A stretch of 64,000 bases of DNA from Naegleria gruberi (taxonomy: Eukaryota), in assembly GCA_000004985.1 (NCBI GenBank), contig GG738867.1, one strand, 5' to 3'. The position numbers and the translations under genes were made by a program. The notes beneath the pieces were generated by a model. That model saw only the letters and a program-made list of their open reading frames with translations. It was not told where the DNA came from and did not search any database. This document shows, piece after piece, positions 1 through 64,000 of this stretch; the stretch's first letter is position 1, and each line of letters begins with the position of its first letter.

Positions 1-821
1 ACTTGGTCAATTCTGTCCAGTAATTCCTTCTCAGTGGAGGTAACTTGTGGATTTTCTTTGAGATATTTCTGAACAAGTGTAGCAAACTGATTGCCCATAT
101 TGAAAATATTCTGCAATTCAGAATATTTCATTTTCAAGGATTGTGTCACTTGTCTGATTTCAACATGTTCAAATCCTGCCTCCCTGCAACGTTGCTCAAA
201 AACCTTTGGATCTTGGAGTGCAAATGGAGGTCTATTTTGTTGCAACACTTCAAACAAAGCTTGAGATGAGACACGATTTGGAAAATCATCAGTCCAAGAA
301 TTCACAAATGCCATTCCTCCCTTCTTCAAAACTCTTTTAATTTCAGATAATCCTTGCACCATTTTTGGATAAAACATTACTCCCATATTAGAATAGACAA
401 TATCAAATGATTCGTCTGGGAATTTCAATTCTTGACCATCCATTACTTGAAATTTCAAATTGTCCCAATCAAATTCCACTTGTTTCTCTTCAATTCTTGA
501 TTGTTTCTTATACTCTGCTCCTTCAATCATAGATGCAGCAAAGTCAATCCCATCCAATGCGGAAATCTTGATCTTATCAGGGAGTATCTTCTCATCAACA
601 AATTTGAAAGGTACCAATCCAGTTCCAGTGGCCAAATCAAGAATACTAACATTTCTCTCCTCAGTTGTGATGTTAAAGTACAAGTCAATGGATCTTTGAA
701 TGAGATCAGATGCAAAGAAATCTAGAAAAATCTTGGACTTTTCCATTAATTTGACCTTGTTTTCCCAGTGGTTTTTGTTAAGGTCATGATGTGTAGTGGT
801 TATGGTTGCAGTGTTGGACAT
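1..821 (-). CDS. Class I SAM-dependent methyltransferase, N-terminal approx 273 aa (ATG at 821-819; C-terminus runs off the window start)
   Basis: Minus-strand translation from ATG 821 gives MSNTATITTTHHDLNKNHW...ILDLATGTGLVPF (motif I), ISALDGIDF (post-I), FDIVYSNMGVMFYP (motif II), LKKGGMAFVNSW (motif III). It is open to position 1. It is absent from the ORF track because no stop lies inside the window. Confidence 0.6.
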   Translation of the reverse strand, partial: MSNTATITTTHHDLNKNHWENKVKLMEKSKIFLDFFASDLIQRSIDLYFNITTEERNVSILDLATGTGLVPFKFVDEKILPDKIKISALDGIDFAASMIEGAEYKKQSRIEEKQVEFDWDNLKFQVMDGQELKFPDESFDIVYSNMGVMFYPKMVQGLSEIKRVLKKGGMAFVNSWTDDFPNRVSSQALFEVLQQNRPPFALQDPKVFEQRCREAGFEHVEIRQVTQSLKMKYSELQNIFNMGNQFATLVQKYLKENPQVTSTEKELLDRIDQ

Positions 822-1190
822 TTTTTTATTGTTGTTATGAAATTTGTTTTGCATTTCTAATGAGGGGTATTTATGCGCTTTGAAATGGATACCATGGAGT
901 GCGTAAAGGTTTATTTTGCAAATGACCTTTATTGGAGATATTTGAAGCACTGCTGGTTCAACAAAAAGATGAATCACACATCTTTCATCAATGTTTTAGA
1001 TTATTGGGTGTATTAGGATATTTGAGAGTTTTTTATTAAAATAATAACCAAATGAGTTTTTGATTTAAAAAATGTTAAGGTTAATTAAGCAAACACATCT
1101 AAGAGAAAAATCTGAAGTAGTACATGAATACAAAAGAAATGGGTTGGAGGCAACCTCAAATTCGAATTTTTTGTGTATATTTAAATTTAA

Positions 1191-2383
1191 TCAAGGTGTT
1201 TCTTCACTAACTTTTAACAAAATCTTTCCAGTTGCTTTACGTCCTTCAATTTCATTATGAGCTTCCTTAATTTCTTCCAAATTGAAAACCTTGTGAATGT
1301 TAATATCAATGAGCCCTTGTGAAACCCAGGAAAATAATTTGTGACTCTTCTCTTGTAATTCATCAAAGGTGGTTACAAAGTCACCCATTTTAGGTCTTGT
1401 AAAATTAATTGAACCTCTTCTTGATAAATCCAAAGGATTAATTAAACCAACAGGTCCTGATGCATTACCAAAAGAAATGAATAAACCTCTCACCCCTAAA
1501 GAATTGAGTGAAGATTGATAGGTATCCTTTCCAACACCATCAAAGACAATATCCACTCCCTTCCCATTGGTAATTTCCTTGACTCTCTCCACAACATCTT
1601 CTGTAGAATATTGAATAACATGAGTACAACCCAATTTGAGAGCCAAATCAACCTTTTCTGGAGATCCAACTGTTCCAATAATTGTGCTACATTTCTTAAT
1701 CTTGGACATGATTTGAACAAGCAATCTTGATGTACCTCCAGCTGCAGAGTGAATCAAAACAACGTCTGATCTAATGCTTGGAATGTCAAAAGCCAAATAA
1801 TAAGCTGTCAATCCATTAATCATACAAGCAACAGAATCCTTCAAACTAATTTCACTTGGCAACTTGGCAACACTATTATAATCTACAGCAGCATATTCAG
1901 CATATGATCCAGAAGAACTAGAAAAGGCAACACGATCTCCAACTTTTAGTCCACATTCCTTTGGCACTTGATCACCAATCTTTTCAATTATACCACTTCC
2001 TACACAAAATCCAATTTTCAAGTGTTGTGTACATTAAATTAAAACGTTAAAATTATTAAATTAACCATCGAACAAATAATTTTCAAATTTTCCAATCATC
2101 ACAATTTTGATCAAAATAAATCAAAATATTAAATTAATCAAATATTGATCAAAAATTATCTTCCTAAATATTTAAATATTAGAAACTAACCATCTTGTCC
2201 AAGAACCTTTGGAAGGGATGGAACAGGATACAATCCCGATCTAAAATAGGTATCAATGAAATTTACGCTCGAGTAGGCAATTTTGATCAGGACTTGATGG
2301 TGGGAAATTTCTGGGATTGGCACATTGGTATCTACTTGTAAAACGTTCACGTCGCCGGTTTCGTGTATTCTGACTGCTTTCAT
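1191..2383 (-). CDS. Quinone oxidoreductase / zeta-crystallin-like medium-chain dehydrogenase-reductase, 2 exons (2383..2191, 1999..1191), approx 333 aa
   Basis: Exon 1 ORF 2186-2383 encodes MKAVRIHETGDVNVLQVD...PSLPKVLGQD, a GroES-like N-terminus. It ends at donor G|GTTAGT at 2190. Acceptor TGTGTAG ends at 2000. Exon 2 continues in phase as GSGIIEKIGDQV...AAGGTSRLLVQI (NAD(P) Rossmann) down to the stop at 1191. The exon lengths 193 + 809 nt are in frame. The ORF-track start at 2021 is TTG, not ATG. Confidence 0.8.
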
Positions 2384-3497
2384 TTTTTTTTAAATTGTGT
2401 GTTTTTACTATTATTTAATAATTGCTATTTTTGTAAAGTTGTAATATATTAATTAGTCCGATGAAGCGGCTGGATTATTTGATGGAAGGATTTGAGATTT
2501 GAAATTTTGATGAGGGAAAACATGTTGCGAATGCACAAACAATCGATTTTATATGAAATTTCTGTAAAGTGAATTAATGAAATATTCCATTTAAGGAAAA
2601 TACTTTAATCACCAAATGTTGAACAAACGCACGTTTATTACACCAGTTTAATATTATTACACCAGGTTCTTCTCCAATATGATATCCACTCTGGGAATTT
2701 GGATCCTAATGCTTGGTTGGCAAAATATAGATTTGCAGATATTGCAGTTAATGAATTTAAGAAACTTAATGTGAACGTGTATTTTGCTTACATCACCACA
2801 ACAAGAGTTAGCGCAGAAAATATAGCAGCTTTGGAGAAACACAAGCACTACGACAAGGTAATTCTTTTCAGTCATAATACAGAATCTGAGTATTTCCCAC
2901 CCAATTTATTACCTTATTATAAGGGATTTTTATTTACATTTTAAACAGAAAACCCCACCATTACTACCATCCTTGTCCACTGATAAGTATAGTCAAGAAC
3001 AAGAACACCTCCAATCTGAATACTCCCAAATCTCTCCCTTTTAGAACATATTTCTCGACTGTAATTGCACATTTATCCTATATTGATATCTGAAGATTTT
3101 TGGATTTCCAGAATTATCGAACCATATTATCAATTCTATTGAGGGATATATAACAGTGGAGAGTTTTGTCTTGATGGCAAACTGGTATTCTAAGGAGGAA
3201 AATCAGCACGATGAGTTTGTAATTATAAACAATATTATCTTTGAATGTTTCACAAACTGAAACACACAACCTCAAGCTTGGTTGTGGAGAGGTTTAAGGG
3301 CGGCCGTTATTTAAAAACAAGTTGCGATGAACTCAGTTCTGTTTCGGGTTAGAATCATGATCTTGTATGTCCTTATTAAGTCAATTTTGAAATAAACATT
3401 AATTGTAAACCAAAGAGTCCAAAACAGGTGCATTCACTAGAACCTTCTTTTACCAGGGCCTTAATAAAAATCAAAAAAAAAACAAACAAACAACAAA

Positions 3498-4771
3498 ATG
3501 GTTGAATCGCTCACTCAACAATTAAGCACATTGTCCATGTCAAGAGAACTCTTCCAATCCGACTTGACCTACTATGTCAATGAACCAAACTGGACTGCTA
3601 TGGATGAACACGCCAAGACTGTGCCAGAGGAACTTACCAAGAGCTTTACCAAAACTGTACAATATTTAACAAGTAAATTTGAATCTCCACAAGAAAAGGC
3701 TCGTGCCATCTTTGCCTGGATTGGTTACAATGTAACCTATGATAACAAGGTTGCTGAAACTGGTGATTTTAGCAAGTATGAAAGATTTAGAGAAGATCAT
3801 AAGGATAAGTTTACTGAAGAGGAATGTAAGGAATACTCCAGCTATGGTAAGGTTGTCTACTCTTTGAGAACTGGTGTCTGTGGTGGATTTTCCAACTTGT
3901 TCAAGGATATGTGTAAATGTGCAGGAATTGGTGATAGATGTGAAATTGTTTCTGGTTTCACAAAGGGAGGAAATGGTGTCAATCCTGTTGAAGTAATGGC
4001 AGCGCTGAGGGTGGTTCTGCATCTTTCACTCCAAGACACTTCTACATGAGTCCGTATGAAAGGATTGCTTCTCACTTCCCAAAGAAGGATGAATTCCAAT
4101 GTTTGCCAACTCCTGTTCCTGCCAATGTCATGGAAAAGAGAGCTCAAATAATTCTCAGTGGTTTCAAGTGGGGTCTCAGAACTGTCTCACATCCTGATGC
4201 TTATTTGATTTTGAAGGATTCCAACGTTGTTGAAATTACCCTCCATATTGAAAAGACTGGTTTGCAATTCTATTCTCAATTGCTCGATAATGCCACAATG
4301 GCCGAAACAAAGGGAGTTACTGAAATTATTCAACATGGAAATACTGTTAAATTGACAGTTTGTGTTCCAGAAAAGGAAAAGGACTATAAGGTCTATATCT
4401 TTGCTCGTGAATCTGCCGATCAAAAATTTGAATACATGCTCGGTTATGGTTTCAATGTTGATGCCAATGCCACGATGCAAGAAGTTTCCTTCCCAACCTA
4501 TTATCCAGATATGGCTAATTATGGAGCTGAACTCATTTCACCAAAGCATGTCAAGATGCACGTTGGTCAAACCTACAATTTCAGAATTAAATTCCCATTC
4601 GAAGATTTGATGAGTGTCTTGATTCTTCCAGATAAGAAATTCAAGAGTTTGGGCTGTGGTGAATATGAACTTGATTTTACACCAACTGCTGCTGGTAAGG
4701 TATTGATGTATGCTTGTAAGAAGACTGAAACTCAAGCTAAGGGTCTTTTGCAAATGGTTGTTTTTGAATAA
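3498..4771 (+). CDS. Transglutaminase-like KY (kyphoscoliosis-peptidase-like) domain protein. The reading frame is disrupted near 3990-4046, so this is a possible pseudogene or sequence error
   Basis: ORF 3498-4049 contains the Cys motif TGVCGGFSNLFKDMCKCAGIGDRCEIVSGFTKG. ORF 4046-4771 in frame +2 continues with SFTPRHFYMSPYERIASHFP, a KY-family YFLTxPExFIxxHFP-like motif. The expected HAWN...DCTWG His/Asp segment between them is absent. The frames overlap at 3992-4046 with no plausible intron (only a 17-nt GT..AG). Confidence 0.5.
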
Positions 4772-4867
4772 ATTAACAATTGTTAAATATTGTAAATATT
4801 GATACTTTGAAAAGATTGTTCCAAGTTCAATGTGCCTTGTCAATTGTTTTCAACAAATCAAAAAAAA

Positions 4868-6031
4868 ATGCTCAGCTCATCCAGCAAATCCTCCTCATCG
4901 TCAGATCAGAGAATCATCTCATTTTCCATCAATAAGAAGGAAATTATTGAAAAATTCCCACCATCCTTCTTTTCCAAAAACAAAGTCTTTCTCTATTCTC
5001 TACACTCTGATCAATTGGATTATGAAGGTGATTTAATTTATTCGAGATTTAAAGCAAGGACTCGACCAAAAGCCTATAAGAAGGAAGTTGCAGAAGATCA
5101 GGTGTGTGAGGTGATTGTTTCAAGTGATGGTTTCAAGTATGATGAAAAGTTGAAGGTTGGGGAGGAGAATGCCAAGCATTGGTATTTGAATTTTGCAGAT
5201 GAGAGATTGTTTATTGCTTGGAAAGGTCAATTGTTTGCTCAGGATGAGATTCAAGTTTGTGAACATCCAATTTTGGGAAGTTTGTGTGAATATTTGAGAA
5301 AGGAAAGTTTAAATGATGCAAGATATAGTCCAATAACTCAACAAACATCTCCCACTCCAGTATTGATTCAGAATGTGGATAGAAGAATTGCAGTCAATGT
5401 TAAAGACTATAATATTTATGGAAATAACTTTGCCAAGGCATCTACTGATATTATTGAACAAGCAACAACTGTTTTGGACATGAAAACGAATAGAAAATCA
5501 AATATTTTGGCAATTAGTGCACCTAGGTAGGTTTTGGATTTGAATTTCTCATATTTGAAAATATAGAGGTGGACATGGAGAGTACAAATTGGGAGAAGTT
5601 AATTTCATATTCGATACTTTATATAGTGGATTTAAGGCATGTTGCATGGATACTGAAATGTATGCCCAGGATCCAGAAAATCCACCAACTGTTGTCATTC
5701 ACACAGGTAATTTTGGTTGTGGTGCCTTTGGTAACAATAGAGTAAGTATAATTGTTGAATAGAAATGGAAACTAATCTTTTCGAATAGGAATTGATAGCA
5801 ATTCTTCAAATATTGGCAGCAAGAATGGCAGGTATCAAGTATCTATATTATCATGCATTCAGTGAGGAAGGTGTAAAATCTGTCAAAAAGGCCATTAAGG
5901 TAATTGATGAAGAATTTGATTTGGTATGCAAAGATCCATCCGATATAGAAGGTAATTTAGTTTCCCTTAATAAGCTTTTCGATATGATTTTACAAAAAGG
6001 ATATAAATGGGGTTTTTCCGATGGAAATTAA
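4868..6031 (+). CDS. Poly(ADP-ribose) glycohydrolase (PARG)-like protein, 3 exons (approx 4868..5516/5527, approx 5569..5741, 5789..6031)
   Basis: Exon 2 encodes VVIHTGNFGCGAFGNNR and exon 3 encodes ELIAILQILAARMAGIKYLYYHAF. These match the PARG signature TGNWGCGAFGGDxRLKALIQILAAAAA...YFTF. Exon 1 carries LNFADERLFIAWKGQLFAQDEIQVCEHPIL, a diverged GGG-X-QEE region that reads QDE. The donor GTAAGT at 5742 and acceptor AG at 5787-5788 give a 47-nt intron in phase. The exon 1 to exon 2 junction is ambiguous between donors at 5517 and 5528. The real ATG is at 4868; the track start at 4832 is GTG. Confidence 0.6.
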
Positions 6032-6096
6032 CTTTATTAAACAATATTCAATATTAATATTAACAATTTTAAAGATCTTTAAATATTAAAAAAAAA

Positions 6097-7590
6097 ATGA
6101 AAAGAAGTATTCAAGCACTTGACCATGAAGAAAATCCACAATCAAAATATGTAAAATTACTACACAATGATGATGCTCAACAATACCTCTTCTCCAATGA
6201 TGTGCTCGGAATCATTTCATCCTTCCTTCCATTTCATGATGGAACTTTAAATTGTCGTCTTGTTAATCATCAGTGGAAGGCTACATTTGAGAATGATTAT
6301 CGATTCATGTTTATTCAAGCTGTAGAAAATCATCTACTCGCCAATTTGAAAGGAAATGATGATTCGGAATTATTGGATTGTCAATACTTGATTTCTATAA
6401 AGTATTGGATCGGAGCAAGACAGCACTTGTTGAAATTGTTAAATGAAGATGTAAACAAGTGTAAACAAGAGGAATTGAAAAGATTGTGGACTAGGAAAGA
6501 TGATGAATTTCCAAATATTAGGTTTTTGGCTTTTGATAGAACAAACACTGAAGAATTTGCTGTTTTGATGATTAATTTAAATGTAAATACAAGGTTAAGG
6601 ATGACAATAATGTATTCAGACTGTGAGGATTTTATAATCTATGTGGATGTTGTGGAGAATGGTCCATCAGTGTTTGATTGGAAGAACTTGTTGAACATTG
6701 ATTCGAAAGTGGAGAGAAATGTAGTTTTGAAAGTGAATGCAACATTATATGAGGATCCAACAGGGATTGCAGAACAGTGTGTGAACGATCCATTCTTTGA
6801 TAATCTCTTTAAAATGTTGGATATTACTGAGCCAACGCCTTTTGAAGTTGAATCACCAACACCTTTTGGTGTTTTATTATGGAAATATGGATATGAAGAA
6901 AGAGTTATTTATGGAAATAACGATATGATTCAAAATGTTGAATTTGAGAGGAGGTGCGAAATTTATGAGGAGAGAGTGGATCCCTTAGTGAAACTAGTAA
7001 ATTTGGATCAAATCAATGAGTTGAAAGTATTGGAATATGCTTGGAAAAAAGCCAATAGGATCTATACAAAAAAACGTGAGGAGAATTGCAATAATACTAC
7101 ATCAGATATTTCAGTTTCCAATGTAAATGGAAGACTTGTTATTGTGGATCTGTATAGAGCTCCGCGATTTGTTACAGAAATTTCATTTAATTTGAAATTT
7201 AAGGAAAGTGAATTTATCGTCAATTCCAATTTCGAGCTGGAATTTGAAAGTGAAATACATAGTCCATGCAGAGTTTCAATACTCAATTGCACCTCTGTAC
7301 GCAATCCAGCACTAAGATATCAATTTCACGTTTTTCCAAACGAAACTTCTTTAATATGGGTGGATAGTTGCCTATCACTGATGGGCGAAGAGAGTCCAAT
7401 CGATTTGACTATTCCTCCAAATCCATTCGAAAATGACCAACAAGATCTCCAATTGATATTTGAAAAGGTGTTGAGAATTGTTCCCAGATATTGCCTATTC
7501 AACAGTGATAAGAATCTATCCATTCCAGAATTATTGAAATTCTTTGTTGGAAATGAGAGTTTTATAACATCCCAAACATCCATCATTTAA
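6097..7590 (+). CDS. Hypothetical protein with F-box-like N-terminal motif, 497 aa
   Basis: A single ORF with a true ATG. The N-terminus LFSNDVLGIISSFLPFHDGTLNCRLVNHQWKATF resembles an F-box (LPxE/D...L..VCK.W). The rest has no recognisable domain. Confidence 0.45.
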   Translation: MKRSIQALDHEENPQSKYVKLLHNDDAQQYLFSNDVLGIISSFLPFHDGTLNCRLVNHQWKATFENDYRFMFIQAVENHLLANLKGNDDSELLDCQYLISIKYWIGARQHLLKLLNEDVNKCKQEELKRLWTRKDDEFPNIRFLAFDRTNTEEFAVLMINLNVNTRLRMTIMYSDCEDFIIYVDVVENGPSVFDWKNLLNIDSKVERNVVLKVNATLYEDPTGIAEQCVNDPFFDNLFKMLDITEPTPFEVESPTPFGVLLWKYGYEERVIYGNNDMIQNVEFERRCEIYEERVDPLVKLVNLDQINELKVLEYAWKKANRIYTKKREENCNNTTSDISVSNVNGRLVIVDLYRAPRFVTEISFNLKFKESEFIVNSNFELEFESEIHSPCRVSILNCTSVRNPALRYQFHVFPNETSLIWVDSCLSLMGEESPIDLTIPPNPFENDQQDLQLIFEKVLRIVPRYCLFNSDKNLSIPELLKFFVGNESFITSQTSII

Positions 7591-7655
7591 TCATCACAAG
7601 CTATATATTTATTATTTGATTTCACAAGAGAGTTTTCATTCTCAAGCATAGAGAA

Positions 7656-8450
7656 TTATTTTTGATAAGAACCACCTTGGTATTGTTGTTGACCAGAAGT
7701 TCCAAATCCTTGTTGAGAGGATGGAATATTTGGAATATTAGATTGACCAGGTGTTGTACCAGTTGTTGTGCTAGTCCAAGTTTGACCAACAGTTTGTTGA
7801 CCAAATCCAATACCTCCAGGTTGTTGACTTCCTAATCCTTGTTGACCAATACTACTTGGTTGCAATGGTTGTTGCTGGTTAAAACCTTGTTGACCAAAAC
7901 CACCACCATATGATTGTTGACCTGTGCCAAATCCTTGTTGTCCATAAGTTTGTCCAGTTAAGCCAGGTTGTTGACCAACACCATAACCATGTCCAATACT
8001 TGGCTGTTGTCCAGTCAATCCTTGTTGCTGTCCATACAAGCCTTGTTGCTTCTTTCCTGGAATATTTTGGATTTGTCCTCCAGATCTAAGGTAAAGGAAT
8101 GAATTGACAAATTCCTCAATTCCAACTCTTCCATTTTGGTCCTTGTCAACCATTCTTCCAATCAGTTTACTCTTAACCTTGTCATAACCTAATGCTTGAA
8201 CTGCTTTCTTGAATTCCTTCTTATCCAAGAATCCAGTACGATCACGATCGTATTGGTAGAAAACTTGTTCTGCTTGATTAATGTAAGTTTCCTTATTTTG
8301 CAAAACCTCATTGGAAACTGTAAAGTTTTCTGGTTGCCATCTTGGAGTCTTTCCTCTGTACCAAAATCCTTGCAATTTTCCAAGAATACCTTGTTGTTGA
8401 CCAGTTACTCCGGTTGGTTGAGTTTGAGAGAATGTAGAGTGCATTTTCAA
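7656..8450 (-). CDS. EF-hand calcium-binding protein with C-terminal Gly/Gln-rich low-complexity tail, 264 aa
   Basis: It has two canonical EF loops, [13 protein letters not shown] and [13 protein letters not shown]. These are followed by [13 protein letters not shown] repeats. The ATG is at 8450. Confidence 0.75.
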
Positions 8451-9546
8451 TTAAATTGTTGTAAAATTGTTTTTTTGATTATTGGAGAAACAGAGAGCCA
8501 ACTAGTGTGGAGATTTATAGGATTCAAAGGCACGATCCATTATTGGTAAATTCACATAAACAACCAATTAGGTTTGGATCTTGACTCAAAACAGCTTGGT
8601 TTTTGAATTTGTCTTTTACAATTTGGGAGTTTTTCTATAAATGTAACATGAATATTAGATCAATAACCCATTCTTTGATAAGACTGTCTTATATTTCCAG
8701 GGTTTTGCAACAAACCGTGCTGTTGAATAGCTATTTCCTGAGGAATTTCCACATTTCAGTTTCCATTTGTACGTACACGTGTTGGAGAACAAGATGTTAT
8801 TCAAATGATTCATTCCCCTCAATGCTATCAAACGTCTCAACTTATGGGCAATACACAGATTGAAAGATTTGGAATGATTATACAATTTCAAAACCTTGTT
8901 AAGATTTTCATCACTTCGTACTGGTCACAGGAAGGGACAGCAATTAAATTTGGATGCTAAAAAATTACCCCCAATTTTACGGTTTTTATTGAGGGGATTA
9001 TCAATATTTTACTATTAATTTACAATATCTTTTATTAACCTTCTGTTTGGAATATTAAGCCGTAAGAAAGAAAGAAAATTATTCAAGTAAATTTTTAAAT
9101 ATCATAAAGCAATTTTCGTGTTTTTCCTTTAATTACAAATTTCTTTATTGCAAAGCACCTGTTAGTGGAAATTTCATCAACCAAGGCGATTCTAACAACA
9201 GAGAATGGAAATTCACCATTCTTGTTTCTTATCATCTTTTGTAAACTTTGTTTCTAAGGTTATCATTTGACGGAGTTGCTTTGATTGCGTTTTCCAATTT
9301 AAAAAAAATCGTTTAGCTCCTCCATTCCCAAGCGGGCGTTTTGATCCTTTGAAAAATCTTTGCGTTTTTTGTCTTCAAAACTCATCAACAAGACTTGTTG
9401 AATTATATCATCATCATTGTCATCATTATTCCAAAATAATAATATATTAGGTTTATAATCAAACTCTAATTTTTTACCACAACCCTCACTGCTGCTGATA
9501 TTTATTTAATATCTTTCTCTATAGATACAAATTGTAATTTTAAACG

Positions 9547-10197
9547 ATGCAACAACAAGAAGAAGGAACCAGTAGAGAAATTATTCTCACCTCTGATCTT
9601 GCTACTAATGAATCTATTATTCAATCTAAAATTCCATCGAAATTTATATTTGCTTTTGGAGCAAGCAAGATCCTCCACTCTGCTCGTATTAGTTTATTAG
9701 ATTCTGAACGTTTGTCCAACTTGAGATATTTAATCCTCTCCGATGAAGCTATCTATATCTTTGATGATCAAGATTTTGAACGTAGAATACCAAATGAACA
9801 CATTTCTGAAATTGTCAAGTCTCGTGAACCAAGTGTTTCATCAACTGAACAAAAATCACACAGAATTCTCATCCGTGTTCATCATTCTAATGAAGGATCA
9901 GATCTAATTATTATTTCTAAAGGTGCTACTGGTGTTTTGGAAGCTTTTGAAAAAGCCAAATATACATTCACACTGGTAGATCCTTCCGAAGATTTATTTT
10001 CTATGGCTAGATTTGTTTCTGACAATGCTCAACAACCATCAATTGATTCTCTGAAACAACATTTGGATAAGGCCTTACAATCATCAGATTTAAAGAATAC
10101 AATGCTCTATTTGGAAACTTTGAGAAGAAACAAACATGCTGATTGGGAAAATGATGAATTAATTTCAAAAGCTATTGAATTTGTAAAGAGTAAATAA
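9547..10197 (+). CDS. Hypothetical protein, 216 aa
   Basis: A clean ATG-to-TAA ORF on the coding-like strand. I recognise no domain in it. Confidence 0.4.
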   Translation: MQQQEEGTSREIILTSDLATNESIIQSKIPSKFIFAFGASKILHSARISLLDSERLSNLRYLILSDEAIYIFDDQDFERRIPNEHISEIVKSREPSVSSTEQKSHRILIRVHHSNEGSDLIIISKGATGVLEAFEKAKYTFTLVDPSEDLFSMARFVSDNAQQPSIDSLKQHLDKALQSSDLKNTMLYLETLRRNKHADWENDELISKAIEFVKSK

Positions 10198-10571
10198 TCA
10201 GGATAATTTTCAAAGCTGCAATTCTCCTCTTTTCCAATCTTCCATAAATCGTTCATTAGTATTATTTTGAATAATACCAATTAGAGTTCTTGATCATGAT
10301 GATCAACAACATTATTATTAATTATTTAAATAATTGATTATCATCGGATCATGAATTTTATCAAAAAAATAATCTCAAATTGTTATATTACTTGATCGTT
10401 ATCTTCTTCCTGTACATATTTAAATATCAACAATCATCATCATTTTGATTATTATCTTTTTTGTATCATATATAAATTAACCTGTACAGAACATTGTAAA
10501 TATAGAGTTGGAAATAATATTAAAATTTAAATAATACTATTTAATCATCATATAATAATAACAAAAAGGAG

Positions 10572-11321
10572 ATGGCTGTTGTATCTAGTAAAAACTACCT
10601 CACCCTATATAATTCATTGGCAACATTGGAGTGGATTTATTTATTACTTTTTAGAACTCTACAACCACTCATTCAACGACATTCTAGTAGATTAAAAGTA
10701 AACAAGCAGGCTGCTGATAGGATTGCTCTGAGGAAGCCTTCATTATGGCAATTGAATGGAGGCTTTTTAAAGTACATTCAAACACAAGCCTTGTTGGAAT
10801 CGGTTCATAGTTTCTTCGGAATTACTTCCTCACCAGTCAGGACAACATTTGGCCAAACTTGTGGACGATTGTTTATTACACATTTGATAGGAGATGATTT
10901 ACCAACGAATGATTTATTATCGGATTGTTTAATGACCACTTTACAATTATCTTGGTCTGCTGCTGATATTGTTAGGTATTTGTTTTATTTGGGTCAATTG
11001 TGGAAATTAGATCAAACACATCCAAAAGTTGCTAGTATTTTAAAGTTTTTGAGATATAATGCCTTTTTAGTATTATATCCTGTGGGAATGTTATCGGAAG
11101 TTTCAATGGTTTTGAGAGTAGTTTTCACAAAATGGATTGATTTGGAGGCAATTCACCCAGAAAATCCAGAAAAGAAGAGAAGAAAACCAGTTGTGAAAAA
11201 GCCACCCTATCCTCTTGTGAAAAAGTTCATGATTGTATTCTTCTTCCTGTTTATTGTCTGTGTTGGATATCCAACAGTTTATTTACACATGTTATCACAG
11301 AGACGAAAGAGTATGAAATGA
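10572..11321 (+). CDS. Very-long-chain (3R)-3-hydroxyacyl-CoA dehydratase (PTPLA/HACD/Phs1 family), 249 aa
   Basis: Family motifs are present: YLTLYNSLATLEWIYLL, QTQALLESVHSFFGITSSPV, YNAFLVLYPVGMLSEV and the C-terminal YLHMLSQRRK. It is a multi-TM protein. Confidence 0.75.
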   Translation: MAVVSSKNYLTLYNSLATLEWIYLLLFRTLQPLIQRHSSRLKVNKQAADRIALRKPSLWQLNGGFLKYIQTQALLESVHSFFGITSSPVRTTFGQTCGRLFITHLIGDDLPTNDLLSDCLMTTLQLSWSAADIVRYLFYLGQLWKLDQTHPKVASILKFLRYNAFLVLYPVGMLSEVSMVLRVVFTKWIDLEAIHPENPEKKRRKPVVKKPPYPLVKKFMIVFFFLFIVCVGYPTVYLHMLSQRRKSMK

Positions 11322-11507
11322 ATTCATTAATGGTGGATATTATTTGAGAAGATTTGAAATCTTGGTGATTATCATATTTTGAGAGTGTTGTGAAATCAAA
11401 ATGGTTCAAAGAAATTGAATTTCTTTTCAACAACGATCAGGACTAAATATTTCTCATAGTTCCATTTAAAAGAAATAGATATTTCATAATCCAATTTATC
11501 AAACTAT

Positions 11508-12434
11508 TTATTGCCCAATAAGGGATGGATAAATTGATCTTGGATAACCACCCTCATTAAAAACATTAATAACATATCTATTTCCGTTAATTTTAACATC
11601 AGAAAGATTCTTCTTTCCACTTGGTTGTAAACTCTCCAAATAGGCCAGTGTGGAAAGTGCCAATAGGCACTCTGGAGAAATACCAACAAAAAAGCTTCCA
11701 CAAGATTTGAATAATTGATTATCAGATTGACCATCTCCATCCACGTCTTCATCCTGTTTGAAACGAACACAGACATAATCAGGAGTTGACTCATTATCCA
11801 ATCTTCCAGCAAATGAAATCACATCTTGACCTGTATGATTATCAGTCGAATCATCCAACAAGTATTTGAACCAATAGTGATAACCACTCACTTTATCACC
11901 ATTCTTCTCACCTACAACAAGATGCTCAAATCCAGACAGGTCCTTATAGTTGTGTAAGTTATATTGTTTGAACCAAATTTCTCTCAATTTCACTTTCAAC
12001 TCTGTAGGTGTGGAAAGTTTCATATATTTCTGGCCCAGAATTCTCATACACTTGGTTTGAACAATACTTTCAAGAAATTGCTCAACTTCCTTTCTCTCCT
12101 CCTCAGTATTCACCTCGCGACTATGTTGATCAAGTGAATAATTATCAAATAATCTGGAAATTAATTTGTAATTCTTTGCCTGTTTGCTGTTAGATTGTAA
12201 AAATTCGGAATTCTTCACCTGAACATAGACATGCTTGGTGGCATCGTATTGGTACAATTTGAAGAGTGTAAAATTTGGATTGGATCTCTTACGATCCATT
12301 CCACACACAACACATATGTATTCTCCACCAATCGGACCTTGTGGTTTGATCTTGACTGGAGTGAGACGATTCTCATCCGCTTGCCAAATCTCATCCATTA
12401 ACGTTGCAGAGAATTGATAGGAGTGTGAAGACAT
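11508..12434 (-). CDS. EndoU / XendoU-family poly(U)-specific endoribonuclease, 308 aa
   Basis: GFEHLVVGEKNGDKVSGYHYWFKY matches the FEHVFVGE...G.HNW motif. SCGSFFVGISPECLLALSTLAYL matches SSFFIGTSPEFELALYT. The ATG is at 12434. Confidence 0.75.
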   Translation of the reverse strand: MSSHSYQFSATLMDEIWQADENRLTPVKIKPQGPIGGEYICVVCGMDRKRSNPNFTLFKLYQYDATKHVYVQVKNSEFLQSNSKQAKNYKLISRLFDNYSLDQHSREVNTEEERKEVEQFLESIVQTKCMRILGQKYMKLSTPTELKVKLREIWFKQYNLHNYKDLSGFEHLVVGEKNGDKVSGYHYWFKYLLDDSTDNHTGQDVISFAGRLDNESTPDYVCVRFKQDEDVDGDGQSDNQLFKSCGSFFVGISPECLLALSTLAYLESLQPSGKKNLSDVKINGNRYVINVFNEGGYPRSIYPSLIGQ

Positions 12435-12547
12435 TTTTTTCTTACTTGTTTGATGTGCTGATGTGGATGAATCATCAACGATTACAATAAAAGTTCATTC
12501 ATACTTCAGTTTACTTGAAAAAATAATTTATCACAATAAATTAACAC

Positions 12548-13848
12548 TTAATTGAGGGAAATCTTACTCTTAATTGCTACTTGATAGAGAATCTTTCTGT
12601 TATCGATATTATCTTCGTTGGAGAAGAGGGCATACTTCATCAAGACAGCATTTCTATAATTACAAACAATGAATGTTACAAATACTTGTTCTCCATGAAC
12701 AAATGCACGGCAACAGGTTTGAATGGCCTTGACATATCTGTGACTAGTTTGTTCTCCTCTCACATCTTCATTAAATGACAAGAGAGCATACTTGGTTCCT
12801 GATCCATTTTGAATAGTTTTCAAAAAATCATGATTGAGTTCATCAAATGCTGTATTTACATGTTCTGCATCTGTCTTCAAATAGGTAATGGAGAGTGAAT
12901 TCTTAGTGAGTGGATCAATAAATGACAAGAGCATATCTCTATTTCTTGCAACTTCAATACTATCTGAATGAAGAACAAAGGATGTAGGAATACTTGGTTC
13001 AAAGAATGGTATTTTCAAATCTAAATTACAGAATGAAACACTTGTATCATGCGCAGATGATAACAGAGTTCTAGATCTTGCAGTTCCACTAATTCTATGA
13101 GTAGTATCCCACTTGTATTCAATGTGAAGTACTCCTGATTTAACTCCTTGCAATTTCAATGTTTGTTTATATGATACATTGGCTGTTATTTCATCTGGAA
13201 CAATTTCAAATCTAACTCTTCCTAAAAAGTCCTACATTATTTTCACAAATCATTCAAATTCCAAATCAATGACAACATGAACATATTCTCACTTACATCC
13301 TTTGTAAATCTATTTCAATATTATAATAAATATTCAACCAAAATCATTGTTAGCAACCTACCTATCCCAATCAAACACTTCAAACAATAATTTAAAAGTA
13401 GCAACATCTTCCGAACAAATAGAAAATCTAAAAGTTGAATTCCAAACAGGATCCAAAGTAGCCATACATGTTTTAGTCTTTCTCATAATTCCACAATTAT
13501 CTGAAGCATCATCTTCAATCACCATACAATATCTATATTTTCATTATCATCATCAATACAATCATCATCATCATCATATACATAAATATATATAATAATT
13601 CATTCCGCCATCATCATCATCATCATGATTAATTTTTCATCACATACAAAATTCCGAACATTAAACTCAAACTCTACTTTATATATATAAACTTACGGAT
13701 CACTACAATATTCTCTGACTAGTAACACTATTATTTACATAAACCAAAAAACCTACGATTTTCCATTAATATCAGAACTCTCCAATTTTTCTGCCTTTTC
13801 CACGAGTAGTATAATTTGATCACCTGGTTGAAAAGATGATGTTGCCAT
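12548..13848 (-). CDS. C2 domain-containing protein, 5 exons including 6-nt and 13-nt microexons (13848..13757, 13702..13697, 13532..13362, 13309..13297, 13231..12548), approx 321 aa
   Basis: The spliced product reads MATSSFQPGDQIILLVEKAEKLESSDINGKS-DP-YCMVIEDDASDNCGIMRKTKTCMATLDPVWNSTFRFSICSEDVATFKLLFEVFDWDR-RFTKD-DFLGRVRFEIVPDE... This is a canonical C2 fold (GKSDPY, NPVWN, DWDR..KDDFLG). The donors are GTAGGT, GTAAGT, GTAGGT and GTAAGT. The introns are 54, 164, 52 and 65 nt. Phases close exactly, with 966 nt of CDS in total. Only the last exon appears in the ORF track, as 12548-13159 with a TTG start. Confidence 0.65.
13559..13627. repeat. (ATG/CAT)n microsatellite inside intron 2 of the C2 gene
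   Basis: The runs atcatcatcatcatcat and catcatcatcatcatcatg are visible at 13561-13577 and 13609-13627. Confidence 0.7.
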
Positions 13849-14044
13849 ATTTTTTTTTTCTTCTAATTTGAAAGTTCTGGGAACTTGAAGTACAGAATTG
13901 GAAATTAAAAAGGTTGCATGGAATGGTGGCATGTTCAAGGTGACATGTGGCACCCTCAATGATGGAATTCGAACAGGATTTTCAATAAGGTGCAATTGTG
14001 GAATGCGTTTTGGAGTATAGTGGAAGAATTTAAATTGAAAAAAA

Positions 14045-15145
14045 ATGAAACGAAACAAAACGAATTCAACCCGCAAACAGAAACTTCAACAACTGCAAGA
14101 GAATTATTATGGACAACATTTATTATTTATCACATCGGGGGATGTTTGGATAAACCATGTATTTCCTAGAATTGATTTATTAACCATTAGGTCTCTTTCG
14201 TTTGTTGATAAAACGTTTAGGCAATTTATATCGGAAAGTATTGATCAATATTTTTGGAAAATGAGATTACAATTATTTCCACAAGAAGTGGGAGGGAAAT
14301 TGAGCGATGGTGATCAGTACATTTCGAATTGTTTCTTTAAAAACTATTCGATTGAAAAAAAATTAGAAAATGAAACGTTTCAGAATTTTACATTCAAAGT
14401 TATGAGAAATTACTTGATGGAACAAAAAAAGAATCAAAGAATTTATGTTCAAAAATCAACATTAAGATTGGCAAAAAAGGTTTTGAAATCATTGCCCAAT
14501 ATGAAATTCACATTATTGGCAGATTCTGATAATTTCACTTTTGCTAAATTATTACTGACATGTTTATCTACGGGAGAATTCGTTTCAGATTCCTCTCAAT
14601 TAATCCAATATCTCTACAGAGATTCATTTAAAATTTTATCAGATTCGAAAGCTAAATCAGTGGAAATTCCATCTTTGGAGATTCGTTTGGATAGTTTGGA
14701 AAATAGTAATGAAGAATTAAAGGTCTCTCCTGTGGAATACACATTTGATGGGTCGTGCTTTGTGGTGCTTTTCAATAGATTGGATAGAGAAAATTTTACA
14801 TCTGCCACCAATAATGCATTGAGATATGTCAGAAATCATTCATTTAATGAAAAGCCAATTATTCTAATAGGATTTAATTGGTGCAGATTCTTTCTAAATT
14901 ATTCCTATATGAAAACACATTTCATGCACCAAAGAGTTTTGAAACATTCAAAAGATTTTGTGTCAAATGATGAAATTCTTTCATTTTGTCAAAAACATTC
15001 AAATGTCATTGGATACATTGATGCCAAGCCATCCAAAGAACGAGATATTTCAGATATTTTGATGAAACTTGTGTCATTGAGCATGCTCTCCAAAAGAATC
15101 AATTGTCTTTCAGATTTGGAAACTAGCTCATTATGTCTTTATTAA
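14045..15145 (+). CDS. Hypothetical protein with F-box-like N-terminus and a degenerate Ras-like GTPase-like C-terminal region, 366 aa
   Basis: A true ATG. The N-terminal region ITSGDVWINHVFPRIDLLTIRSLSFVDKTFRQFI is F-box-like. The C-terminal region FVVLFNRLDRENF...KPIILIGFNWCRFF resembles small-GTPase beta-strands but lacks NKxD. It is divergent from the C2 gene, with about 196 bp between the two ATGs. Confidence 0.45.
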   Translation: MKRNKTNSTRKQKLQQLQENYYGQHLLFITSGDVWINHVFPRIDLLTIRSLSFVDKTFRQFISESIDQYFWKMRLQLFPQEVGGKLSDGDQYISNCFFKNYSIEKKLENETFQNFTFKVMRNYLMEQKKNQRIYVQKSTLRLAKKVLKSLPNMKFTLLADSDNFTFAKLLLTCLSTGEFVSDSSQLIQYLYRDSFKILSDSKAKSVEIPSLEIRLDSLENSNEELKVSPVEYTFDGSCFVVLFNRLDRENFTSATNNALRYVRNHSFNEKPIILIGFNWCRFFLNYSYMKTHFMHQRVLKHSKDFVSNDEILSFCQKHSNVIGYIDAKPSKERDISDILMKLVSLSMLSKRINCLSDLETSSLCLY

Positions 15146-15262
15146 TCGATTTTTAAAAATAAAAATTGTTACTACTTCACTCACTTCAAAATTTCAAAAT
15201 GAGGAGTATCAACAATCGTAAGTTGAAATGGAGGGAAAATCCATAAAATATTATTTTGGTCA

Positions 15263-15362
15263 ATGGCCACACTTGAGCCTCAACTAGGCGTGCAGGTGGA
15301 TACCACGAGATGATCTCTTGTTTCAGATGGCATTTCGGCTGTTTACAAAACGCCAGTTTTTT
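15263..15362 (+). ncRNA. Candidate small structured ncRNA (Pol III-like): a GC-enriched block of about 100 nt ending in T6
   Basis: tggccacacttgagcctcaactaggcgtgcaggtggataccacgagatgatctcttgtttcagatggcatttcggctgtttacaaaacgccagTTTTTT is about 50% GC against a background of about 30%. It contains a hairpin gcctca/aggc. It lies in the intergenic region between two + genes. Its identity is unknown; it is not U6, 5S or a tRNA by eye. Confidence 0.2.
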
Positions 15363-15634
15363 AGTGGCTATAAGAGGATCCACTCTCGATTGAGTTGTCA
15401 GGCTTGAGAGGAGTATTGAAAAATCCTTCAAAAAAAAACAAATAACGCTCAACCTTGAAAATTTGATACTTGAAAAAAGCTGGTAACTGTTCTGCTCAAT
15501 CATTATCATTCAAGATATTCATACACAAAAACGCATCATCTCAGTTGAGAGAGTCTCTGGAATATTAATCATCAGAGAAGAAATATTTCATCTCAACATC
15601 ATCATCGCACCATCAAACAAGAAGCCTTTGAAAT

Positions 15635-17251
15635 ATGAGCAAACAAAATAATCATGAAGAGGATCTTCAACAACCTTCCTCTAATTCCTCTTCAATAGAG
15701 AATTCAATACAATCATCATCGCCACAACAACAACAACAAGTTGCTACTTCGAATATTGCCACTCTAACAATAGAAGTTCATGAAAATCCAAGTGAAACTC
15801 AAGAAATAACAATCCCTCCAACAACAACAACAACAATAACCACTACCGACACAAATAACAACATCAATAATACAATTGGAATGTCTCGAATTGGCTCTAT
15901 CAATGCCATCTCCACAATCAACACCAAACAACAACAACCAACATCCCCAACTACTAATATTGCCTCCCCCACAGTCGTCAAACCAATTGAAACAAAGGAA
16001 TGGCAAGTAGACTTTTCCAAATTCCCCATTGTTGATACCGATAGAATGAAGCAATCATCAAAGAAAAAGTTGAGAAAGAAGGTTTCCCAATTCTATGAAA
16101 AACAAAATGAGCTTGTTGAAGGATATGCTGAATTATATACCAATACAGTGACTAAGGAATTTCTGAAGGATTCCGATGAAGAAGGAGAGGAAGGTGATTC
16201 CTTTTTAAAAGATACCAGTGCTGATGATGAAAAGAGAGAAGCAGCTGAGGCCCTTGAGAGGAAGGAGAGTAGATATGCTTCATTTTGTATCCAAGCCAGT
16301 TTTTGGGTCAATGTCTTGCTCTTATTCTTGAAAGTTTCTGCCAGTTTGCTTTCCTTGTCCCTTTCTGTTATTACATCAACCATTGACTCGATTTTGGATT
16401 TGGTCTCTGGACTCATTCTCTTCTATACAAACCTTTTGAAGAAAAAGAAGAGTGATCTTCACTTGTATCCAGCTGGTAAGGAAAGATTGGAACCATTAGG
16501 TTTTATCATCTTTGCCACCTGTATGTCAACAGCCAGTTTACAAATTATTAAGGAAGGTGTTGTTGGTATCATTACAGGTCTAGTTACTGGCGACCCGTAT
16601 CTCCCAACAGATTCTCAAAACATTGTAGAATGGATTATGAAACCAGAGTTACTCAATGGAGAAATGGAATGGATGCTTGGTATCAAAATTCCTTCCACTT
16701 TCAAAATGGTATTTTACATTTATGGTCTTTTTGTATTGTTTATTGCTATTGTGTTGAAATCTGTCCTCTATGTTTTGTGTATCAGAGCTAAGGATTCTCC
16801 ATCATGTGAAGCTTATGCCTTCGATCACAGAAATGATGTATTGAGCAATACCTTTTTAATTATATCTCTCTTTGTTTCTCAGTGGGTTTGGTGGTTGGAT
16901 CCTTTTGGTGCTACTCTGTTATCCATTTATATTATTTATGGTTGGGTTGGTGAGTCGATGGAACATGTGACTAAATTAGTTGGTTTGACTGCCGAATCAG
17001 AGTTTATCAAAAAGTTGACCTTTATTGCTGTAAATCAGAGTGAAAAGATCATGAAGGTTGAAACTGTTACTGCCTGGTACAGTGGTATGAATATTATTGC
17101 TGAGATTCACGTTGTACTTCCACCTAACATGTCCCTTAGAGAAGCCCATAATATTGGTGAGGATTTGCAAATGAAGATAGAGTCTGTCCCAGAGGTGGAA
17201 CGATGTTTCGTACATTTGGATTTCAATGATAACCATAAAATAAGTAAATAA
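15635..17251 (+). CDS. Cation diffusion facilitator (Mn-CDF / MTP8-11-like) metal transporter with Q/T/N-rich N-terminal extension, 538 aa
   Basis: TM region SASLLSLSLSVITSTIDSILDLVSGLILFYT and HLYPAGKERLEPLGFIIFATCMSTASLQI match the CDF signature. The C-terminal cytoplasmic domain ...TVTAWYSG...EIHVVLPPNMSLREAHNIGEDLQMKIESVPEVERCFVHLDF is typical of CDFs. Confidence 0.8.
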   Translation: MSKQNNHEEDLQQPSSNSSSIENSIQSSSPQQQQQVATSNIATLTIEVHENPSETQEITIPPTTTTTITTTDTNNNINNTIGMSRIGSINAISTINTKQQQPTSPTTNIASPTVVKPIETKEWQVDFSKFPIVDTDRMKQSSKKKLRKKVSQFYEKQNELVEGYAELYTNTVTKEFLKDSDEEGEEGDSFLKDTSADDEKREAAEALERKESRYASFCIQASFWVNVLLLFLKVSASLLSLSLSVITSTIDSILDLVSGLILFYTNLLKKKKSDLHLYPAGKERLEPLGFIIFATCMSTASLQIIKEGVVGIITGLVTGDPYLPTDSQNIVEWIMKPELLNGEMEWMLGIKIPSTFKMVFYIYGLFVLFIAIVLKSVLYVLCIRAKDSPSCEAYAFDHRNDVLSNTFLIISLFVSQWVWWLDPFGATLLSIYIIYGWVGESMEHVTKLVGLTAESEFIKKLTFIAVNQSEKIMKVETVTAWYSGMNIIAEIHVVLPPNMSLREAHNIGEDLQMKIESVPEVERCFVHLDFNDNHKISK

Positions 17252-17397
17252 TTAGTTAATAAGAAGTGCTAAGCTTTTTGGAACGAAATGTTTTGGTTCT
17301 GATTTAAGTTGTTTCTCTAGCTGAAAGTGAAACTCTTCCACAACTTTCAAAAATTGTATCATTGTCAATGAAATAGTAGTAAAATTATGCTTTCTGT

Positions 17398-19815
17398 TTA
17401 AGTGTTATAATTTCCTCTTCCAACAATTTTATTTCTTTCCAATAGTTCTTTCACTTGTTTGTTTTTTTCAAATGTAATTTTATCCACTTCCTCAGCTAGT
17501 TGAGAGTAACTTTTCAATGGCATGATTTTCTTAAATTCTTCAATTTCATTGGTAATGTTCAATGTTAAATCTTTAATTTCACCTCGCAAGAATTTCAAAA
17601 TATTCTCAATTATTAAAAGGTGTAAATAACAATTCAATATTTTGGTTGAATCTCTTTGAATCATTGTAATGATACATCTGATCAATAGTTCATTAATTCC
17701 AACTTCTGGATCGATAGAATGATTGATCAGTTTTTCAATTGCATAATGTAATTTCATTTCTCCTTCAGTTGTTGTTATTACAGTATAGAAATACTTTCCA
17801 TATCCACTAAAGTATGGATAGCCATTATTGTACTTTGAAACATCTGGATCAGTTACAAATTTTTCATCCAGTTGTAATGGACAATTGGTCAGTAATTTCA
17901 AAAAAATACATCCCAAAGAGAAAATATCAGATGAAGTGGTTATTTGTCCAATATTGTGAGCTAATCTATCGTTATCACCATATTTAAACATGTTGTCAGT
18001 GTAATTGTCATGTGAAACCTCAGGAGACATGTAGGCATACTTTCCACGTGCAATTGTAATTGAGTGACCTATCTTAATAACTCTTGATGTTTCAAAATCA
18101 ATAATTTTAAAAGTATCTCCAATTTTAACAATATTTTGCGGATCTAAATCTCTGTGAGCAATATTATGATCATGAATTGACTTGACTGATCTCAATACTT
18201 TGGTGAATATTTCAAACAATTCTATTAATTTGTCCTTGGTTAAGAAGGTGTCTCGATAAATGTCATTATTTCTGTAAATATAATGTGACAATGATTCCTC
18301 TCCAAGCTCCATCACTGAATACAAATGATTTTGAATAACAGCACATTCAAAACACTTGATCTTTCCTTCAATATCTGTTCTTTTCAATAAATTAATTGTG
18401 TAGTTGGTAGCAGCTTCAGAACCCTCTGGATCATATTTGAATTTCATGGCTCGTAAAGATTTTGTTTTTTTGTGAAATACTTTGAAAACGACGCCTTCTG
18501 CTCCATATCCTAAAACTGAAATAAAGTCATATTCCATTTTGAAATGAATATAGTAATAATTGAGTGCTTTGAAAATTTTTGCTAAATCTCCTCGTAATTC
18601 ATTGTATTTACACAATATTTGTTTGTAATTCTCAAATGTTTGCTCACTTTCAAACCATTTAATGACAAAACTCATAATTTCCATAATTTCCTTTGTTGAA
18701 TAAAAAGAGGTTTTGAAATTACTTGAAACATTTTCCACAACATTCTTCAAATCCTTCATGTCTGTTGTTTGGGAAGGATTATCTTTAAGAAAATTATCCA
18801 ATCTGAAACAAAATAAATGAAAGTTAGCACTTTCTGAAATAGGAATATTGTTGGACAATTCTTCGTGGTTCATTTGTTTCAATATTTGGAAGGTGATTAA
18901 TTTTTCAACAAGTAGTGGTGAATAGGTTTTTTGGTTGAAATAATTAAATAGTGCGCTTTTGGATTTTGGATTAAATAGTGAACTTAACTCAATAGCAAAA
19001 TATAAATCCTTTTCTTCCAAATACTTTTTTGAGTATAGTTCAATAATATTTGTTGATAGCATTCTATGTAAATCAACACAATCCTCAATGCTTTTGGTAA
19101 TAGAAGGAGAGAATTCTTTTGCAATCTTGGTATTGTGTTTGAATAGGGAGAAAATGAAAGGAATATCTCCTTTAAATGAGTTATCAACATGTTCAAGTAC
19201 CAATCTATTTTGTTTAACAGCTTCCAATACTATTTCTCTATCTTTTTTAAATGATTCATCTGCACGTTGAAGTGCATTTCCATTTTGTTTAACAGCTTCC
19301 AATACAAATTCTCTATCCTTTTTAAAAGATTCGTCAACATATTCAAGTACCTTTCCATTTTGTTTAACAACATTCAAAACAAAATTTCTATCTTTTTTCA
19401 ATGATTGATCAGCAAAGTCAAACAAAAATTCATGCAACACAACAACTTGCAATAAAAATTGTCTATCTTTTTTCAATGATTCATCCGCATATTTAAGTAA
19501 CAGTCCATATTGAACTGCAGCATTCCAATCACTATCAGTTTCCTTTCCTTTAACAGCTTCCAATATTATCTCTCTATCTTTTCTAAGTGATTCATCAGCA
19601 CATTGAAGTGCCAATCCATTTTGTTTAACAGCTTCCAATACAATTTCTCTATCTTTTTTGAATGATTCATCTGCATATGTAAGTAACAATCCATTTTGTT
19701 TAACAATATTCAATACAAATTCTCTATCTTTTGTACGCTTCAAAACTCCCAATACGATATCTTGTAGTTGTTGTTCTTGTTGTTCTGTATTATTGTTATC
19801 ATTGCTAGCTATCAT
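17398..19815 (-). CDS. Atypical protein kinase with N-terminal tandem 25-aa DUF4116-like repeats, 805 aa
   Basis: The kinase core has a Gly loop LGYGAEGVVFK, LRAMKF (VAIK Lys), HRDLDPQN (HRD kept, Lys replaced by Asp), DFE in place of DFG, and YMSPE. The N-terminal repeats read YADESFKKDREIVLEAVKQNGLAL. Confidence 0.8.
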   Translation of the reverse strand: MIASNDNNNTEQQEQQLQDIVLGVLKRTKDREFVLNIVKQNGLLLTYADESFKKDREIVLEAVKQNGLALQCADESLRKDREIILEAVKGKETDSDWNAAVQYGLLLKYADESLKKDRQFLLQVVVLHEFLFDFADQSLKKDRNFVLNVVKQNGKVLEYVDESFKKDREFVLEAVKQNGNALQRADESFKKDREIVLEAVKQNRLVLEHVDNSFKGDIPFIFSLFKHNTKIAKEFSPSITKSIEDCVDLHRMLSTNIIELYSKKYLEEKDLYFAIELSSLFNPKSKSALFNYFNQKTYSPLLVEKLITFQILKQMNHEELSNNIPISESANFHLFCFRLDNFLKDNPSQTTDMKDLKNVVENVSSNFKTSFYSTKEIMEIMSFVIKWFESEQTFENYKQILCKYNELRGDLAKIFKALNYYYIHFKMEYDFISVLGYGAEGVVFKVFHKKTKSLRAMKFKYDPEGSEAATNYTINLLKRTDIEGKIKCFECAVIQNHLYSVMELGEESLSHYIYRNNDIYRDTFLTKDKLIELFEIFTKVLRSVKSIHDHNIAHRDLDPQNIVKIGDTFKIIDFETSRVIKIGHSITIARGKYAYMSPEVSHDNYTDNMFKYGDNDRLAHNIGQITTSSDIFSLGCIFLKLLTNCPLQLDEKFVTDPDVSKYNNGYPYFSGYGKYFYTVITTTEGEMKLHYAIEKLINHSIDPEVGINELLIRCIITMIQRDSTKILNCYLHLLIIENILKFLRGEIKDLTLNITNEIEEFKKIMPLKSYSQLAEEVDKITFEKNKQVKELLERNKIVGRGNYNT
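19170..19760 (-). repeat. Tandem 75-nt coding repeats (about 7 copies) encoding the DUF4116-like 25-aa units of the kinase
   Basis: Repeated tctatctttttt(c/a)aatgattcatc(a/t)gca...ttgtttaacagcttccaatac blocks appear on the + strand. The protein repeat is ADESLKKDREIVLEAVKQNGxALEY. Confidence 0.75.
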
Positions 19816-20786
19816 TGCGATTGCGATAATGGTACTTTAACGTTGTGGATTTTTTTTTAAGTAAAACGTGATTCTAAATTAATGTACTCATGAATGTCAA
19901 TAATTTTACAAAATGTACTCGTCATTCTTGGGCACGGAATTGTTGTGAATCAGGAAAAGTTGAATAGAGCTACAGCTTGTTCCAAATCCTATCTCATATA
20001 TAATTAAGGCAAATTTTAAAAATTGAAGCCAATAAATGAAGGAAAATTCCGAACAATGATATGGTTGCCCATCTTTCCATTTAGATCGACCAGTGATGAT
20101 TTTACTGAAAATTGACTTTCATTATCCTAGTTCCATCCTAGTTACAAATTTATATTAATCCAATAATTAAAAATTCCACGAATTATTTTGATGATGTTAA
20201 TATATTGTGATGGTTTCATTATTTGATGAATTGAAACCATGTTGAAAATCAACAAACTTCCGAATCATTGGTTTTCACTGCATGTTGATTCAGTTTTTGA
20301 TAGTGTAAACATCAAATAATTATAGTTAATAAGAAGTGGCGTTTAGACCTTAATAAGGGAAAATTTGTAAAACAGCTGATCCTGGCAAACTTCAATGTAT
20401 TCTGTTCCAAGTTTATTTGGCTCAAAGATGCTGTGTTTGAAATGAAATTACCATGAGTATTCAACAAACTGTAGGGGGTTTTCATGTATAAAATTCCCAG
20501 AGATATCACTCGACGCAAACTCAATTATAAATCAATTTTTAACGACAGTATCCAAATAGAAGTGGCTGCGCTTTGATATACATTAGCCATGGTTCCGATC
20601 TAAGGATCTGTCGAACTTTGGCTGTGGCTTGTGAAGAGTCAAAAGCAATTGTGGTGGTCAGATAGCCTTAATTGGTCAAATATTTGAATGAACTCCCCAC
20701 GCCCAAAACAACAGAACACAACAACACAAACGGCAATATCACAACAAAAACAATAAAAATAAGAAGAACCCCAAACACAATTTAAT

Positions 20787-22607
20787 ATGAACCCGACACA
20801 ACCGAGCAGCAATCCCAATCTCCTGCAGGTACAAGGCTCTGCAAACCATAATGTCAGTGGTGCTAGTTTAAGCTTTGATGATGTTGGTAGTCATCATAGC
20901 GGATTTGGAGGCATTGGTTTCAATGGAGAGTCAAGCCAGGTAGATCCCTCCGTTACACAAAAGAGTCGTTCTAGTTCCAATAATACGAATAATCCTTTGG
21001 TTATATTTGAGAGGAGTTTTTCGATATTCATCTCGGCGTTAAGGAATACTCTAGAATCAACAACATACATATATTCTGTTCTGCTGTATATTTGGATAAT
21101 TTTGCAAACATTTTCTTTATCTTCCTATTATGAATACAGGTGGGGAAATATTGCAGGATGGATAATGAGAGGAATAGCAGCAATATGGACATTAGGGTTT
21201 GATTTTATGCCATATAATGTAAGTATATAGTGATTAGAGGTGTAATGATTAATATTGTGTTTCCTTAATGATTGTTACTACTCAATTTACTGGTTCTATT
21301 TTAACAACTTCATCAACCCTAAAATCCTTTTCATCCCAATGAATAATTATTAACTTGCAATCTCTCAACAGGGTCATATTGTTATAATATCTCTGTCTTT
21401 GGCCCTTAACATTGTAACATTATTAATGTTCTTATATTGCAAATCTGCGCTTGGAAATGGCAGTAAACATTGGGATAGACTAAAACGATACACAAGAAAG
21501 ATGTGTGTCATTCATCTCGTATTTTCTGTTCCGATGATGTATTGCTATGGAGTGTTTTGGCACTGTGATTATACGACACTGAAATTGTTCGCCTTCTCTG
21601 AAGTTGAATGTTGGTCTCCTTCTAATAGTGGCCTTGCATCAATATCAATGTTGGGAGCATTAATGACTTTCATTATTACATTAATATCAAGTTTGGTTCT
21701 TGTAGATATCAATCCAGCAAGTAAGGGAATATTTGTGAGTTTTACTCCATTCTTTTTTGCTTCTCTAGTTGCTTCGAATACTCTTTTTGCATTCCTTCAA
21801 CAAGCTATTCCTCCTTACATTTACTATGCTGTCCCATCATTATTTATTGTGAAACAGTTATTGTTGTGTGTAGCGCTTGTTCAGAGATATCCATTCTTTA
21901 GAAGAGTGGAAAATTCAGTCATGTTTGGGGTATTGGTAGGCTCTGGAATGTGGGCAGTAGCAAATCTGGTTGTCTTCTCTGTAAATAGTAATGTTCCTTC
22001 AATTGATCTGGAAACATCAGGACTTGCAATAATGGGTGTTGGTTTCTTGTTGCCCATCACTGGGATCGTTCTCGGTTTTGTTGGTATTGAAATTGCCACT
22101 CGTGTCATTGTTTCAAAAGTAAAACATGATCTCGATAACTTAATGAGCAGTCCTCAAGGTGAACTGGAAGAAATGAAGTATTCTCATTTATTTATTCAGT
22201 GGGCCATGAAAGATCATTCCCTTGCAGAGTACGTGCGGTATCTTATTAATGAAGTTTCTTCAACCAAGGTGGATCTCTCATTCATCGATTTGATAACGAG
22301 TGCTTGTTATATGCACTATTTGGTGGAAGATTTTCAAACCAGTGCACTCTTGTTGCTTAAAAGATCTGAAGAAATGTTTGATTCTGTTTGGTTCATTGAC
22401 AGATTAGAACTCCAAATAAGAAAGAGAGAAATCACTAGCCACATTCATGCTGAAAGCGCTGAAGTGTCTGAGTACTTGACAAAAGTTGTAGCTAAACAAG
22501 ACACAATTCTAATTCTCCAAAGATCATTCTGGAAAATTGTCCTATCAGAAGAAATATCTGAATTGGCGATGGAACAAGCAGGAAGAAAGATATGGTCAAC
22601 TCTTTGA
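20787..22607 (+). CDS. Multi-pass membrane module, 2 exons (20787..21218, 21372..approx 22594-22607). It is probably the N-terminal part of the downstream cyclase gene
   Basis: Exon 1 ends ...FMPYN with donor GTAAGT at 21219. Acceptor CAACAG ends at 21371, giving a 153-nt intron with an in-frame TAG. Exon 2 is in phase and encodes 6-8 predicted TM helices, then a cytoplasmic region. It overlaps the start of ORF 22592 in another frame. Confidence 0.55.
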
Positions 22608-25291
22608 ATGAATACAGATATATTCAAAAAAATTTAGAGCTCTATGGAACTCTTGATACTGAGAGGTTTGAATCCATTAAAGGAAGATTGGCTTGGTATG
22701 CCAGTATGATAAATGAAATGGTGAAAACAGTACAATCTAATTATTTCACAGATGAAATGAAAAATGATATGCTTGGAACTAAGAGTGAAGTGTTTCTTCC
22801 TTCTCTTTCTGCTGACGGTAGCTATACGTTCAGCACAAAGAATATGACATATTCAGAATTGATGCATTTGATCGGTTCTGTTACATCAGTATTAGCCAAT
22901 AGTACTTTAGAAACTTTTAGGAATACCACAAACTTTGAGTACATCTTTTTGTGGAAGAACAGGTTACTCTTTATTGATTATTTCGAGGTCTTTTGCGATA
23001 TTTTGACTGCAAGAAACTTTGAACATTTGAATGCATGGTCCAACATTATTATTGGTGTAATGTCAACCCTGATAGGTCTATTTACCATATATTTGATCGT
23101 GTTTTGGGTAATTGTTGGTGGCTATATGAAGGCATCATCCAAGCTATTCAAGCTTTACAAGTTTTTACCAAAGGATGAAGTAGGAAAGCTTTTCCATGAA
23201 TTGGAGAAAAAGACAAGCCAGCTTAATCAAAGAATTGAGTTTAGAAAGTCCAATCTATTATCTCCTTCAAACGTTATGATCTACTTTTTGGCTTTAGTCT
23301 TCTTACTAACTTATATTTCAGTTGGATTGATATTTTTTGAGGCCCTTTACAACTCTGTTTACAACAGACAAGCAATTTCCAAAGTTCAACATGGTACAGA
23401 AATTACGCACGATTTGACCAAGATCACCTTTGGTTCATTCCAATCCTTATTTGATGATACTGATTATCTTCAATATACACACGATGAATTGTATGAATTT
23501 GCAAAGCGGTACAATACCATGGACGAGTACACTGATTTCAGATACGGAACAGAGGATGCAGGTTATTATAATTTAATTGGTATGACATCTTCTATAGATA
23601 CACAAGTTGAGCACCGTGGAACAGATGCTAAATGCAAGAATTACACTTTGATTAATTTTGATATTTCACAAATAGAATGCATGAGCATGGATGAATTGAT
23701 TAATGCAAATGCTTACTATTTAGCTAAACAAGTAGAAGATATTTACAAGAAGAAATATTCAGAAGAACAATTGTTGGCAACTTTTTGGAAGAATTACTTG
23801 GTATACATTCAGACAAGAAAAAAGAGTTGGGGAATCATGCTTGAATCTGTTGATTATTTCACCTCTAGAATTAATCAGAGAATAATAAGTGGTTTGGCTT
23901 GTGCCTTGCCTGCTCTGGTTGCTCTGTTAGCGTATATGGCTTTTAGGACTTATAGTAGAATTAATAAGGAAAGATCTCTCTTCTTATTAATGCTCTTCCA
24001 AGTTCCTTGTGATGTTCTAGATAATCTAGATCCAATCAAGAATTACATTTTTAATAGAAGCTTTGATTCTGGAAAGAAGAATAAGCAATTGTCATTGGAT
24101 GGAAGAAGTGAGGTTAAGGCAGTTTGTGATGCTGCTGTGGATGGAATGATTCTTTGTACCTCTGTTGGTGTGATTGAAATCTTTAACACTGCCTCGGAAA
24201 CAATGTTTGGATACAAGTCCACAGATGTACTTGGATTGTCTCTTACCAAACTGTTTGAAAAGGAAGGCAGAGAAAAGGTAGAGAATATTCTGGCCAGATT
24301 GAGACAATCTAATGAAACAATGGGAGAAACTCTAGAATTGGTTTGTTTAAGAAAAAATGACAGAAAGTTCCCAACAAGAGTTTCCTTATCAGTTAGTTTG
24401 CTAAGCACTTCCAATAACATGAAAAAATCTGTCATTACATGCTTTATCAAGGATATCACCACCGAATTGAAACACAATAATTTGATTAAGGAAGAAAAGA
24501 TGAAGTCTGAAGCACTCTTGTTGAATATTCTCCCTGAACCAGTGGCCAATAGACTGAAGGCAGGTGAAACCAATATATATGAAAACTTTAAGGATGTTAC
24601 CTGTTTCTTTAGCGACATTGTTGGTTTTACAACCATGTCATCAACCATGGAACCAAATCAAGTGGTTGCCATGTTGAACGAAATTGTCAATCAATTTGAT
24701 ATCCTTTGTGACTCGTATGATTTAGAAAAAATCAAAACTATTGGTGATGCATACTTTTGTTGTGGTGGTTTACACAATTGTATGCAAAGTGATCACCCTG
24801 AGAAAGTTGTTAGATTTGCCATTGATACATTGGGTGTCATTTATATTTACAATACTCAAAACAATACTACTGTGAATATTCGTGTTGGTGTACATACTGG
24901 CAGTGTAGTAGCTGGTGTTTTAGGTATAAAGAAGTTTGCTTATGATTTGTGGGGAGATGCTGTAAATACTGCCTCTCGTATGGAATCAACCGGTTTACCT
25001 GGTAGAGTTCAAATATCAAGAGACACTTATGAAAGAGTGCACGATTTGTTCGAATTTGATTTGAGAGAAATTGAAGTTAAAGGAAAAGGTAAAATGAAGA
25101 CATATGTGGTAAAGGAAAAACATCATCAAAATCCAAACAAGGAATCTCCAGAAATTACCAGTACCACTATTCTAAGAAACAGACTGGGTGAATCAAGTTC
25201 TGCAGCAAATTTATTCCAAGCTCAACAAAATATTGACCATGAAAATTCAGTTCCAAATTTACTTCAATTAACCATTCCAGATAAATATTAA
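22592..25291 (+). CDS. Class III adenylate/guanylate cyclase with TM segments and PAS domain, 899 aa as one ORF; it likely continues from 20787
   Basis: A PAS region (SLDGRSEVKAVCDAAVDGMILCTSVGVIEIFNTASETMFGYKSTDVLG) is followed by a cyclase catalytic domain (FFSDIVGFTTMSSTMEPNQVVAMLNEIVNQFD, KIKTIGDAYFCCGG, IRVGVHTGSVVAGVLGIKKFAYDLWGDAVNTASRMESTGLPGRVQIS). Three TM helices lie N-terminal of the PAS domain. Confidence 0.8.
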   Translation: MVNSLNEYRYIQKNLELYGTLDTERFESIKGRLAWYASMINEMVKTVQSNYFTDEMKNDMLGTKSEVFLPSLSADGSYTFSTKNMTYSELMHLIGSVTSVLANSTLETFRNTTNFEYIFLWKNRLLFIDYFEVFCDILTARNFEHLNAWSNIIIGVMSTLIGLFTIYLIVFWVIVGGYMKASSKLFKLYKFLPKDEVGKLFHELEKKTSQLNQRIEFRKSNLLSPSNVMIYFLALVFLLTYISVGLIFFEALYNSVYNRQAISKVQHGTEITHDLTKITFGSFQSLFDDTDYLQYTHDELYEFAKRYNTMDEYTDFRYGTEDAGYYNLIGMTSSIDTQVEHRGTDAKCKNYTLINFDISQIECMSMDELINANAYYLAKQVEDIYKKKYSEEQLLATFWKNYLVYIQTRKKSWGIMLESVDYFTSRINQRIISGLACALPALVALLAYMAFRTYSRINKERSLFLLMLFQVPCDVLDNLDPIKNYIFNRSFDSGKKNKQLSLDGRSEVKAVCDAAVDGMILCTSVGVIEIFNTASETMFGYKSTDVLGLSLTKLFEKEGREKVENILARLRQSNETMGETLELVCLRKNDRKFPTRVSLSVSLLSTSNNMKKSVITCFIKDITTELKHNNLIKEEKMKSEALLLNILPEPVANRLKAGETNIYENFKDVTCFFSDIVGFTTMSSTMEPNQVVAMLNEIVNQFDILCDSYDLEKIKTIGDAYFCCGGLHNCMQSDHPEKVVRFAIDTLGVIYIYNTQNNTTVNIRVGVHTGSVVAGVLGIKKFAYDLWGDAVNTASRMESTGLPGRVQISRDTYERVHDLFEFDLREIEVKGKGKMKTYVVKEKHHQNPNKESPEITSTTILRNRLGESSSAANLFQAQQNIDHENSVPNLLQLTIPDKY

Positions 25292-25331
25292 CTCAAAATA
25301 TTATTAATTTAAATACTAAAAATACAAGAAT

Positions 25332-26390
25332 TTACTTTCCAAGTCTTTTGTTATCCTCTTCAATAAGTTCCTTATAATATCCCTCCCAATCAATTTTCAT
25401 ATTTCCTCCATATTCGGTTGCCAATTGATCAGCATCAACATAGTTCAACAAATCTTGTTGCTTGTTCACCATGACGTACTTGGCTTTGAGTTCTGTAGAT
25501 AAAAAGGCGCTGAGGAAAGCCCAAATAATATTAATAGTCCAAGGAGCATTCATAATCAAGACTCTACCCAATCTTTCAGGATAGTAAAAACCCAAATCAT
25601 CAAAAATATCTTTCTGTAATAATTGTTAAAAGTCTCTCCCCTAGCTAACACTTACCATTCTTTTAACCAAGGACAATGAAATTGCAGAAACATCAACAAT
25701 CCAATTCATTTGGAATGCTGTTCCTTTAAATTCTCTTCTTCTGAAATTTCTTTCATGCAAGTAAACCAAATGACGGAACTTGAGCTGTTTGTTTTCCTCG
25801 GAATTATCCAACAAATCCTTGTTTGTCCACATATAGAAAATAGGCATATCATTTTGACAAATACCTTGATCAATCATCATATTAGAAGTACATGTTGTGT
25901 TAGTAAATTCTTCCATTCTAATCTCCTCTGGTTTATAAACAGCTCTCCAATTAACCATTTTCACAATCAATCGAGTAGCTTCATCCAATTTCCATTCAAA
26001 CCCTCTGGAATATCTGAAAAAGGCAAAATTATCCAAAGTCAGCTCTCTCAGCTCATTCCACTTATCGGCATCAATTTGTAATTCATTCTTTTCATTCTTT
26101 ACCAACTCTGGAATATTCTCCAAAACATTTATACCCATAAATCTCTTTACAATCTCATCACCATCCTTCACAATCACACGGATCACCATCATCATCAAAT
26201 TATGAATAAATTTTAATTTTTCATCATTCATCACCGGAGAAACATAAGTTGGATGAAGATCGCACATTTCCTTCAGTGTTGGTAAGTCAACAAGAGTTAC
26301 TAGTTGTTGATCAGCAGCAGCAGATGATGATGATGATGAATTTACTGCCTGATCAGAACATAAAGATGACGAAGGAACAAGTCGCAACAT
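25332..26390 (-). CDS. Sec14/CRAL-TRIO lipid-binding domain protein, 2 exons (26390..25656, 25613..25332), approx 338 aa
   Basis: Exon 1 ends ...VKRM with donor GTAAGT (rc of 25650-25655). Acceptor TTACAG gives a 42-nt intron. Exon 2 reads KDIFDDLGFYYPERLGRVLIMNAPWTINIIWAFLSAFLSTELKAKYVMV...LATEYGGN, a classic Sec14 C-terminal block. The CRAL-TRIO N-region is in exon 1. Confidence 0.8.
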
Positions 26391-26672
26391 TTTTTAAAGT
26401 TTTTTTTTGAAATTTTTTTGTTTTTTTGAAAATTGATGAAGGAAAATTGCAAAGGAGAATTTTTGTTTTCAGGTGAAGGAAAGAATTGATGATTATTGTG
26501 GGAAAGGAATGGGTTGGAGAGGATGGGATGGTTCTAATTGTGAGTTTGGAGTGGTGGCAACGTGATGGAAGGGAAGGAATAAAGTCCTTTCTTATGACTT
26601 GTCAAAGAAAAGATTCGAATAAATATTCGATAGAGAGACAGCACTAATACGGACACAAAAAAGCTCAAAAAA

Positions 26673-29066
26673 ATGTCTCAAGAAGATCAAGAGGTTATCG
26701 TGATTGTAGAAGACCAAGAACAACAGAAAGATTCTCTTCCTTTCGATCAAGCAAGAATAGAACAAACTAAACTATTCGGAACTAATCAAACTAATTCCTT
26801 GTTTCCAACCAATGATCAACCAAAAACAAGATTCGTCCTCTCCATTGATGGTGGAGGTGTCAGAGGAACCCTCGCAGGTTCAATCCTTGCCACTCTCGAA
26901 AAGGAAGTCATCCAAGAAATTGCCAAACATTTTGCAGAGCTAGGAGAAAAACCACCAACCAATAACTTTAGTTTAACTTCATGTTTCGATTTGGTAGTCG
27001 GTACATCAACAGGTGGAATCATTGCATTAGGTGCTGGTATTTCTAATAATGGAGGACCTTTCGATTTTAAATTTTCTGCCTCTGATTTGGGAGATTTATA
27101 TACGAATAATAGTTCACAGATATTTAGTAAGGAATTTAAACATGGAAAATTGAGAGAATTTTTGATTTCTTCGAGATATGATCCAACTGGATTGGAAATT
27201 GTCATGGAAAAGTATTTTGGAAAGGCCAAGTTGAGTGATTTGGTTATTCCAGTGATGGTAACTTCATATGATTTAAATAGACAAGAATTGGTTGTGTTTG
27301 ATAGTGAAATGGCTAAACCTAAAGGAGAATTGACTATGAGACAGTTACCTTCTGATTATTATTTGAAAGATATTGCACTTGCCACTTCAGCAGCTCCAAC
27401 TTTCTTTCCAATTAGAACGATTGAGTCAATTACAGATCCAAGTGATAAACATGATTATATTGATGCTGCAGTAACTGCTAATAATCCAACCATGTTGGCT
27501 TATTTGAAAGCAAAGAAAATGTATCCAGGCGATTCCATTAATATTGTTTCATTGGGTTGTGGTTATGAAGGTATTGATAGACCTTCATTGGAAGGAAAGA
27601 TTGAATGGGCCAAGACAATTTCCTCTCTCATGATTCAAGGAGCATCTAATTTGACTGAATATTTAATGCAACAAATGGTAGATTTGTCACCTTTGGATAA
27701 ATATTGGAGAATTGATGTGAAATTGGATCAGGCAGCTTTAGATTTGACATCTGAAGATTATTTGAAGAGTTTAAAGATATTGGGATCAAGTTTGAGAACC
27801 AACGATGGTAATGCCTATAAGAATATTAGAGATACCATTATTGACTTTTATAGAAGTAAGAGTTTTTATACTTGTTTCAAGTTGATTGAAAAAGTTGAAA
27901 GTCAATTGATGAGTCCAAAGTACAGAAAGAATGATCAGGTTAGAATTGACCTTTCAGATGTTGGATTGACTCCAATTGCATTATGGGAAGTGGTTCACTA
28001 TTTGAAAAATCAAGTTGACTATGAAAAAATTTACAAAATTGATTTGAGTGGACAAACTATAACTGTTGAAATATTAGAACAATTGCTCCATTTGAGAACT
28101 GAAGAAGCTCCTGAAAAATTGAAAAAGAAACATTGTTCTGTTGAGAAACTAACTGTCAAGACTCAAATCTTGGAAGAGAAATGTTTAATTCACAAATTAA
28201 TCATGAGAGATTGTCAATTGAGTGGTCAAGTCCTTGCATGGCTTGTCAATAAGAGTAAATTGTTTGATGTCTTGGATTTGGGAGGAAGTGTCAAATTGAG
28301 TGAATGTGATTCTGGATTTTTGGATTCTCTCTGTCAATTGTCTGAAAGAGGAAATGTCATTCTAGAAGGAAAGGCCTATTGGGTGATTGGTAATCATTAC
28401 AGATACTTTGAGAAATTCGATCATTGCAGAAAATCTTACAAGAAAGGAAGTGAATTAGGCGATGTTGATTGTGAATATTTGGATTGCTTAATGGGATATT
28501 TCACAGATAATTTACAAGATCGAAATGAGCAACTTCATCAAATATTGAAGAATAGAAATGAAAGAGTTGGATATTTACTTGGCTTGGCAATTGAACAACG
28601 AAACCTTTCGAATAATGAACAAGCTCAACAATCAAGAAGTTCAATCGATTCTCCATCAAGTAGCTCACCATCCAGTTCATCTCCTATGAAAATTCCACAA
28701 GAAAACGATCCACTACCACCTGAATTTGTCGAATATGAAATTGAGAATCATCATGCCCTATGTGTCGATTGGTATGTCCGAGTTTCTCAATCCATATCCA
28801 CAAAAGATTCTTCACAACCATGGATTGATAAGGCAAAACTTCGACTTTCAAAAGGAAAGACACTTCTTCCAGCTGCATCCAGTCTTGGCTTGGTGTTGTA
28901 TCCACAAGGTGCAAATACCACAATTGGAGAAGCTATTCTTTCAAAAAAGGAAAGAAAAGATCAGCAAAAAAAGGAAAAACAAGAAGAAAAGGAAAGAGAA
29001 AAAGAAAGAAAACGATTGGAAAAAATGGAAAAGAAGGAATTAAAGCAAAAGATGAAGAATCAATAG
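26673..29066 (+). CDS. Patatin-like phospholipase (iPLA2-like) with C-terminal leucine-rich region and K/E-rich tail, 797 aa
   Basis: Patatin motifs are present: SIDGGGVRGT (oxyanion), VVGTSTGGIIAL (GxSxG) and IDAAVTANNP (catalytic Asp). An LRR-like region lies downstream. The C-terminus reads KKEKQEEKEREKERKRLEKMEKKELKQK. Confidence 0.8.
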   Translation: MSQEDQEVIVIVEDQEQQKDSLPFDQARIEQTKLFGTNQTNSLFPTNDQPKTRFVLSIDGGGVRGTLAGSILATLEKEVIQEIAKHFAELGEKPPTNNFSLTSCFDLVVGTSTGGIIALGAGISNNGGPFDFKFSASDLGDLYTNNSSQIFSKEFKHGKLREFLISSRYDPTGLEIVMEKYFGKAKLSDLVIPVMVTSYDLNRQELVVFDSEMAKPKGELTMRQLPSDYYLKDIALATSAAPTFFPIRTIESITDPSDKHDYIDAAVTANNPTMLAYLKAKKMYPGDSINIVSLGCGYEGIDRPSLEGKIEWAKTISSLMIQGASNLTEYLMQQMVDLSPLDKYWRIDVKLDQAALDLTSEDYLKSLKILGSSLRTNDGNAYKNIRDTIIDFYRSKSFYTCFKLIEKVESQLMSPKYRKNDQVRIDLSDVGLTPIALWEVVHYLKNQVDYEKIYKIDLSGQTITVEILEQLLHLRTEEAPEKLKKKHCSVEKLTVKTQILEEKCLIHKLIMRDCQLSGQVLAWLVNKSKLFDVLDLGGSVKLSECDSGFLDSLCQLSERGNVILEGKAYWVIGNHYRYFEKFDHCRKSYKKGSELGDVDCEYLDCLMGYFTDNLQDRNEQLHQILKNRNERVGYLLGLAIEQRNLSNNEQAQQSRSSIDSPSSSSPSSSSPMKIPQENDPLPPEFVEYEIENHHALCVDWYVRVSQSISTKDSSQPWIDKAKLRLSKGKTLLPAASSLGLVLYPQGANTTIGEAILSKKERKDQQKKEKQEEKEREKERKRLEKMEKKELKQKMKNQ

Positions 29067-29103
29067 TTGAATAGCTAGTGTAATTGTAAATAAATGTCAG
29101 AAC

Positions 29104-30219
29104 ATGATGGAACTGCAAGTTTTAAATCGCATTTCAAAGAAAGTAGACGAAACTTGGAACAAAAAAATGTCTGCATTCGAATTACCAGACGATATTTGGT
29201 TAGAAATTATTTCATTCCTAGATTCTCACGATATTATCAAAAATTGTTTTTTAATTTCAAAACAATTTTTGGGTATTATAAAAAGTTATTCGAAACTTTC
29301 CATACGAGTGAAAGCACCTTTGCATGGAACAATTAATATTTTATTAGAAACCTTGTTGAAATCATTTTCCGGGAGAAACTTGACGAAACTTGATCTGAGA
29401 AGAAATTTTATTCATGCAAAATTGGCAGAACATTTAGGGAATTTGCACCAATTGACCGATTTAAATGTTGACGATTCTTTTATTGTAGAACCTGCAATTG
29501 ATTCTATTCGCTACTTGACTAAACTGTCAACACTTTCGATCAATTCTAATAATTTAAAAACAAAGGAATTGAAAATTATCAAGGAAATGAAACAATTAAC
29601 AGTTCTATCGATTGCAAAGAATTCAATGCAATCTGGAGGTGCTAAATTATTACGAAACCTTTCCAATTTGACTATTCTAAATATTTCGAATAATCGAATT
29701 GGAAATGAAGGATGGAAATATTTATGTTCAATGAAACAATTAACCAAACTAAACATTTCTGGTACTAACATTTCTTCTGAAGGAATTTCATACCTAACCA
29801 ACTTTCCAAATTTAACAGAATTGAACTTTTCTGGAAATACCAGTTTGAGATTTTCTCAAAAAGTACAAGAACAATTGAGTGAATTGAAATATTTAACGAA
29901 ACTTGTCATCAATTACATCCATCCTATTCCAATTGATGACCTTCAATATATTCACAAATTAGAGAAACTCACCAGTCTTTCTCTCAAATCTAATTTCATG
30001 TACGATGCGTCAGCAATTCACATTTCAAAGTGTGAGAAATTAACCTATTTGGATGTTGCAATTAATAATTTGAGTGATGCTGCAGCAGAAGCATTTTCTC
30101 ATCTACCAAATTTGAAATATTTGAATATTTCTGAAAATTATCTTTCCAAAAAAGGAGTCGAGCTATTACGTAACATGCCCCAGTTGACCAGTTTGATTTA
30201 TGAAAGCGAATTGTTATGA
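29104..30219 (+). CDS. F-box / leucine-rich-repeat (RNI-like) protein, 371 aa
   Basis: The N-terminal F-box reads LPDDIWLEIISFLDSHDIIKNCFLISKQF. It is followed by at least 10 LRRs of the LxxLxxLxLxxNxIxxxG type. Confidence 0.7.
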   Translation: MMELQVLNRISKKVDETWNKKMSAFELPDDIWLEIISFLDSHDIIKNCFLISKQFLGIIKSYSKLSIRVKAPLHGTINILLETLLKSFSGRNLTKLDLRRNFIHAKLAEHLGNLHQLTDLNVDDSFIVEPAIDSIRYLTKLSTLSINSNNLKTKELKIIKEMKQLTVLSIAKNSMQSGGAKLLRNLSNLTILNISNNRIGNEGWKYLCSMKQLTKLNISGTNISSEGISYLTNFPNLTELNFSGNTSLRFSQKVQEQLSELKYLTKLVINYIHPIPIDDLQYIHKLEKLTSLSLKSNFMYDASAIHISKCEKLTYLDVAINNLSDAAAEAFSHLPNLKYLNISENYLSKKGVELLRNMPQLTSLIYESELL

Positions 30220-30241
30220 ATTTAAATATTATTGTTCTTAT

Positions 30242-32134
30242 TTACAATTTGGATGGTTTTTGATTATTTTGATTCAAGAGTTTTTGAAGATTGACAAGTT
30301 TCAATGCCAACCCAATATTTCCCTTGACCTTCACAGAACCAGTCATGAATGCAGTTTGAGGAGCAAGTTTACCAGACATGATCTTGTAACAAGTGGCATC
30401 TGTCATGGTCATTGTACAGTCGATTACCTTTTCTCCTTCTTTTGATTCTGGTACGCCCATATAAACTCCACAATCTTCACCATTCTTCATATTTAAAGTC
30501 CATTGTTTCTTAATTGTCTTGTTGGAATTGTTGATGAGATCAAAGACATAGGTCACTTTGTACTTTTGAGTCAAGTCAGAATGTTCCTTGAAGAGAGAAA
30601 TCATTCTTCCAAAGATTTCAGAGCATTGATATCCTTCAATATTGACTTCACTTGGTTGTTCAGCTCTGGTCAATCCAGCAACTACTTTCTTTCCTTGTTT
30701 GCTTGGAGCAGCAGATGATTGTTGTACTGGTGCTGCTAGTTGATTTTTCAGTAGTACTTTCACTTGATGAAACCTTTCTAGTGGCTTGATTCTTGGCAAT
30801 ATTTGTGGCATGTTTGATGATATTTTGGAAACTTTCAGCAGCACTGGAAGGATTTCTCACATATCCACTATCCTCATCCACTGGTCCATTTACACTGTAG
30901 AATGAATTGATCTTACTCCAATTCTTTTCAATAAGTTCAGTATTCAAAGCATCCTCAATTGTATCACAATAGAATGGAATACCTCTTTCATATCTCACTT
31001 TGGTAATGACACCTCCACCAACTTCATAGATTTGTCCATTTTCCTTACATTTAGAACTGCACAAGAACAAGACTAATGGAGAAACAATTTCAACCTTGAG
31101 AGCATCCAACCAATCCTTGTCCACATTGGATTGTTGCAAAATTTGAGTTCCTGCAAGAGGACTCACACAATTCACACAAACATCTCCAATTCTATCACTT
31201 TCAATAGCAAGAGTTCTAGCCAATCCACACAATGCCTCCTTACAAGCTCCATAATTAGCTTGTCCAAAATTACCAAACAATCCGGCAGCACTTGTTGTGA
31301 AAATTACACGACCATACTTTTGTGTTTTGAAAACATTCCAAGCAGCTCTTGTCATTAAAAAGACTCCATGCAAATGCACTTGATAAATTTGATCCCATTG
31401 TTGTTCACTCATATTTGCAAATGATTTATCCCTCAAAATTCCAGCATTATTCACAAGCATGGTCAATTTAGCTTGAGGAGAGAATGATTTCAATGCATCT
31501 TGAATAATCCTTGGTGGTCCTTCTGGATTTGTCATGGAATGAATGCAAGGAATGGCTCTTGGATAAGTTGCATCTGTGTATGATGTGCATTGAAGAATCG
31601 TCATAGCAATATTTTCCAATGAACAAATATCCATCCGATCATGATCCACACAATAATTTGTTCCGATCATTGTTATATTAACCAGCACATTTGATGATGT
31701 TATTTAATTTTCCGAAATATTCAATCCATAATTCATCATCAATTGTTGTTTGTTAATATTTTAATGATGATGATGATGAATATTAAAAACCTACTGGTTG
31801 GAAAAGTCTTATTAATATAATCAGCTAATTAAAATCATCATCAAAACATTTAAATTCATCATCATCACCAAAATACAAAAATTCCAACAAGTTTGATCAT
31901 CAATAGGAACAAGAAGAATATCCGATCATATTAATCATCATTTGGAGGAAGAATAATTTACGTACCAGTTTCCTTGGCTGCCTTTTCATCAACATCATGA
32001 ATTACAACAAATGCTCCACATGCAGCAAAGGCTAAAGCATGGGATTTTCCGAGACCTCTGGCTGAACCAGTAATGATACAAATTTGATCGGTGAAGGAGA
32101 GGTTGTTACCTTTTGGAAGGAGATTTGAAGACAT
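30242..32134 (-). CDS. Short-chain dehydrogenase/reductase fused to SCP2 sterol-carrier domain (HSDL2 / MFE-2-type, no hydratase domain), at least 3 exons (32134..31966, 31573..approx 30760, approx 30690..30242)
   Basis: Exon 1 encodes MSSNLLPKGNNLSFTDQICIITGSARGLGKSHALAFAACGAFVVIHDVDEKAAKETG and ends at donor GTACGT. Acceptor ACACAG at 31574 gives an intron of about 392 nt that is rich in (GATGAT)n. Exon 2 continues DATYP...LTMLVNNAGILRDKSF...YGRVIFTTSAAGLFGNFGQANYGACKEA (SDR Y-x3-K) and APLVLFLCSSKCKENGQIYEVGGG, which closely parallels the HSD17B4 N-domain. An S/T-rich linker follows, then a frame switch with probable intron candidates at about 30700-30770. The SCP2 domain is KKQWTLNMKNGEDCGVYMG...KLAPQTAFMTGSVKVKGNIGLALKL. 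Confidence 0.7.
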
Positions 32135-32193
32135 TTTTTTTTTCAATATATTAAAAAATAATTTTCCTTAAATGGAATTTGGTTTTTTTTTTA

Positions 32194-33234
32194 TTAATTA
32201 TTTAAATTTAAATGGTTTGCAATTTTATCAGAAATGGATTCTATTGCGTCCAATTTAGCGGAATCTTGTTGCACTTTTTCAATTTTTTCATTATTTTCAA
32301 AATTAGAAACTTTGGAAGAAACTTTTTCATTATCATTTTCATCATTTAATAAATCAAACAATTGAATACACTTTTTTCTCACACTTTCGTTCGTTATTTT
32401 TTTAGAATTGACCAAGGCATCAAATCCACTCTCTCCATTTTGATCTTTCATTTCGAATAACTTTCTCAAATTCTTATTCTTAATTAAATATTCAAGCATT
32501 TCAAATCTTCCATCATAACATGCATAATGCAAAATTGAATATTTTCCCTTTCCAACAATAAATGGATTATAATTACATTCCTCAATTAAATATCTTAATA
32601 AATCCAACCTTCCATTTCTGGCAGTTTGTAATAAAATTGGTTTGTTCATTGGCCAGATTTCAAAGTTCATACTGTAAAATGTTTTCTTTCCATTGATTTC
32701 ATTTTTGAATTCTTCCAAGGTTAGTTTAGTTTCGTATTTTGTAAAGAACTTTCCACAAGTGTCAAATCTGTCACATAAATCATTATAGAATGGAATGGCA
32801 GGATTTTCTTCTCGATAACATGTGATCAAGGTTTTGAAATCTTCACTCAAAATAATAACATTTCCTTCGTATTCAACTTTCCATCTAATTTCTAATGAAT
32901 TATTCGAAACTCGTTCCTTTCCATAGCAGCCAAATTTCTTGATTTTTTTAATAAGTTCATTCGAGAAGAGTCTTTCCTTCTTTCTTATTCTTGAATGATA
33001 GGTGGAAAAAACAGAACTTGCTGTCGATATTATATCATCCATTTGATCTGAAAGTGTTTGTGAACTTTCCAATAGATCGGACGAATCAACAATACTTGAC
33101 TGATCATCATTTGATACATGACTTGCCACCGAATCTTCTACTTTATCCATCAAAACAACATTTCCATGATTATGATCCGTGTCTTGACTCATTTTTTTTT
33201 GGAAATTGTGAATGACTGTCAATTTCCTTGACAT
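32194..33234 (-). CDS. Ankyrin-repeat protein, 346 aa
   Basis: ANK repeats are present, e.g. LLQTARNGRLDLLRYLIEECNYNPFIVGKGKYSILHYACYDGRFEMLEYLIKN. The stop lies only about 58 nt upstream of the next gene's ATG on the same strand. Confidence 0.7.
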   Translation of the reverse strand: MSRKLTVIHNFQKKMSQDTDHNHGNVVLMDKVEDSVASHVSNDDQSSIVDSSDLLESSQTLSDQMDDIISTASSVFSTYHSRIRKKERLFSNELIKKIKKFGCYGKERVSNNSLEIRWKVEYEGNVIILSEDFKTLITCYREENPAIPFYNDLCDRFDTCGKFFTKYETKLTLEEFKNEINGKKTFYSMNFEIWPMNKPILLQTARNGRLDLLRYLIEECNYNPFIVGKGKYSILHYACYDGRFEMLEYLIKNKNLRKLFEMKDQNGESGFDALVNSKKITNESVRKKCIQLFDLLNDENDNEKVSSKVSNFENNEKIEKVQQDSAKLDAIESISDKIANHLNLNN

Positions 33235-33272
33235 TTTACATGAACAAAAAAAGATTTTTTATTAGACTCGTT

Positions 33273-34997
33273 TTACAAGGTAAAGAATGAAAGAATAATC
33301 AAAAGCAATACCATCGCAATGCTTGGATGACTAATTAATTGTCCATCATTGACTCTATCAGGATTTGTTGAATTTTTGGCAATGACACCTGTTGTGAAAG
33401 AAGTGGTTGGGTTGACTGAAGAGACAGCTGCTGGAACTTCTACTTTAAGCAGTTGAGCTGAAACAGTGGATTCCTGGTTGACTCCACTGGTAGCAAAAAT
33501 ACTTCCCCAACAACTGGAAGAAGGCCAAGTAAATACGAAACTTTGTCCATTATTCAAGTTTCCACTATCGATATTGGAAAGATTTCTACAAGCTAAATTG
33601 ATATAAAATCTAAATTGACCACCACCAGTTGTAATTGCAGTGATATTGTACAATTGACCAGAAGTTGGCTTTGCCCACAATGTTTTTGAAAGACCAGTTC
33701 CATTCGTATTTCTTTGAGAAGTTTTAGAAGTTCTATTCGAAAAGACAACTGCTTGTTTCCATGTATCGAAATATCCCAATGAACCTCCATATTCCAATGC
33801 CCATGGACCTCTCATGGAAATTAAATTTTGATTCAGACTGAATTTAATTGGCTTATCTTCACCATTCAAATATCCTGAACATGATTTGAGAGGTCTGAGG
33901 GCAGCTCTAATAACTTGCAATTCATAGGCAGCTTGATTACTCCATCCACCCGGATGCAATGTGTAATTACTTCCAATTTCAACATAGATATTGAATGGAG
34001 TTCCTGTATTTCTGTCTGTAACGTAAGCTCCATAAGTTTTCAGAGTTTCAGCAATTTTTCTCAATTTTGGAATGGTCAATGATTTGGTTACGTTGAAATC
34101 TGAAGGAAGCATCAATAAACTGCCTTCTGGAATTGTTCCATAATTGGTAGCGGCTGCATCACCATCAGCAGCTGTGGCTGGCCAAACATAGGTTGGATTA
34201 TTGGACAAACCATTAAATGTCATAGACAAGGTCAATGCATGTCTATATTGTGAATCACCATCATCAACTTCATACTTTCTAATCAATCCAGCAGAGCTAG
34301 GAACACCAGTGGCTCTAGCTCCCTGATAGAAGAATGCAGGAGTTCCCCAACCAACACCATCAAGAGCTGACCAACCATACAATGCTGCACGCCATGTTCC
34401 ATTCACATTCTTCAATTGCCAGAATGAGTGAATTACTTTATCAATTGGATCAAAAATTTCACAATGTCCTATTCAAGTACAATCATTGAAATTCAACACA
34501 CAACAAATTCAACCAATGAAACACAAAGTTAAATAAATGACAAATAAATGAACTAAACTTACCATCACTTCCACTTGCTGGTAAAGTATTAGATGGCCAA
34601 CGAGGAATTGTAACACTCGTTGTAGATCCACCAATATCAGCAATGGCAATGCCAGTATTTGCAGATGGACCATAAACTAACTTGGAGGTATCATCTGCAG
34701 AAGCAATGAAAACACCAGTTGAGTAAATACCTTCACCAATGGCTGGATAGAAAGAAGATTGAGGAACAGTCTTGGAATCGTCTAAAACTGGGTTGACTGG
34801 ACGACTATTCCAAGGAGAGTTGGCAGAGAATGGTCTGTAAACGCTACCAAAAGGATAAGTAGCTGCTTGAATGACTGTTGTGTCATACAGGAATATGTCT
34901 ACACACACAAGTCAAAAAGTCAGTTGCCAAAAATTAACTTACAAATTGCTAGGAACAATGTAACGAGTGACAATCTAACGTATCTATTAACTTTCAT
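33273..34997 (-). CDS. Secreted Thr/Ser/Asn-rich protein with N-terminal signal peptide and C-terminal hydrophobic tail (GPI-anchor-like), 3 exons (34997..34943, 34898..34563, 34468..33273), approx 528 aa
   Basis: Exon 1 encodes MKVNRYVRLSLVTLFLAI and ends at donor GTAAGT. Acceptor TGTGTGTGTAG gives a 44-nt intron. Exon 2 reads ...SGSD with donor GTAAGT and a 94-nt intron. Exon 3 starts GHCEIFDPIDKV.... Phases close, with 55 + 336 + 1196 nt of CDS. The C-terminus is PSIAMVLLLIILSFFTL. The function is unknown. Confidence 0.6.
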
Positions 34998-35450
34998 TGT
35001 TATTTTTTTTTTATTGCTGTTTTTATCAACTTGGAGTTATTGCACTACTCTTCAAATCAGCAAAAATGATAAGTGACAGTTGAATCGTCGAGTTTACTGA
35101 AAGGTAATGAGTCAACAACCAGTACACCAATGGAAACTATCATAATTGTATTTTTTTGGTGCATTGAATGTAACACACCTACGTTTCCGATAGTAAACTT
35201 ATCCTATTTATCTTTAGATATTTTCGCTCAAAATTCTACTGGAACCTTAATACACTCAATATTGTGGTTTTTACAATATTATGATATGTACAGCTCATAA
35301 TCAATCGATCATGAAATTGTACAGTTTTGAATGTTTATTGTAAAGAATTTAATTGTAAAGAATTTGTAAATTTAAAAAATATGTAAAAAATATTAAAAAA
35401 AATACCGTTACATTCAAGAGCACACACAACTCTCTCAGACAGATAATAGC

Positions 35451-37295
35451 ATGAAAATTACCGATTTGGATCACGATTCACTAGATAACATTCTTTCCTA
35501 TTGTCCCCATCGGGCATGTTATGAAATTCAATCGATGCGAGAAACATGTTCGGGATGGAATTTATTATTTCGAGGTGGAGGTGGAGAAAATACAAATTTA
35601 ATAGGGAACAATGGAGCGGAATTGATCGGAGAAGGAAATTCACTGGGAAAGATGGTGAAGGAGAGTGTTAGAAGTTCAAATTTGATGAAACGAGTGGAGG
35701 AAATGTATTTGCCTCGAGTGCACTTTCGTATTTCTGTGCCAGTTAGTAATGATGATAGTGAATTGGATTCAGAAATTGTTGATGATCAATCGATTTATTG
35801 GGAATATGTTCAGGAATTTAAAAAGATATTTGGGGATTCTGTTAGAATAGTTTCGGATTCAGAGTTGGAAATTGATTTTGAAATGGAAGAAAGTGTACTG
35901 CAGAATTTGGAAGAGGTAATTGAAAAGGATGTTGCTGTTAAAAAGAAGGAGGACTTGGTGACCTATCTCACAAATCGCTCAATCAATGTTGATACTTGCA
36001 AACTTTATCATGTTGTGAAAAAAATCGAACATGAAGAGAGAGAACTATCGAAACACATTACATTGGTTGACTTGTTTAATGATTGGAAGAATCAACCTAT
36101 TTTGAATAAGGAAATGAAAGTGAATCCATGTAGATTATACAAGAAGGTCATTCTTCATTTAATATTTACTAATACCTATGATACCAATACGAAAGATATT
36201 CATTTAAGCAGAGAATCAACAATAATTGCTTCAAATAGACGTGCAAAGGGATTTATATTTCCATACCGTACTAGAGATGAAATTAATTTCAGTTGGGGAA
36301 GTGTTAGTATGGATTACGAAGTAATTTACAAATTTAAAAGTAGGAATGAATCAGTAGAAGATAGAACGAGAATAATTGTGTACCATTTACTGAGAAACAA
36401 ATTAATTCCTGTAATGAATGAGACACTCATTGATTTGAAAAAATTATTTAGAAAGGACTTGTTGAACTATGTCAAAACTTTGGAAAGTGAGGAGGATTTA
36501 TATTACTTCCTCACTGTGAGGGAGAATATTTTGAAAAGATATAGAGATGGGCTCTTGAGTGGAAAGATCAAATTTCCAGATTTTACAAATGACAAGTTTA
36601 ATTTCCAAGTTGACAGTTTCATTATTCCACAATTTCTAAATCTCGTTGGATTAGAAAGTATGGACAATAAGCAACGAGGACAATTCCTCAAACAATTATT
36701 GAAACACATTTACAAATCTCAAGTATTACTTTCAGATGAAGCCCTAGAGGAATATTTTGAAAAAATGCAAATTGAGAGAAGAGAAAAATTTGCCATTACA
36801 GAAACTGAACGATTGAATGTTAGTTTCGAGAGAATATTCTTTGAAAGAGAAACGTCTACCATTTTTCATCATTTAGTTTCCTTTCCCTCCTTTCCTTCAA
36901 TTAGTTTAGAGAAAATTGATGAAGATATTCCAAAAGAACAAACTCTAACCAAATTGACCAGTACTGGTCAAATTGACAAATGTTGGACACGAGCATGTTG
37001 CATGAATAGGGTATGTGGAATCTGTAATTGTTGTGCAATATTATCATGTTGGTGTGCAACCAGTTGTTGCTGTTACACTCAAGATTCGAATGCTGATACA
37101 GTTCAAACAGTAAGAGGATTAGGATTACCAACATGGGTTGGATGGATGTTCAATTGTATCTGTTGTTATAGACATCGAATATTTCCAATGTTGGATTGTT
37201 TCAATTGTGTTAATCAATGCTTTACTGTTAAAGATGGAGTGGATGGTGTTGAATATAGATATCAGCGTATGTATCTAGAAAAGAAAAACATGTAA
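35451..37295 (+). CDS. Hypothetical protein with F-box-like N-terminus and C-terminal Cys-rich cluster, 614 aa
   Basis: N-terminus LDNILSYCPHRACYEIQSMRETCSGWNLLF. The C-terminus reads CWTRACCMNRVCGICNCCAILSCWCATSCCCYTQ...FNCICCYRHRIFPMLDCFNCVNQCF, about 30 Cys in 90 aa. Confidence 0.45.
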   Translation: MKITDLDHDSLDNILSYCPHRACYEIQSMRETCSGWNLLFRGGGGENTNLIGNNGAELIGEGNSLGKMVKESVRSSNLMKRVEEMYLPRVHFRISVPVSNDDSELDSEIVDDQSIYWEYVQEFKKIFGDSVRIVSDSELEIDFEMEESVLQNLEEVIEKDVAVKKKEDLVTYLTNRSINVDTCKLYHVVKKIEHEERELSKHITLVDLFNDWKNQPILNKEMKVNPCRLYKKVILHLIFTNTYDTNTKDIHLSRESTIIASNRRAKGFIFPYRTRDEINFSWGSVSMDYEVIYKFKSRNESVEDRTRIIVYHLLRNKLIPVMNETLIDLKKLFRKDLLNYVKTLESEEDLYYFLTVRENILKRYRDGLLSGKIKFPDFTNDKFNFQVDSFIIPQFLNLVGLESMDNKQRGQFLKQLLKHIYKSQVLLSDEALEEYFEKMQIERREKFAITETERLNVSFERIFFERETSTIFHHLVSFPSFPSISLEKIDEDIPKEQTLTKLTSTGQIDKCWTRACCMNRVCGICNCCAILSCWCATSCCCYTQDSNADTVQTVRGLGLPTWVGWMFNCICCYRHRIFPMLDCFNCVNQCFTVKDGVDGVEYRYQRMYLEKKNM

Positions 37296-37390
37296 ATACG
37301 AAACCTTTGGTCTTTCCGATAGAATTTTGCAAATGTCTCATTGTGGTGTTGACAACAGAACTGTGACGAAATAAAAAGATTGTCTTGAAT

Positions 37391-38659
37391 TCACTTAAAT
37401 TGGCAGTTCTTTATGTTGTGTGATAATAATATTTTCAAATTATCACTAAGTGAAATTTTCCCTCCATAAATATAAAGCAGTTTTAAATTTTTCATTTCCA
37501 AAAAAGATTGGGCACCTTCATCTCCAAATTTGTTAAATCTCACATCCAATTCAGTCAATTGACCTAATTCGCTTAAATATTTAGCTCCCTGATCTTCAAT
37601 CATATTGCTACAAATAATTAGAATTCTCAATTATTTCATTCCACTAATAAATTTACAACCTTCATCTCCAATTGAATTCTCAGAAATGTCCAAACTAGTC
37701 AAATTCTTCATTTCACTTATTGAAATAGTTTCCGAAGGTCCAATAGAATTGTACATAATGCTTAGATTAGTCAAATTATTCATTTCACTTATTAATTTTG
37801 CCTTCGCATGGTAAATTCCATTTTCATCAATTCTCAAACTTTTCAATTGATTCATCTTTATGAGATGGTTGATTCCTGCGATTGTAAAATTATTGAATGC
37901 AATGTCAATTTCTAATAATTGATTCATCTTGCTAATATAATTCAAACCTTCATCATCTATATAATTACTACACAAGTTCAGTTTTGTTAATTTTTTGAGT
38001 TGACTAATTGATTTGGCTTCTTCGGTTCCAATTTCATTTCTATTCAAGTAAAGTTCTTCTAATTCGTTTAATTCATTAATAAACTTGGCTATTTCAGATC
38101 CAAATCTGGTACAATTAATAGATAGCTTTTTCAATTGTTTCATTTTTCTAATTGATTTCAATCCTTCAATGTCAAATTCACAAAATAGCAAATCTAGATC
38201 CGTAACTTGATTCAGTTGACTAACATTTTCTAATCCTCCAGTTGGAAACACACCATTGGTAATACTTAATGATGTTAATTGGTTTAAATTGCCTATAGAT
38301 TCGGATTCCTTAACACTAATCTCGCCAAATAAACATAATTTTAAAGCAGTCAACTGTCTCATTAATTTAATGACTTGCCAAAAGTTCTCTCGATTTTTAA
38401 TTCCATTAAATGAAAGTGAAATTTCGATATTCACAATTCTGTCTAGAAATTGGCTCTTCTGCAACATGGTTACAGTTTAATCACAGCAAGCTAGGAATAA
38501 AATGTCAAGTTTCGAATAATTTTTAACTATTTTAAACCATTGCTTGGAAATTAAACAATAATTATTTAGTATTAAATATGAATTATCAAGAAAGGACAAA
38601 ATTTCAAAGCAAATATCATCATTAAATATTTCCTTCACCTCAGTTTCGTTTACTTTCAT
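37391..38659 (-). pseudogene. F-box/LRR family member with frame disruption and in-frame stop; a probable pseudogene paralog of 29104-30219
   Basis: The F-box ORF 38659-38477 (DDICFEILSFLDNSYLILNNYCLISKQW) is out of frame by 1 with the LRR ORF 38467-37631. The LRR reading ends ...ISGMK, followed by a TAA. It then continues in the same frame as LRILIICSNMIEDQGAKYLSELGQLTELDVRFNKFGDEGAQ, which is still LRR-like. No GT-AG intron can repair either break. Confidence 0.5.
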
Positions 38660-38875
38660 TTTTTTAAAATATTAATTCTAATAATCTCAAAAGCAACATC
38701 ACCACTACTCGAATATATTTCACCTAAAACTAATGAGAATTTAAATGTTTCCTAACAAGTTACTAATAATTCTGTTAATTTTCCCAATTTGGAAATTGTT
38801 CATTTCCAATAATTAATTTCTCTATGAAAAAAACAGAACAACCACAAGAAATCTTTAAACTAACTATTATTAGGA

Positions 38876-39412
38876 ATGCCCAATAATATTACTGCTACTA
38901 GCCACAAATCCTCTCCCGTTCATCATTCCCTAACTTTACAACTTGTTTCCATCACCAAAGATCCGGACACAAACTTTATTCTCGGACACAGCCACTTTAT
39001 AAAAACAGTTGAAGATTTGCATGAAACCATCTTCTCTACCAATCCAAATATCAAATTTGGAATTGCATTTTGTGAAGCAAGTGGAAAGTGTTTGATTAGA
39101 ACTTCAGGAAATGATCAGAAATTGATTGAAATGGCAATTCTCAATGCAAACTTGTTGAGAGCAGGACATACTTTCATAATCATGATTGAGAATGGATTTC
39201 CAGTTAATATTTTGAATTCTATTAAGAATGTTCCAGAAGTTTGTAGAATTTACTGTGCCACTGCTAATCCTACACAAGTCATTGTGTGTCAAACTGAACA
39301 GGGAAGAGGATTGATGGGTGTAATTGATGGATCAGAGTCGAAAGGAGTAGAAACTGAAGATGATGTAAAGGACAGAAAGGAATTATTAAGAAATATTGGT
39401 TATAAATTGTAA
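38876..39412 (+). CDS. Conserved hypothetical protein, 178 aa. It has a small alpha/beta fold and possibly belongs to the archaeal-type adenosine-specific-kinase-like family, at low confidence
   Basis: A clean ATG ORF. Motifs include GHSHFIKTVEDLHE, FGIAFCEASGKCLIRTSGN, AGHTFIIMIENGFPVNILN and VCRIYCATANP. Confidence 0.4.
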   Translation: MPNNITATSHKSSPVHHSLTLQLVSITKDPDTNFILGHSHFIKTVEDLHETIFSTNPNIKFGIAFCEASGKCLIRTSGNDQKLIEMAILNANLLRAGHTFIIMIENGFPVNILNSIKNVPEVCRIYCATANPTQVIVCQTEQGRGLMGVIDGSESKGVETEDDVKDRKELLRNIGYKL

Positions 39413-39641
39413 ACATTTTTCAATATGACAACAGAATATTCTAGAATATTCACCAATTCTTGTCCTGTGAAGAGGAGTAACTAAACGGAGATCTCTAATG
39501 TTGTCGTGGAGTGTTATCTCTTTTCAATTTTGGAAAGTTTTGAGTTTTCTATGAATAATATCTCCAAGAGATCCTTATCGTGACAGATTCTGAAATAGTT
39601 TGTTAATAACTATTAAACTAAAAAAATAGACCAACAACGGT

Positions 39642-40700
39642 ATGAAGAGTTCTGCTACTAATGCTAGTAGGAGGTTAACACCTATCAAGGTGAGAAGTAT
39701 AAATGACACTTGTCAAGGTGAAAATTGTTTTCTTTCAGTTCCAGTAATTTATCCATCAATAAGTAATGGGAATAATTTACATATTCCAAATACAAGAAAT
39801 AGGAGTAAGACATTGGGTGTACCTTCTCCATTTCCATCCTCACTTTCATTAGTCCAAAAATCAACTCGTTCGAATTCTTTAGAACTTGAAAATATTCAAA
39901 CATCAACATTTCACGGATTGACAACTCCACAAAGTCAATTAATGAAAGTATTGTATTTGAGTGAGAAGGATACACCAACAGAAGAGTCAACTGAAGCAAT
40001 TCCGCAACCAAAGAAAGAGTCAAATCATCATTTGACAGTTGATACCTTTGTAAATTCCTCAGCTTCTTCAAGTAGTTGTGACAGTTTTCTTTCATTAACA
40101 TTTTCATCAAATCCTCAAACTCCAACCATTCCTGAAAATCAAGAACCTCAATCACCAAAAGAGGATGCATCCGACCAAGTAATTAGTGAAGGACAAATCA
40201 TTTCGAGTATATTTGTGGAGATTGTTCGATATTTGATTTTACCATTCTTTGATTTTCTCATTTATCTGATTGGATTCATGCTCAACCAAGATGATACTCC
40301 AACTATTCATGTTATTAAGGCAAGTGGATCGAATTGTTCAACAAAAAAACTTTCGAATAATGTTGGTGATTTGCTTCATAATCACTTTAATCCTCCACGT
40401 ATTTCTGGAGAATTGTCTGATAAGAAATTTGTAAAAGAAATTTCTTTTCAAATTCCTGAGACAAAGGAAGAGGAATCACTTTTCCAATTCAATCTATTCC
40501 AACATATTTCACATATTAGAAATAGTTTGTTTGGATGGCTCTCCACTCACAACAAAACACTCTTTACAAGAAATGGAAAGAGTTGCAGAGCTTTGGTTAG
40601 AAATGAAGTGAAACATTTGAATACTTTGGCAACCTGTGAGTTTTCCCAAGCGAAGAGTCTAACAGATCTGATTGAATATTGGAAAAAGTCTATGAATTGA
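39642..40700 (+). CDS. Hypothetical Ser/Thr/Pro-rich low-complexity protein, 352 aa
   Basis: An ATG ORF with a biased-composition N-half and one hydrophobic segment, IFVEIVRYLILPFFDFLIYLIGFML. Confidence 0.4.
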   Translation: MKSSATNASRRLTPIKVRSINDTCQGENCFLSVPVIYPSISNGNNLHIPNTRNRSKTLGVPSPFPSSLSLVQKSTRSNSLELENIQTSTFHGLTTPQSQLMKVLYLSEKDTPTEESTEAIPQPKKESNHHLTVDTFVNSSASSSSCDSFLSLTFSSNPQTPTIPENQEPQSPKEDASDQVISEGQIISSIFVEIVRYLILPFFDFLIYLIGFMLNQDDTPTIHVIKASGSNCSTKKLSNNVGDLLHNHFNPPRISGELSDKKFVKEISFQIPETKEEESLFQFNLFQHISHIRNSLFGWLSTHNKTLFTRNGKSCRALVRNEVKHLNTLATCEFSQAKSLTDLIEYWKKSMN

Positions 40701-40820
40701 CCTAAAATGGTGAAGTTTAAATTGTAATTTTCTCAGAAATGAAGTTGGTGAAATTCTAGTGAGCACTCGAACTTCAAAAAACAAGCAAAATAGAAAATTC
40801 AAAAAGTAAATTCAAAAAAA

Positions 40821-41636
40821 ATGAAAAGAAATCAACAACTCACACTCGGAGACTTTTGCAAACCATCCCAAAAGAAAGTCAAATTAACAGATCAAGGTAG
40901 CCGTAGCTCATCGGCTTCTTCCAGTAATTCTTCCGCAAATAGTACTCCTCCAATAAAAGAAACCTTCTTGATCAATGATCAAAAGAATGGAGTTCAGGTG
41001 AGATATATTCCAAATTTCCTCTCAAGACAAGAATCTACCAAATTATTCAATGTTCTACTGCAAACATGTGAATTTGAGAAGGGAAAGTTTAAGATATTTG
41101 GAAAGGAAATTATTTCGAATAGACAAATATCGGCATTTGGAGAACGTGATTATGAACCATTGTTAAAAGAGGAAAATTATTCGAAACATCATAGAAGACC
41201 AGTCCATGATGAGTGGCCAAAAGAATTGACAGATTTGAAGGAAAGAATTGAAAAGTACACTGGTGACACATTCACATTCGCTCTCATCAATAGATATGAT
41301 ACTGGGGAAAGCTCAATTGGATGGCATTCGGATATGGAGCAAGATATCAAGAAGGATTCGTCAATTGTTTCCATATCTCTGGGAGCTGCAAGAGATTTCA
41401 AGTTTAGACCAACTCCCAAGAAGGAAAACTCGAAGAAATCACCAACCAAGAAGGATGAAGAAAGTGAAGAGGAAGAGAAGGTTCAAACTATCACTCAAAA
41501 ATTGGAGAATGGATCAATGGTGATTATGAATTATGCCACCCAAAGACACTATCAGCATTCCATTCCAAAAAGAAAGAATCTCAATTCAGTAAGATTGAAC
41601 ATTACATTCCGACATGTTGTGAGAAATAAACCTTGA
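40821..41636 (+). CDS. AlkB-family 2OG-Fe(II) dioxygenase (ALKBH2/3-like), 271 aa
   Basis: IGWHSDME carries the HxD motif. RHYQHSIPK and RLNITFRHV carry the second His and the 2OG Arg. The N-terminus carries an S-rich tail. Confidence 0.75.
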   Translation: MKRNQQLTLGDFCKPSQKKVKLTDQGSRSSSASSSNSSANSTPPIKETFLINDQKNGVQVRYIPNFLSRQESTKLFNVLLQTCEFEKGKFKIFGKEIISNRQISAFGERDYEPLLKEENYSKHHRRPVHDEWPKELTDLKERIEKYTGDTFTFALINRYDTGESSIGWHSDMEQDIKKDSSIVSISLGAARDFKFRPTPKKENSKKSPTKKDEESEEEEKVQTITQKLENGSMVIMNYATQRHYQHSIPKRKNLNSVRLNITFRHVVRNKP

Positions 41637-41770
41637 GTTTATTTCCTTTTCAAAGATGATGTCCACTAATAAATTATTGTAAAATATTGTTGTATATTAA
41701 TCCACTTGAAACTGTTTCAGAATGTTTGAAAATGTGCAATTTTCTCTCATCCCAAAAATTAACAGTCAGA

Positions 41771-42610
41771 TTAATTCATTTCCTCCAATTCATTAGAAGC
41801 ATGTTCAATTTCATCATTCACACAATCTCTGACAATATCTTGTTGTTTGCTCAATTGTCTTCTCAAATTTAAAATTCTCAACATGACAACAAAGCTACAA
41901 CCAATGAATGGCACACAGAAAATCAAAGCAAACAATGCAGTCAAGATTAAAATGATATAATCAGCTTCAATATTCAACTCTGGCATTGACTTGTATCTTT
42001 CAATCATGACATGCATAACAGAAATACCAACAGCACTCAAAATAATTCTAATCACTTGAAAGACAACTGCCAAAATGGAACAAACAAACCAAACAATACT
42101 ACAATAGAAACGTAAATTAGCCAAACGTAAAGCCTTTGAAATATAAATTGGATTATACTGATTTTGTTCAGCCCGTGTCAAAATTGCACCCAAAGAAGCA
42201 CCAAAATCTCCCACAGCAGAACTTCCATGTAAATAAGTAGAATCTTGTGGATTTGAAGATCCTGGATACAAACTGGCAATAATTCCTCCAATCGATCCAA
42301 TCATCATGAATACAGCAGTCAATAAATTAATAATCGAAACAATCACCATGAAAATTTGTAATTTCTTTGAAAGAGACTCGTCATACTTTTCCAATTCATC
42401 AGCATCAGACAAGGCAATAAATGTATTAATGGCCACAGCAAAGACAACCATAGACAAGGCAAATTTCAACAAGCAACTCAACCAGTAGAACATTAATTTT
42501 CTCGGATGAGCCTTCATGATGGCCATTGTATATTCGGAAGGCTTTGCATCTACTACTCCTGTTGCTGTTAAATTGGGATTAGGAGTATTATCCTCTTGAA
42601 GAAGGGACAT
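41771..42610 (-). CDS. Hypothetical multi-pass membrane protein (about 6 TM), 279 aa
   Basis: Hydrophobic helices include LMFYWLSCLLKFALSMVVFAVAI, IFMVIVSIINLLTAVFMMIGSIGGII, FYCSIVWFVCSILAVVFQVIRIIL and YIILILTALFALIFCVPFIGCSFVVML. The family is not recognised. Confidence 0.45.
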   Translation of the reverse strand: MSLLQEDNTPNPNLTATGVVDAKPSEYTMAIMKAHPRKLMFYWLSCLLKFALSMVVFAVAINTFIALSDADELEKYDESLSKKLQIFMVIVSIINLLTAVFMMIGSIGGIIASLYPGSSNPQDSTYLHGSSAVGDFGASLGAILTRAEQNQYNPIYISKALRLANLRFYCSIVWFVCSILAVVFQVIRIILSAVGISVMHVMIERYKSMPELNIEADYIILILTALFALIFCVPFIGCSFVVMLRILNLRRQLSKQQDIVRDCVNDEIEHASNELEEMN

Positions 42611-42957
42611 GATGGTGATGGCAATTTTTTGTGTTACTTTTTAATTGTTTGATGGACGGTTGAGGATTATCTTTGGCCATTGGTATAAATTAGGAATTGT
42701 TTGAAATTACAATGAAGAAAACTAGCAATGGAGAGTACGATATTCGATATCTTGCATTTGATGATTAAAATTAATATTCATTCCGATGTGATGAAAATAA
42801 TGATGATCACTGTAAAATTTTTGTATTAATTTTTAAAAAAAGATCATCACAACAAAAGAAGTTCGGAGTTTCAATTCATCATATAGTTTTTAATACAAAT
42901 AATTAATACAACATAATACAACAAATAATTTAAAATACAATACATAATAACAACAGC

Positions 42958-43704
42958 ATGACTAATATTACATCAAAACAAGTTCCTTGTGTTCTTTGTG
43001 GAAAATTTACAGCACAAGACATTCTCTTATCAACCAATAGTAGTGGAGGCTCGGATTTGGATCTTCGTCCACCTCCAATGAAAAGAGATACAATGAGTAC
43101 ATGGCTTCAAAGATGTGATCATTGTGGATTTGTTTCCTATGATATTAGTGTATTGCCTGAGACTGATGTAGAAAATCAACCAGAATCTCTTTCTGCTGAA
43201 TTGGTAAAATCAATTATTGAATCGGATGATTATGTTGAACAATTCCATTGCAAGAGTTATCCTCGATTGGCTAATACATTCCTCTGTTATGCAATGTTGC
43301 AAGAGAGAGGATTTAAGAGTATTCCAGCTTGTGGATGGGCTTGTTTACGTGCTGGTTGGGTTTGTGATGATGGTGTTAAACATGATAAAATCAATGAGGA
43401 AAAGCACAAGGCTAATGCTATTCAATGTAGAAAGAAGGCCATTCAATGGTTTGAAAAATGCAGATCGATTGGAAAACCATTCGTTCAACAAAATGGTTCT
43501 GAGGAATTAATTTTAATGGATTTATTCAGAAGGTGTTACATGTTTGAGGATGCTTTGAAGGAATTTACACGTGCTGAAGGTAATAAGAAATATATTGATG
43601 AATTTGTTTGGAAATTGCTTGAATTTGAAAACCTTCTTGTTGAACAAAAGGATGTGGATTGCTACAAAGTCTCCGATGCACAAATTTGTTTCAAAAAGGA
43701 TTAA
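42958..43704 (+). CDS. Hypothetical protein with N-terminal C4 zinc-ribbon (CxxC...CxxC), 248 aa. It resembles bacterial DUF2225-type proteins
   Basis: The first Cys pair VPCVLCGKF and the second RCDHCGF lie about 45 aa apart. A helical C-terminal region follows. Confidence 0.45.
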   Translation: MTNITSKQVPCVLCGKFTAQDILLSTNSSGGSDLDLRPPPMKRDTMSTWLQRCDHCGFVSYDISVLPETDVENQPESLSAELVKSIIESDDYVEQFHCKSYPRLANTFLCYAMLQERGFKSIPACGWACLRAGWVCDDGVKHDKINEEKHKANAIQCRKKAIQWFEKCRSIGKPFVQQNGSEELILMDLFRRCYMFEDALKEFTRAEGNKKYIDEFVWKLLEFENLLVEQKDVDCYKVSDAQICFKKD

Positions 43705-43741
43705 ATTGTATTTTAATAATTCTTTTACATGACCTAGAGTT

Positions 43742-46327
43742 TTACTTTTCATCCATACGCAAACAACCATCCCAAACAGTACCAGTTTCGATAAGGTTTT
43801 TACAAAAGTCAATCTTTTGCATAACAAGATTATCCTTCCATGTAATATGTTCAAAGAATGCAAGACCTGCAAGAGGATCACATTTTTCAAGCAATTCATC
43901 AATGCCACTGCAATACAGTGACAAGTCCTTTTCGAAAAATGTTTCAATTTGCTTGTTAGGAATGTCACAGCGATCGAGAACAGAGTAGCATGGCAAGTAA
44001 GTGTCCTTTCCTTTCACTGCAACATTATCAACTTTTCTGAATATCATTTCATCTACAGAGATTTCATCAATGTTCAAACTCTTGAACAATCCCAAATTAC
44101 GTTGCTCTGATTTGGAAATGTGTTGCTCTCTACCTTCTTGTTCTAACATTTGGAATTGGGTGACTGTTTGGTACATTGTCTCTGTGACAAGGATTTCAGT
44201 ACCATATCTCTTATTGAGACTTTCTAATCTTGATGTGGTATTAACAACATCTCCTAGAATGGTATATTGGAAACGAGAATTACTTCCAAAATTACCTCTC
44301 TTAACAGGACCACAATTCAGACCAATACGACATTCTAATTGAGGTAATCCTTCACGTTCCCAAATTTTCCACATTGATTTGAGGTATCTAACACTTGCAA
44401 GAGAAACTTGACAAGCAATTTTAATTTGCTTTTGTAAGCCTCCATATTGACATTCATAGAACTGTATATTTTTCAAATATTATTATTTCTGCTTTAATAC
44501 TTACAGACACTTGCAAATGTAAATAATCCACTGAATGAAGTAATAATACTTACTGACACAATCGCCAATATATTTGTCCAGAATTCCTCCACCATCTAAT
44601 ACCAAACTGGTGAGACCTTCAAATGCATCTGACATGACTCTTACTAACTGGTTTGGTGTCAACTTTTCACTGTATGAAGTAAAGTTCTTAATATCAAGGA
44701 ATGAAACAACACATAGAATATCTTCAAGACCTAGCACTGCAGTCTTTCTGTTGGTCATCAACTCTTGGGATACACAAGTTGGAACGTATTTAGTGAAACT
44801 GGTAATGTTACAGTGAATGCCTCTAAAGTTTTCAGCAAGATCAGCAATTTCTTTATAGCTGCTTTTGATGGCCATAGATTGATTCACTCCATCTGAGTTT
44901 AATTTTAAGGTTCTTACATCTCGGAAACTATCAGTCAACTGTCTAATGGTTCTCATAAAGCACCTATCCACAATCATCAAAGAAGTGATAGCAGCCACAA
45001 TAGTACCAATTGGTACGAGCATTACAAGAATGGCCATGAATCCTGTGCTGCTGTTATCTTCATAACTTTTAACCATTATCAAATTCCAAAAACCATCATA
45101 GACACTATTTTGAAGGGAGAAACCTGAAGATACCAATGAAGAACTGGCCAAATCTACTCTTACCACAGCTCCTGTAAAGGTTGAAATGAAAGAAGAATCA
45201 ATCTTGTATGAATTAGGTGAGGTTGTGGTTATCAGTGGATTGTTATTCTTAACAAGAACGAATCCATATTGAGGATCTGATGTTAACAATGTTCTAATGT
45301 AGTCCTCACTCAAAATATAACCAATGCATCCATATGACTCATTATTTGAATTGTACAGTCTTTTGGATATGGCTCCAATGTTAGAGGAAACTACAGGCTC
45401 TATAATTGTTGTTGGAGAAATAATCTTCATCTCTAATGTTGACTCTGAACATAATTGAGCAAGTATTGGTTTTGTGACAATGAGGGAACTGAGCGAGGTA
45501 TTTACAGATGGCAGGCTAGTCAGTTTTTTTTCAATGAGATAGTTCTTAGCATCAGCAATACCAATCTCTTGAGAGAGTTTCTCCTTGTCAGATAATGATT
45601 GAATTATTGTTTGGAAATTGATAGTACTTGATGAAAGAGTCTTGGTAGCAATCAAATCATGAGATGAATCATATGAAATGAAAATTCCTCCAATTTCATG
45701 CCCTAGAACAATATTCTTTTGTAATAATAAGTTTCTTATCAATTCAACTTGGGAATAGGAAGAAAGAGATTGAGATATGGAGTGAATTTTCAATTGTGAG
45801 ATTAAATCTTCCAAATCTCTTGATAGGCTATTTACAACATACTGGAGAGCTCTACCAGTTTGAACATTTTGACTAGACATGAATGAATTTGTAGAATTGG
45901 CTGAGAGTTGAAAATGTACACCTAGACAAACAACCCACACAATGAGAGTTGTTAGAAATACAAGCGAAACGCTTAGACATGTAACTGTGAGTGGAATGCT
46001 ACAAAATCCCTTTCGTTGCTTCTTCTTAGCTCGGATGGATTCCAATTCAATAGGTCGAACACCAGGACTTGCAATAAAGCTCTTGGAAGAAACGAGCCCT
46101 CTTCCCATTGGACCGCCATTACTCACCCTCTTTAAACGAGCAGAAGGCTTTACCGAAGAATTCAACCCTCCCGAGACTGAATATATCGATTGCACACTTC
46201 TTCTCATGGAAGTCACAGAGTTGGTTAGTACTTGATGTAAGGATGGTGTAGGGCTTCCAATCACTTCAATATTCTTCATGGAAAGCGTCTCTTCATCATG
46301 AAGGGTTCTTGATGAGTTAGTAGACAT
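43742..46327 (-). CDS. Receptor-type class III adenylate/guanylate cyclase (TM, extracellular domain, TM, cyclase), 2 exons (46327..44558, 44461..43742)
   Basis: The real ATG is the fourth codon of ORF 44501-46336; that ORF starts at TTG. TM1 is [27 protein letters not shown] luminal region of about 300 aa follows, then TM2 [23 protein letters not shown]. The cyclase core reads [39 protein letters not shown]...KYIGDC. A 96-nt intron in phase follows (acceptor ATACAG ends at 44462). The second exon continues FYECQYGG...[39 protein letters not shown]. Donor choice is uncertain, between TGT|GTCAGT and A|GTAAGT. Confidence 0.65.
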
Positions 46328-46519
46328 ATTGTACAATTAAGGCTAGGAAATATTATGAAGGTATAATGATAACTATTAAAAATCACACACAATACTATTA
46401 GTATAATTAGTAGCGAATGTAATGAACAAGATGAAAATAAGAAACCCAAGTTCTTATTGTTATATTATTACTCACAATAGAAAGTCAGTTTCCTCTTCCA
46501 GAACAAAATACCAACCGAC

Positions 46520-46640
46520 GACGACCGTTTTAAATTGCTGCTGTTGCTGCTGATAAAAGCAAGATAATCGTGTTGCGTTTGCGAGCTATTGATTGCGTGC
46601 GTTTTTTTTAAGGTTGAGGAGCGCAATTATGAGTTCTTCT
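46520..46640. other. GC/CpG-enriched intergenic element ending in T8. It is a candidate ncRNA or regulatory island
   Basis: ccaaccgacgacgaccgttttaaattgctgctgttgctgctgataaaagcaagataatcgtgttgcgtttgcgagctattgattgcgtgcgTTTTTTTT is CpG-dense, unlike the surrounding AT-rich spacer. It lies in the 1.1-kb gap between two minus-strand genes. Confidence 0.15.
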
Positions 46641-47494
46641 CTTCGCCTTAATAGGAGCGTATTTTAGGAAATAGTGCCTTTATTTGGCGTAATCCGTATA
46701 CGATTAATAGTCTTCAGTTCATTTCTTTCTTGGTATTAAGATTTAATACATGTTGTATTCACTTGGACCAAAAGCTTGTATTGAAAATCAATATGAGAGG
46801 ATGGCACCATTCATTACATTGGTTATGGAATAAAATATGAATATTAACGTAAAAAGCTTCTTCGACCAACTTGTCTTTGAATTACGAAATACTTTTGGGT
46901 CACCAATTGACAGTGGAAGTTTGCTCTAAAAACATTTACCACCTTGATACTTGTATTCCTTATTTCAATATATGTGAAATTATTAGAAGTTTCTAAGATA
47001 CTGATAATAATCTCAACTTTTCATACTGCAAACTATTGTAATATCATCTCGTTTGGAGCTTTTATCTCGCAAAATTCCATTTTCTTCTGCTTGTTCCATA
47101 AATGGTGTTGTAACAGATTGATCATTATGTGATTTCATAATTCTTCTTGTATGATTGCATAGTTCAATACACAAACCTGCCATATTATCTTGATATTATC
47201 ATAATATTCGAATCTCCTAAATTACAAACTCTCATCTCTTTTTCAGTCAATTGAGCACAAACAAACAGTTGTACTTCCCTTCTCAACTAACTTTTCTTCA
47301 ACCATCCATTCAAGCAATAGATGCCAAAAAGGCTGTAGTTTCTTCTCCTTTGATCGATTCAGGGAGAAAACCAATAGTTTAGTCGAATATAATGAATTGT
47401 GCTTGCGTAGATTCATGCCCATTTTCATGAAATGGTAAAGAGCTGATGTATAAAAAATGCAATCCTAACCTAAACTTATTTAATTAGTATCCAA

Positions 47495-50090
47495 TCATTT
47501 AAGTAATAACTTTAATTTTCTAATTTCTTCCTCAAGTTCCTTGATTCTCATATTTTCCTTTTTAAGTTCCTTATTTTCTTGTTTTAATTTTTCATTTTCC
47601 TCGACTATTTGAGGAATCTCCTTCAGTTCAGATATTTCACTATACTTATCTTCCATTTCCTTTTGAATTAATTCAATACTTTCTGAACTATTATCTTTCA
47701 AATAATTAATAACTCTTAAAAGGATTGTTCTGTGAGTGTAGCACATCAATCTCTTATTGGGATCTTGTTGAATCATGGTAATTAAGCATCGTGTTAAGAT
47801 TGTATTCACACCAAAATTAGGATCTATATATTGATCAATTGTTTTTTGGATGGCGTGGTGTAATTTCTTTTCTCTCAATAACTCCGTCAATACTGTATGA
47901 AAATAAACACCATCCCACACAAAATATCGATACTGCTCGGCATATTTCTGTACATTCGCATCTTGTAAAAACTTTTTATCCAACATTAATGAACTATTTG
48001 TCAATAATTTCAGTAAAATACATCCCATTGAGAAAATATCACTCATAGTTGAAATATTCCCAATATTTTGAACAAGTTTGCCATCATCGAGTAATTCCTC
48101 TCTATAACTGGCTTGAGAGACTTCAGGAGACATGTAACTTAACTTTCCAATAGTCAATGTGATAGATTTTCCAGTCTTGGCCACTTTTGCGATGTCAAAG
48201 TCAATAATTTTGTATTGATCTGAAACTTTGACAATATTCTTTGGATCTAAATCTCGGTGAATAATATTATGGTCATGAATGGTTTGCACCGAGTAGAGTA
48301 TTTTTGTGAATATTGTTAATATTTCAATTAAATAATCTTTGGTAATAGACTTTTGTGTATAAACCTCACTATTTCTATTAATGTAATCAGACAAAGATTC
48401 CTCTCCTATTTCCATAACTGTATATAGATGATTACTAATTTGATTAGCTTCATAACATTTAATTTTACCCTCAATATCACTTTTAAGAAAGTTGATTCTC
48501 TCTTGGGCAGGAGCTACGTCTAAATATTCATAACTAATTTTAAAAGCAACATATTGATTAGTCTCCTTATTGAAAGCTTTAAATACAACTCCTTCAGCTC
48601 CATATCCTAAAACTGATACCAGCTCATAAACAATATTTTTTTGGTCTTTTGAGTAATTGTAATAATCTTTGATTATTCGAATGATTTTTAAATATTCATT
48701 ACTACATTCGTTATATTTGGCTATTAACTCTCTAGGGTTATCAAAAATAGTCAAATCTGATGTCCACTCTTCATAAAAATGTAATATTGGTTCAACCTCT
48801 TTATCTGAATAATATACTTCAAATTTAGAGGCAATATCATCAACAACACTCTTAATATTTGAAAAATAGGTTGAGTTCAATTTTGATTGATATTCTTCAA
48901 AAAACTTATATAATTTAAAGCAAAATAAATAGTAATCAAAAGTCTTGAATATGTGGGGTTTAGAAGATGGATTAATTGAGCTGATATTTTTCAATATTTG
49001 AATAATGATTAACTTTTCAATAAACTTTGGAGAATAATTAGATCTAAAATTAAGAAAGTTTGGTTTCTCATTTGGAAATATGTCTTTAAAGAACAAATAA
49101 CAGAATAGATCATTTTCCTCACAGAATTTCTTGTTATAATATTCAACAATACCTTTGGATAGTTTTTGATTAATAGAATTGGTATCAACTTTCTTGAGGA
49201 ATTTGTATTTAGCGGTTTTAGATGAATACTTGTTGGGTAGTGAGCTGATGATCTTCATATCTTTTTTCAATGATTCATCTGCATATTCGAGTACATATCC
49301 ATCTTGTTTAACAGCTTTCAATATAAATTCTCTATCTTTTTTAAATGATTCATCTGCATATTCAAATGCTCTTCCATGTTGTTTAACAGCTTCCAATATA
49401 AATTCTCTATCTTTTTTAAATGATTCATCTGCATATTCAAGTGTATATCCATCTTGTTTAACAGCTTCCAATATAAATTTTCTATCTTTTTTCAATGATT
49501 CATCTGCATATTCAACATATTTCCATTTTGTTTAACAGCTTCCAATATAATTTCTCTATCTTTTTTCAATGATTCATCTGCATATTCAAATGTACTTCCA
49601 TTTTGTTTAACAGCTTCCAATACAATTTCTCTATCTTTTTTCAATGATTCATCTGCATATTCAAGTGCATATCCATTTTGTTTAACAGCTTTCAATACAA
49701 TTTCTCTATCTTTTTTCAATGATTCATCTGCATATTCAAGTGTATATCCATTTTGTTTAACAGCTTTCAATACAATTTCTCTATCTTTTTTCAATGATTC
49801 ATCTGCATATTCAAGTGCATATCCATATTGTTTAACAGCTTTCAATATAAATTCTCTATCTTTTTTCAATGATTCATCTGCATATTCAAATGCTATATCC
49901 ATCTTGTTTAACAGCTTTCAATATAAATTCTCTATCTTTTTTCAATGATTCATTTGCATATTTAAGTGCATATCCACCATTTTGTTTAACAGCTTCCAAT
50001 ACAATTTCTCTATCTTTTTTAAATGATTCATCTGCATAGTAAAATGCTAATCCATTTTTTTAAACAGCTTCCAATACAGACTGACGAGTA
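47495..50090 (-). CDS. Paralogous atypical protein kinase with DUF4116-like repeat array. The kinase core is intact (ORF 47495-49495). The N-terminal repeat array is frame-disrupted
   Basis: The kinase core shows LGYGAEGVVFK, VAFK, HRDLDPKN, DFD and YMSPE, plus a C-terminal coiled-coil KELKKENMRIKELEEEIRKLK. Upstream repeats KKDREFILEAVKQ(D/H)G..LEYADES continue into ORF 49492-49902 and beyond. At least two frame changes occur, near 49495 and 49900-50060. Confidence 0.55.
49180..50080 (-). repeat. Tandem 75-nt coding repeats (about 11-12 copies) of the DUF4116-like unit, with frame-breaking indels
   Basis: Near-identical tctatcttttttcaatgattcatctgcatattcaagtg(c/t)atatccattttgtttaacagct(t/c)tcaatacaatttc units. 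Some copies carry 1-nt length differences. Confidence 0.75.
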
Positions 50091-50509
50091 TTCAAAACCA
50101 TTTCTTCCAGACAATGTGTGACAAGCTTCTGCTTCAATCAATATTTTTTTGAATTTTCAAACGTGATGGCGATAAAATTTTGATGACCACAAGCCTACAA
50201 ACTCCTCAACATTCTTTTTAATTTTTTATCGAAAGAAAAGAAGGAAGGAATACAAAGTTGTGATTCTCACTCCAGGAATTACCAAGAATTAATACACTAT
50301 TGGATGAAAGGAAAAAACAGAAAATTCTCTTGCTAATCATTTCCCTACCACAGAATTCTTTGTCCTGTGCAGTTCGTTGTTCCATCACAGAAGCAAATAA
50401 AAGGCAGAAAATTATGAAAAAAATGCAAACAACAACTTGAAAATATTTTGATAGGAAGAATTTGCACTTGGTGCGAAAAGATAAGACAATAAGAAGAGCT
50501 GAATAGAAA

Positions 50510-53056
50510 ATGTTTAATTTTAATAGAAATAACAATACTAGTAATAATGCTGGTAATTCATTTTCGACAACATCATCATGGATGAGTAATAGTACATCAT
50601 CATCGTCAAATGGTGTAGGAAGTGTAGGAGGTTTTACTTTTAATACCAACAAGCCAAACACCAACACCACTACTGGAACTTCTTCTCTGGGATTCGCAAC
50701 AAATTCCTTCTCTACTAATAATAATACCAGTGGTGCTTCCACCAATGGATTTACTTTTAATACTTCTGGTAATAACAACACAAATAATACTATGTTTCCT
50801 AATAATAATAATACATTGGGAAGTGGTGCTTCTATTGGTAACAGCATGTTCTCTACTGTTGCTACTACTACTAATAATAATAACAATAATAGCATGTTCA
50901 ATACCAATCCATTCACCACCACTAATAACAACACCAACAGCATTACCACGAATAATAATAACACTACAATTCCTTCGTCATCATTTGCTGCCAATAGTAA
51001 TCCGTTCACTTTTAATTCTTCAGCAACAAGTGGTTTTCCATCATTCTCCAATAATAACAACAACAATACTCTGAATAACAACAATGGTAAATTAACATCT
51101 TTCCCTTCCTTTGTACCAACACCTTTCACTACTACCTCTGGAGAAAAGGTTAAATACTACAGCTTGACCAAGATGGATCACTACAAGAATAAGTCATTCG
51201 AGGAATGTAGACACGATTATTTAAGTGCTCAAAAGAATGGTACTCTTCCACAAACAACATTATCAACCTCCACAACAGCAACTACTGGAACTAATTGGTT
51301 GAATTCTAGTACCAACAATACTACTACTGCCAATAACACTAATAATTCCACATGGTCAATGCCATCAATTTCAACAAATAATTCTGTAAATAATTCCAAC
51401 CCTGCATTCAATTTTGGATTGAATAGTTCTACCAATAATAACAGTAATACACTTGGTAGTAATAATAGTCTCGGAAGTGGATGGTTGTCAAATAGCAATA
51501 ATAATAATACCAGCTCAATGTTTAATAACAACACAAATAACAATACCACTGGTAATAATATGTTTGCAAGTGGTAATAATTCATTGATGGGAAATAACAC
51601 TGCTACCAATACTACAAACAATAATAGCATGTTCTCTTCTGGTTTCAACCCAACAGCAACAAGTGGAACATCCAATTTTAATTTTAGTAATGGTACTAGT
51701 GGAACAGCAACTAATAATTCCACATTCACTTTTCCTTCAACAGCCAATTCCAACACAGCCCAACCATCCATGCTCAATCTTGGCAATTCTACAAATAATA
51801 ATAACAATACTTCCAGCATGTTCAATCTTGCTACTTCTACTAATAATACTTCGAGTCAACCTTCTCAACCATTCACTTGGAATGTATCATCAAGCAATTT
51901 GACATCTAGCAATCCTACAACAAACTTTATGTCATCTTCCTTCCAACCTTCAACAACCAGTGGATCTAATTTCAATTTTACGAATACAATGACTGGAGCT
52001 AATTCAATTACTAACAATATGATGTCAACAGCAACTGCTCCAATTAATACAGATGCAACATTACTTTCTGTATTGAATCAACCATATGGTGAAAATTCTC
52101 TCTATGATGAAAAGTATCAACCATCATGTGGTGTGTTCAAGTTGGATACTGAGGATGAATCAACAAAAGATGATACCACCACAAAGGAATCTACTTCAAA
52201 CTTTGTTTCTAGACCAAGATTGGGAAAGGTCAAAAGGTCAACTCTCGCAGAAAAACTCACACTCATCAATACTCAAGCACAAATTGAGGAAAAGAAACAA
52301 ACACAAGAAAATTTATTTGATGATCTTGCATTTAGACACAAGAATAGCTTGAAGGAGTTGACCATCTTTCCAAACAATGTCTTTAAGAAGTATGAAAAGC
52401 CAATTGATCATTCTGTTGAAGATAGAGTCATTGTTAATGAAGAAAGAATCAGTAATACAATTGTTGTCAAGACAACATCACATCAATCGCAACAACGTAG
52501 AGCCTCTCCTCCATCAAATACTGATCTCGTAAAGCCAAAACCAATCAAGGGAATGATTTTCCAAGATGCTGTAGAACTCCATACAAAGAAGGAACAAGTA
52601 ACAGTTCCAAAATTCTTGCCAAAGCTTACCAAGGAAGGATATTACACAATTCCTTCAATGAAAGAATTAAGCATGATGAGCACTGCTGATTTGAAACATT
52701 GCAGAAACTTTACTGTTGGAAGATATGGCTATGGAGAAATTCAAGTATTGGGAAATCTTGATTTAACAAAGGGACTTGATTTGGATCGTATTATTTGTGA
52801 AATTGAACAACATCACGTTGACTTGTACAGTAATCACTCACCAAATGAAAAGCCACCTGTTGGATCTGAATTGAATAGACCTTGCATTATTACTCTCTTC
52901 AATGTTCATCCATCACAAAACAACAAGTCAACATCAACACCACATGAAAAGATTACTCAATTCCAAGCCAAACTTAAGAAGGCAAACCAAAAGACTGGAA
53001 GTGAATTTATCAATTATTCTAATGGTGAATGGATTTTCAAGGTTAGCCATTTCTAA
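50510..53056 (+). CDS. Nup98/Nup116-type FG-repeat nucleoporin with C-terminal autoproteolytic (peptidase S59) domain, 848 aa
   Basis: The N-terminal two-thirds are N/T/S-rich FG and xFxFG repeats (MFNTNPFTT, FTFNS, SMFSSGF...). The C-terminus reads LTKEGYYTIPSMKELSMMSTADLKHCRNFTVGRYGYGEIQVLGNLDLTKGLDLDRIICEIEQHHV and ends ...EWIFKVSHF-stop. That matches the Nup98 autoproteolytic domain, which cleaves after HF. Confidence 0.8.
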   Translation: MFNFNRNNNTSNNAGNSFSTTSSWMSNSTSSSSNGVGSVGGFTFNTNKPNTNTTTGTSSLGFATNSFSTNNNTSGASTNGFTFNTSGNNNTNNTMFPNNNNTLGSGASIGNSMFSTVATTTNNNNNNSMFNTNPFTTTNNNTNSITTNNNNTTIPSSSFAANSNPFTFNSSATSGFPSFSNNNNNNTLNNNNGKLTSFPSFVPTPFTTTSGEKVKYYSLTKMDHYKNKSFEECRHDYLSAQKNGTLPQTTLSTSTTATTGTNWLNSSTNNTTTANNTNNSTWSMPSISTNNSVNNSNPAFNFGLNSSTNNNSNTLGSNNSLGSGWLSNSNNNNTSSMFNNNTNNNTTGNNMFASGNNSLMGNNTATNTTNNNSMFSSGFNPTATSGTSNFNFSNGTSGTATNNSTFTFPSTANSNTAQPSMLNLGNSTNNNNNTSSMFNLATSTNNTSSQPSQPFTWNVSSSNLTSSNPTTNFMSSSFQPSTTSGSNFNFTNTMTGANSITNNMMSTATAPINTDATLLSVLNQPYGENSLYDEKYQPSCGVFKLDTEDESTKDDTTTKESTSNFVSRPRLGKVKRSTLAEKLTLINTQAQIEEKKQTQENLFDDLAFRHKNSLKELTIFPNNVFKKYEKPIDHSVEDRVIVNEERISNTIVVKTTSHQSQQRRASPPSNTDLVKPKPIKGMIFQDAVELHTKKEQVTVPKFLPKLTKEGYYTIPSMKELSMMSTADLKHCRNFTVGRYGYGEIQVLGNLDLTKGLDLDRIICEIEQHHVDLYSNHSPNEKPPVGSELNRPCIITLFNVHPSQNNKSTSTPHEKITQFQAKLKKANQKTGSEFINYSNGEWIFKVSHF

Positions 53057-53643
53057 TAAATATAACCATCTCACTTTCATGATATCAAATATTCGATTAT
53101 TCTTCTTTTATCCAATTCAATTTCATTCTTCATTTCTATTACCAAAAATCGAATCATTGTAAAACTTTAATATTTTAAAAGGTCATCAATGTGTTATACA
53201 ACATCCCTGAATGGTGTAAGATTAGACAATTTATTGTGCATTCTCTTAATATTATTGTGTATTGTGGATGATTACAAAAATTCGGGCTTTCTCCAATTTG
53301 ACCTCACCTGACCATTTTTACAGTCATAAAGCCGATTCTGAACGAAACTGTTTGAACAGTTGGCTCTCAATATTCGAAACCGGTTCAGCGACTTGGTTAT
53401 TGAATTTACCTTTCATTCTAAAGAAAAAAGCAAAGTTTATCTGGTAACACATTTTGCAGTTTCGTCTCCTCTTGCAAACGCTTTTAATTGTTGTTATTGT
53501 TTAGAATATTTTCATTAATTCTAAATAATATTCAGAAGAAATATCTTCCGCCTCTTCATATTCTCTCATAGCACTATCTGGAAAGCATTTTATGAGATCC
53601 TCTTCAAACAAAACCAAAATACGAAACTAAACGAAACAACAAA

Positions 53644-56169
53644 ATGACAGATCTAACCCAACAACAATCTTCATCATCTAACAACAATAACACAGCAACC
53701 TCACCATCAAACTACTTTCAAATTTCCTCTAATTTTCGTCGAAGATCTTCCGCGAGTAATCTTTCACCTCGAAATCAGCAATCGAGTTTCGAATTATTTA
53801 CTTCACCACAAATACAACAACAACAACAATTTAATGTTCCAGCTAATAGAAATTCAATGAGTTTATTTCTCATTCCACCACCTTCTCTTTCACAACTTTC
53901 GAATAGTAAATTTGCAGCTGCAACAACAACAACTTCACCCATGTTTGAAATGATAAATTCATTTACGCTGACAACAGTATTCTCACAAATGATAGTGTAT
54001 GGAAATAGTCTAATGATCGAAGAAAGGCCAACTGTTTCGACTATGGTTTCGTCCTTTGTTTCGAATACAAATTCAGAGCTCAAACTTCCAATTTCAGTAC
54101 TTGAAATATCCAACCTATATTCCATCTTGTTAGTAGTCATTAAAAACATGCAAGATTCCCATAAGAAAATAATAGAACTCGTGGAATGGCAAAAATCATT
54201 GAGACAACTTGGAGTTGTGCCAATTTTAGTTTTACAAAATACGAAACAAGAATTAGACGAATTTTTGGAAGGAAATCAGTGGAATGGATATTCTATTGAT
54301 GTAAATAACATGATGAGAGTTTCAGATTTGAATTTTGAATTGACGAAACAATTGTTTGAAAATACGAATAGTCCACTTTCGAATGAGCAACAAATTGATA
54401 GAGAAATAGTCGAATCTAAAATGTTTCTCATTAGAAATGGTTCAATAGTTTGGGAATCTTCAACAAAACCTGAAGATCAAGTTATTGGAACTATTCTGTC
54501 GACTGTCGTTTTGAAACTTCCTTGGTACGCCATGTCAACTGATGAAATTTCATCAGACGAAAGTCAACACGCCCTTCAACCACTTTCTACAGTCAATAAT
54601 TCATTGAATAATTTGAATCAATCCTACAAATCATCATGTTCACTTTCGTCTGGAGGTTTACGAAACTCTATTCGATTTGAAAATGGAGCTACATCACCTT
54701 CCAACTCTTCCACAAGTGTAGGTGGCATTTCTGCCTCCATTCGAATAGGATCTCTCGTCAATGACCATAACAGTTTCATAGTTCCTGCTGGATTATCTCT
54801 CCATGGTGCTATGAGTGTTCTCCATACCATTTCGAATAACAATTTTGGAAATTCAGAGGATGAAGTTTCTTGTGAGGATGATTTCCAATTTCCAGAAAAT
54901 CAAAATCACCTCCAAATGGTTCAACTCCCTTCAGATAATAATTTTGAATTCACTCAAGCAAAATCAAATAGTCAACCAACACCAGTTGACCAAAATAATA
55001 AGGAATTAATACTAATTACAGATGAAAATGAAATTAGCTTCACTCCAAAAGCAACTCCAACTCCATCCAGTCAATTACTCTTTCACAAAGAACAATCCTT
55101 CACCTCCACCAATACCAATAATACCACCACGAGTAGTGACAAGATGACAGCATCAACACATCACACCATTGGTACTCCTCTATTAGGAGCAGATTCAAGA
55201 TACTGTTCCAGCATTGCCTCCATGAACTCGACACTCATTGAAACATCTGCCTCTTCCCTCGATTTAACAACCTTAATGATGCCACCAAGTCCAAACTCAA
55301 TTTCCACAACAACTTCTGCATCTCCTGCATCTGCTGAAACTCTTATTCAAAATAGAAAACTATCAATCTTTCAGAAATTGAGAGGAAGAAATGATATTGA
55401 AAAGATTGCAAGTGAACAACAGAAATTGGAGAAGGAAATGCAAATTGTCAAGAAGAAGGAGATTGTGTCGAGATCTCAGAATAATTTGTATGCAGAACAG
55501 TCGATTGCAACAAGAGAGAATGTGACGAGTGGGAGAAGATCGATTTTTTCATATTGTTTTGGATCGAAATCTAGTCAACCAGCAACGACAAGTGAGAAAA
55601 CACTTGTCATGTATGATCCAGTTGAGAGTCATTTATCTGAAATGTATCAAGTGATGCATGATGACATGAAACGTCAATATTTCAAATTATTTAGTTTGAA
55701 ACAGTTCAATGCTGAAAATTTACTTTTTTGGGAAGATGTCAAATTATTTTACAAGAAAATTGTGGTTGAACTGAAACGACAACATGTTACCAAACAACGA
55801 TTTTCACTCAAATCTTCTCAGATTGATGTCAGTCAAACTCCAATTCTTTCAAATGTCAACATTTCAAAAGAGTCAATTATAGAACTACATGACAAGATTA
55901 TGAAAATGGCAAAATACATTGCCGAGAAGTATTTATATGAAAAAGATAGTGTCTACTGTCTAAATACAAGTAACAAAATGATTGAACAAGTCAGTAGTCG
56001 AATGACACTTGAAGGTTTGGAATTTATTAACATTAGTGAAAATATTTTTGATGATGTGGTTATGGAAATTATCAAAACTGTACTGCCAGATATGTTTTGT
56101 CGATTTGTACTTTCGAATGAGTATGAAGAAATGCAAAGAGTTTTACAAGTTTCTAACAATCTATTCTAA
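53644..56169 (+). CDS. RGS (regulator of G-protein signalling) domain protein with long S/T/N-rich N-terminal region, 841 aa
   Basis: The C-terminal region reads FKLFSLKQFNAENLLFWEDVKLFYKK...ELHDKIMKMAKYIAEKYLYEKDSVYCLNTSNKMIEQV...DVVMEIIKTVLPDMFCRFVLSNEYEEM. That fits the RGS-box consensus (ENLxFW...A..Iy.~yl). Confidence 0.75.
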   Translation: MTDLTQQQSSSSNNNNTATSPSNYFQISSNFRRRSSASNLSPRNQQSSFELFTSPQIQQQQQFNVPANRNSMSLFLIPPPSLSQLSNSKFAAATTTTSPMFEMINSFTLTTVFSQMIVYGNSLMIEERPTVSTMVSSFVSNTNSELKLPISVLEISNLYSILLVVIKNMQDSHKKIIELVEWQKSLRQLGVVPILVLQNTKQELDEFLEGNQWNGYSIDVNNMMRVSDLNFELTKQLFENTNSPLSNEQQIDREIVESKMFLIRNGSIVWESSTKPEDQVIGTILSTVVLKLPWYAMSTDEISSDESQHALQPLSTVNNSLNNLNQSYKSSCSLSSGGLRNSIRFENGATSPSNSSTSVGGISASIRIGSLVNDHNSFIVPAGLSLHGAMSVLHTISNNNFGNSEDEVSCEDDFQFPENQNHLQMVQLPSDNNFEFTQAKSNSQPTPVDQNNKELILITDENEISFTPKATPTPSSQLLFHKEQSFTSTNTNNTTTSSDKMTASTHHTIGTPLLGADSRYCSSIASMNSTLIETSASSLDLTTLMMPPSPNSISTTTSASPASAETLIQNRKLSIFQKLRGRNDIEKIASEQQKLEKEMQIVKKKEIVSRSQNNLYAEQSIATRENVTSGRRSIFSYCFGSKSSQPATTSEKTLVMYDPVESHLSEMYQVMHDDMKRQYFKLFSLKQFNAENLLFWEDVKLFYKKIVVELKRQHVTKQRFSLKSSQIDVSQTPILSNVNISKESIIELHDKIMKMAKYIAEKYLYEKDSVYCLNTSNKMIEQVSSRMTLEGLEFINISENIFDDVVMEIIKTVLPDMFCRFVLSNEYEEMQRVLQVSNNLF

Positions 56170-56623
56170 GATCAACTTTTGAATGGCGAATTATACCCAA
56201 TTACAATGATTTTGAGGAATGAATTAAACAGATTCAAACAACATTATCATTGTAAAATGTTTAAGGATGACCACTTTAGTTTACTTTCGAATAAATTTGT
56301 TGATTGCCTTTCCCAGTTTTGAATGACCACTATTGAAAGAAATGGCTCAATGACCAACACCACCATTATCTTTCACAATGTTAATAGATTGTCATCTCCA
56401 AAGACGTGTCGCTTTCTTGAATGCCACCTGTCATTTAGAACCTAAAAGGCAAGTCTAAAAAAAGAGACGTGCAGATGACTCGGCACTTTTCTGACAATGA
56501 TTGTTAAAGAGGATGATTGCTTAAACAAACATCTGCATTCCATAACGAAGGTTGTGGCGAATCTAGACGAAACCAATTTCATTTCGAATAACTTTCATAA
56601 TTGTTTGTTATAAAAAAAAGAAA

Positions 56624-59245
56624 ATGACTGAAGTAAAACAAAGCAGCCGATTCTTTCATAAACCTCTTCCACCACCAATTCCAAGGTAAGTTTCAAATGT
56701 TCATCAAATCTCATCGAAAATATTCGAAAGTAGAGAATCCTTATCACCAAATCAACACAACTTTCCACTACAACAACCATACTCTCAAAATTCACAACAA
56801 TTGACAACCACAAAAAAATATCAACAACAAATGTCAGATGTTTCTAATAATCAATTAAACGAAACTAATGGAAAGGAAACGATTGTTCAAGATTATTCAT
56901 ATAACCATCTACCAGATTTGGAAGCCACATTCCCGTCCAATCCTGTCATTATGGAGGGTTTTATAATTGACACTGATCAACAAGAAGAAAAAAAAGAATC
57001 GACCATGCTTTCGAATAGTTTGGACGAAACTTTTGCCGAAAGTCCTACAAACGCAGGAGTGAGTGCTTCTCAACTACTCATGGCACAGAAAGTTAATCTA
57101 TTCGAAAGTATTCTTTCCAAGAAATCAGTAAGTCTTCCTGACTTTGGAGCTATTGAAAGTCAAAAGTCTAACCTGTCATTAGATTTAGATTCAGAAACAA
57201 GTGCAAATTCCGACACTATCACAGACTATTTCTTCGTTAGAAATGTCAACACTGTAAATATCGATGATCTTGTCCAATCTAAATTTGGAAACTGTCAAAT
57301 GTTAGATCATGACTTGATTTTTAATGAAAATTTAAGAAAGATTAGAAATAGATTTAAACCAATCTATGAAACACTCTTAGAAAATGATGCTCTTTATAAT
57401 GGAAATCAAATTGACAATTTTTCATCGTACAGTTTAGGAAATGTTGAATTTGAACAAATAATGTCATCATTTTCAACGAATATTCAAGAATATTGTGAAT
57501 ATGAATTGAAGTATATGCATGATTTCTTTAAAACTGATTGTCCAAATATTATTCAATCTCTACCATTGATTATTTCATTGAAAAGTTTGACAATTGATGA
57601 ATTGAAATGTACTGTCAATGTTTTAAAGAAAGTTTTGACATTGGGAGCATATACTCATCCTGAGAAGGTTTTGGTTTCTCAGAGTTTGGCACTTCCTGAT
57701 CTATTCTGTTATTTATTCTTTGATAATCCAACAAAAAGTCAATCAGAATTGAATAAGGCACTTATTAGAAATAGAAGTGATTCGAATGGAAGTGATACTT
57801 CAAGTGAATCTGTTCGTTCTTCATCCACTTCTCCTTCATTGTTGAGCAAATTCTTTTCTAGAAATAGGAAAAAGAATTTGAAATCATCTCCAATTGTTTC
57901 TTTTGAAAAGGAATTGATGTATTTACAAATTTATTTAATTATTTTTGAATTTTCAGAATCAGATATTGTTGAAATACCTCATGGATATGAACACAATGTG
58001 TATAGGTAAGTGATTTTAGAATTTAATTTCCATTTATGGTATTTTCCAAATTTGGAATTTTAAATCTTTATTAGAACTGCAATCGGTGTGGGTAATTGGA
58101 TACTGGAATGGAAAGAAAATTCACTTGTCATTCCTTCACGTAAAACTACATTCAAATTTAATCATAATTATCATTGCATTCCACTTAGAAGAGTTGAAGG
58201 AGATTTGATTATTGAAAAATTACTTTGTAAACTTTCAAATTTGTGTTGTTTGTGGAATGGCAATTATGTTTACGACTTGACACGTTGTAATCATCAACAT
58301 TTCGTAAGAGATGTCATTGAAATGTTAGATCAAGAATGCATTTCAACAAAACTTTATTTATTTGATCAACCAAATGATCAACCTGCTAAATTATCAACTT
58401 CATTGAATGATAATATTTCAGTTGGAAGTCAATCTTCCACTAGCTCTACACCATCAATCAAAATTGGTGGAACTTCAGAATTTGGAATGAGTGTTGACAG
58501 ATTTTTACAATTCATTCAAAGAAATGGTTATGCTCCATTGACATTTTTCATTAATGATCATGTGAAAGAGGTTTTATATGGTAAGAAATTGAGTCAGATG
58601 AAGAAATCGAGATCATCTCCATCCACTTCACCTCACAAACCAATTTCACAATTGAATATTTCAAATAGTAATGAGAATAGTCCGCTCTTAATTAGACCTC
58701 CACAACCATTGAATTTATCCTCCTGGAATGGATATTTCAATAGAAATGAGGAGCTTGATGAGTACAATGAGAAGGAATATATTGTCTTTAAGGAACATCG
58801 TGAGCTTGACAGTTTATACTTTCAAATTAAGAATGCTTTTGGAAGTGTTGAATACTTTAAAGTTCATCCAGAGGGAAAGTGGGATTATTGGTTATTGAAA
58901 TTGTTGGATCGTGGCTTTTGGACAAGAATTACACATTCCCAAGAGAAAATTAACAGAGATCAGAAAGATTATCCTCTCACCAAGTTGAATGCAAGAGTAA
59001 CTCTTCACAAGGAATCTTTGGAAAAGTTGATGGAACAGAAACATGCCAATATAGTCATCAAGACTAATTTAATGTTCCACGAAAAGGAGGAATGTAATTG
59101 CCCATTCAATTGGGATACTTTGAGCACTTTGGAAATGGACATGACTGCCAAATTACCTGACACTACATTTTTAGGGGATTACGAACCGCCAGTCCCACAC
59201 AAGAGAAGTTGGATTATTACTTCAAATAATAGTGTTATTTTGTAA
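56624..59245 (+). CDS. Hypothetical protein, 3 exons (56624..56685, 56734..58005, 58075..59245), approx 834 aa. The C-terminal half has a possible NlpC/P60-LRAT-like Cys/His motif
   Basis: Exon 1 (MTEVKQSSRFFHKPLPPPIP) was missed by the ORF track. Donor GTAAGT is at 56686 and acceptor AAAGTAG ends at 56733. The second donor reads TATAG|GTAAGT at 58006, and acceptor TTATTAG ends at 58074. Phases close, with 2505 nt of CDS. HNYHCIPL...YDLTRCNHQHFVRDV is reminiscent of the LRAT/H-rev107 His...NCEHF motif. Confidence 0.55.
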
Positions 59246-59622
59246 TTTACAAAACACAACTATTAAATTGTATTATTTTTACTATTTACAAATTTGGAAT
59301 ATTTCAGTGGCGTGTTTACAAAAAGTCTTCTTCTCTAGTCTTGTCAATATTCATATTCTTCAAGTCTCCACGATTGATAAACTTGTTTTGAGGTAAATCT
59401 GATGCACAAATTGGTGGATCTTGTAATAACTCTTCGGCAAAGTCTGTGAAATGAGGAGTTAGTGGTTTGCTGTTGGTATTAATTGATTTTGAAGGAAAGT
59501 ATTTTCTATGCTTTGTTGGTTGTCTCATTTTGTTTTAAATTGTTTTTCATAGTTTTCCATTACCAATTTGTTAAAATAGGTTTTTCGTGTATGGAAATTT
59601 CTATAAATGGAAACTTTCTATA

Positions 59623-61002
59623 TCAATTCATTTCTATTTTTTCCAATACCTTCCGTGCTTGCAATTTAAGTGAAGATAACTTTTCAATGTTTTCATAATT
59701 CTTCTCATAAACATTGGAAAAACCGTACAATGCTCCATACCAATTCAATGCAATGGCCCCTGTAGTGTCAGAATCGCCTCCATGAAGACAAGCTCTCTTT
59801 ACCAATTGTTCATATTGATTAGGACCAGAGGAGAGAAGTGCATCATAGGCCACAATGATGGAATCATCACCAGAACTACCTGCCCACCCAGAGAATGAAT
59901 AGGATTTGTAATACTTGTCTCGCTCAATAACTCCATATTTTTCAGGGAATTGAGGTTTGATTGCTTCTATGTTTTCATCGGTGAATGAGAGAATGCCTCG
60001 TTCTCCGAGATATTTCTTGAACTTTTCTTCAAATGCTTTTAAATCTGGCTCAATTGACTTCCAGTTTCGTTTAGAAACAGATTTAAGGTAATATCTACAC
60101 TTTGGAAGAATGAATTCCAAAACCAAATATCCCCACAACTTTGGTTCTATTTGTTTGATTGCAAATGAGGCGAATAATGCACTTTGCAAAGCTCCCATAA
60201 ATCCTACAACGTGATTATGAGTCAATCTTCCAGATTCAATTCCAATAGCAATTAGCAAATCCAAATTATCATGAAATGCCAATCCAATTGACATTGCTCT
60301 CATACTTCCCCCACAACCTCCTCCTCTAGAATCATAATTCAATGAATCCCACTTATTCTTCCTTGTTTGTTTGATATAATTGATGGAATCTCTGCATTTC
60401 TTTCCTGGAGATCTATCTCCCATATCTTTCCAACATGCAACATATTCCTGAACCATCACAACCATAATCTTATCAACCAATTCCATAAATCCTTCATCTT
60501 TGAATCCAATTGAAAGCTTTGGTGTGAGAATTTGATTCAAATCTTTGTGAGTCAATGTTTTTAGAGTTGCCAAATGAAAGATCGTATCATCAGATACTTT
60601 CCATGTCTTGGTATCGATATTTGCAATCTTTCCTCCAAATTCATCTTTCAATTCCTTATGAATTCTCTCTCCAGAGAAGTTAAACTCCCACGTTCCATTC
60701 CTATATCCAATCGCATCACCAACAGCAGTCAATACACAACTAGCTTCAATTCTCTCCGCTAAGGAAGGTAATGAATCTTTATTAATCTTCCTATCCAGCA
60801 AATTATTTACAGTAGCTCTATCGCAGATTGATTGATCACCATTTGATACATTTGATGAAGCTGTAGAAAACAATTGATCACCATTTGATGGTGAGTGTGC
60901 TTGTTGAGACATTTTTTTCAACTTCCCAACCAAATCTGCCAATTTACTGTAAATAAGTAAATTGGCGCCAAAACTAATCTGAAGAATCCTTATAGAGAAC
61001 AT
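59623..61002 (-). CDS. ADP-ribosylglycohydrolase (ARH/DraG-like) family protein, 459 aa; possibly starting at the internal Met near 60912
   Basis: VLTAVGDAIGYRNGTWEFNF fits the ARH N-terminal GDALG motif. The C-terminus GWAGSSGDDSIIVAYDALL...GGDSDTTGAIALNWYGALYG fits the ARH C-terminal Asp-rich metal site. Confidence 0.75.
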   Translation of the reverse strand: MFSIRILQISFGANLLIYSKLADLVGKLKKMSQQAHSPSNGDQLFSTASSNVSNGDQSICDRATVNNLLDRKINKDSLPSLAERIEASCVLTAVGDAIGYRNGTWEFNFSGERIHKELKDEFGGKIANIDTKTWKVSDDTIFHLATLKTLTHKDLNQILTPKLSIGFKDEGFMELVDKIMVVMVQEYVACWKDMGDRSPGKKCRDSINYIKQTRKNKWDSLNYDSRGGGCGGSMRAMSIGLAFHDNLDLLIAIGIESGRLTHNHVVGFMGALQSALFASFAIKQIEPKLWGYLVLEFILPKCRYYLKSVSKRNWKSIEPDLKAFEEKFKKYLGERGILSFTDENIEAIKPQFPEKYGVIERDKYYKSYSFSGWAGSSGDDSIIVAYDALLSSGPNQYEQLVKRACLHGGDSDTTGAIALNWYGALYGFSNVYEKNYENIEKLSSLKLQARKVLEKIEMN

Positions 61003-62000
61003 GTTTTGGATGTTCCATTAGTAGAAGTAGTATTACATGAAACAAAATCTTTGAGTGGCAGTAAATCTTCAGAATCAATTTTCAGTTTCTCCTTAATTTT
61101 GTACTTTTCAGTGCTTGGTTGAAGTTCCATTGTAACAATTTGACAATTTTGAAGATTCCACAAGGCATGGAAGGTATCTACTGACCACTGGAAGTATCTC
61201 ATTAAAAATAATCTACAGGTCAATCCGTGTGAAACTAGGACATAATTTTCATAAGGTTGTCTCTGATTTTCCATACTTCTGAAAAGAGATCCACAAAAAC
61301 TAGACACTCTACAATAGACATCACTTCCACTCTCCCCTGAAGGAAATCTATAATAGAATGATCCGAATCTTCTCCTTTCCTCTTGTCTAATTTTGATATC
61401 TGCTGGATCTTGGAAATTTCCAAAATCTTGTTCTCTCAATCTTGGATCTTCCTTTACAGTTACATTTTCCATTCCTCCAAAATGGTTAGCAATTCCTTCA
61501 AATGTCTGAACTGATCTTCTATATGGACTCACAATAAAGATAACAGATTCATCACCAATAATTTCCTTCAATTTCTTACCAGCTTCATCAGCTTGTTGAA
61601 TTCCCTTAGCTGTCAATTCAATCTTATTATCTGGTTTAATTGAATAAATATGCGAATTAATATTTCCTTCACTCTCACCGTGTCGGATTAGAAAAATTCT
61701 TTTCGGTTTGTGATATAATTGATGATGATGATGATGAATATGAATATTAGTTTCCGAGCCTCCTCCTCCGACAGATGAAACAGAATTTGTAGACTCGTTA
61801 AATCGTCCTAAAGTCCTCTCATCTCCATTTAATAATTCCATTTCTTCCTCATCGTGTAAACATCCAATTCTTGCTTGTCTCTGATATTTATTTTTGGCAT
61901 AGTAACATCCAAGGGCAAAACTTCCAGCCATTAAACAAGCTCCGGTAAAGGCACCAACAAGAAATTCTTTAGAGAGAAGTGATGATTGTTGTTCAGGCAT
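60990..62000 (-). CDS. Histidine phosphatase (phosphoglycerate-mutase-like, branch 1) with N-terminal TM anchor and His-rich tract, 336 aa
   Basis: IFLIRHGESEGN carries the RHG catalytic His. VIFIVSPYRRSVQT and VLVSHGLTCRLFL carry the second His. The N-terminus LVGAFTGACLMAGSFALGCYY is hydrophobic. HIHHHHHQLYH follows. Confidence 0.75.
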   Translation of the reverse strand: MPEQQSSLLSKEFLVGAFTGACLMAGSFALGCYYAKNKYQRQARIGCLHDEEEMELLNGDERTLGRFNESTNSVSSVGGGGSETNIHIHHHHHQLYHKPKRIFLIRHGESEGNINSHIYSIKPDNKIELTAKGIQQADEAGKKLKEIIGDESVIFIVSPYRRSVQTFEGIANHFGGMENVTVKEDPRLREQDFGNFQDPADIKIRQEERRRFGSFYYRFPSGESGSDVYCRVSSFCGSLFRSMENQRQPYENYVLVSHGLTCRLFLMRYFQWSVDTFHALWNLQNCQIVTMELQPSTEKYKIKEKLKIDSEDLLPLKDFVSCNTTSTNGTSKTCSL

Positions 62001-62047
62001 TTTTTATAAATAATTTATTGGGAAAAAATGAACTTGGGAATGCAAAT

Positions 62048-64000
62048 TTAATTCTTTTTGGCAAATAGATTGGAAACTGAGGTAAAGTTACTGTTGGAAC
62101 CCTTTTTGAGTTTTGGTCTTACTGGACTGTTTAGTTTTGGATTGAGTTGATTCATTGAATTATTATTATGCGAAAGAGATGATGGATCCACATATTGTTC
62201 ATTGTTGGAAGATCCAGTAACGCTTTCCGAACTATTGCTCAAATTGTAAGTGTGGTGTTTCTCTTTGAGTAGATAGGTTTTCATTTTGCCCTTTCCTTTA
62301 ACTTCAATCTCCCTCATGTCAAATTCGAATAAATCGTGAACTCTTTCATAGGTGGCTCGTGAAATTTGCACTCTACCAGGCAAACCTGTAGATTCCATCC
62401 TTGAAGCAGTCTGTAATTTAGAATCAATTATAAAAATAATTATTAAATAATTATTGACTTACATTGACAGCATCTCCCCATAAATCCTAAAATGGAATTA
62501 TTTAAAATAATAAAATTGAAATCCATCAGTCGAAAGATGAAAACTTACGTATGCAAATTTACGTTGTCCCAAAACTCCTGCTACAACACTTCCCGTATGT
62601 AAACCAATTCTTCATAAAACTTATTGAAATTCTCATCAAATTTACAATAAACATACCTAATATTCACTGATGAACCATGATTGGCATTGTATTGTTGAAT
62701 GGCTCCAATGGCTCCTATGGCAAATTCCAGTACAAATTATCAAACCATCAACAGTTGCATCACAAATGGCTCTAAGTTCTGCTCTTCCATCATTATCAAT
62801 AGATTGTTTGGATTTCTTTCTGAACGAACGATTGAAAATGTAATTCTTTACAGGGTCAATGTTCTCTAAAATATCAGGTGGAACATTGCAAAACATGAGC
62901 ATTAAGATATTCCTTTCCCTCCATGTTCTATTCATATACTTGTTGGCATATAACATGGCCAAGATTACTAGTACCATGACTGCACATGCAATTCCACTAA
63001 CCACTCTCTCATTCACTTTCCCAATAAAATAATCGACTGCTTCCAACATAACTTTCCATGAAAGATTTCTAGTTCTTGTATATAATTCCAAATTCTTATA
63101 ATATTGATTGAGTAGAACTTGCTCAGGGAATTTCTTATTGTAAATGTCCTCAGTTTGCTTTGTAAGTAAAAAAGAGAGGGCATCCACCATTTCATCTAAA
63201 GAAAAACAATCCATCTTGCTAATAGGAATATCATAGAGTGAATAATTTCCACAACTAGTATTTGATGATTTCAAAACTTGATTGTCAATAGATGTAGTCA
63301 ACCCTACCAAATCATTGAAACCATCATCAGAGGTTCCAAATTTAAAGCCATTATATTGATCAACAACACTAAACAATTTGGAATATTCATAAAAGTCGAA
63401 TGTAGAATATTCTAAATATTTCTCGTCATCAAACATGACCTGCAGAGAGGAAAACATTGTCTTTGTTAGAGAGTGAGTCATTTCTGTACCTTTCTGAACC
63501 TTGGTAATTGCATACAAATTGTAATTATTGCTATAAACAGCTTCAAACAAGATCATAGCCAAGGAAATATAGGTCAAGACAATTGTAGAGATAATTAAAT
63601 AGATGATCATCCTGTTGGCAGCAAAAAATGGTGACTGTCTAATGAAATTCTTCATAGTTGATGTCTTGCTCTCCAATTCATGAAAAATTTTACCAACTTC
63701 ATCTCTTGGCAATAATTTGAACAATTGAATTATCTTCTTGAGTTGTCCAATGTCAAATAGTATTGTTGTAATATATACAATCGAATACAATGTGAAAAGG
63801 ACTAAAATGGTTGAAACTATTACAATAATTGTAACTTGCTTTAACTGAATGTTTTTGAAATTCTCAGCCGTTAAGGTATCACAAAAAATTTCCATCAAGT
63901 CTAAAAGACTGAAAGCGTTTTTCCAAAGAAATAAAAATTCATAATTTGCTGTTGCACTAAAGTTCTCAATGGTATAGTTTCTCACTATTTCCAATATGAA
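62048..64000 (-). pseudogene. Paralog of the 22592-25291 cyclase carrying an internal deletion (PAS plus most of the catalytic domain missing, frame not preserved). The 3' part has 3 short introns. The 5' end runs off the window
   Basis: N-terminal TM region ANYEFLFLWKNAFSLLDLMEIFCDTL parallels TNFEYIFLWKNRLLFIDYFEVFCDIL in the intact copy. ...RAELRAICDATVDGLIICTG then jumps, with a frame shift, to EFAIGAIGAIQQYNANHGSSVNIR. That segment corresponds to VRFAIDTLGVIYIYNTQNNTTVNIR in the intact copy, which lies about 230 aa downstream there. The 3' exons are [21 protein letters not shown] | DLWGDAVN | TASRMESTGLPGRVQISRATYERV.... The introns are 47, 62 and 52 nt (GTATGT, GTAAGT, GTAAGT). Confidence 0.5.

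What the first reader, a model, noticed from the sequence alone, without database searches (positions are those of the whole stretch)
17398..19815. Atypical kinases (HRDLD / DFE-DFD) fused to tandem DUF4116-like repeats, in two paralogous copies 30 kb apart
The two minus-strand genes at 17398-19815 and 47495-50090 share the same architecture. An N-terminal array of 25-aa repeats (ADESLKKDREIVLEAVKQNGxALEY) is followed by a helical linker and a protein-kinase domain. In the kinase domain the catalytic-loop Lys is Asp (HRDLDPQN and HRDLDPKN). The DFG motif reads DFE in one copy and DFD in the other. The Gly loop, VAIK Lys, HRD Asp and APE-like SPE are retained. This combination is not a standard kinase group. 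It suggests either a pseudokinase scaffold or a lineage-specific active family with altered phosphate coordination.
Basis: partly seen in the sequence, partly recalled or inferred. Interest (0 to 1): 0.6.

Follow-up and report, generated by a model that had tools for sequence, protein, structure and literature searches.

The report
Naegleria kinases with swapped catalytic lysine
Two genes of the amoeba Naegleria gruberi belong to a species-restricted family of repeat-bearing protein kinases in which a normally essential active-site lysine has become aspartate while a lysine has appeared at the residue that normally touches it. This suggests a rewired but possibly still working enzyme, and one of the two genes has a broken front end.

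Summary
The window is Naegleria gruberi. ORF 17398-19815(-) is an annotated but uncharacterised 805-aa protein with a DUF4116 repeat array, a helical domain, a protein-kinase domain and a short tail. Its motifs read HRDLDPQN and DFE. The second locus has the same layout with HRDLDPKN and DFD. Its repeat array, however, carries an in-frame TAA and two frameshifts, so only 47495-49495 is an intact ORF.

The family occurs only in Naegleria. At least 15 N. gruberi paralogs plus one environmental sequence form a monophyletic clade (97% bootstrap). All of them combine the catalytic-loop change Lys->Asp (PKA K168) with the P+1-loop change Thr->Lys (PKA T201). All eight relatives that keep HRDLK also keep Thr. 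The change of the DFG glycine to Asp/Glu is older and family-wide. The residues K72, D166, N171 and E208 are invariant and D184 is kept in 14/15, so the standard sequence definition of a pseudokinase is not met.

Best reading, by inference only: a lineage-specific, probably ATP-binding and possibly active Ser/Thr kinase with a relocated lysine. A pseudokinase scaffold is almost as likely, especially for copy 1, which alone has lost the conserved alphaC-region Glu and the R280 equivalent. I found no literature on this family. It is a new variant of a known kind and of moderate interest.

The parts
17398..19815 (-). Copy 1: intact single-exon gene of 805 aa plus stop (N. gruberi 'predicted protein', P0001)
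   Evidence: ORF. 100% identity and coverage to P0001. Pfam DUF4116 plus Pkinase.
19150..19740 (-). Copy 1 DUF4116 array: about 8 units of 25 aa (aa ~26-222), one of them with an insertion
   Evidence: Pfam DUF4116 E=7.7e-68. TRF period 75 nt at 19164-19499 and 19549-19732. KKDR anchors spaced 25 aa apart.
18532..19149 (-). Copy 1 family-specific all-alpha domain (aa ~223-428) between the repeats and the kinase
17581..18531 (-). Copy 1 protein-kinase domain (aa ~429-745)
   Evidence: Pkinase E=7.6e-25. PDB sequence hits to CDK/TTK/CDPK at ~1e-10. Foldseek top hits CDK2/CDK1/Pho85 at ~20% identity.
18133..18156 (-). Copy 1 catalytic loop HRDLDPQN. D556 is the HRD Asp, D558 replaces PKA K168, N561 equals N171.
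18091..18099 (-). Copy 1 DFE (D573-F574-E575) in place of DFG
18019..18045 (-). Copy 1 P+1 loop GKYAYMSPE. K592 aligns without gaps to PKA T201 (7 residues before the APE Glu).
18400..18402 (-). Copy 1 Y472, at the column where 12 of 15 paralogs have the conserved alphaC-region Glu
   Evidence: The register relative to PKA E91 is uncertain by one residue.
17638..17640 (-). Copy 1 I726, at the position of PKA R280 (Arg in 14 of 15 paralogs)
47495..49495 (-). Copy 2 intact reading frame: 3 DUF4116 units, helical domain, kinase and coiled coil. There is no ATG upstream of M80 (49256-49258).
49258..50101 (-). Copy 2 DUF4116 array: 10.9 units of 75 nt, 91% alike, up to the presumed original ATG at 50099-50101. 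It is broken by TAA 50060-50062, a +1 insertion at ~49894 and a -1 deletion at ~49515.
   Evidence: TRF. Sequence and three-frame translation. Unit spacings of 154 and 74 nt.
48236..48259 (-). Copy 2 catalytic loop HRDLDPKN
48194..48202 (-). Copy 2 DFD in place of DFG
48122..48151 (-). Copy 2 P+1 loop IGKLSYMSPE (Lys at the T201 position)

Best explanation
Both loci belong to a Naegleria-restricted, expanded family of multidomain eukaryotic-type protein kinases. The layout is a DUF4116 alpha-solenoid array, a family-specific helical domain, a divergent kinase domain and a C-terminal coiled coil.

In one monophyletic clade the catalytic-loop lysine that normally contacts the ATP gamma-phosphate (PKA K168) became Asp. 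The clade comprises at least 15 N. gruberi paralogs. In the same clade the P+1-loop threonine that normally hydrogen-bonds to that lysine (PKA T201) became Lys.

The most likely reading is a compensated 'lysine swap'. The new Lys pairs with the new Asp and supplies the positive charge from the other side of the site. The domain would then still bind ATP and metal and probably still transfer phosphate to Ser/Thr. This is analogous in principle to WNK kinases, whose beta3 lysine sits elsewhere.

The replacement of the DFG glycine by Asp/Glu is an older, family-wide trait. The DUF4116 array (variable in length) and the coiled coil would provide targeting and oligomerisation.

What is shown: the architecture, the motifs, the covariation, the clade structure and the conservation. 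What is inferred: the salt bridge, ATP binding and catalytic activity.

Copy 1 has in addition lost two conserved residues and may be the least active member. Copy 2 has a damaged repeat array. It is either a recent pseudogene or is expressed without repeats from M80.
For: The covariation is complete. All 15 N. gruberi HRDLD domains read GK at the T201 position, and all 8 HRDLK relatives read GT. An environmental member also has HRDLD, DFE and GK. Both alignments are ungapped relative to the HRD Asp and the APE Glu.

The HRDLD clade is monophyletic (97% bootstrap). The pair has stayed invariant while kinase-domain identity fell to 43%.

The other catalytic and structural residues are kept. G50, G55, K72, H164, D166, N171, F185 and E208 are invariant. 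D184, D220 and R280 are each present in 14/15. Only 20% of kinase-domain columns are invariant overall. A conserved activation-loop Thr ('SIT') and the HRD Arg are also retained.

Outside the family the two positions are coupled. In 253 kinase domains, loss of K168 goes with loss of T/S201 (odds ratio 48, Fisher p=5e-5). One unrelated domain has HRDLT together with GK.

D at 168 occurs in 0/253 and K at 201 in 1/253 of those domains. The fold is a normal ePK fold. That K168 and T201 are in hydrogen-bond contact in PKA is my own knowledge; I found no paper in the library stating it.
Against: There is no biochemical, expression or coordinate-level evidence. The structure tool returns no coordinates, and the activation segment of the model has pLDDT below 50.

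The covariation reflects a single evolutionary event. Thirteen columns discriminate the two groups, and six of them are gains of Lys, which could reflect AT-biased drift. I estimate the chance that a contact partner changed to Lys by coincidence at roughly 0.05-0.1.

The site has become strongly acidic, with D168, E/D186 and Glu at the G-loop tip.

Some members show further decay. Copy 1 has Y472 and I726. P0006 has HGD. The first domain of P0011 reads NFN and is fused to a second, canonical kinase domain. The first domain of N. lovaniensis P0123 lacks DFG altogether.
Confidence: 0.45

Rival explanations
1. The clade consists of pseudokinases. These would be catalytically dead, possibly nucleotide-binding scaffolds or allosteric regulators, and the Asp-Lys pair would merely staple the P+1 loop to the catalytic loop. 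The DUF4116 array and the coiled coil would carry out the actual scaffolding work.
For: The K168 equivalent is important for phosphoryl transfer in Ser/Thr kinases (own knowledge). Here it is replaced by an opposite charge. The DFG Gly is replaced by Asp/Glu and the G-loop aromatic residue by Glu.

Sporadic further losses occur in the family: copy 1 Y472 and I726, P0006 HGD, and P0011 domain 1 NFN. P0011 and N. lovaniensis P0123 have a degenerate first domain fused to a second kinase domain, a JAK-like tandem.
Against: K72, D166 and N171 are invariant and D184 is present in 14 of 15 paralogs despite divergence down to 43% identity. The standard sequence criterion for a pseudokinase is loss of K72, D166 or D184, and it is not met. 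The activation-loop Thr and the HRD Arg are kept. The coupled T201K change is what one would expect for compensation.
Confidence: 0.38
2. Copy 2 (47495-50101) is a pseudogene, and the pair has no joint function. The apparent 'same architecture twice' would be two members of a large dispersed family that happen to lie 30 kb apart.
For: There are three disabling lesions in the array. The public gene model P0010 needs a 35-nt 'intron' made of repeat-coding sequence, and it deletes 21 conserved codons. The two copies fall in different subclades. The genes between them are unrelated: cyclase, patatin and others.
Against: The remaining 666 codons are open in a 33% GC genome, and every family hallmark is intact. 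The annotated models of paralogs P0009, P0011 and P0121 lack DUF4116 repeats, so a product starting at M80 is plausible. Indels in a tandem array that is 91% identical could be assembly errors.
Confidence: 0.4
3. The domain has changed chemistry rather than lost or kept protein-kinase activity. Examples would be use of an additional metal ion bound by the extra acidic residues, ATP hydrolysis, or phosphorylation of a non-protein or strongly basic substrate.
For: Three acidic residues have been gained around the phosphate site while the metal ligands N171 and D184 are retained. Kinase-like enzymes that act on small molecules commonly lack K168 (own knowledge).
Against: Nothing here points to a particular alternative substrate. 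The P+1 loop/APE region and the activation segment that ePKs use for peptide substrates are conserved.
Confidence: 0.1

Closest known systems
CMGC-type Ser/Thr kinases (CDK2, CDK1, Pho85) and TTK/Mps1
   Same: They are the best sequence and fold matches. PDB sequence hits reach E~1e-10. Foldseek gives E~1e-10 with TM 0.6-0.67 normalised to the target. The bilobal ePK fold, G-loop, beta3 Lys, HRD, N171, DFx Asp and APE Glu are shared.
   Different: Identity is only ~20%. Position 168 is D instead of K, 186 is E/D instead of G, and 201 is K instead of T. There is a ~20-aa insert after APE and a large insert before alphaI. A 200-aa N-terminal helical domain and the DUF4116 array are also present.
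WNK kinases (relocated catalytic lysine)
   Same: The principle is the same: an 'invariant' active-site lysine is absent from its canonical position while a lysine elsewhere in the site is proposed to substitute (own knowledge for WNK; inference here).
   Different: In WNK the beta3 (K72) lysine moves to the G-loop. Here K72 is present, and it is the catalytic-loop K168 that is lost, with Lys gained at T201. The two are not homologous at family level.
Tyrosine-kinase catalytic loop HRDLAARN
   Same: K168 is absent, and a basic residue two positions later (R170) takes over (own knowledge). Copy 2 and its subclade read HRDLDPKN, with Lys at that same +2 position.
   Different: Copy 1's subclade has Gln there (HRDLDPQN). 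Position 168 is Asp rather than Ala. The P+1 loop is of the Ser/Thr type in length and in the APE context.
MLKL pseudokinase (GFE in place of DFG)
   Same: An acidic residue occupies the DFG-Gly position (own knowledge for MLKL). Here it is DFE or DFD.
   Different: MLKL has lost the metal-binding Asp. Here the Asp is kept in 14/15 paralogs.
DUF4116 (PF13475) repeat proteins
   Same: The 25-aa units match the Pfam model strongly. The family was modelled as an alpha-solenoid in PMC8078820. Such arrays are abundant in Naegleria and in many bacteria and metagenomes.
   Different: Here the array is fused N-terminally to this kinase family. Other Naegleria proteins carry it C-terminal to ordinary HxDIKPAN kinases (P0038, P0057, P0103). 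No function is known for it.

Membership tests
Eukaryotic protein kinase superfamily (Pfam Pkinase PF00069) | HMM score above the gathering threshold | tested here: met
   88.2 bits (copy 1) and 99.8 bits (copy 2) against a cut-off of 31.7.
Eukaryotic protein kinase superfamily (Pfam Pkinase PF00069) | Bilobal kinase fold | tested here: met
   AF2 model plus Foldseek: 1971 PDB matches at E<=0.001, the top 50 listed being almost all CDK kinases.
Canonical active Ser/Thr kinase | Catalytic loop HRDLKxxN with Lys at +2 from the catalytic Asp | tested here: not met
   Asp in all 15 paralogs and in L002.
Canonical active Ser/Thr kinase | DFG with Gly | tested here: not met
   DFE in 8, DFD in 6 and NFN in 1.
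Canonical active Ser/Thr kinase | beta3 Lys, HRD Asp, Asn171, DFG Asp and APE Glu present | tested here: met
   Present in both window copies. Invariant, or 14/15, across the clade.
Canonical active Ser/Thr kinase | alphaC Glu pairing with the beta3 Lys | tested here: inconclusive
   A conserved Glu lies one column from PKA E91 in 12/15 paralogs. Copy 1 has Tyr there. The helix register cannot be fixed without coordinates.
Canonical active Ser/Thr kinase | Phosphotransfer activity | not testable with these tools
   This needs an in vitro assay.
Pseudokinase (sequence definition: loss of K72, D166 or D184) | At least one of the three residues is missing | tested here: not met
   All three are present in copies 1 and 2. 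Only domain 1 of P0011 lacks D184.
DUF4116 (PF13475) | HMM score above the gathering threshold, in tandem units | tested here: met
   224 bits (copy 1), and 170 plus 210 bits (the two copy 2 ORFs), against a cut-off of 24.9. Period 75 nt.
WNK kinases | beta3 Lys replaced, with the catalytic Lys in the G-loop | tested here: not met
   The beta3 Lys is invariant, and the G-loop reads GxGxEG without Lys.
CDK/CMGC group | Group-level sequence similarity and group motifs | tested here: inconclusive
   These are only the best of many weak hits (E~1e-10, ~20% identity). TTK and CDPK score equally well. No group phylogeny was run.

The most novel reading that the evidence does not exclude
The HRDLD/GK clade is catalytically active. 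It would be a natural example of an active-site lysine moved from the catalytic loop to the P+1 loop, i.e. a second 'relocated lysine' solution after WNK. It arose once in the Naegleria gruberi lineage and was then amplified to at least 15 genes. It may also have altered metal or phosphate coordination, because of the extra acidic residues at DFG+2 and at the G-loop tip.
Probability: 0.4. Interest if true: 0.7.

Novelty: new variant of a known kind. Interest (0 to 1): 0.48.

Why it matters
Sequence-based rules are used to sort kinases into 'active' and 'pseudo' across whole kinomes. The catalytic-loop lysine is treated as near-universal in Ser/Thr kinases. A clade that replaces it with the opposite charge, installs a lysine at the residue it normally touches, and then keeps both through at least 15 duplications is a natural experiment. 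It tests how plastic the phosphotransfer site is. If the clade is active, it adds a new compensated geometry and shows that such proteins should not be dismissed as dead. If it is inactive, it is a large, young pseudokinase expansion with a traceable origin, because ancestral-type HRDLK/GT relatives survive in N. gruberi and N. lovaniensis. It also gives the uncharacterised DUF4116 repeat a recurrent signalling partner in Naegleria.

Tried and rejected
- **Initial organism guess.** I first took this for a dictyostelid from its composition. The 100% hit to N. gruberi corrected that.
- **Word-index searches.** The search with linker plus kinase alone, and the search with the HRDLK-type alignment, added few members. 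The exhaustive profile search was the informative one.
- **The look-up of encoding contigs.** The lookup for P0001 found nothing, so no transcript or DNA of paralogs was available and dN/dS could not be computed. Copy 1 and copy 2 are too diverged for dS.
- **First bootstrap script.** It timed out and was replaced by a custom NJ bootstrap.
- **Literature searches.** Searches for HRDLD, DUF4116, Naegleria kinome/pseudokinase and the PKA K168-T201 contact gave nothing relevant. The contact therefore rests on my own knowledge.
- **Metagenome scan.** It gave only one true family member.
- **Explanations for copy 2's lesions.** I rejected the idea that they are real introns. The proposed 35-nt intron is repeat-coding sequence, and the second one removes conserved residues.
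- **Recent tandem duplication.** I rejected this for the two copies because they fall in different subclades.
Full report
**Identity of the window and check of the observation**

The window is eukaryotic, at about 33% GC. ORF 17398-19815(-) encodes 805 aa. It is 100% identical over its full length to an annotated 'predicted protein' of Naegleria gruberi, on a 424-kb scaffold.

Pfam finds DUF4116 (E=7.7e-68, 5 stretches) and Pkinase (E=7.6e-25, aa 429-647), both far above their gathering scores. Tandem Repeats Finder gives a 75-nt period (25 aa) at 19164-19499 and 19549-19732. This corresponds to about eight units.

- G-loop LGYGAEG
- beta3 Lys K458
- HRDLDPQN (554-561)
- DFE (573-575)
- SPE

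Neighbouring genes are ordinary and unrelated: a CDF zinc transporter, a PAS-adenylate cyclase, patatin, XendoU, Nup98 and an RGS protein. tblastn finds only these two family loci in the window.

**Copy 2 is not intact**

The second locus has the same order of modules, with HRDLDPKN and DFD. Its repeat array has 10.9 units that are 91% alike. Reading from the presumed original ATG (50099-50101), the array contains three lesions:
- an in-frame TAA at 50060-50062
- a +1 insertion near 49894
- a -1 deletion near 49515

Only 47495-49495 is a long open frame. Its first ATG (49256-49258) lies after the last repeat.

The public gene model P0010 starts at 49902 and bridges the frameshift with a 35-nt 'intron'. 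That intron consists of repeat-coding sequence. The model also removes 21 codons that align with conserved residues of the paralogs. I regard both introns as modelling artefacts.

The 666-codon frame is nevertheless open, and every family hallmark in it is intact. The annotated models of three paralogs (P0009, P0011 and P0121) lack DUF4116 repeats. The locus is therefore either a recent pseudogene, a repeat-less gene starting at M80, or a victim of assembly errors in a near-identical array.

**Extent of the family**

An exhaustive profile search of 1.84 billion representative proteins used the linker-plus-kinase alignment. Full-length matches came only from N. gruberi, N. lovaniensis and a few environmental or Logan fragments. 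Scores then fall to those of generic kinases.

At least 15 N. gruberi proteins carry H[RG]DLD: P0001-P0011, P0121, P0122, P0124 and P0268. One metagenomic contig adds another member with HRDLD, DFE and GK.

Relatives with the canonical HRDLK are:
- N. lovaniensis P0026, P0123 (both domains) and P0125
- N. gruberi P0127
- P0126 and P0130 of unknown origin
- the second domain of P0011

A neighbour-joining tree recovers the HRDLD group as monophyletic in 97% of 300 bootstraps. Copy 1 is sister to the P0002-P0005/P0009 cluster, and copy 2 groups with P0121 and P0268. The two window copies are thus distant paralogs: 45% identity over linker plus kinase and 57% over the kinase domain.

**The central result: coupled changes at two positions**

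I aligned all family domains with PKA and CDK2. Every one of the 15 HRDLD domains has Lys at the position of PKA T201. This is the 'GT' of the P+1 loop, exactly seven residues before the APE Glu. Every one of the eight HRDLK domains has Thr there. Both positions align without gaps to invariant anchors, so the assignment is secure.

In PKA, T201 hydrogen-bonds to D166 and K168. This is my own knowledge; I could not find a paper in the library to cite for it. The change K168D plus T201K therefore looks like a relocation of the lysine across a direct contact.

Independent support comes from 253 kinase domains outside the family, taken from the best hits of the two searches:
- D at 168 occurs 0 times, K at 201 once, and an acidic residue at 186 four times.
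- Loss of K168 is associated with loss of T/S201 (odds ratio 48, Fisher p=5e-5, not corrected for phylogeny).
- One unrelated two-domain protein has HRDLT together with GK.

There are caveats. Within the family this is a single evolutionary event. Thirteen columns fully discriminate the two groups. Six of them are gains of Lys in an AT-rich genome. I estimate the chance that a contact partner of K168 changed to Lys by coincidence at roughly 0.05-0.1.

**Other active-site features**

The DFG glycine is Asp or Glu, or the motif reads DLD, in both the HRDLD and the HRDLK groups. That change is therefore older than the lysine swap. The G-loop tip, aromatic in most kinases, is Glu in the HRDLD clade and mostly Gln in the HRDLK group.

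Across the 15 paralogs, only 20% of kinase-domain columns are invariant, and identity falls to 43%. Against that background:
- G50, G55, K72, H164, D166, N171, F185 and E208 are invariant.
- D184, D220 and R280 are each kept in 14 of 15.

A Thr in the activation loop ('SIT', five residues before K/T201) and the HRD Arg are conserved. By the usual sequence criterion (loss of K72, D166 or D184), neither window copy is a pseudokinase.

There are also signs of decay:
- Copy 1 alone has Tyr (Y472) where 12 paralogs have the conserved alphaC-region Glu. The register relative to PKA E91 is uncertain by one residue.
- Copy 1 alone has Ile (I726) at the R280 position.
- P0006 reads HGD.
- The first domain of P0011 reads NFN and is followed by a second, canonical kinase domain.
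- N. lovaniensis P0123 is a similar tandem whose first domain lacks DFG.

**Structure**

An AlphaFold model of linker plus kinase has mean pLDDT 72.7 and a disordered activation segment. By Foldseek it matches CDK2, CDK1 and Pho85 best, at about 20% identity and TM about 0.65 normalised to the target. Sequence search of the PDB gives CDK, TTK and CDPK at about 1e-10. This is a genuine but divergent ePK domain with no clear group affiliation.

**Interpretation**

I consider it most likely (about 0.45) that the clade retains nucleotide and metal binding, and probably phosphotransfer, through a compensated lysine swap. The DUF4116 solenoid would act as a targeting or scaffolding module. PMC8078820 models the family as an alpha-solenoid. 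The C-terminal coiled coil would act as an oligomerisation module.

A pseudokinase scaffold is nearly as likely (about 0.38). It is the better bet for copy 1 itself, given its two private losses. A change of chemistry, such as an extra metal or another substrate, cannot be excluded (about 0.1).

No paper in the library mentions HRDLD, this family, or a kinase role for DUF4116. The proteins exist in databases only as predicted proteins. I rate this a new variant of a known kind and of moderate interest.

Noticed in passing
P0011 (N. gruberi, 861 aa) and P0123 (N. lovaniensis, 1080 aa); not in the window: Both are tandem two-kinase-domain proteins. Their first, family-type domain has lost the DFG Asp (NFN, or no DFG at all). 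Their second domain keeps HRDLK/HRDIK. This is a JAK-like pseudokinase-kinase arrangement that appears in both species.
   Followed up: partly
window 49902-47495 (public gene model P0010): The public gene model P0010 for copy 2 uses a 35-nt GT..AG 'intron' made of DUF4116 repeat-coding sequence to bridge a frameshift. A second 63-nt 'intron' removes residues (CSNEYLKIIRIIKDYYNYSKD) that align with conserved residues of the paralogs. Both are probably annotation artefacts.
   Followed up: yes
[not shown]
   Followed up: partly
P0038, P0057, P0103 (N. gruberi), P0044 (N. lovaniensis); not in the window: Other Naegleria kinases with ordinary catalytic loops (HHDIKPAN, HSDIKPAN, HRDIKPGN) are also fused to DUF4116 arrays. 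In the three N. gruberi proteins the array is C-terminal to the kinase. DUF4116-kinase fusion has therefore arisen repeatedly in this genus.
   Followed up: no
P0182 (515 aa, unknown organism): This unrelated two-domain NEK-like protein has HRDLSPDN with GN and HRDLTPDN with GK. It is an independent case in which loss of the catalytic-loop Lys goes with loss of the P+1 Thr, once to Lys.
   Followed up: partly
window 18127-18129 (copy 1 K564) and family-wide: Position PKA I174, a beta7 C-spine residue that is hydrophobic in the HRDLK relatives, is Lys in all 15 HRDLD paralogs. Five further clade-specific columns are also gains of Lys. It is unclear whether this is functional or AT-driven.
   Followed up: no
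window 50510-53056 (+) and 50218-51129 (-): A Nup98-type nucleoporin sits next to copy 2, with an N-terminal Asn/Ser/Thr-rich low-complexity region with scattered FG-type motifs and a C-terminal S59 autopeptidase domain. The 303-aa ORF on the opposite strand is an artefact of the low-complexity repeats.
   Followed up: partly
window 22592-25291 (+), 53644-56169 (+), 26673-29066 (+), 11508-12434 (-), 15635-17251 (+): Neighbouring genes encode a PAS-adenylate/guanylate cyclase, an RGS-domain protein, a patatin-like phospholipase, a XendoU endoribonuclease and a CDF zinc transporter. There is no obvious functional link to the kinases.
   Followed up: no
one search hit list: Strong DUF4116 matches to the Naegleria repeats come from many bacterial and metagenomic proteins (Saganbacteria, Parachlamydiaceae, Bacilli and others) with diverse fused domains. 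The repeat is widely shared between protists and bacteria.
   Followed up: no

Follow-up and report, generated by a model that had tools for sequence, protein, structure and literature searches.

The 3′ end of P2, one of two paralogous cyclase genes of Naegleria gruberi, is divided by three short introns (I1, I2 and I3) at positions that we found in none of nine mapped relatives, and comparison across the family suggests, with no great margin of confidence, that at least I1 and I3 were gained in the P2 lineage rather than lost from the paralogue P1. Both genes lie in a 64-kb window, the whole stretch of DNA analysed here, and belong to a heterolobosean family that combines a TmcB-like membrane domain, a PAS domain and a class III cyclase domain. 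The window is AT-rich (∼33% GC) and was read with the standard genetic code. Features of the two paralogues are collected in Table 1.

Table 1. Coordinates within the window of the two cyclase paralogues, the three introns of P2 and the additional interval spliced out in the public model of P2.
Feature	Position	Strand	Description
P1 main ORF	22562..25291	plus	909 codons, intronless; membrane region, PAS, complete cyclase domain
P1 segment equivalent to the P2 tail exons	24875..24988	plus	single uninterrupted exon
P2 N-terminal membrane region	62736..63997	minus	one open frame, continues past the window end
P2 exon segment FAIGAIGAIQQYNANHGSSVNI(R)	62735..62657	minus	deletion junction at ∼62725-62735
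22-nt “intron” of P0014	62733..62712	minus	GTACTG...GGAG, bridges the frameshift
Intron I1	62656..62610	minus	47 nt, GTATGT...GAAG, phase 2, within the Arg codon of N-I-R
P2 exon between I1 and I2	62609..62549	minus	61 nt, GC 0.39, starts in the split Arg codon
Intron I2	62548..62487	minus	62 nt, GTAAGT...TTTAG, phase 0, after KFAY
P2 micro-exon between I2 and I3	62486..62463	minus	24 nt, GC 0.42, encodes DLWGDAVN
Intron I3	62462..62411	minus	52 nt, GTAAGT...TACAG, phase 0, after DAVN
P2 last exon, begins TASRMESTGLPGRVQ	62410..62048	minus	stop codon TAA at 62050-62048

The introns were located by reading the reverse complement of positions 62900-62000, searching for the conserved peptide in six frames and splicing the pieces explicitly. 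This recovered every boundary, length and peptide fragment that had been proposed in the original prediction, including the 24-nt micro-exon, and it restored the reading frame; the string TGTTGTAG in the middle exon, which had been recognised as resembling an acceptor while being coding, does read through as S-V-V-A. Excision of I1 rejoins the peptide NIR|IGLHTG, and excision of all three introns leaves an open frame of 173 codons that ends at the TAA stop, a length with a chance probability of 1.3e-6 at the local base composition. If the introns are retained, by contrast, the conserved frame is broken by stops and frameshifts, none of the three lengths being divisible by 3. The termini are those of U2-type introns, GTATGT...AG in I1 and GTAAGT...AG in I2 and I3, the range of 47-62 nt compares with a family median of 56 nt, and GC content is 0.21 in I1, 0.23 in I2 and 0.13 in I3 as against 0.39-0.42 in the exons. 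On these sequence features I1-I3 are very probably genuine spliceosomal-type introns, typical of the lineage, that would be removed from the transcript; RNA-seq data for N. gruberi exist (ENA PRJEB23822; PMC6142364). They are ordinary U2-type introns and, already forming part of a public gene model, they are not a new discovery. In boundaries, donors, acceptors, length and AT-richness they are like the canonical introns of Naegleria and Willaertia, from which they differ only in their private positions, and introns of the same short type occur elsewhere in the window. An ab initio intron scan of the window was noisy, and few of the short introns it proposed were convincing enough to be kept.

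In P1 the same peptide is encoded without interruption inside the main ORF, as had been claimed, and the spliced P2 tail matches P1 at 24875-25105. This ORF is 100% identical to the N. gruberi “predicted protein” P0001, which starts at an internal Met (22718). The description of P1 as intact, however, did not survive comparison with its relatives, which are proteins of 1500-1700 aa whose N-terminal domain is TmcB-like. P1 encodes this domain in a separate upstream ORF (∼20787-22612) which contains a 153-nt intron (21219-21371); over 22562-22612 it and the main ORF overlap in different frames. The frame changes at 22592-22612, and at the junction P1 lacks ∼184 residues that its relatives in N. 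fowleri and Willaertia possess.

The two genes had also been called recent paralogues, and this too has to be corrected, for they are old. The N-terminal region of P2 is only ∼45-46% identical to P1 residues 107-535 (tblastn, 63997-62723), with dS saturated there and at 1.47 over the whole tail. P2 was the sole other copy returned when P1 was searched against the window by tblastn. The tails were compared by explicit splicing followed by codon alignment, a global MAFFT alignment of the DNA having mis-aligned across the introns.

Relatives were found by an exhaustive search of representative sequences and a cluster look-up, which recovered the family in N. fowleri, N. lovaniensis, Willaertia magna, Acrasis kona and one environmental contig from a metagenome (L007); a word-indexed search with P1 gave almost only bacterial cyclases and missed both P2 and the Acrasis homologue. 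A neighbour-joining tree of 508 shared columns, from which L007 was left out, places P1, P2 and the N. fowleri sequence P0281/P0282 (NfA) in one clade with 100% bootstrap support. The order within this trichotomy is divided between P1 with NfA (57%) and P1 with P2 (42%). The sister of this clade is Willaertia P0133 (87%), with Acrasis as outgroup. L007 is the next most similar sequence after the members of the P1/P2/NfA clade.

For the intron survey, the annotated proteins of the relatives were threaded exactly onto their DNA with GT/GC...AG introns, the gene structure of L007 was rebuilt by homology, and every intron was then located on a common cyclase-domain alignment. Nine relatives were mapped in this way; the other N. 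gruberi paralogues P0140 and P0158 were left out. Within ∼600 nt of cyclase domain we counted 27 introns at 24 distinct positions (with the orthologous pair P0287/P0138 merged), and nearly all of these positions are private to one gene. No intron falls exactly at I1, I2 or I3 in any of the nine, the nearest lying 21 nt from I1, 1 nt from I2 and 5 nt from I3. I2 has a neighbour on either side, an intron of Willaertia P0133 located 1 nt upstream and one in N. fowleri P0287 and N. lovaniensis P0138 (NfC/NlC) located 1 nt downstream, the latter following a 10-nt micro-exon that is kept in both species. In the tail, the intron sets of P1, P2, NfA and L007 do not overlap at all, with no intron in P1, GSV-V and KGK|G in NfA, I1-I3 in P2 and three others in L007. 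The Acrasis kona homologue P0015 is a single exon of 2874 nt. We also considered ancient shared positions by means of a Mytilus receptor guanylate cyclase (L002), whose introns IGDA|Y, LHSG|Y, EPYK| and ISVK|G include no match to I1-I3.

The orthologues P0287 and P0138, which are 94% identical, served as a control: five positions are common to both and one is different, an intron of N. lovaniensis P0138 that is lacking in N. fowleri P0287, so that the mapping is consistent and single losses occur. Across genes, exact coincidences of position number 3 where 0.53 would be expected (P = 0.017), an excess which points to a few shared ancestral introns. Intron sliding is not claimed, pairs 1-3 nt apart not being in excess over random (P = 0.19-0.28). 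The stretch from NIR to ASRME alone accommodates 13 of the 24 positions within 101 nt (P = 3.5e-5). The 53 introns collected from the family have a median length of 56 nt (range 36-518), most begin with GTAAGT (26) or GTATGT (12; together 38 of 53), and their acceptors are TAG, CAG or AAG. The survey shows that intron turnover in this cyclase family is unusually fast, and gain and loss evidently both operate in it.

That I1-I3 are present in one paralogue and absent from the other, as the original prediction held, is thus upheld, and on whether this reflects gain or loss, which that prediction had left between the two, the survey leans towards gain and stops short of proof. A gain in the P2 lineage, of I1 and I3 at the least, appears to us the more probable reading, though far from certain, because loss alone would require some eight introns within about 70 codons of the ancestral tail, with every descendant keeping its own non-overlapping subset, and because the outgroup is intron-free. 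The insertions would have taken place after P2 split from P1 and NfA; I2 may be older, or may lie within an insertion hot spot.

The most serious rival, although we judge it unlikely, is loss from P1. Here I1-I3, or at least I2, would be ancestral, and P1 would have purged its 3′ introns in a single step, by recombination with reverse-transcribed spliced mRNA, while P2 kept them. Differences in introns between paralogues, cDNA-mediated loss and lineage-specific gain are all established phenomena (PMC3488318), and P1 has the pattern expected of 3′-biased loss: its 3′ 2.7 kb is free of introns, whereas its 5′ intron at 21219-21371 (PYN|GH) has been kept and agrees in position and phase with one of Willaertia P0133 (PYS|GH), which is the classical signature of concerted loss mediated by cDNA. 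In NfA, a close relative, five introns interrupt the corresponding 3′ region, and the position ENFK|DV, common to NfA and to NfB of the same species although these fall in different subclades, is absent from P1. Losses do occur in the family, as the N. fowleri and N. lovaniensis orthologues illustrate, and the introns adjoining I2 in Willaertia and NfC/NlC make an old intron that has slid conceivable. Pairs of positions 1 nt apart are nevertheless at chance level (2 observed against 1.0 expected, P = 0.28), and the ancestor of P1, P2 and NfA (and L007) would have had to pack its introns into ∼210 nt, with each descendant retaining a separate subset. Unlike in simple loss from a shared set, of the kind already described (PMC3488318), the introns of P2 occur in none of the nine relatives and not in the intronless Acrasis outgroup, and for this reason such loss fails to account for the pattern of the family.

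Intron gain driven by introners or transposons operates in Micromonas, Aureococcus, some fungi and dinoflagellates. The cyclase family resembles these systems in having many lineage-private positions in closely related genes, but its introns differ in being only 36-100 nt long and in lacking mutual similarity, terminal repeats and target duplications. I1-I3 share no sequence across the 64-kb window and the 53 family introns, against which blastn returned only chance AT-rich words; they resemble each other no better than they resemble shuffled sequences, the direct repeats at their flanks did not exceed 2 nt, and the 53 introns contain no sequence families beyond short AT-rich words. Within the window and the family introns, an introner or duplication origin of I1-I3 was accordingly rejected, nothing transposon-like or duplicated being visible.

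A broader reading, which we advance tentatively and consider possible rather than probable, is that Naegleria and its relatives possess an unrecognised, active system of de novo intron insertion that works without transposon-like introners. Introns of 36-100 nt would be inserted repeatedly and independently, with a concentration in the ∼100 nt that encode the most conserved catalytic motifs; I1-I3 would be such insertions, and the cluster at KFAY|D (positions -1, 0 and +1) would be either a hot spot or a rare instance of sliding. N. gruberi as a whole has a moderate intron density, with 30-50% of its intron positions common to other supergroups (PMC3174169). No paper dealing specifically with gain of introns in Naegleria turned up in our literature search.

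The damage to P2 that had been suspected lies upstream of the introns. The tblastn alignment with P1 breaks off at P1 residue 535 and resumes, in another frame, with residues 749-855; ∼213 codons (P1 residues ∼536-748) are gone, the frame changes at ∼62725-62735, and the upstream frame terminates at a TAG (62659-62657). This removed the PAS domain together with the cyclase domain's N-terminal half. The Pfam profile PF00211 is correspondingly matched in the public model of P2 (P0014) over positions 87-182 of 183 only (E = 2.8e-30), as opposed to positions 4-182 in both P1 and the Acrasis homologue, each of which also has a PAS domain. In the alignment P2 is missing the FSD and GDA motifs of a complete class III cyclase, while the motifs of the C-terminal half, HTG...WGD.VN.ASRMES, are intact after splicing. 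The deletion could be specific to one allele or a feature of the assembly.

The spliced tail itself bears no sign of relaxed constraint. Over a core of 77 codons it shares 92% identity with P1 (dN 0.061, dS 1.44, omega 0.04), and no stop interrupts the 173 codons; the low omega indicates that the tail was translated in spliced form through nearly all of its history. Unless some function persists, the gene must have been inactivated a very short time ago compared with the age of the duplication. We treat P2 as probably a pseudogene, a reading based on its lesions, because no intron among the 53 of the family is as short as the intervals that could bridge the frameshift, and because one of these intervals has a GAG acceptor, which is absent from that set. 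I1-I3 would then be relics of a gene that was functional until it was recently inactivated.

One of these bridging intervals comes from the public gene model. P0014 is an N. gruberi protein of 459 aa (CDS 63610..62048) that starts at an internal Met and is 98% identical to our conceptual translation of P2. Threaded onto the window DNA, it uses exactly I1, I2 and I3, and it differs from our structure in its start and in a further 22-nt “intron” placed across the frameshift. By hand-reading the sequence we derived a second candidate that would restore the frame, a 31-nt interval at 62745..62715 (GTTTGA...ATAG). Were either of them spliced, P2 would not be a pseudogene: a membrane protein with half a cyclase domain would be made, and I1-I3 would be in current use. 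The unrelaxed constraint on the tail, its open frame and intact splice signals, and the bridged reading assumed by P0014 speak for this possibility, which we regard as improbable. Both intervals fall below the 36-nt minimum of the family introns, the GAG acceptor of the 22-nt interval has no counterpart (0/53), the GTTTGA donor of the 31-nt interval is far from the family consensus, and the product would be confined to the part of the Pfam profile noted above, with neither of the metal-binding Asp motifs. We know of no half class III cyclase fold without the FSD and GDA Asp motifs that folds or acts alone. The 22-nt “intron” is implausible, and on account of its length and its acceptor we judge it to be an annotation artefact that hides a frameshifting deletion.

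That I1-I3 are instead unspliced junk inserted after the death of the gene, leaving the tail as simply disrupted coding sequence, agrees with the upstream damage to P2 but is most improbable, given that consensus donors and AG acceptors stand exactly where the conserved peptide is restored (P ∼2e-15 for three arbitrary insertions all starting with GTAAGT or GTATGT and ending in AG), that target-site duplications are lacking and the window contains no similar sequence elsewhere, and that the omega of the tail reflects selection on the spliced frame.

On a practical level, both public paralogue models need correction, P0014 for its hidden frameshift and P0001 because it covers just the 3′ part of a gene that a deletion has split. 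What is added here, beyond the introns themselves, is the revision of “recent” and “intact”, the diagnosis of a probable pseudogene, the recognition of the 22-nt intron as artefactual and the private intron positions across the family. How new spliceosomal introns originate is a long-standing question, for which lineages without introners have supplied few clear cases. The interest of these genes lies in the family, in which close relatives carry almost wholly different sets of tiny introns within the same 200 codons, and P1 and the outgroup carry none. If this pattern extends genome-wide, Naegleria, which can be cultured and for which several genomes are available, would allow intron gain and loss to be dated and dissected.

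Across the cyclase family, intron positions cluster in the most conserved stretch of the cyclase domain, NIR...ASRME, which in the window corresponds to 24875-24990 and 62390-62660. In the cyclase-domain alignment, 13 of the 24 distinct positions fall inside 101 nt (P = 3.5e-5).

In paralog 2, the damaged minus-strand copy, the public model P0014 masks the frameshift at the deletion junction with a 22-nt "intron" that is probably an annotation artefact (see table). Among four other likely short introns in the window, three have the donor GTAAGT and one GTAGGT, with GC contents of 0.20-0.26. A TAG precedes two of these (those starting at 58006 and 5527), as it does I1, the first private intron of paralog 2.

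Positions of introns, a putative intron and a micro-exon in the window (no prefix) and in Naegleria relatives (L006 and L010, N. lovaniensis; L009, N. fowleri)
Feature	Position	Strand	Remarks
Likely intron, 40 nt	5527-5566	+	joins long ORFs
Likely intron, 47 nt	5742-5788	+	joins long ORFs
Paralog 1 upstream ORF, 153-nt intron	21219-21371	+	GTAAGT...AACAG, phase 0, PYN|GH
Likely intron, 94 nt	34469-34562	-	joins long ORFs
Likely intron, 69 nt	58006-58074	+	joins long ORFs
22-nt "intron" of P0014	62712-62733	-	GTACTG...GGAG
10-nt micro-exon between two introns	L009 5343-5352; L010 5321-5330		FAY plus 1 nt
SRM|EST introns, P0137 / P0138	L006 5457-5511 / L010 5416-5473

Paralog 1, the plus-strand gene, lies in two pieces, a TmcB-like N-terminal ORF (20787-22612) and a PAS-cyclase ORF (22562-25291), which overlap out of frame at 22562-22612; its public model, P0001, comprises the downstream ORF only and starts at an internal Met. 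The junction of the two ORFs lacks ∼184 residues that N. fowleri P0282 has at aa 454-637 and Willaertia P0133 at aa 522-723. The upstream ORF carries an intron identical in position and phase to the first intron of P0133 (PYS|GH), and N. fowleri P0281 has no intron at this position. Homology to this TmcB-like region (22% identity, E = 8e-9) extends to unannotated ORFs (L001 944-2797) located 5′ of the Acrasis kona cyclase gene P0015, the model of which may therefore be 5′-truncated.

Six introns interrupt the cyclase domain of the homologue on L007, an environmental Naegleria-like contig (JGI 3300002220). GT...AG boundaries give no in-frame connection at two of the junctions, SDM~VGF and RKF~SYD (3900-3995 and 4395-4490), for which non-canonical splicing, sequence error or a pseudogene could be the cause. 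Within Naegleria, the 10-nt micro-exon is kept in both members of the orthologue pair P0287 (N. fowleri) and P0138 (N. lovaniensis). The SRM|EST intron of P0138 is absent from this N. fowleri orthologue, and its position is common to the N. lovaniensis paralog P0137. The P0137 and P0138 introns have a 26-nt stretch in common (92% identity), a likeness that could reflect shared ancestry or gene conversion.
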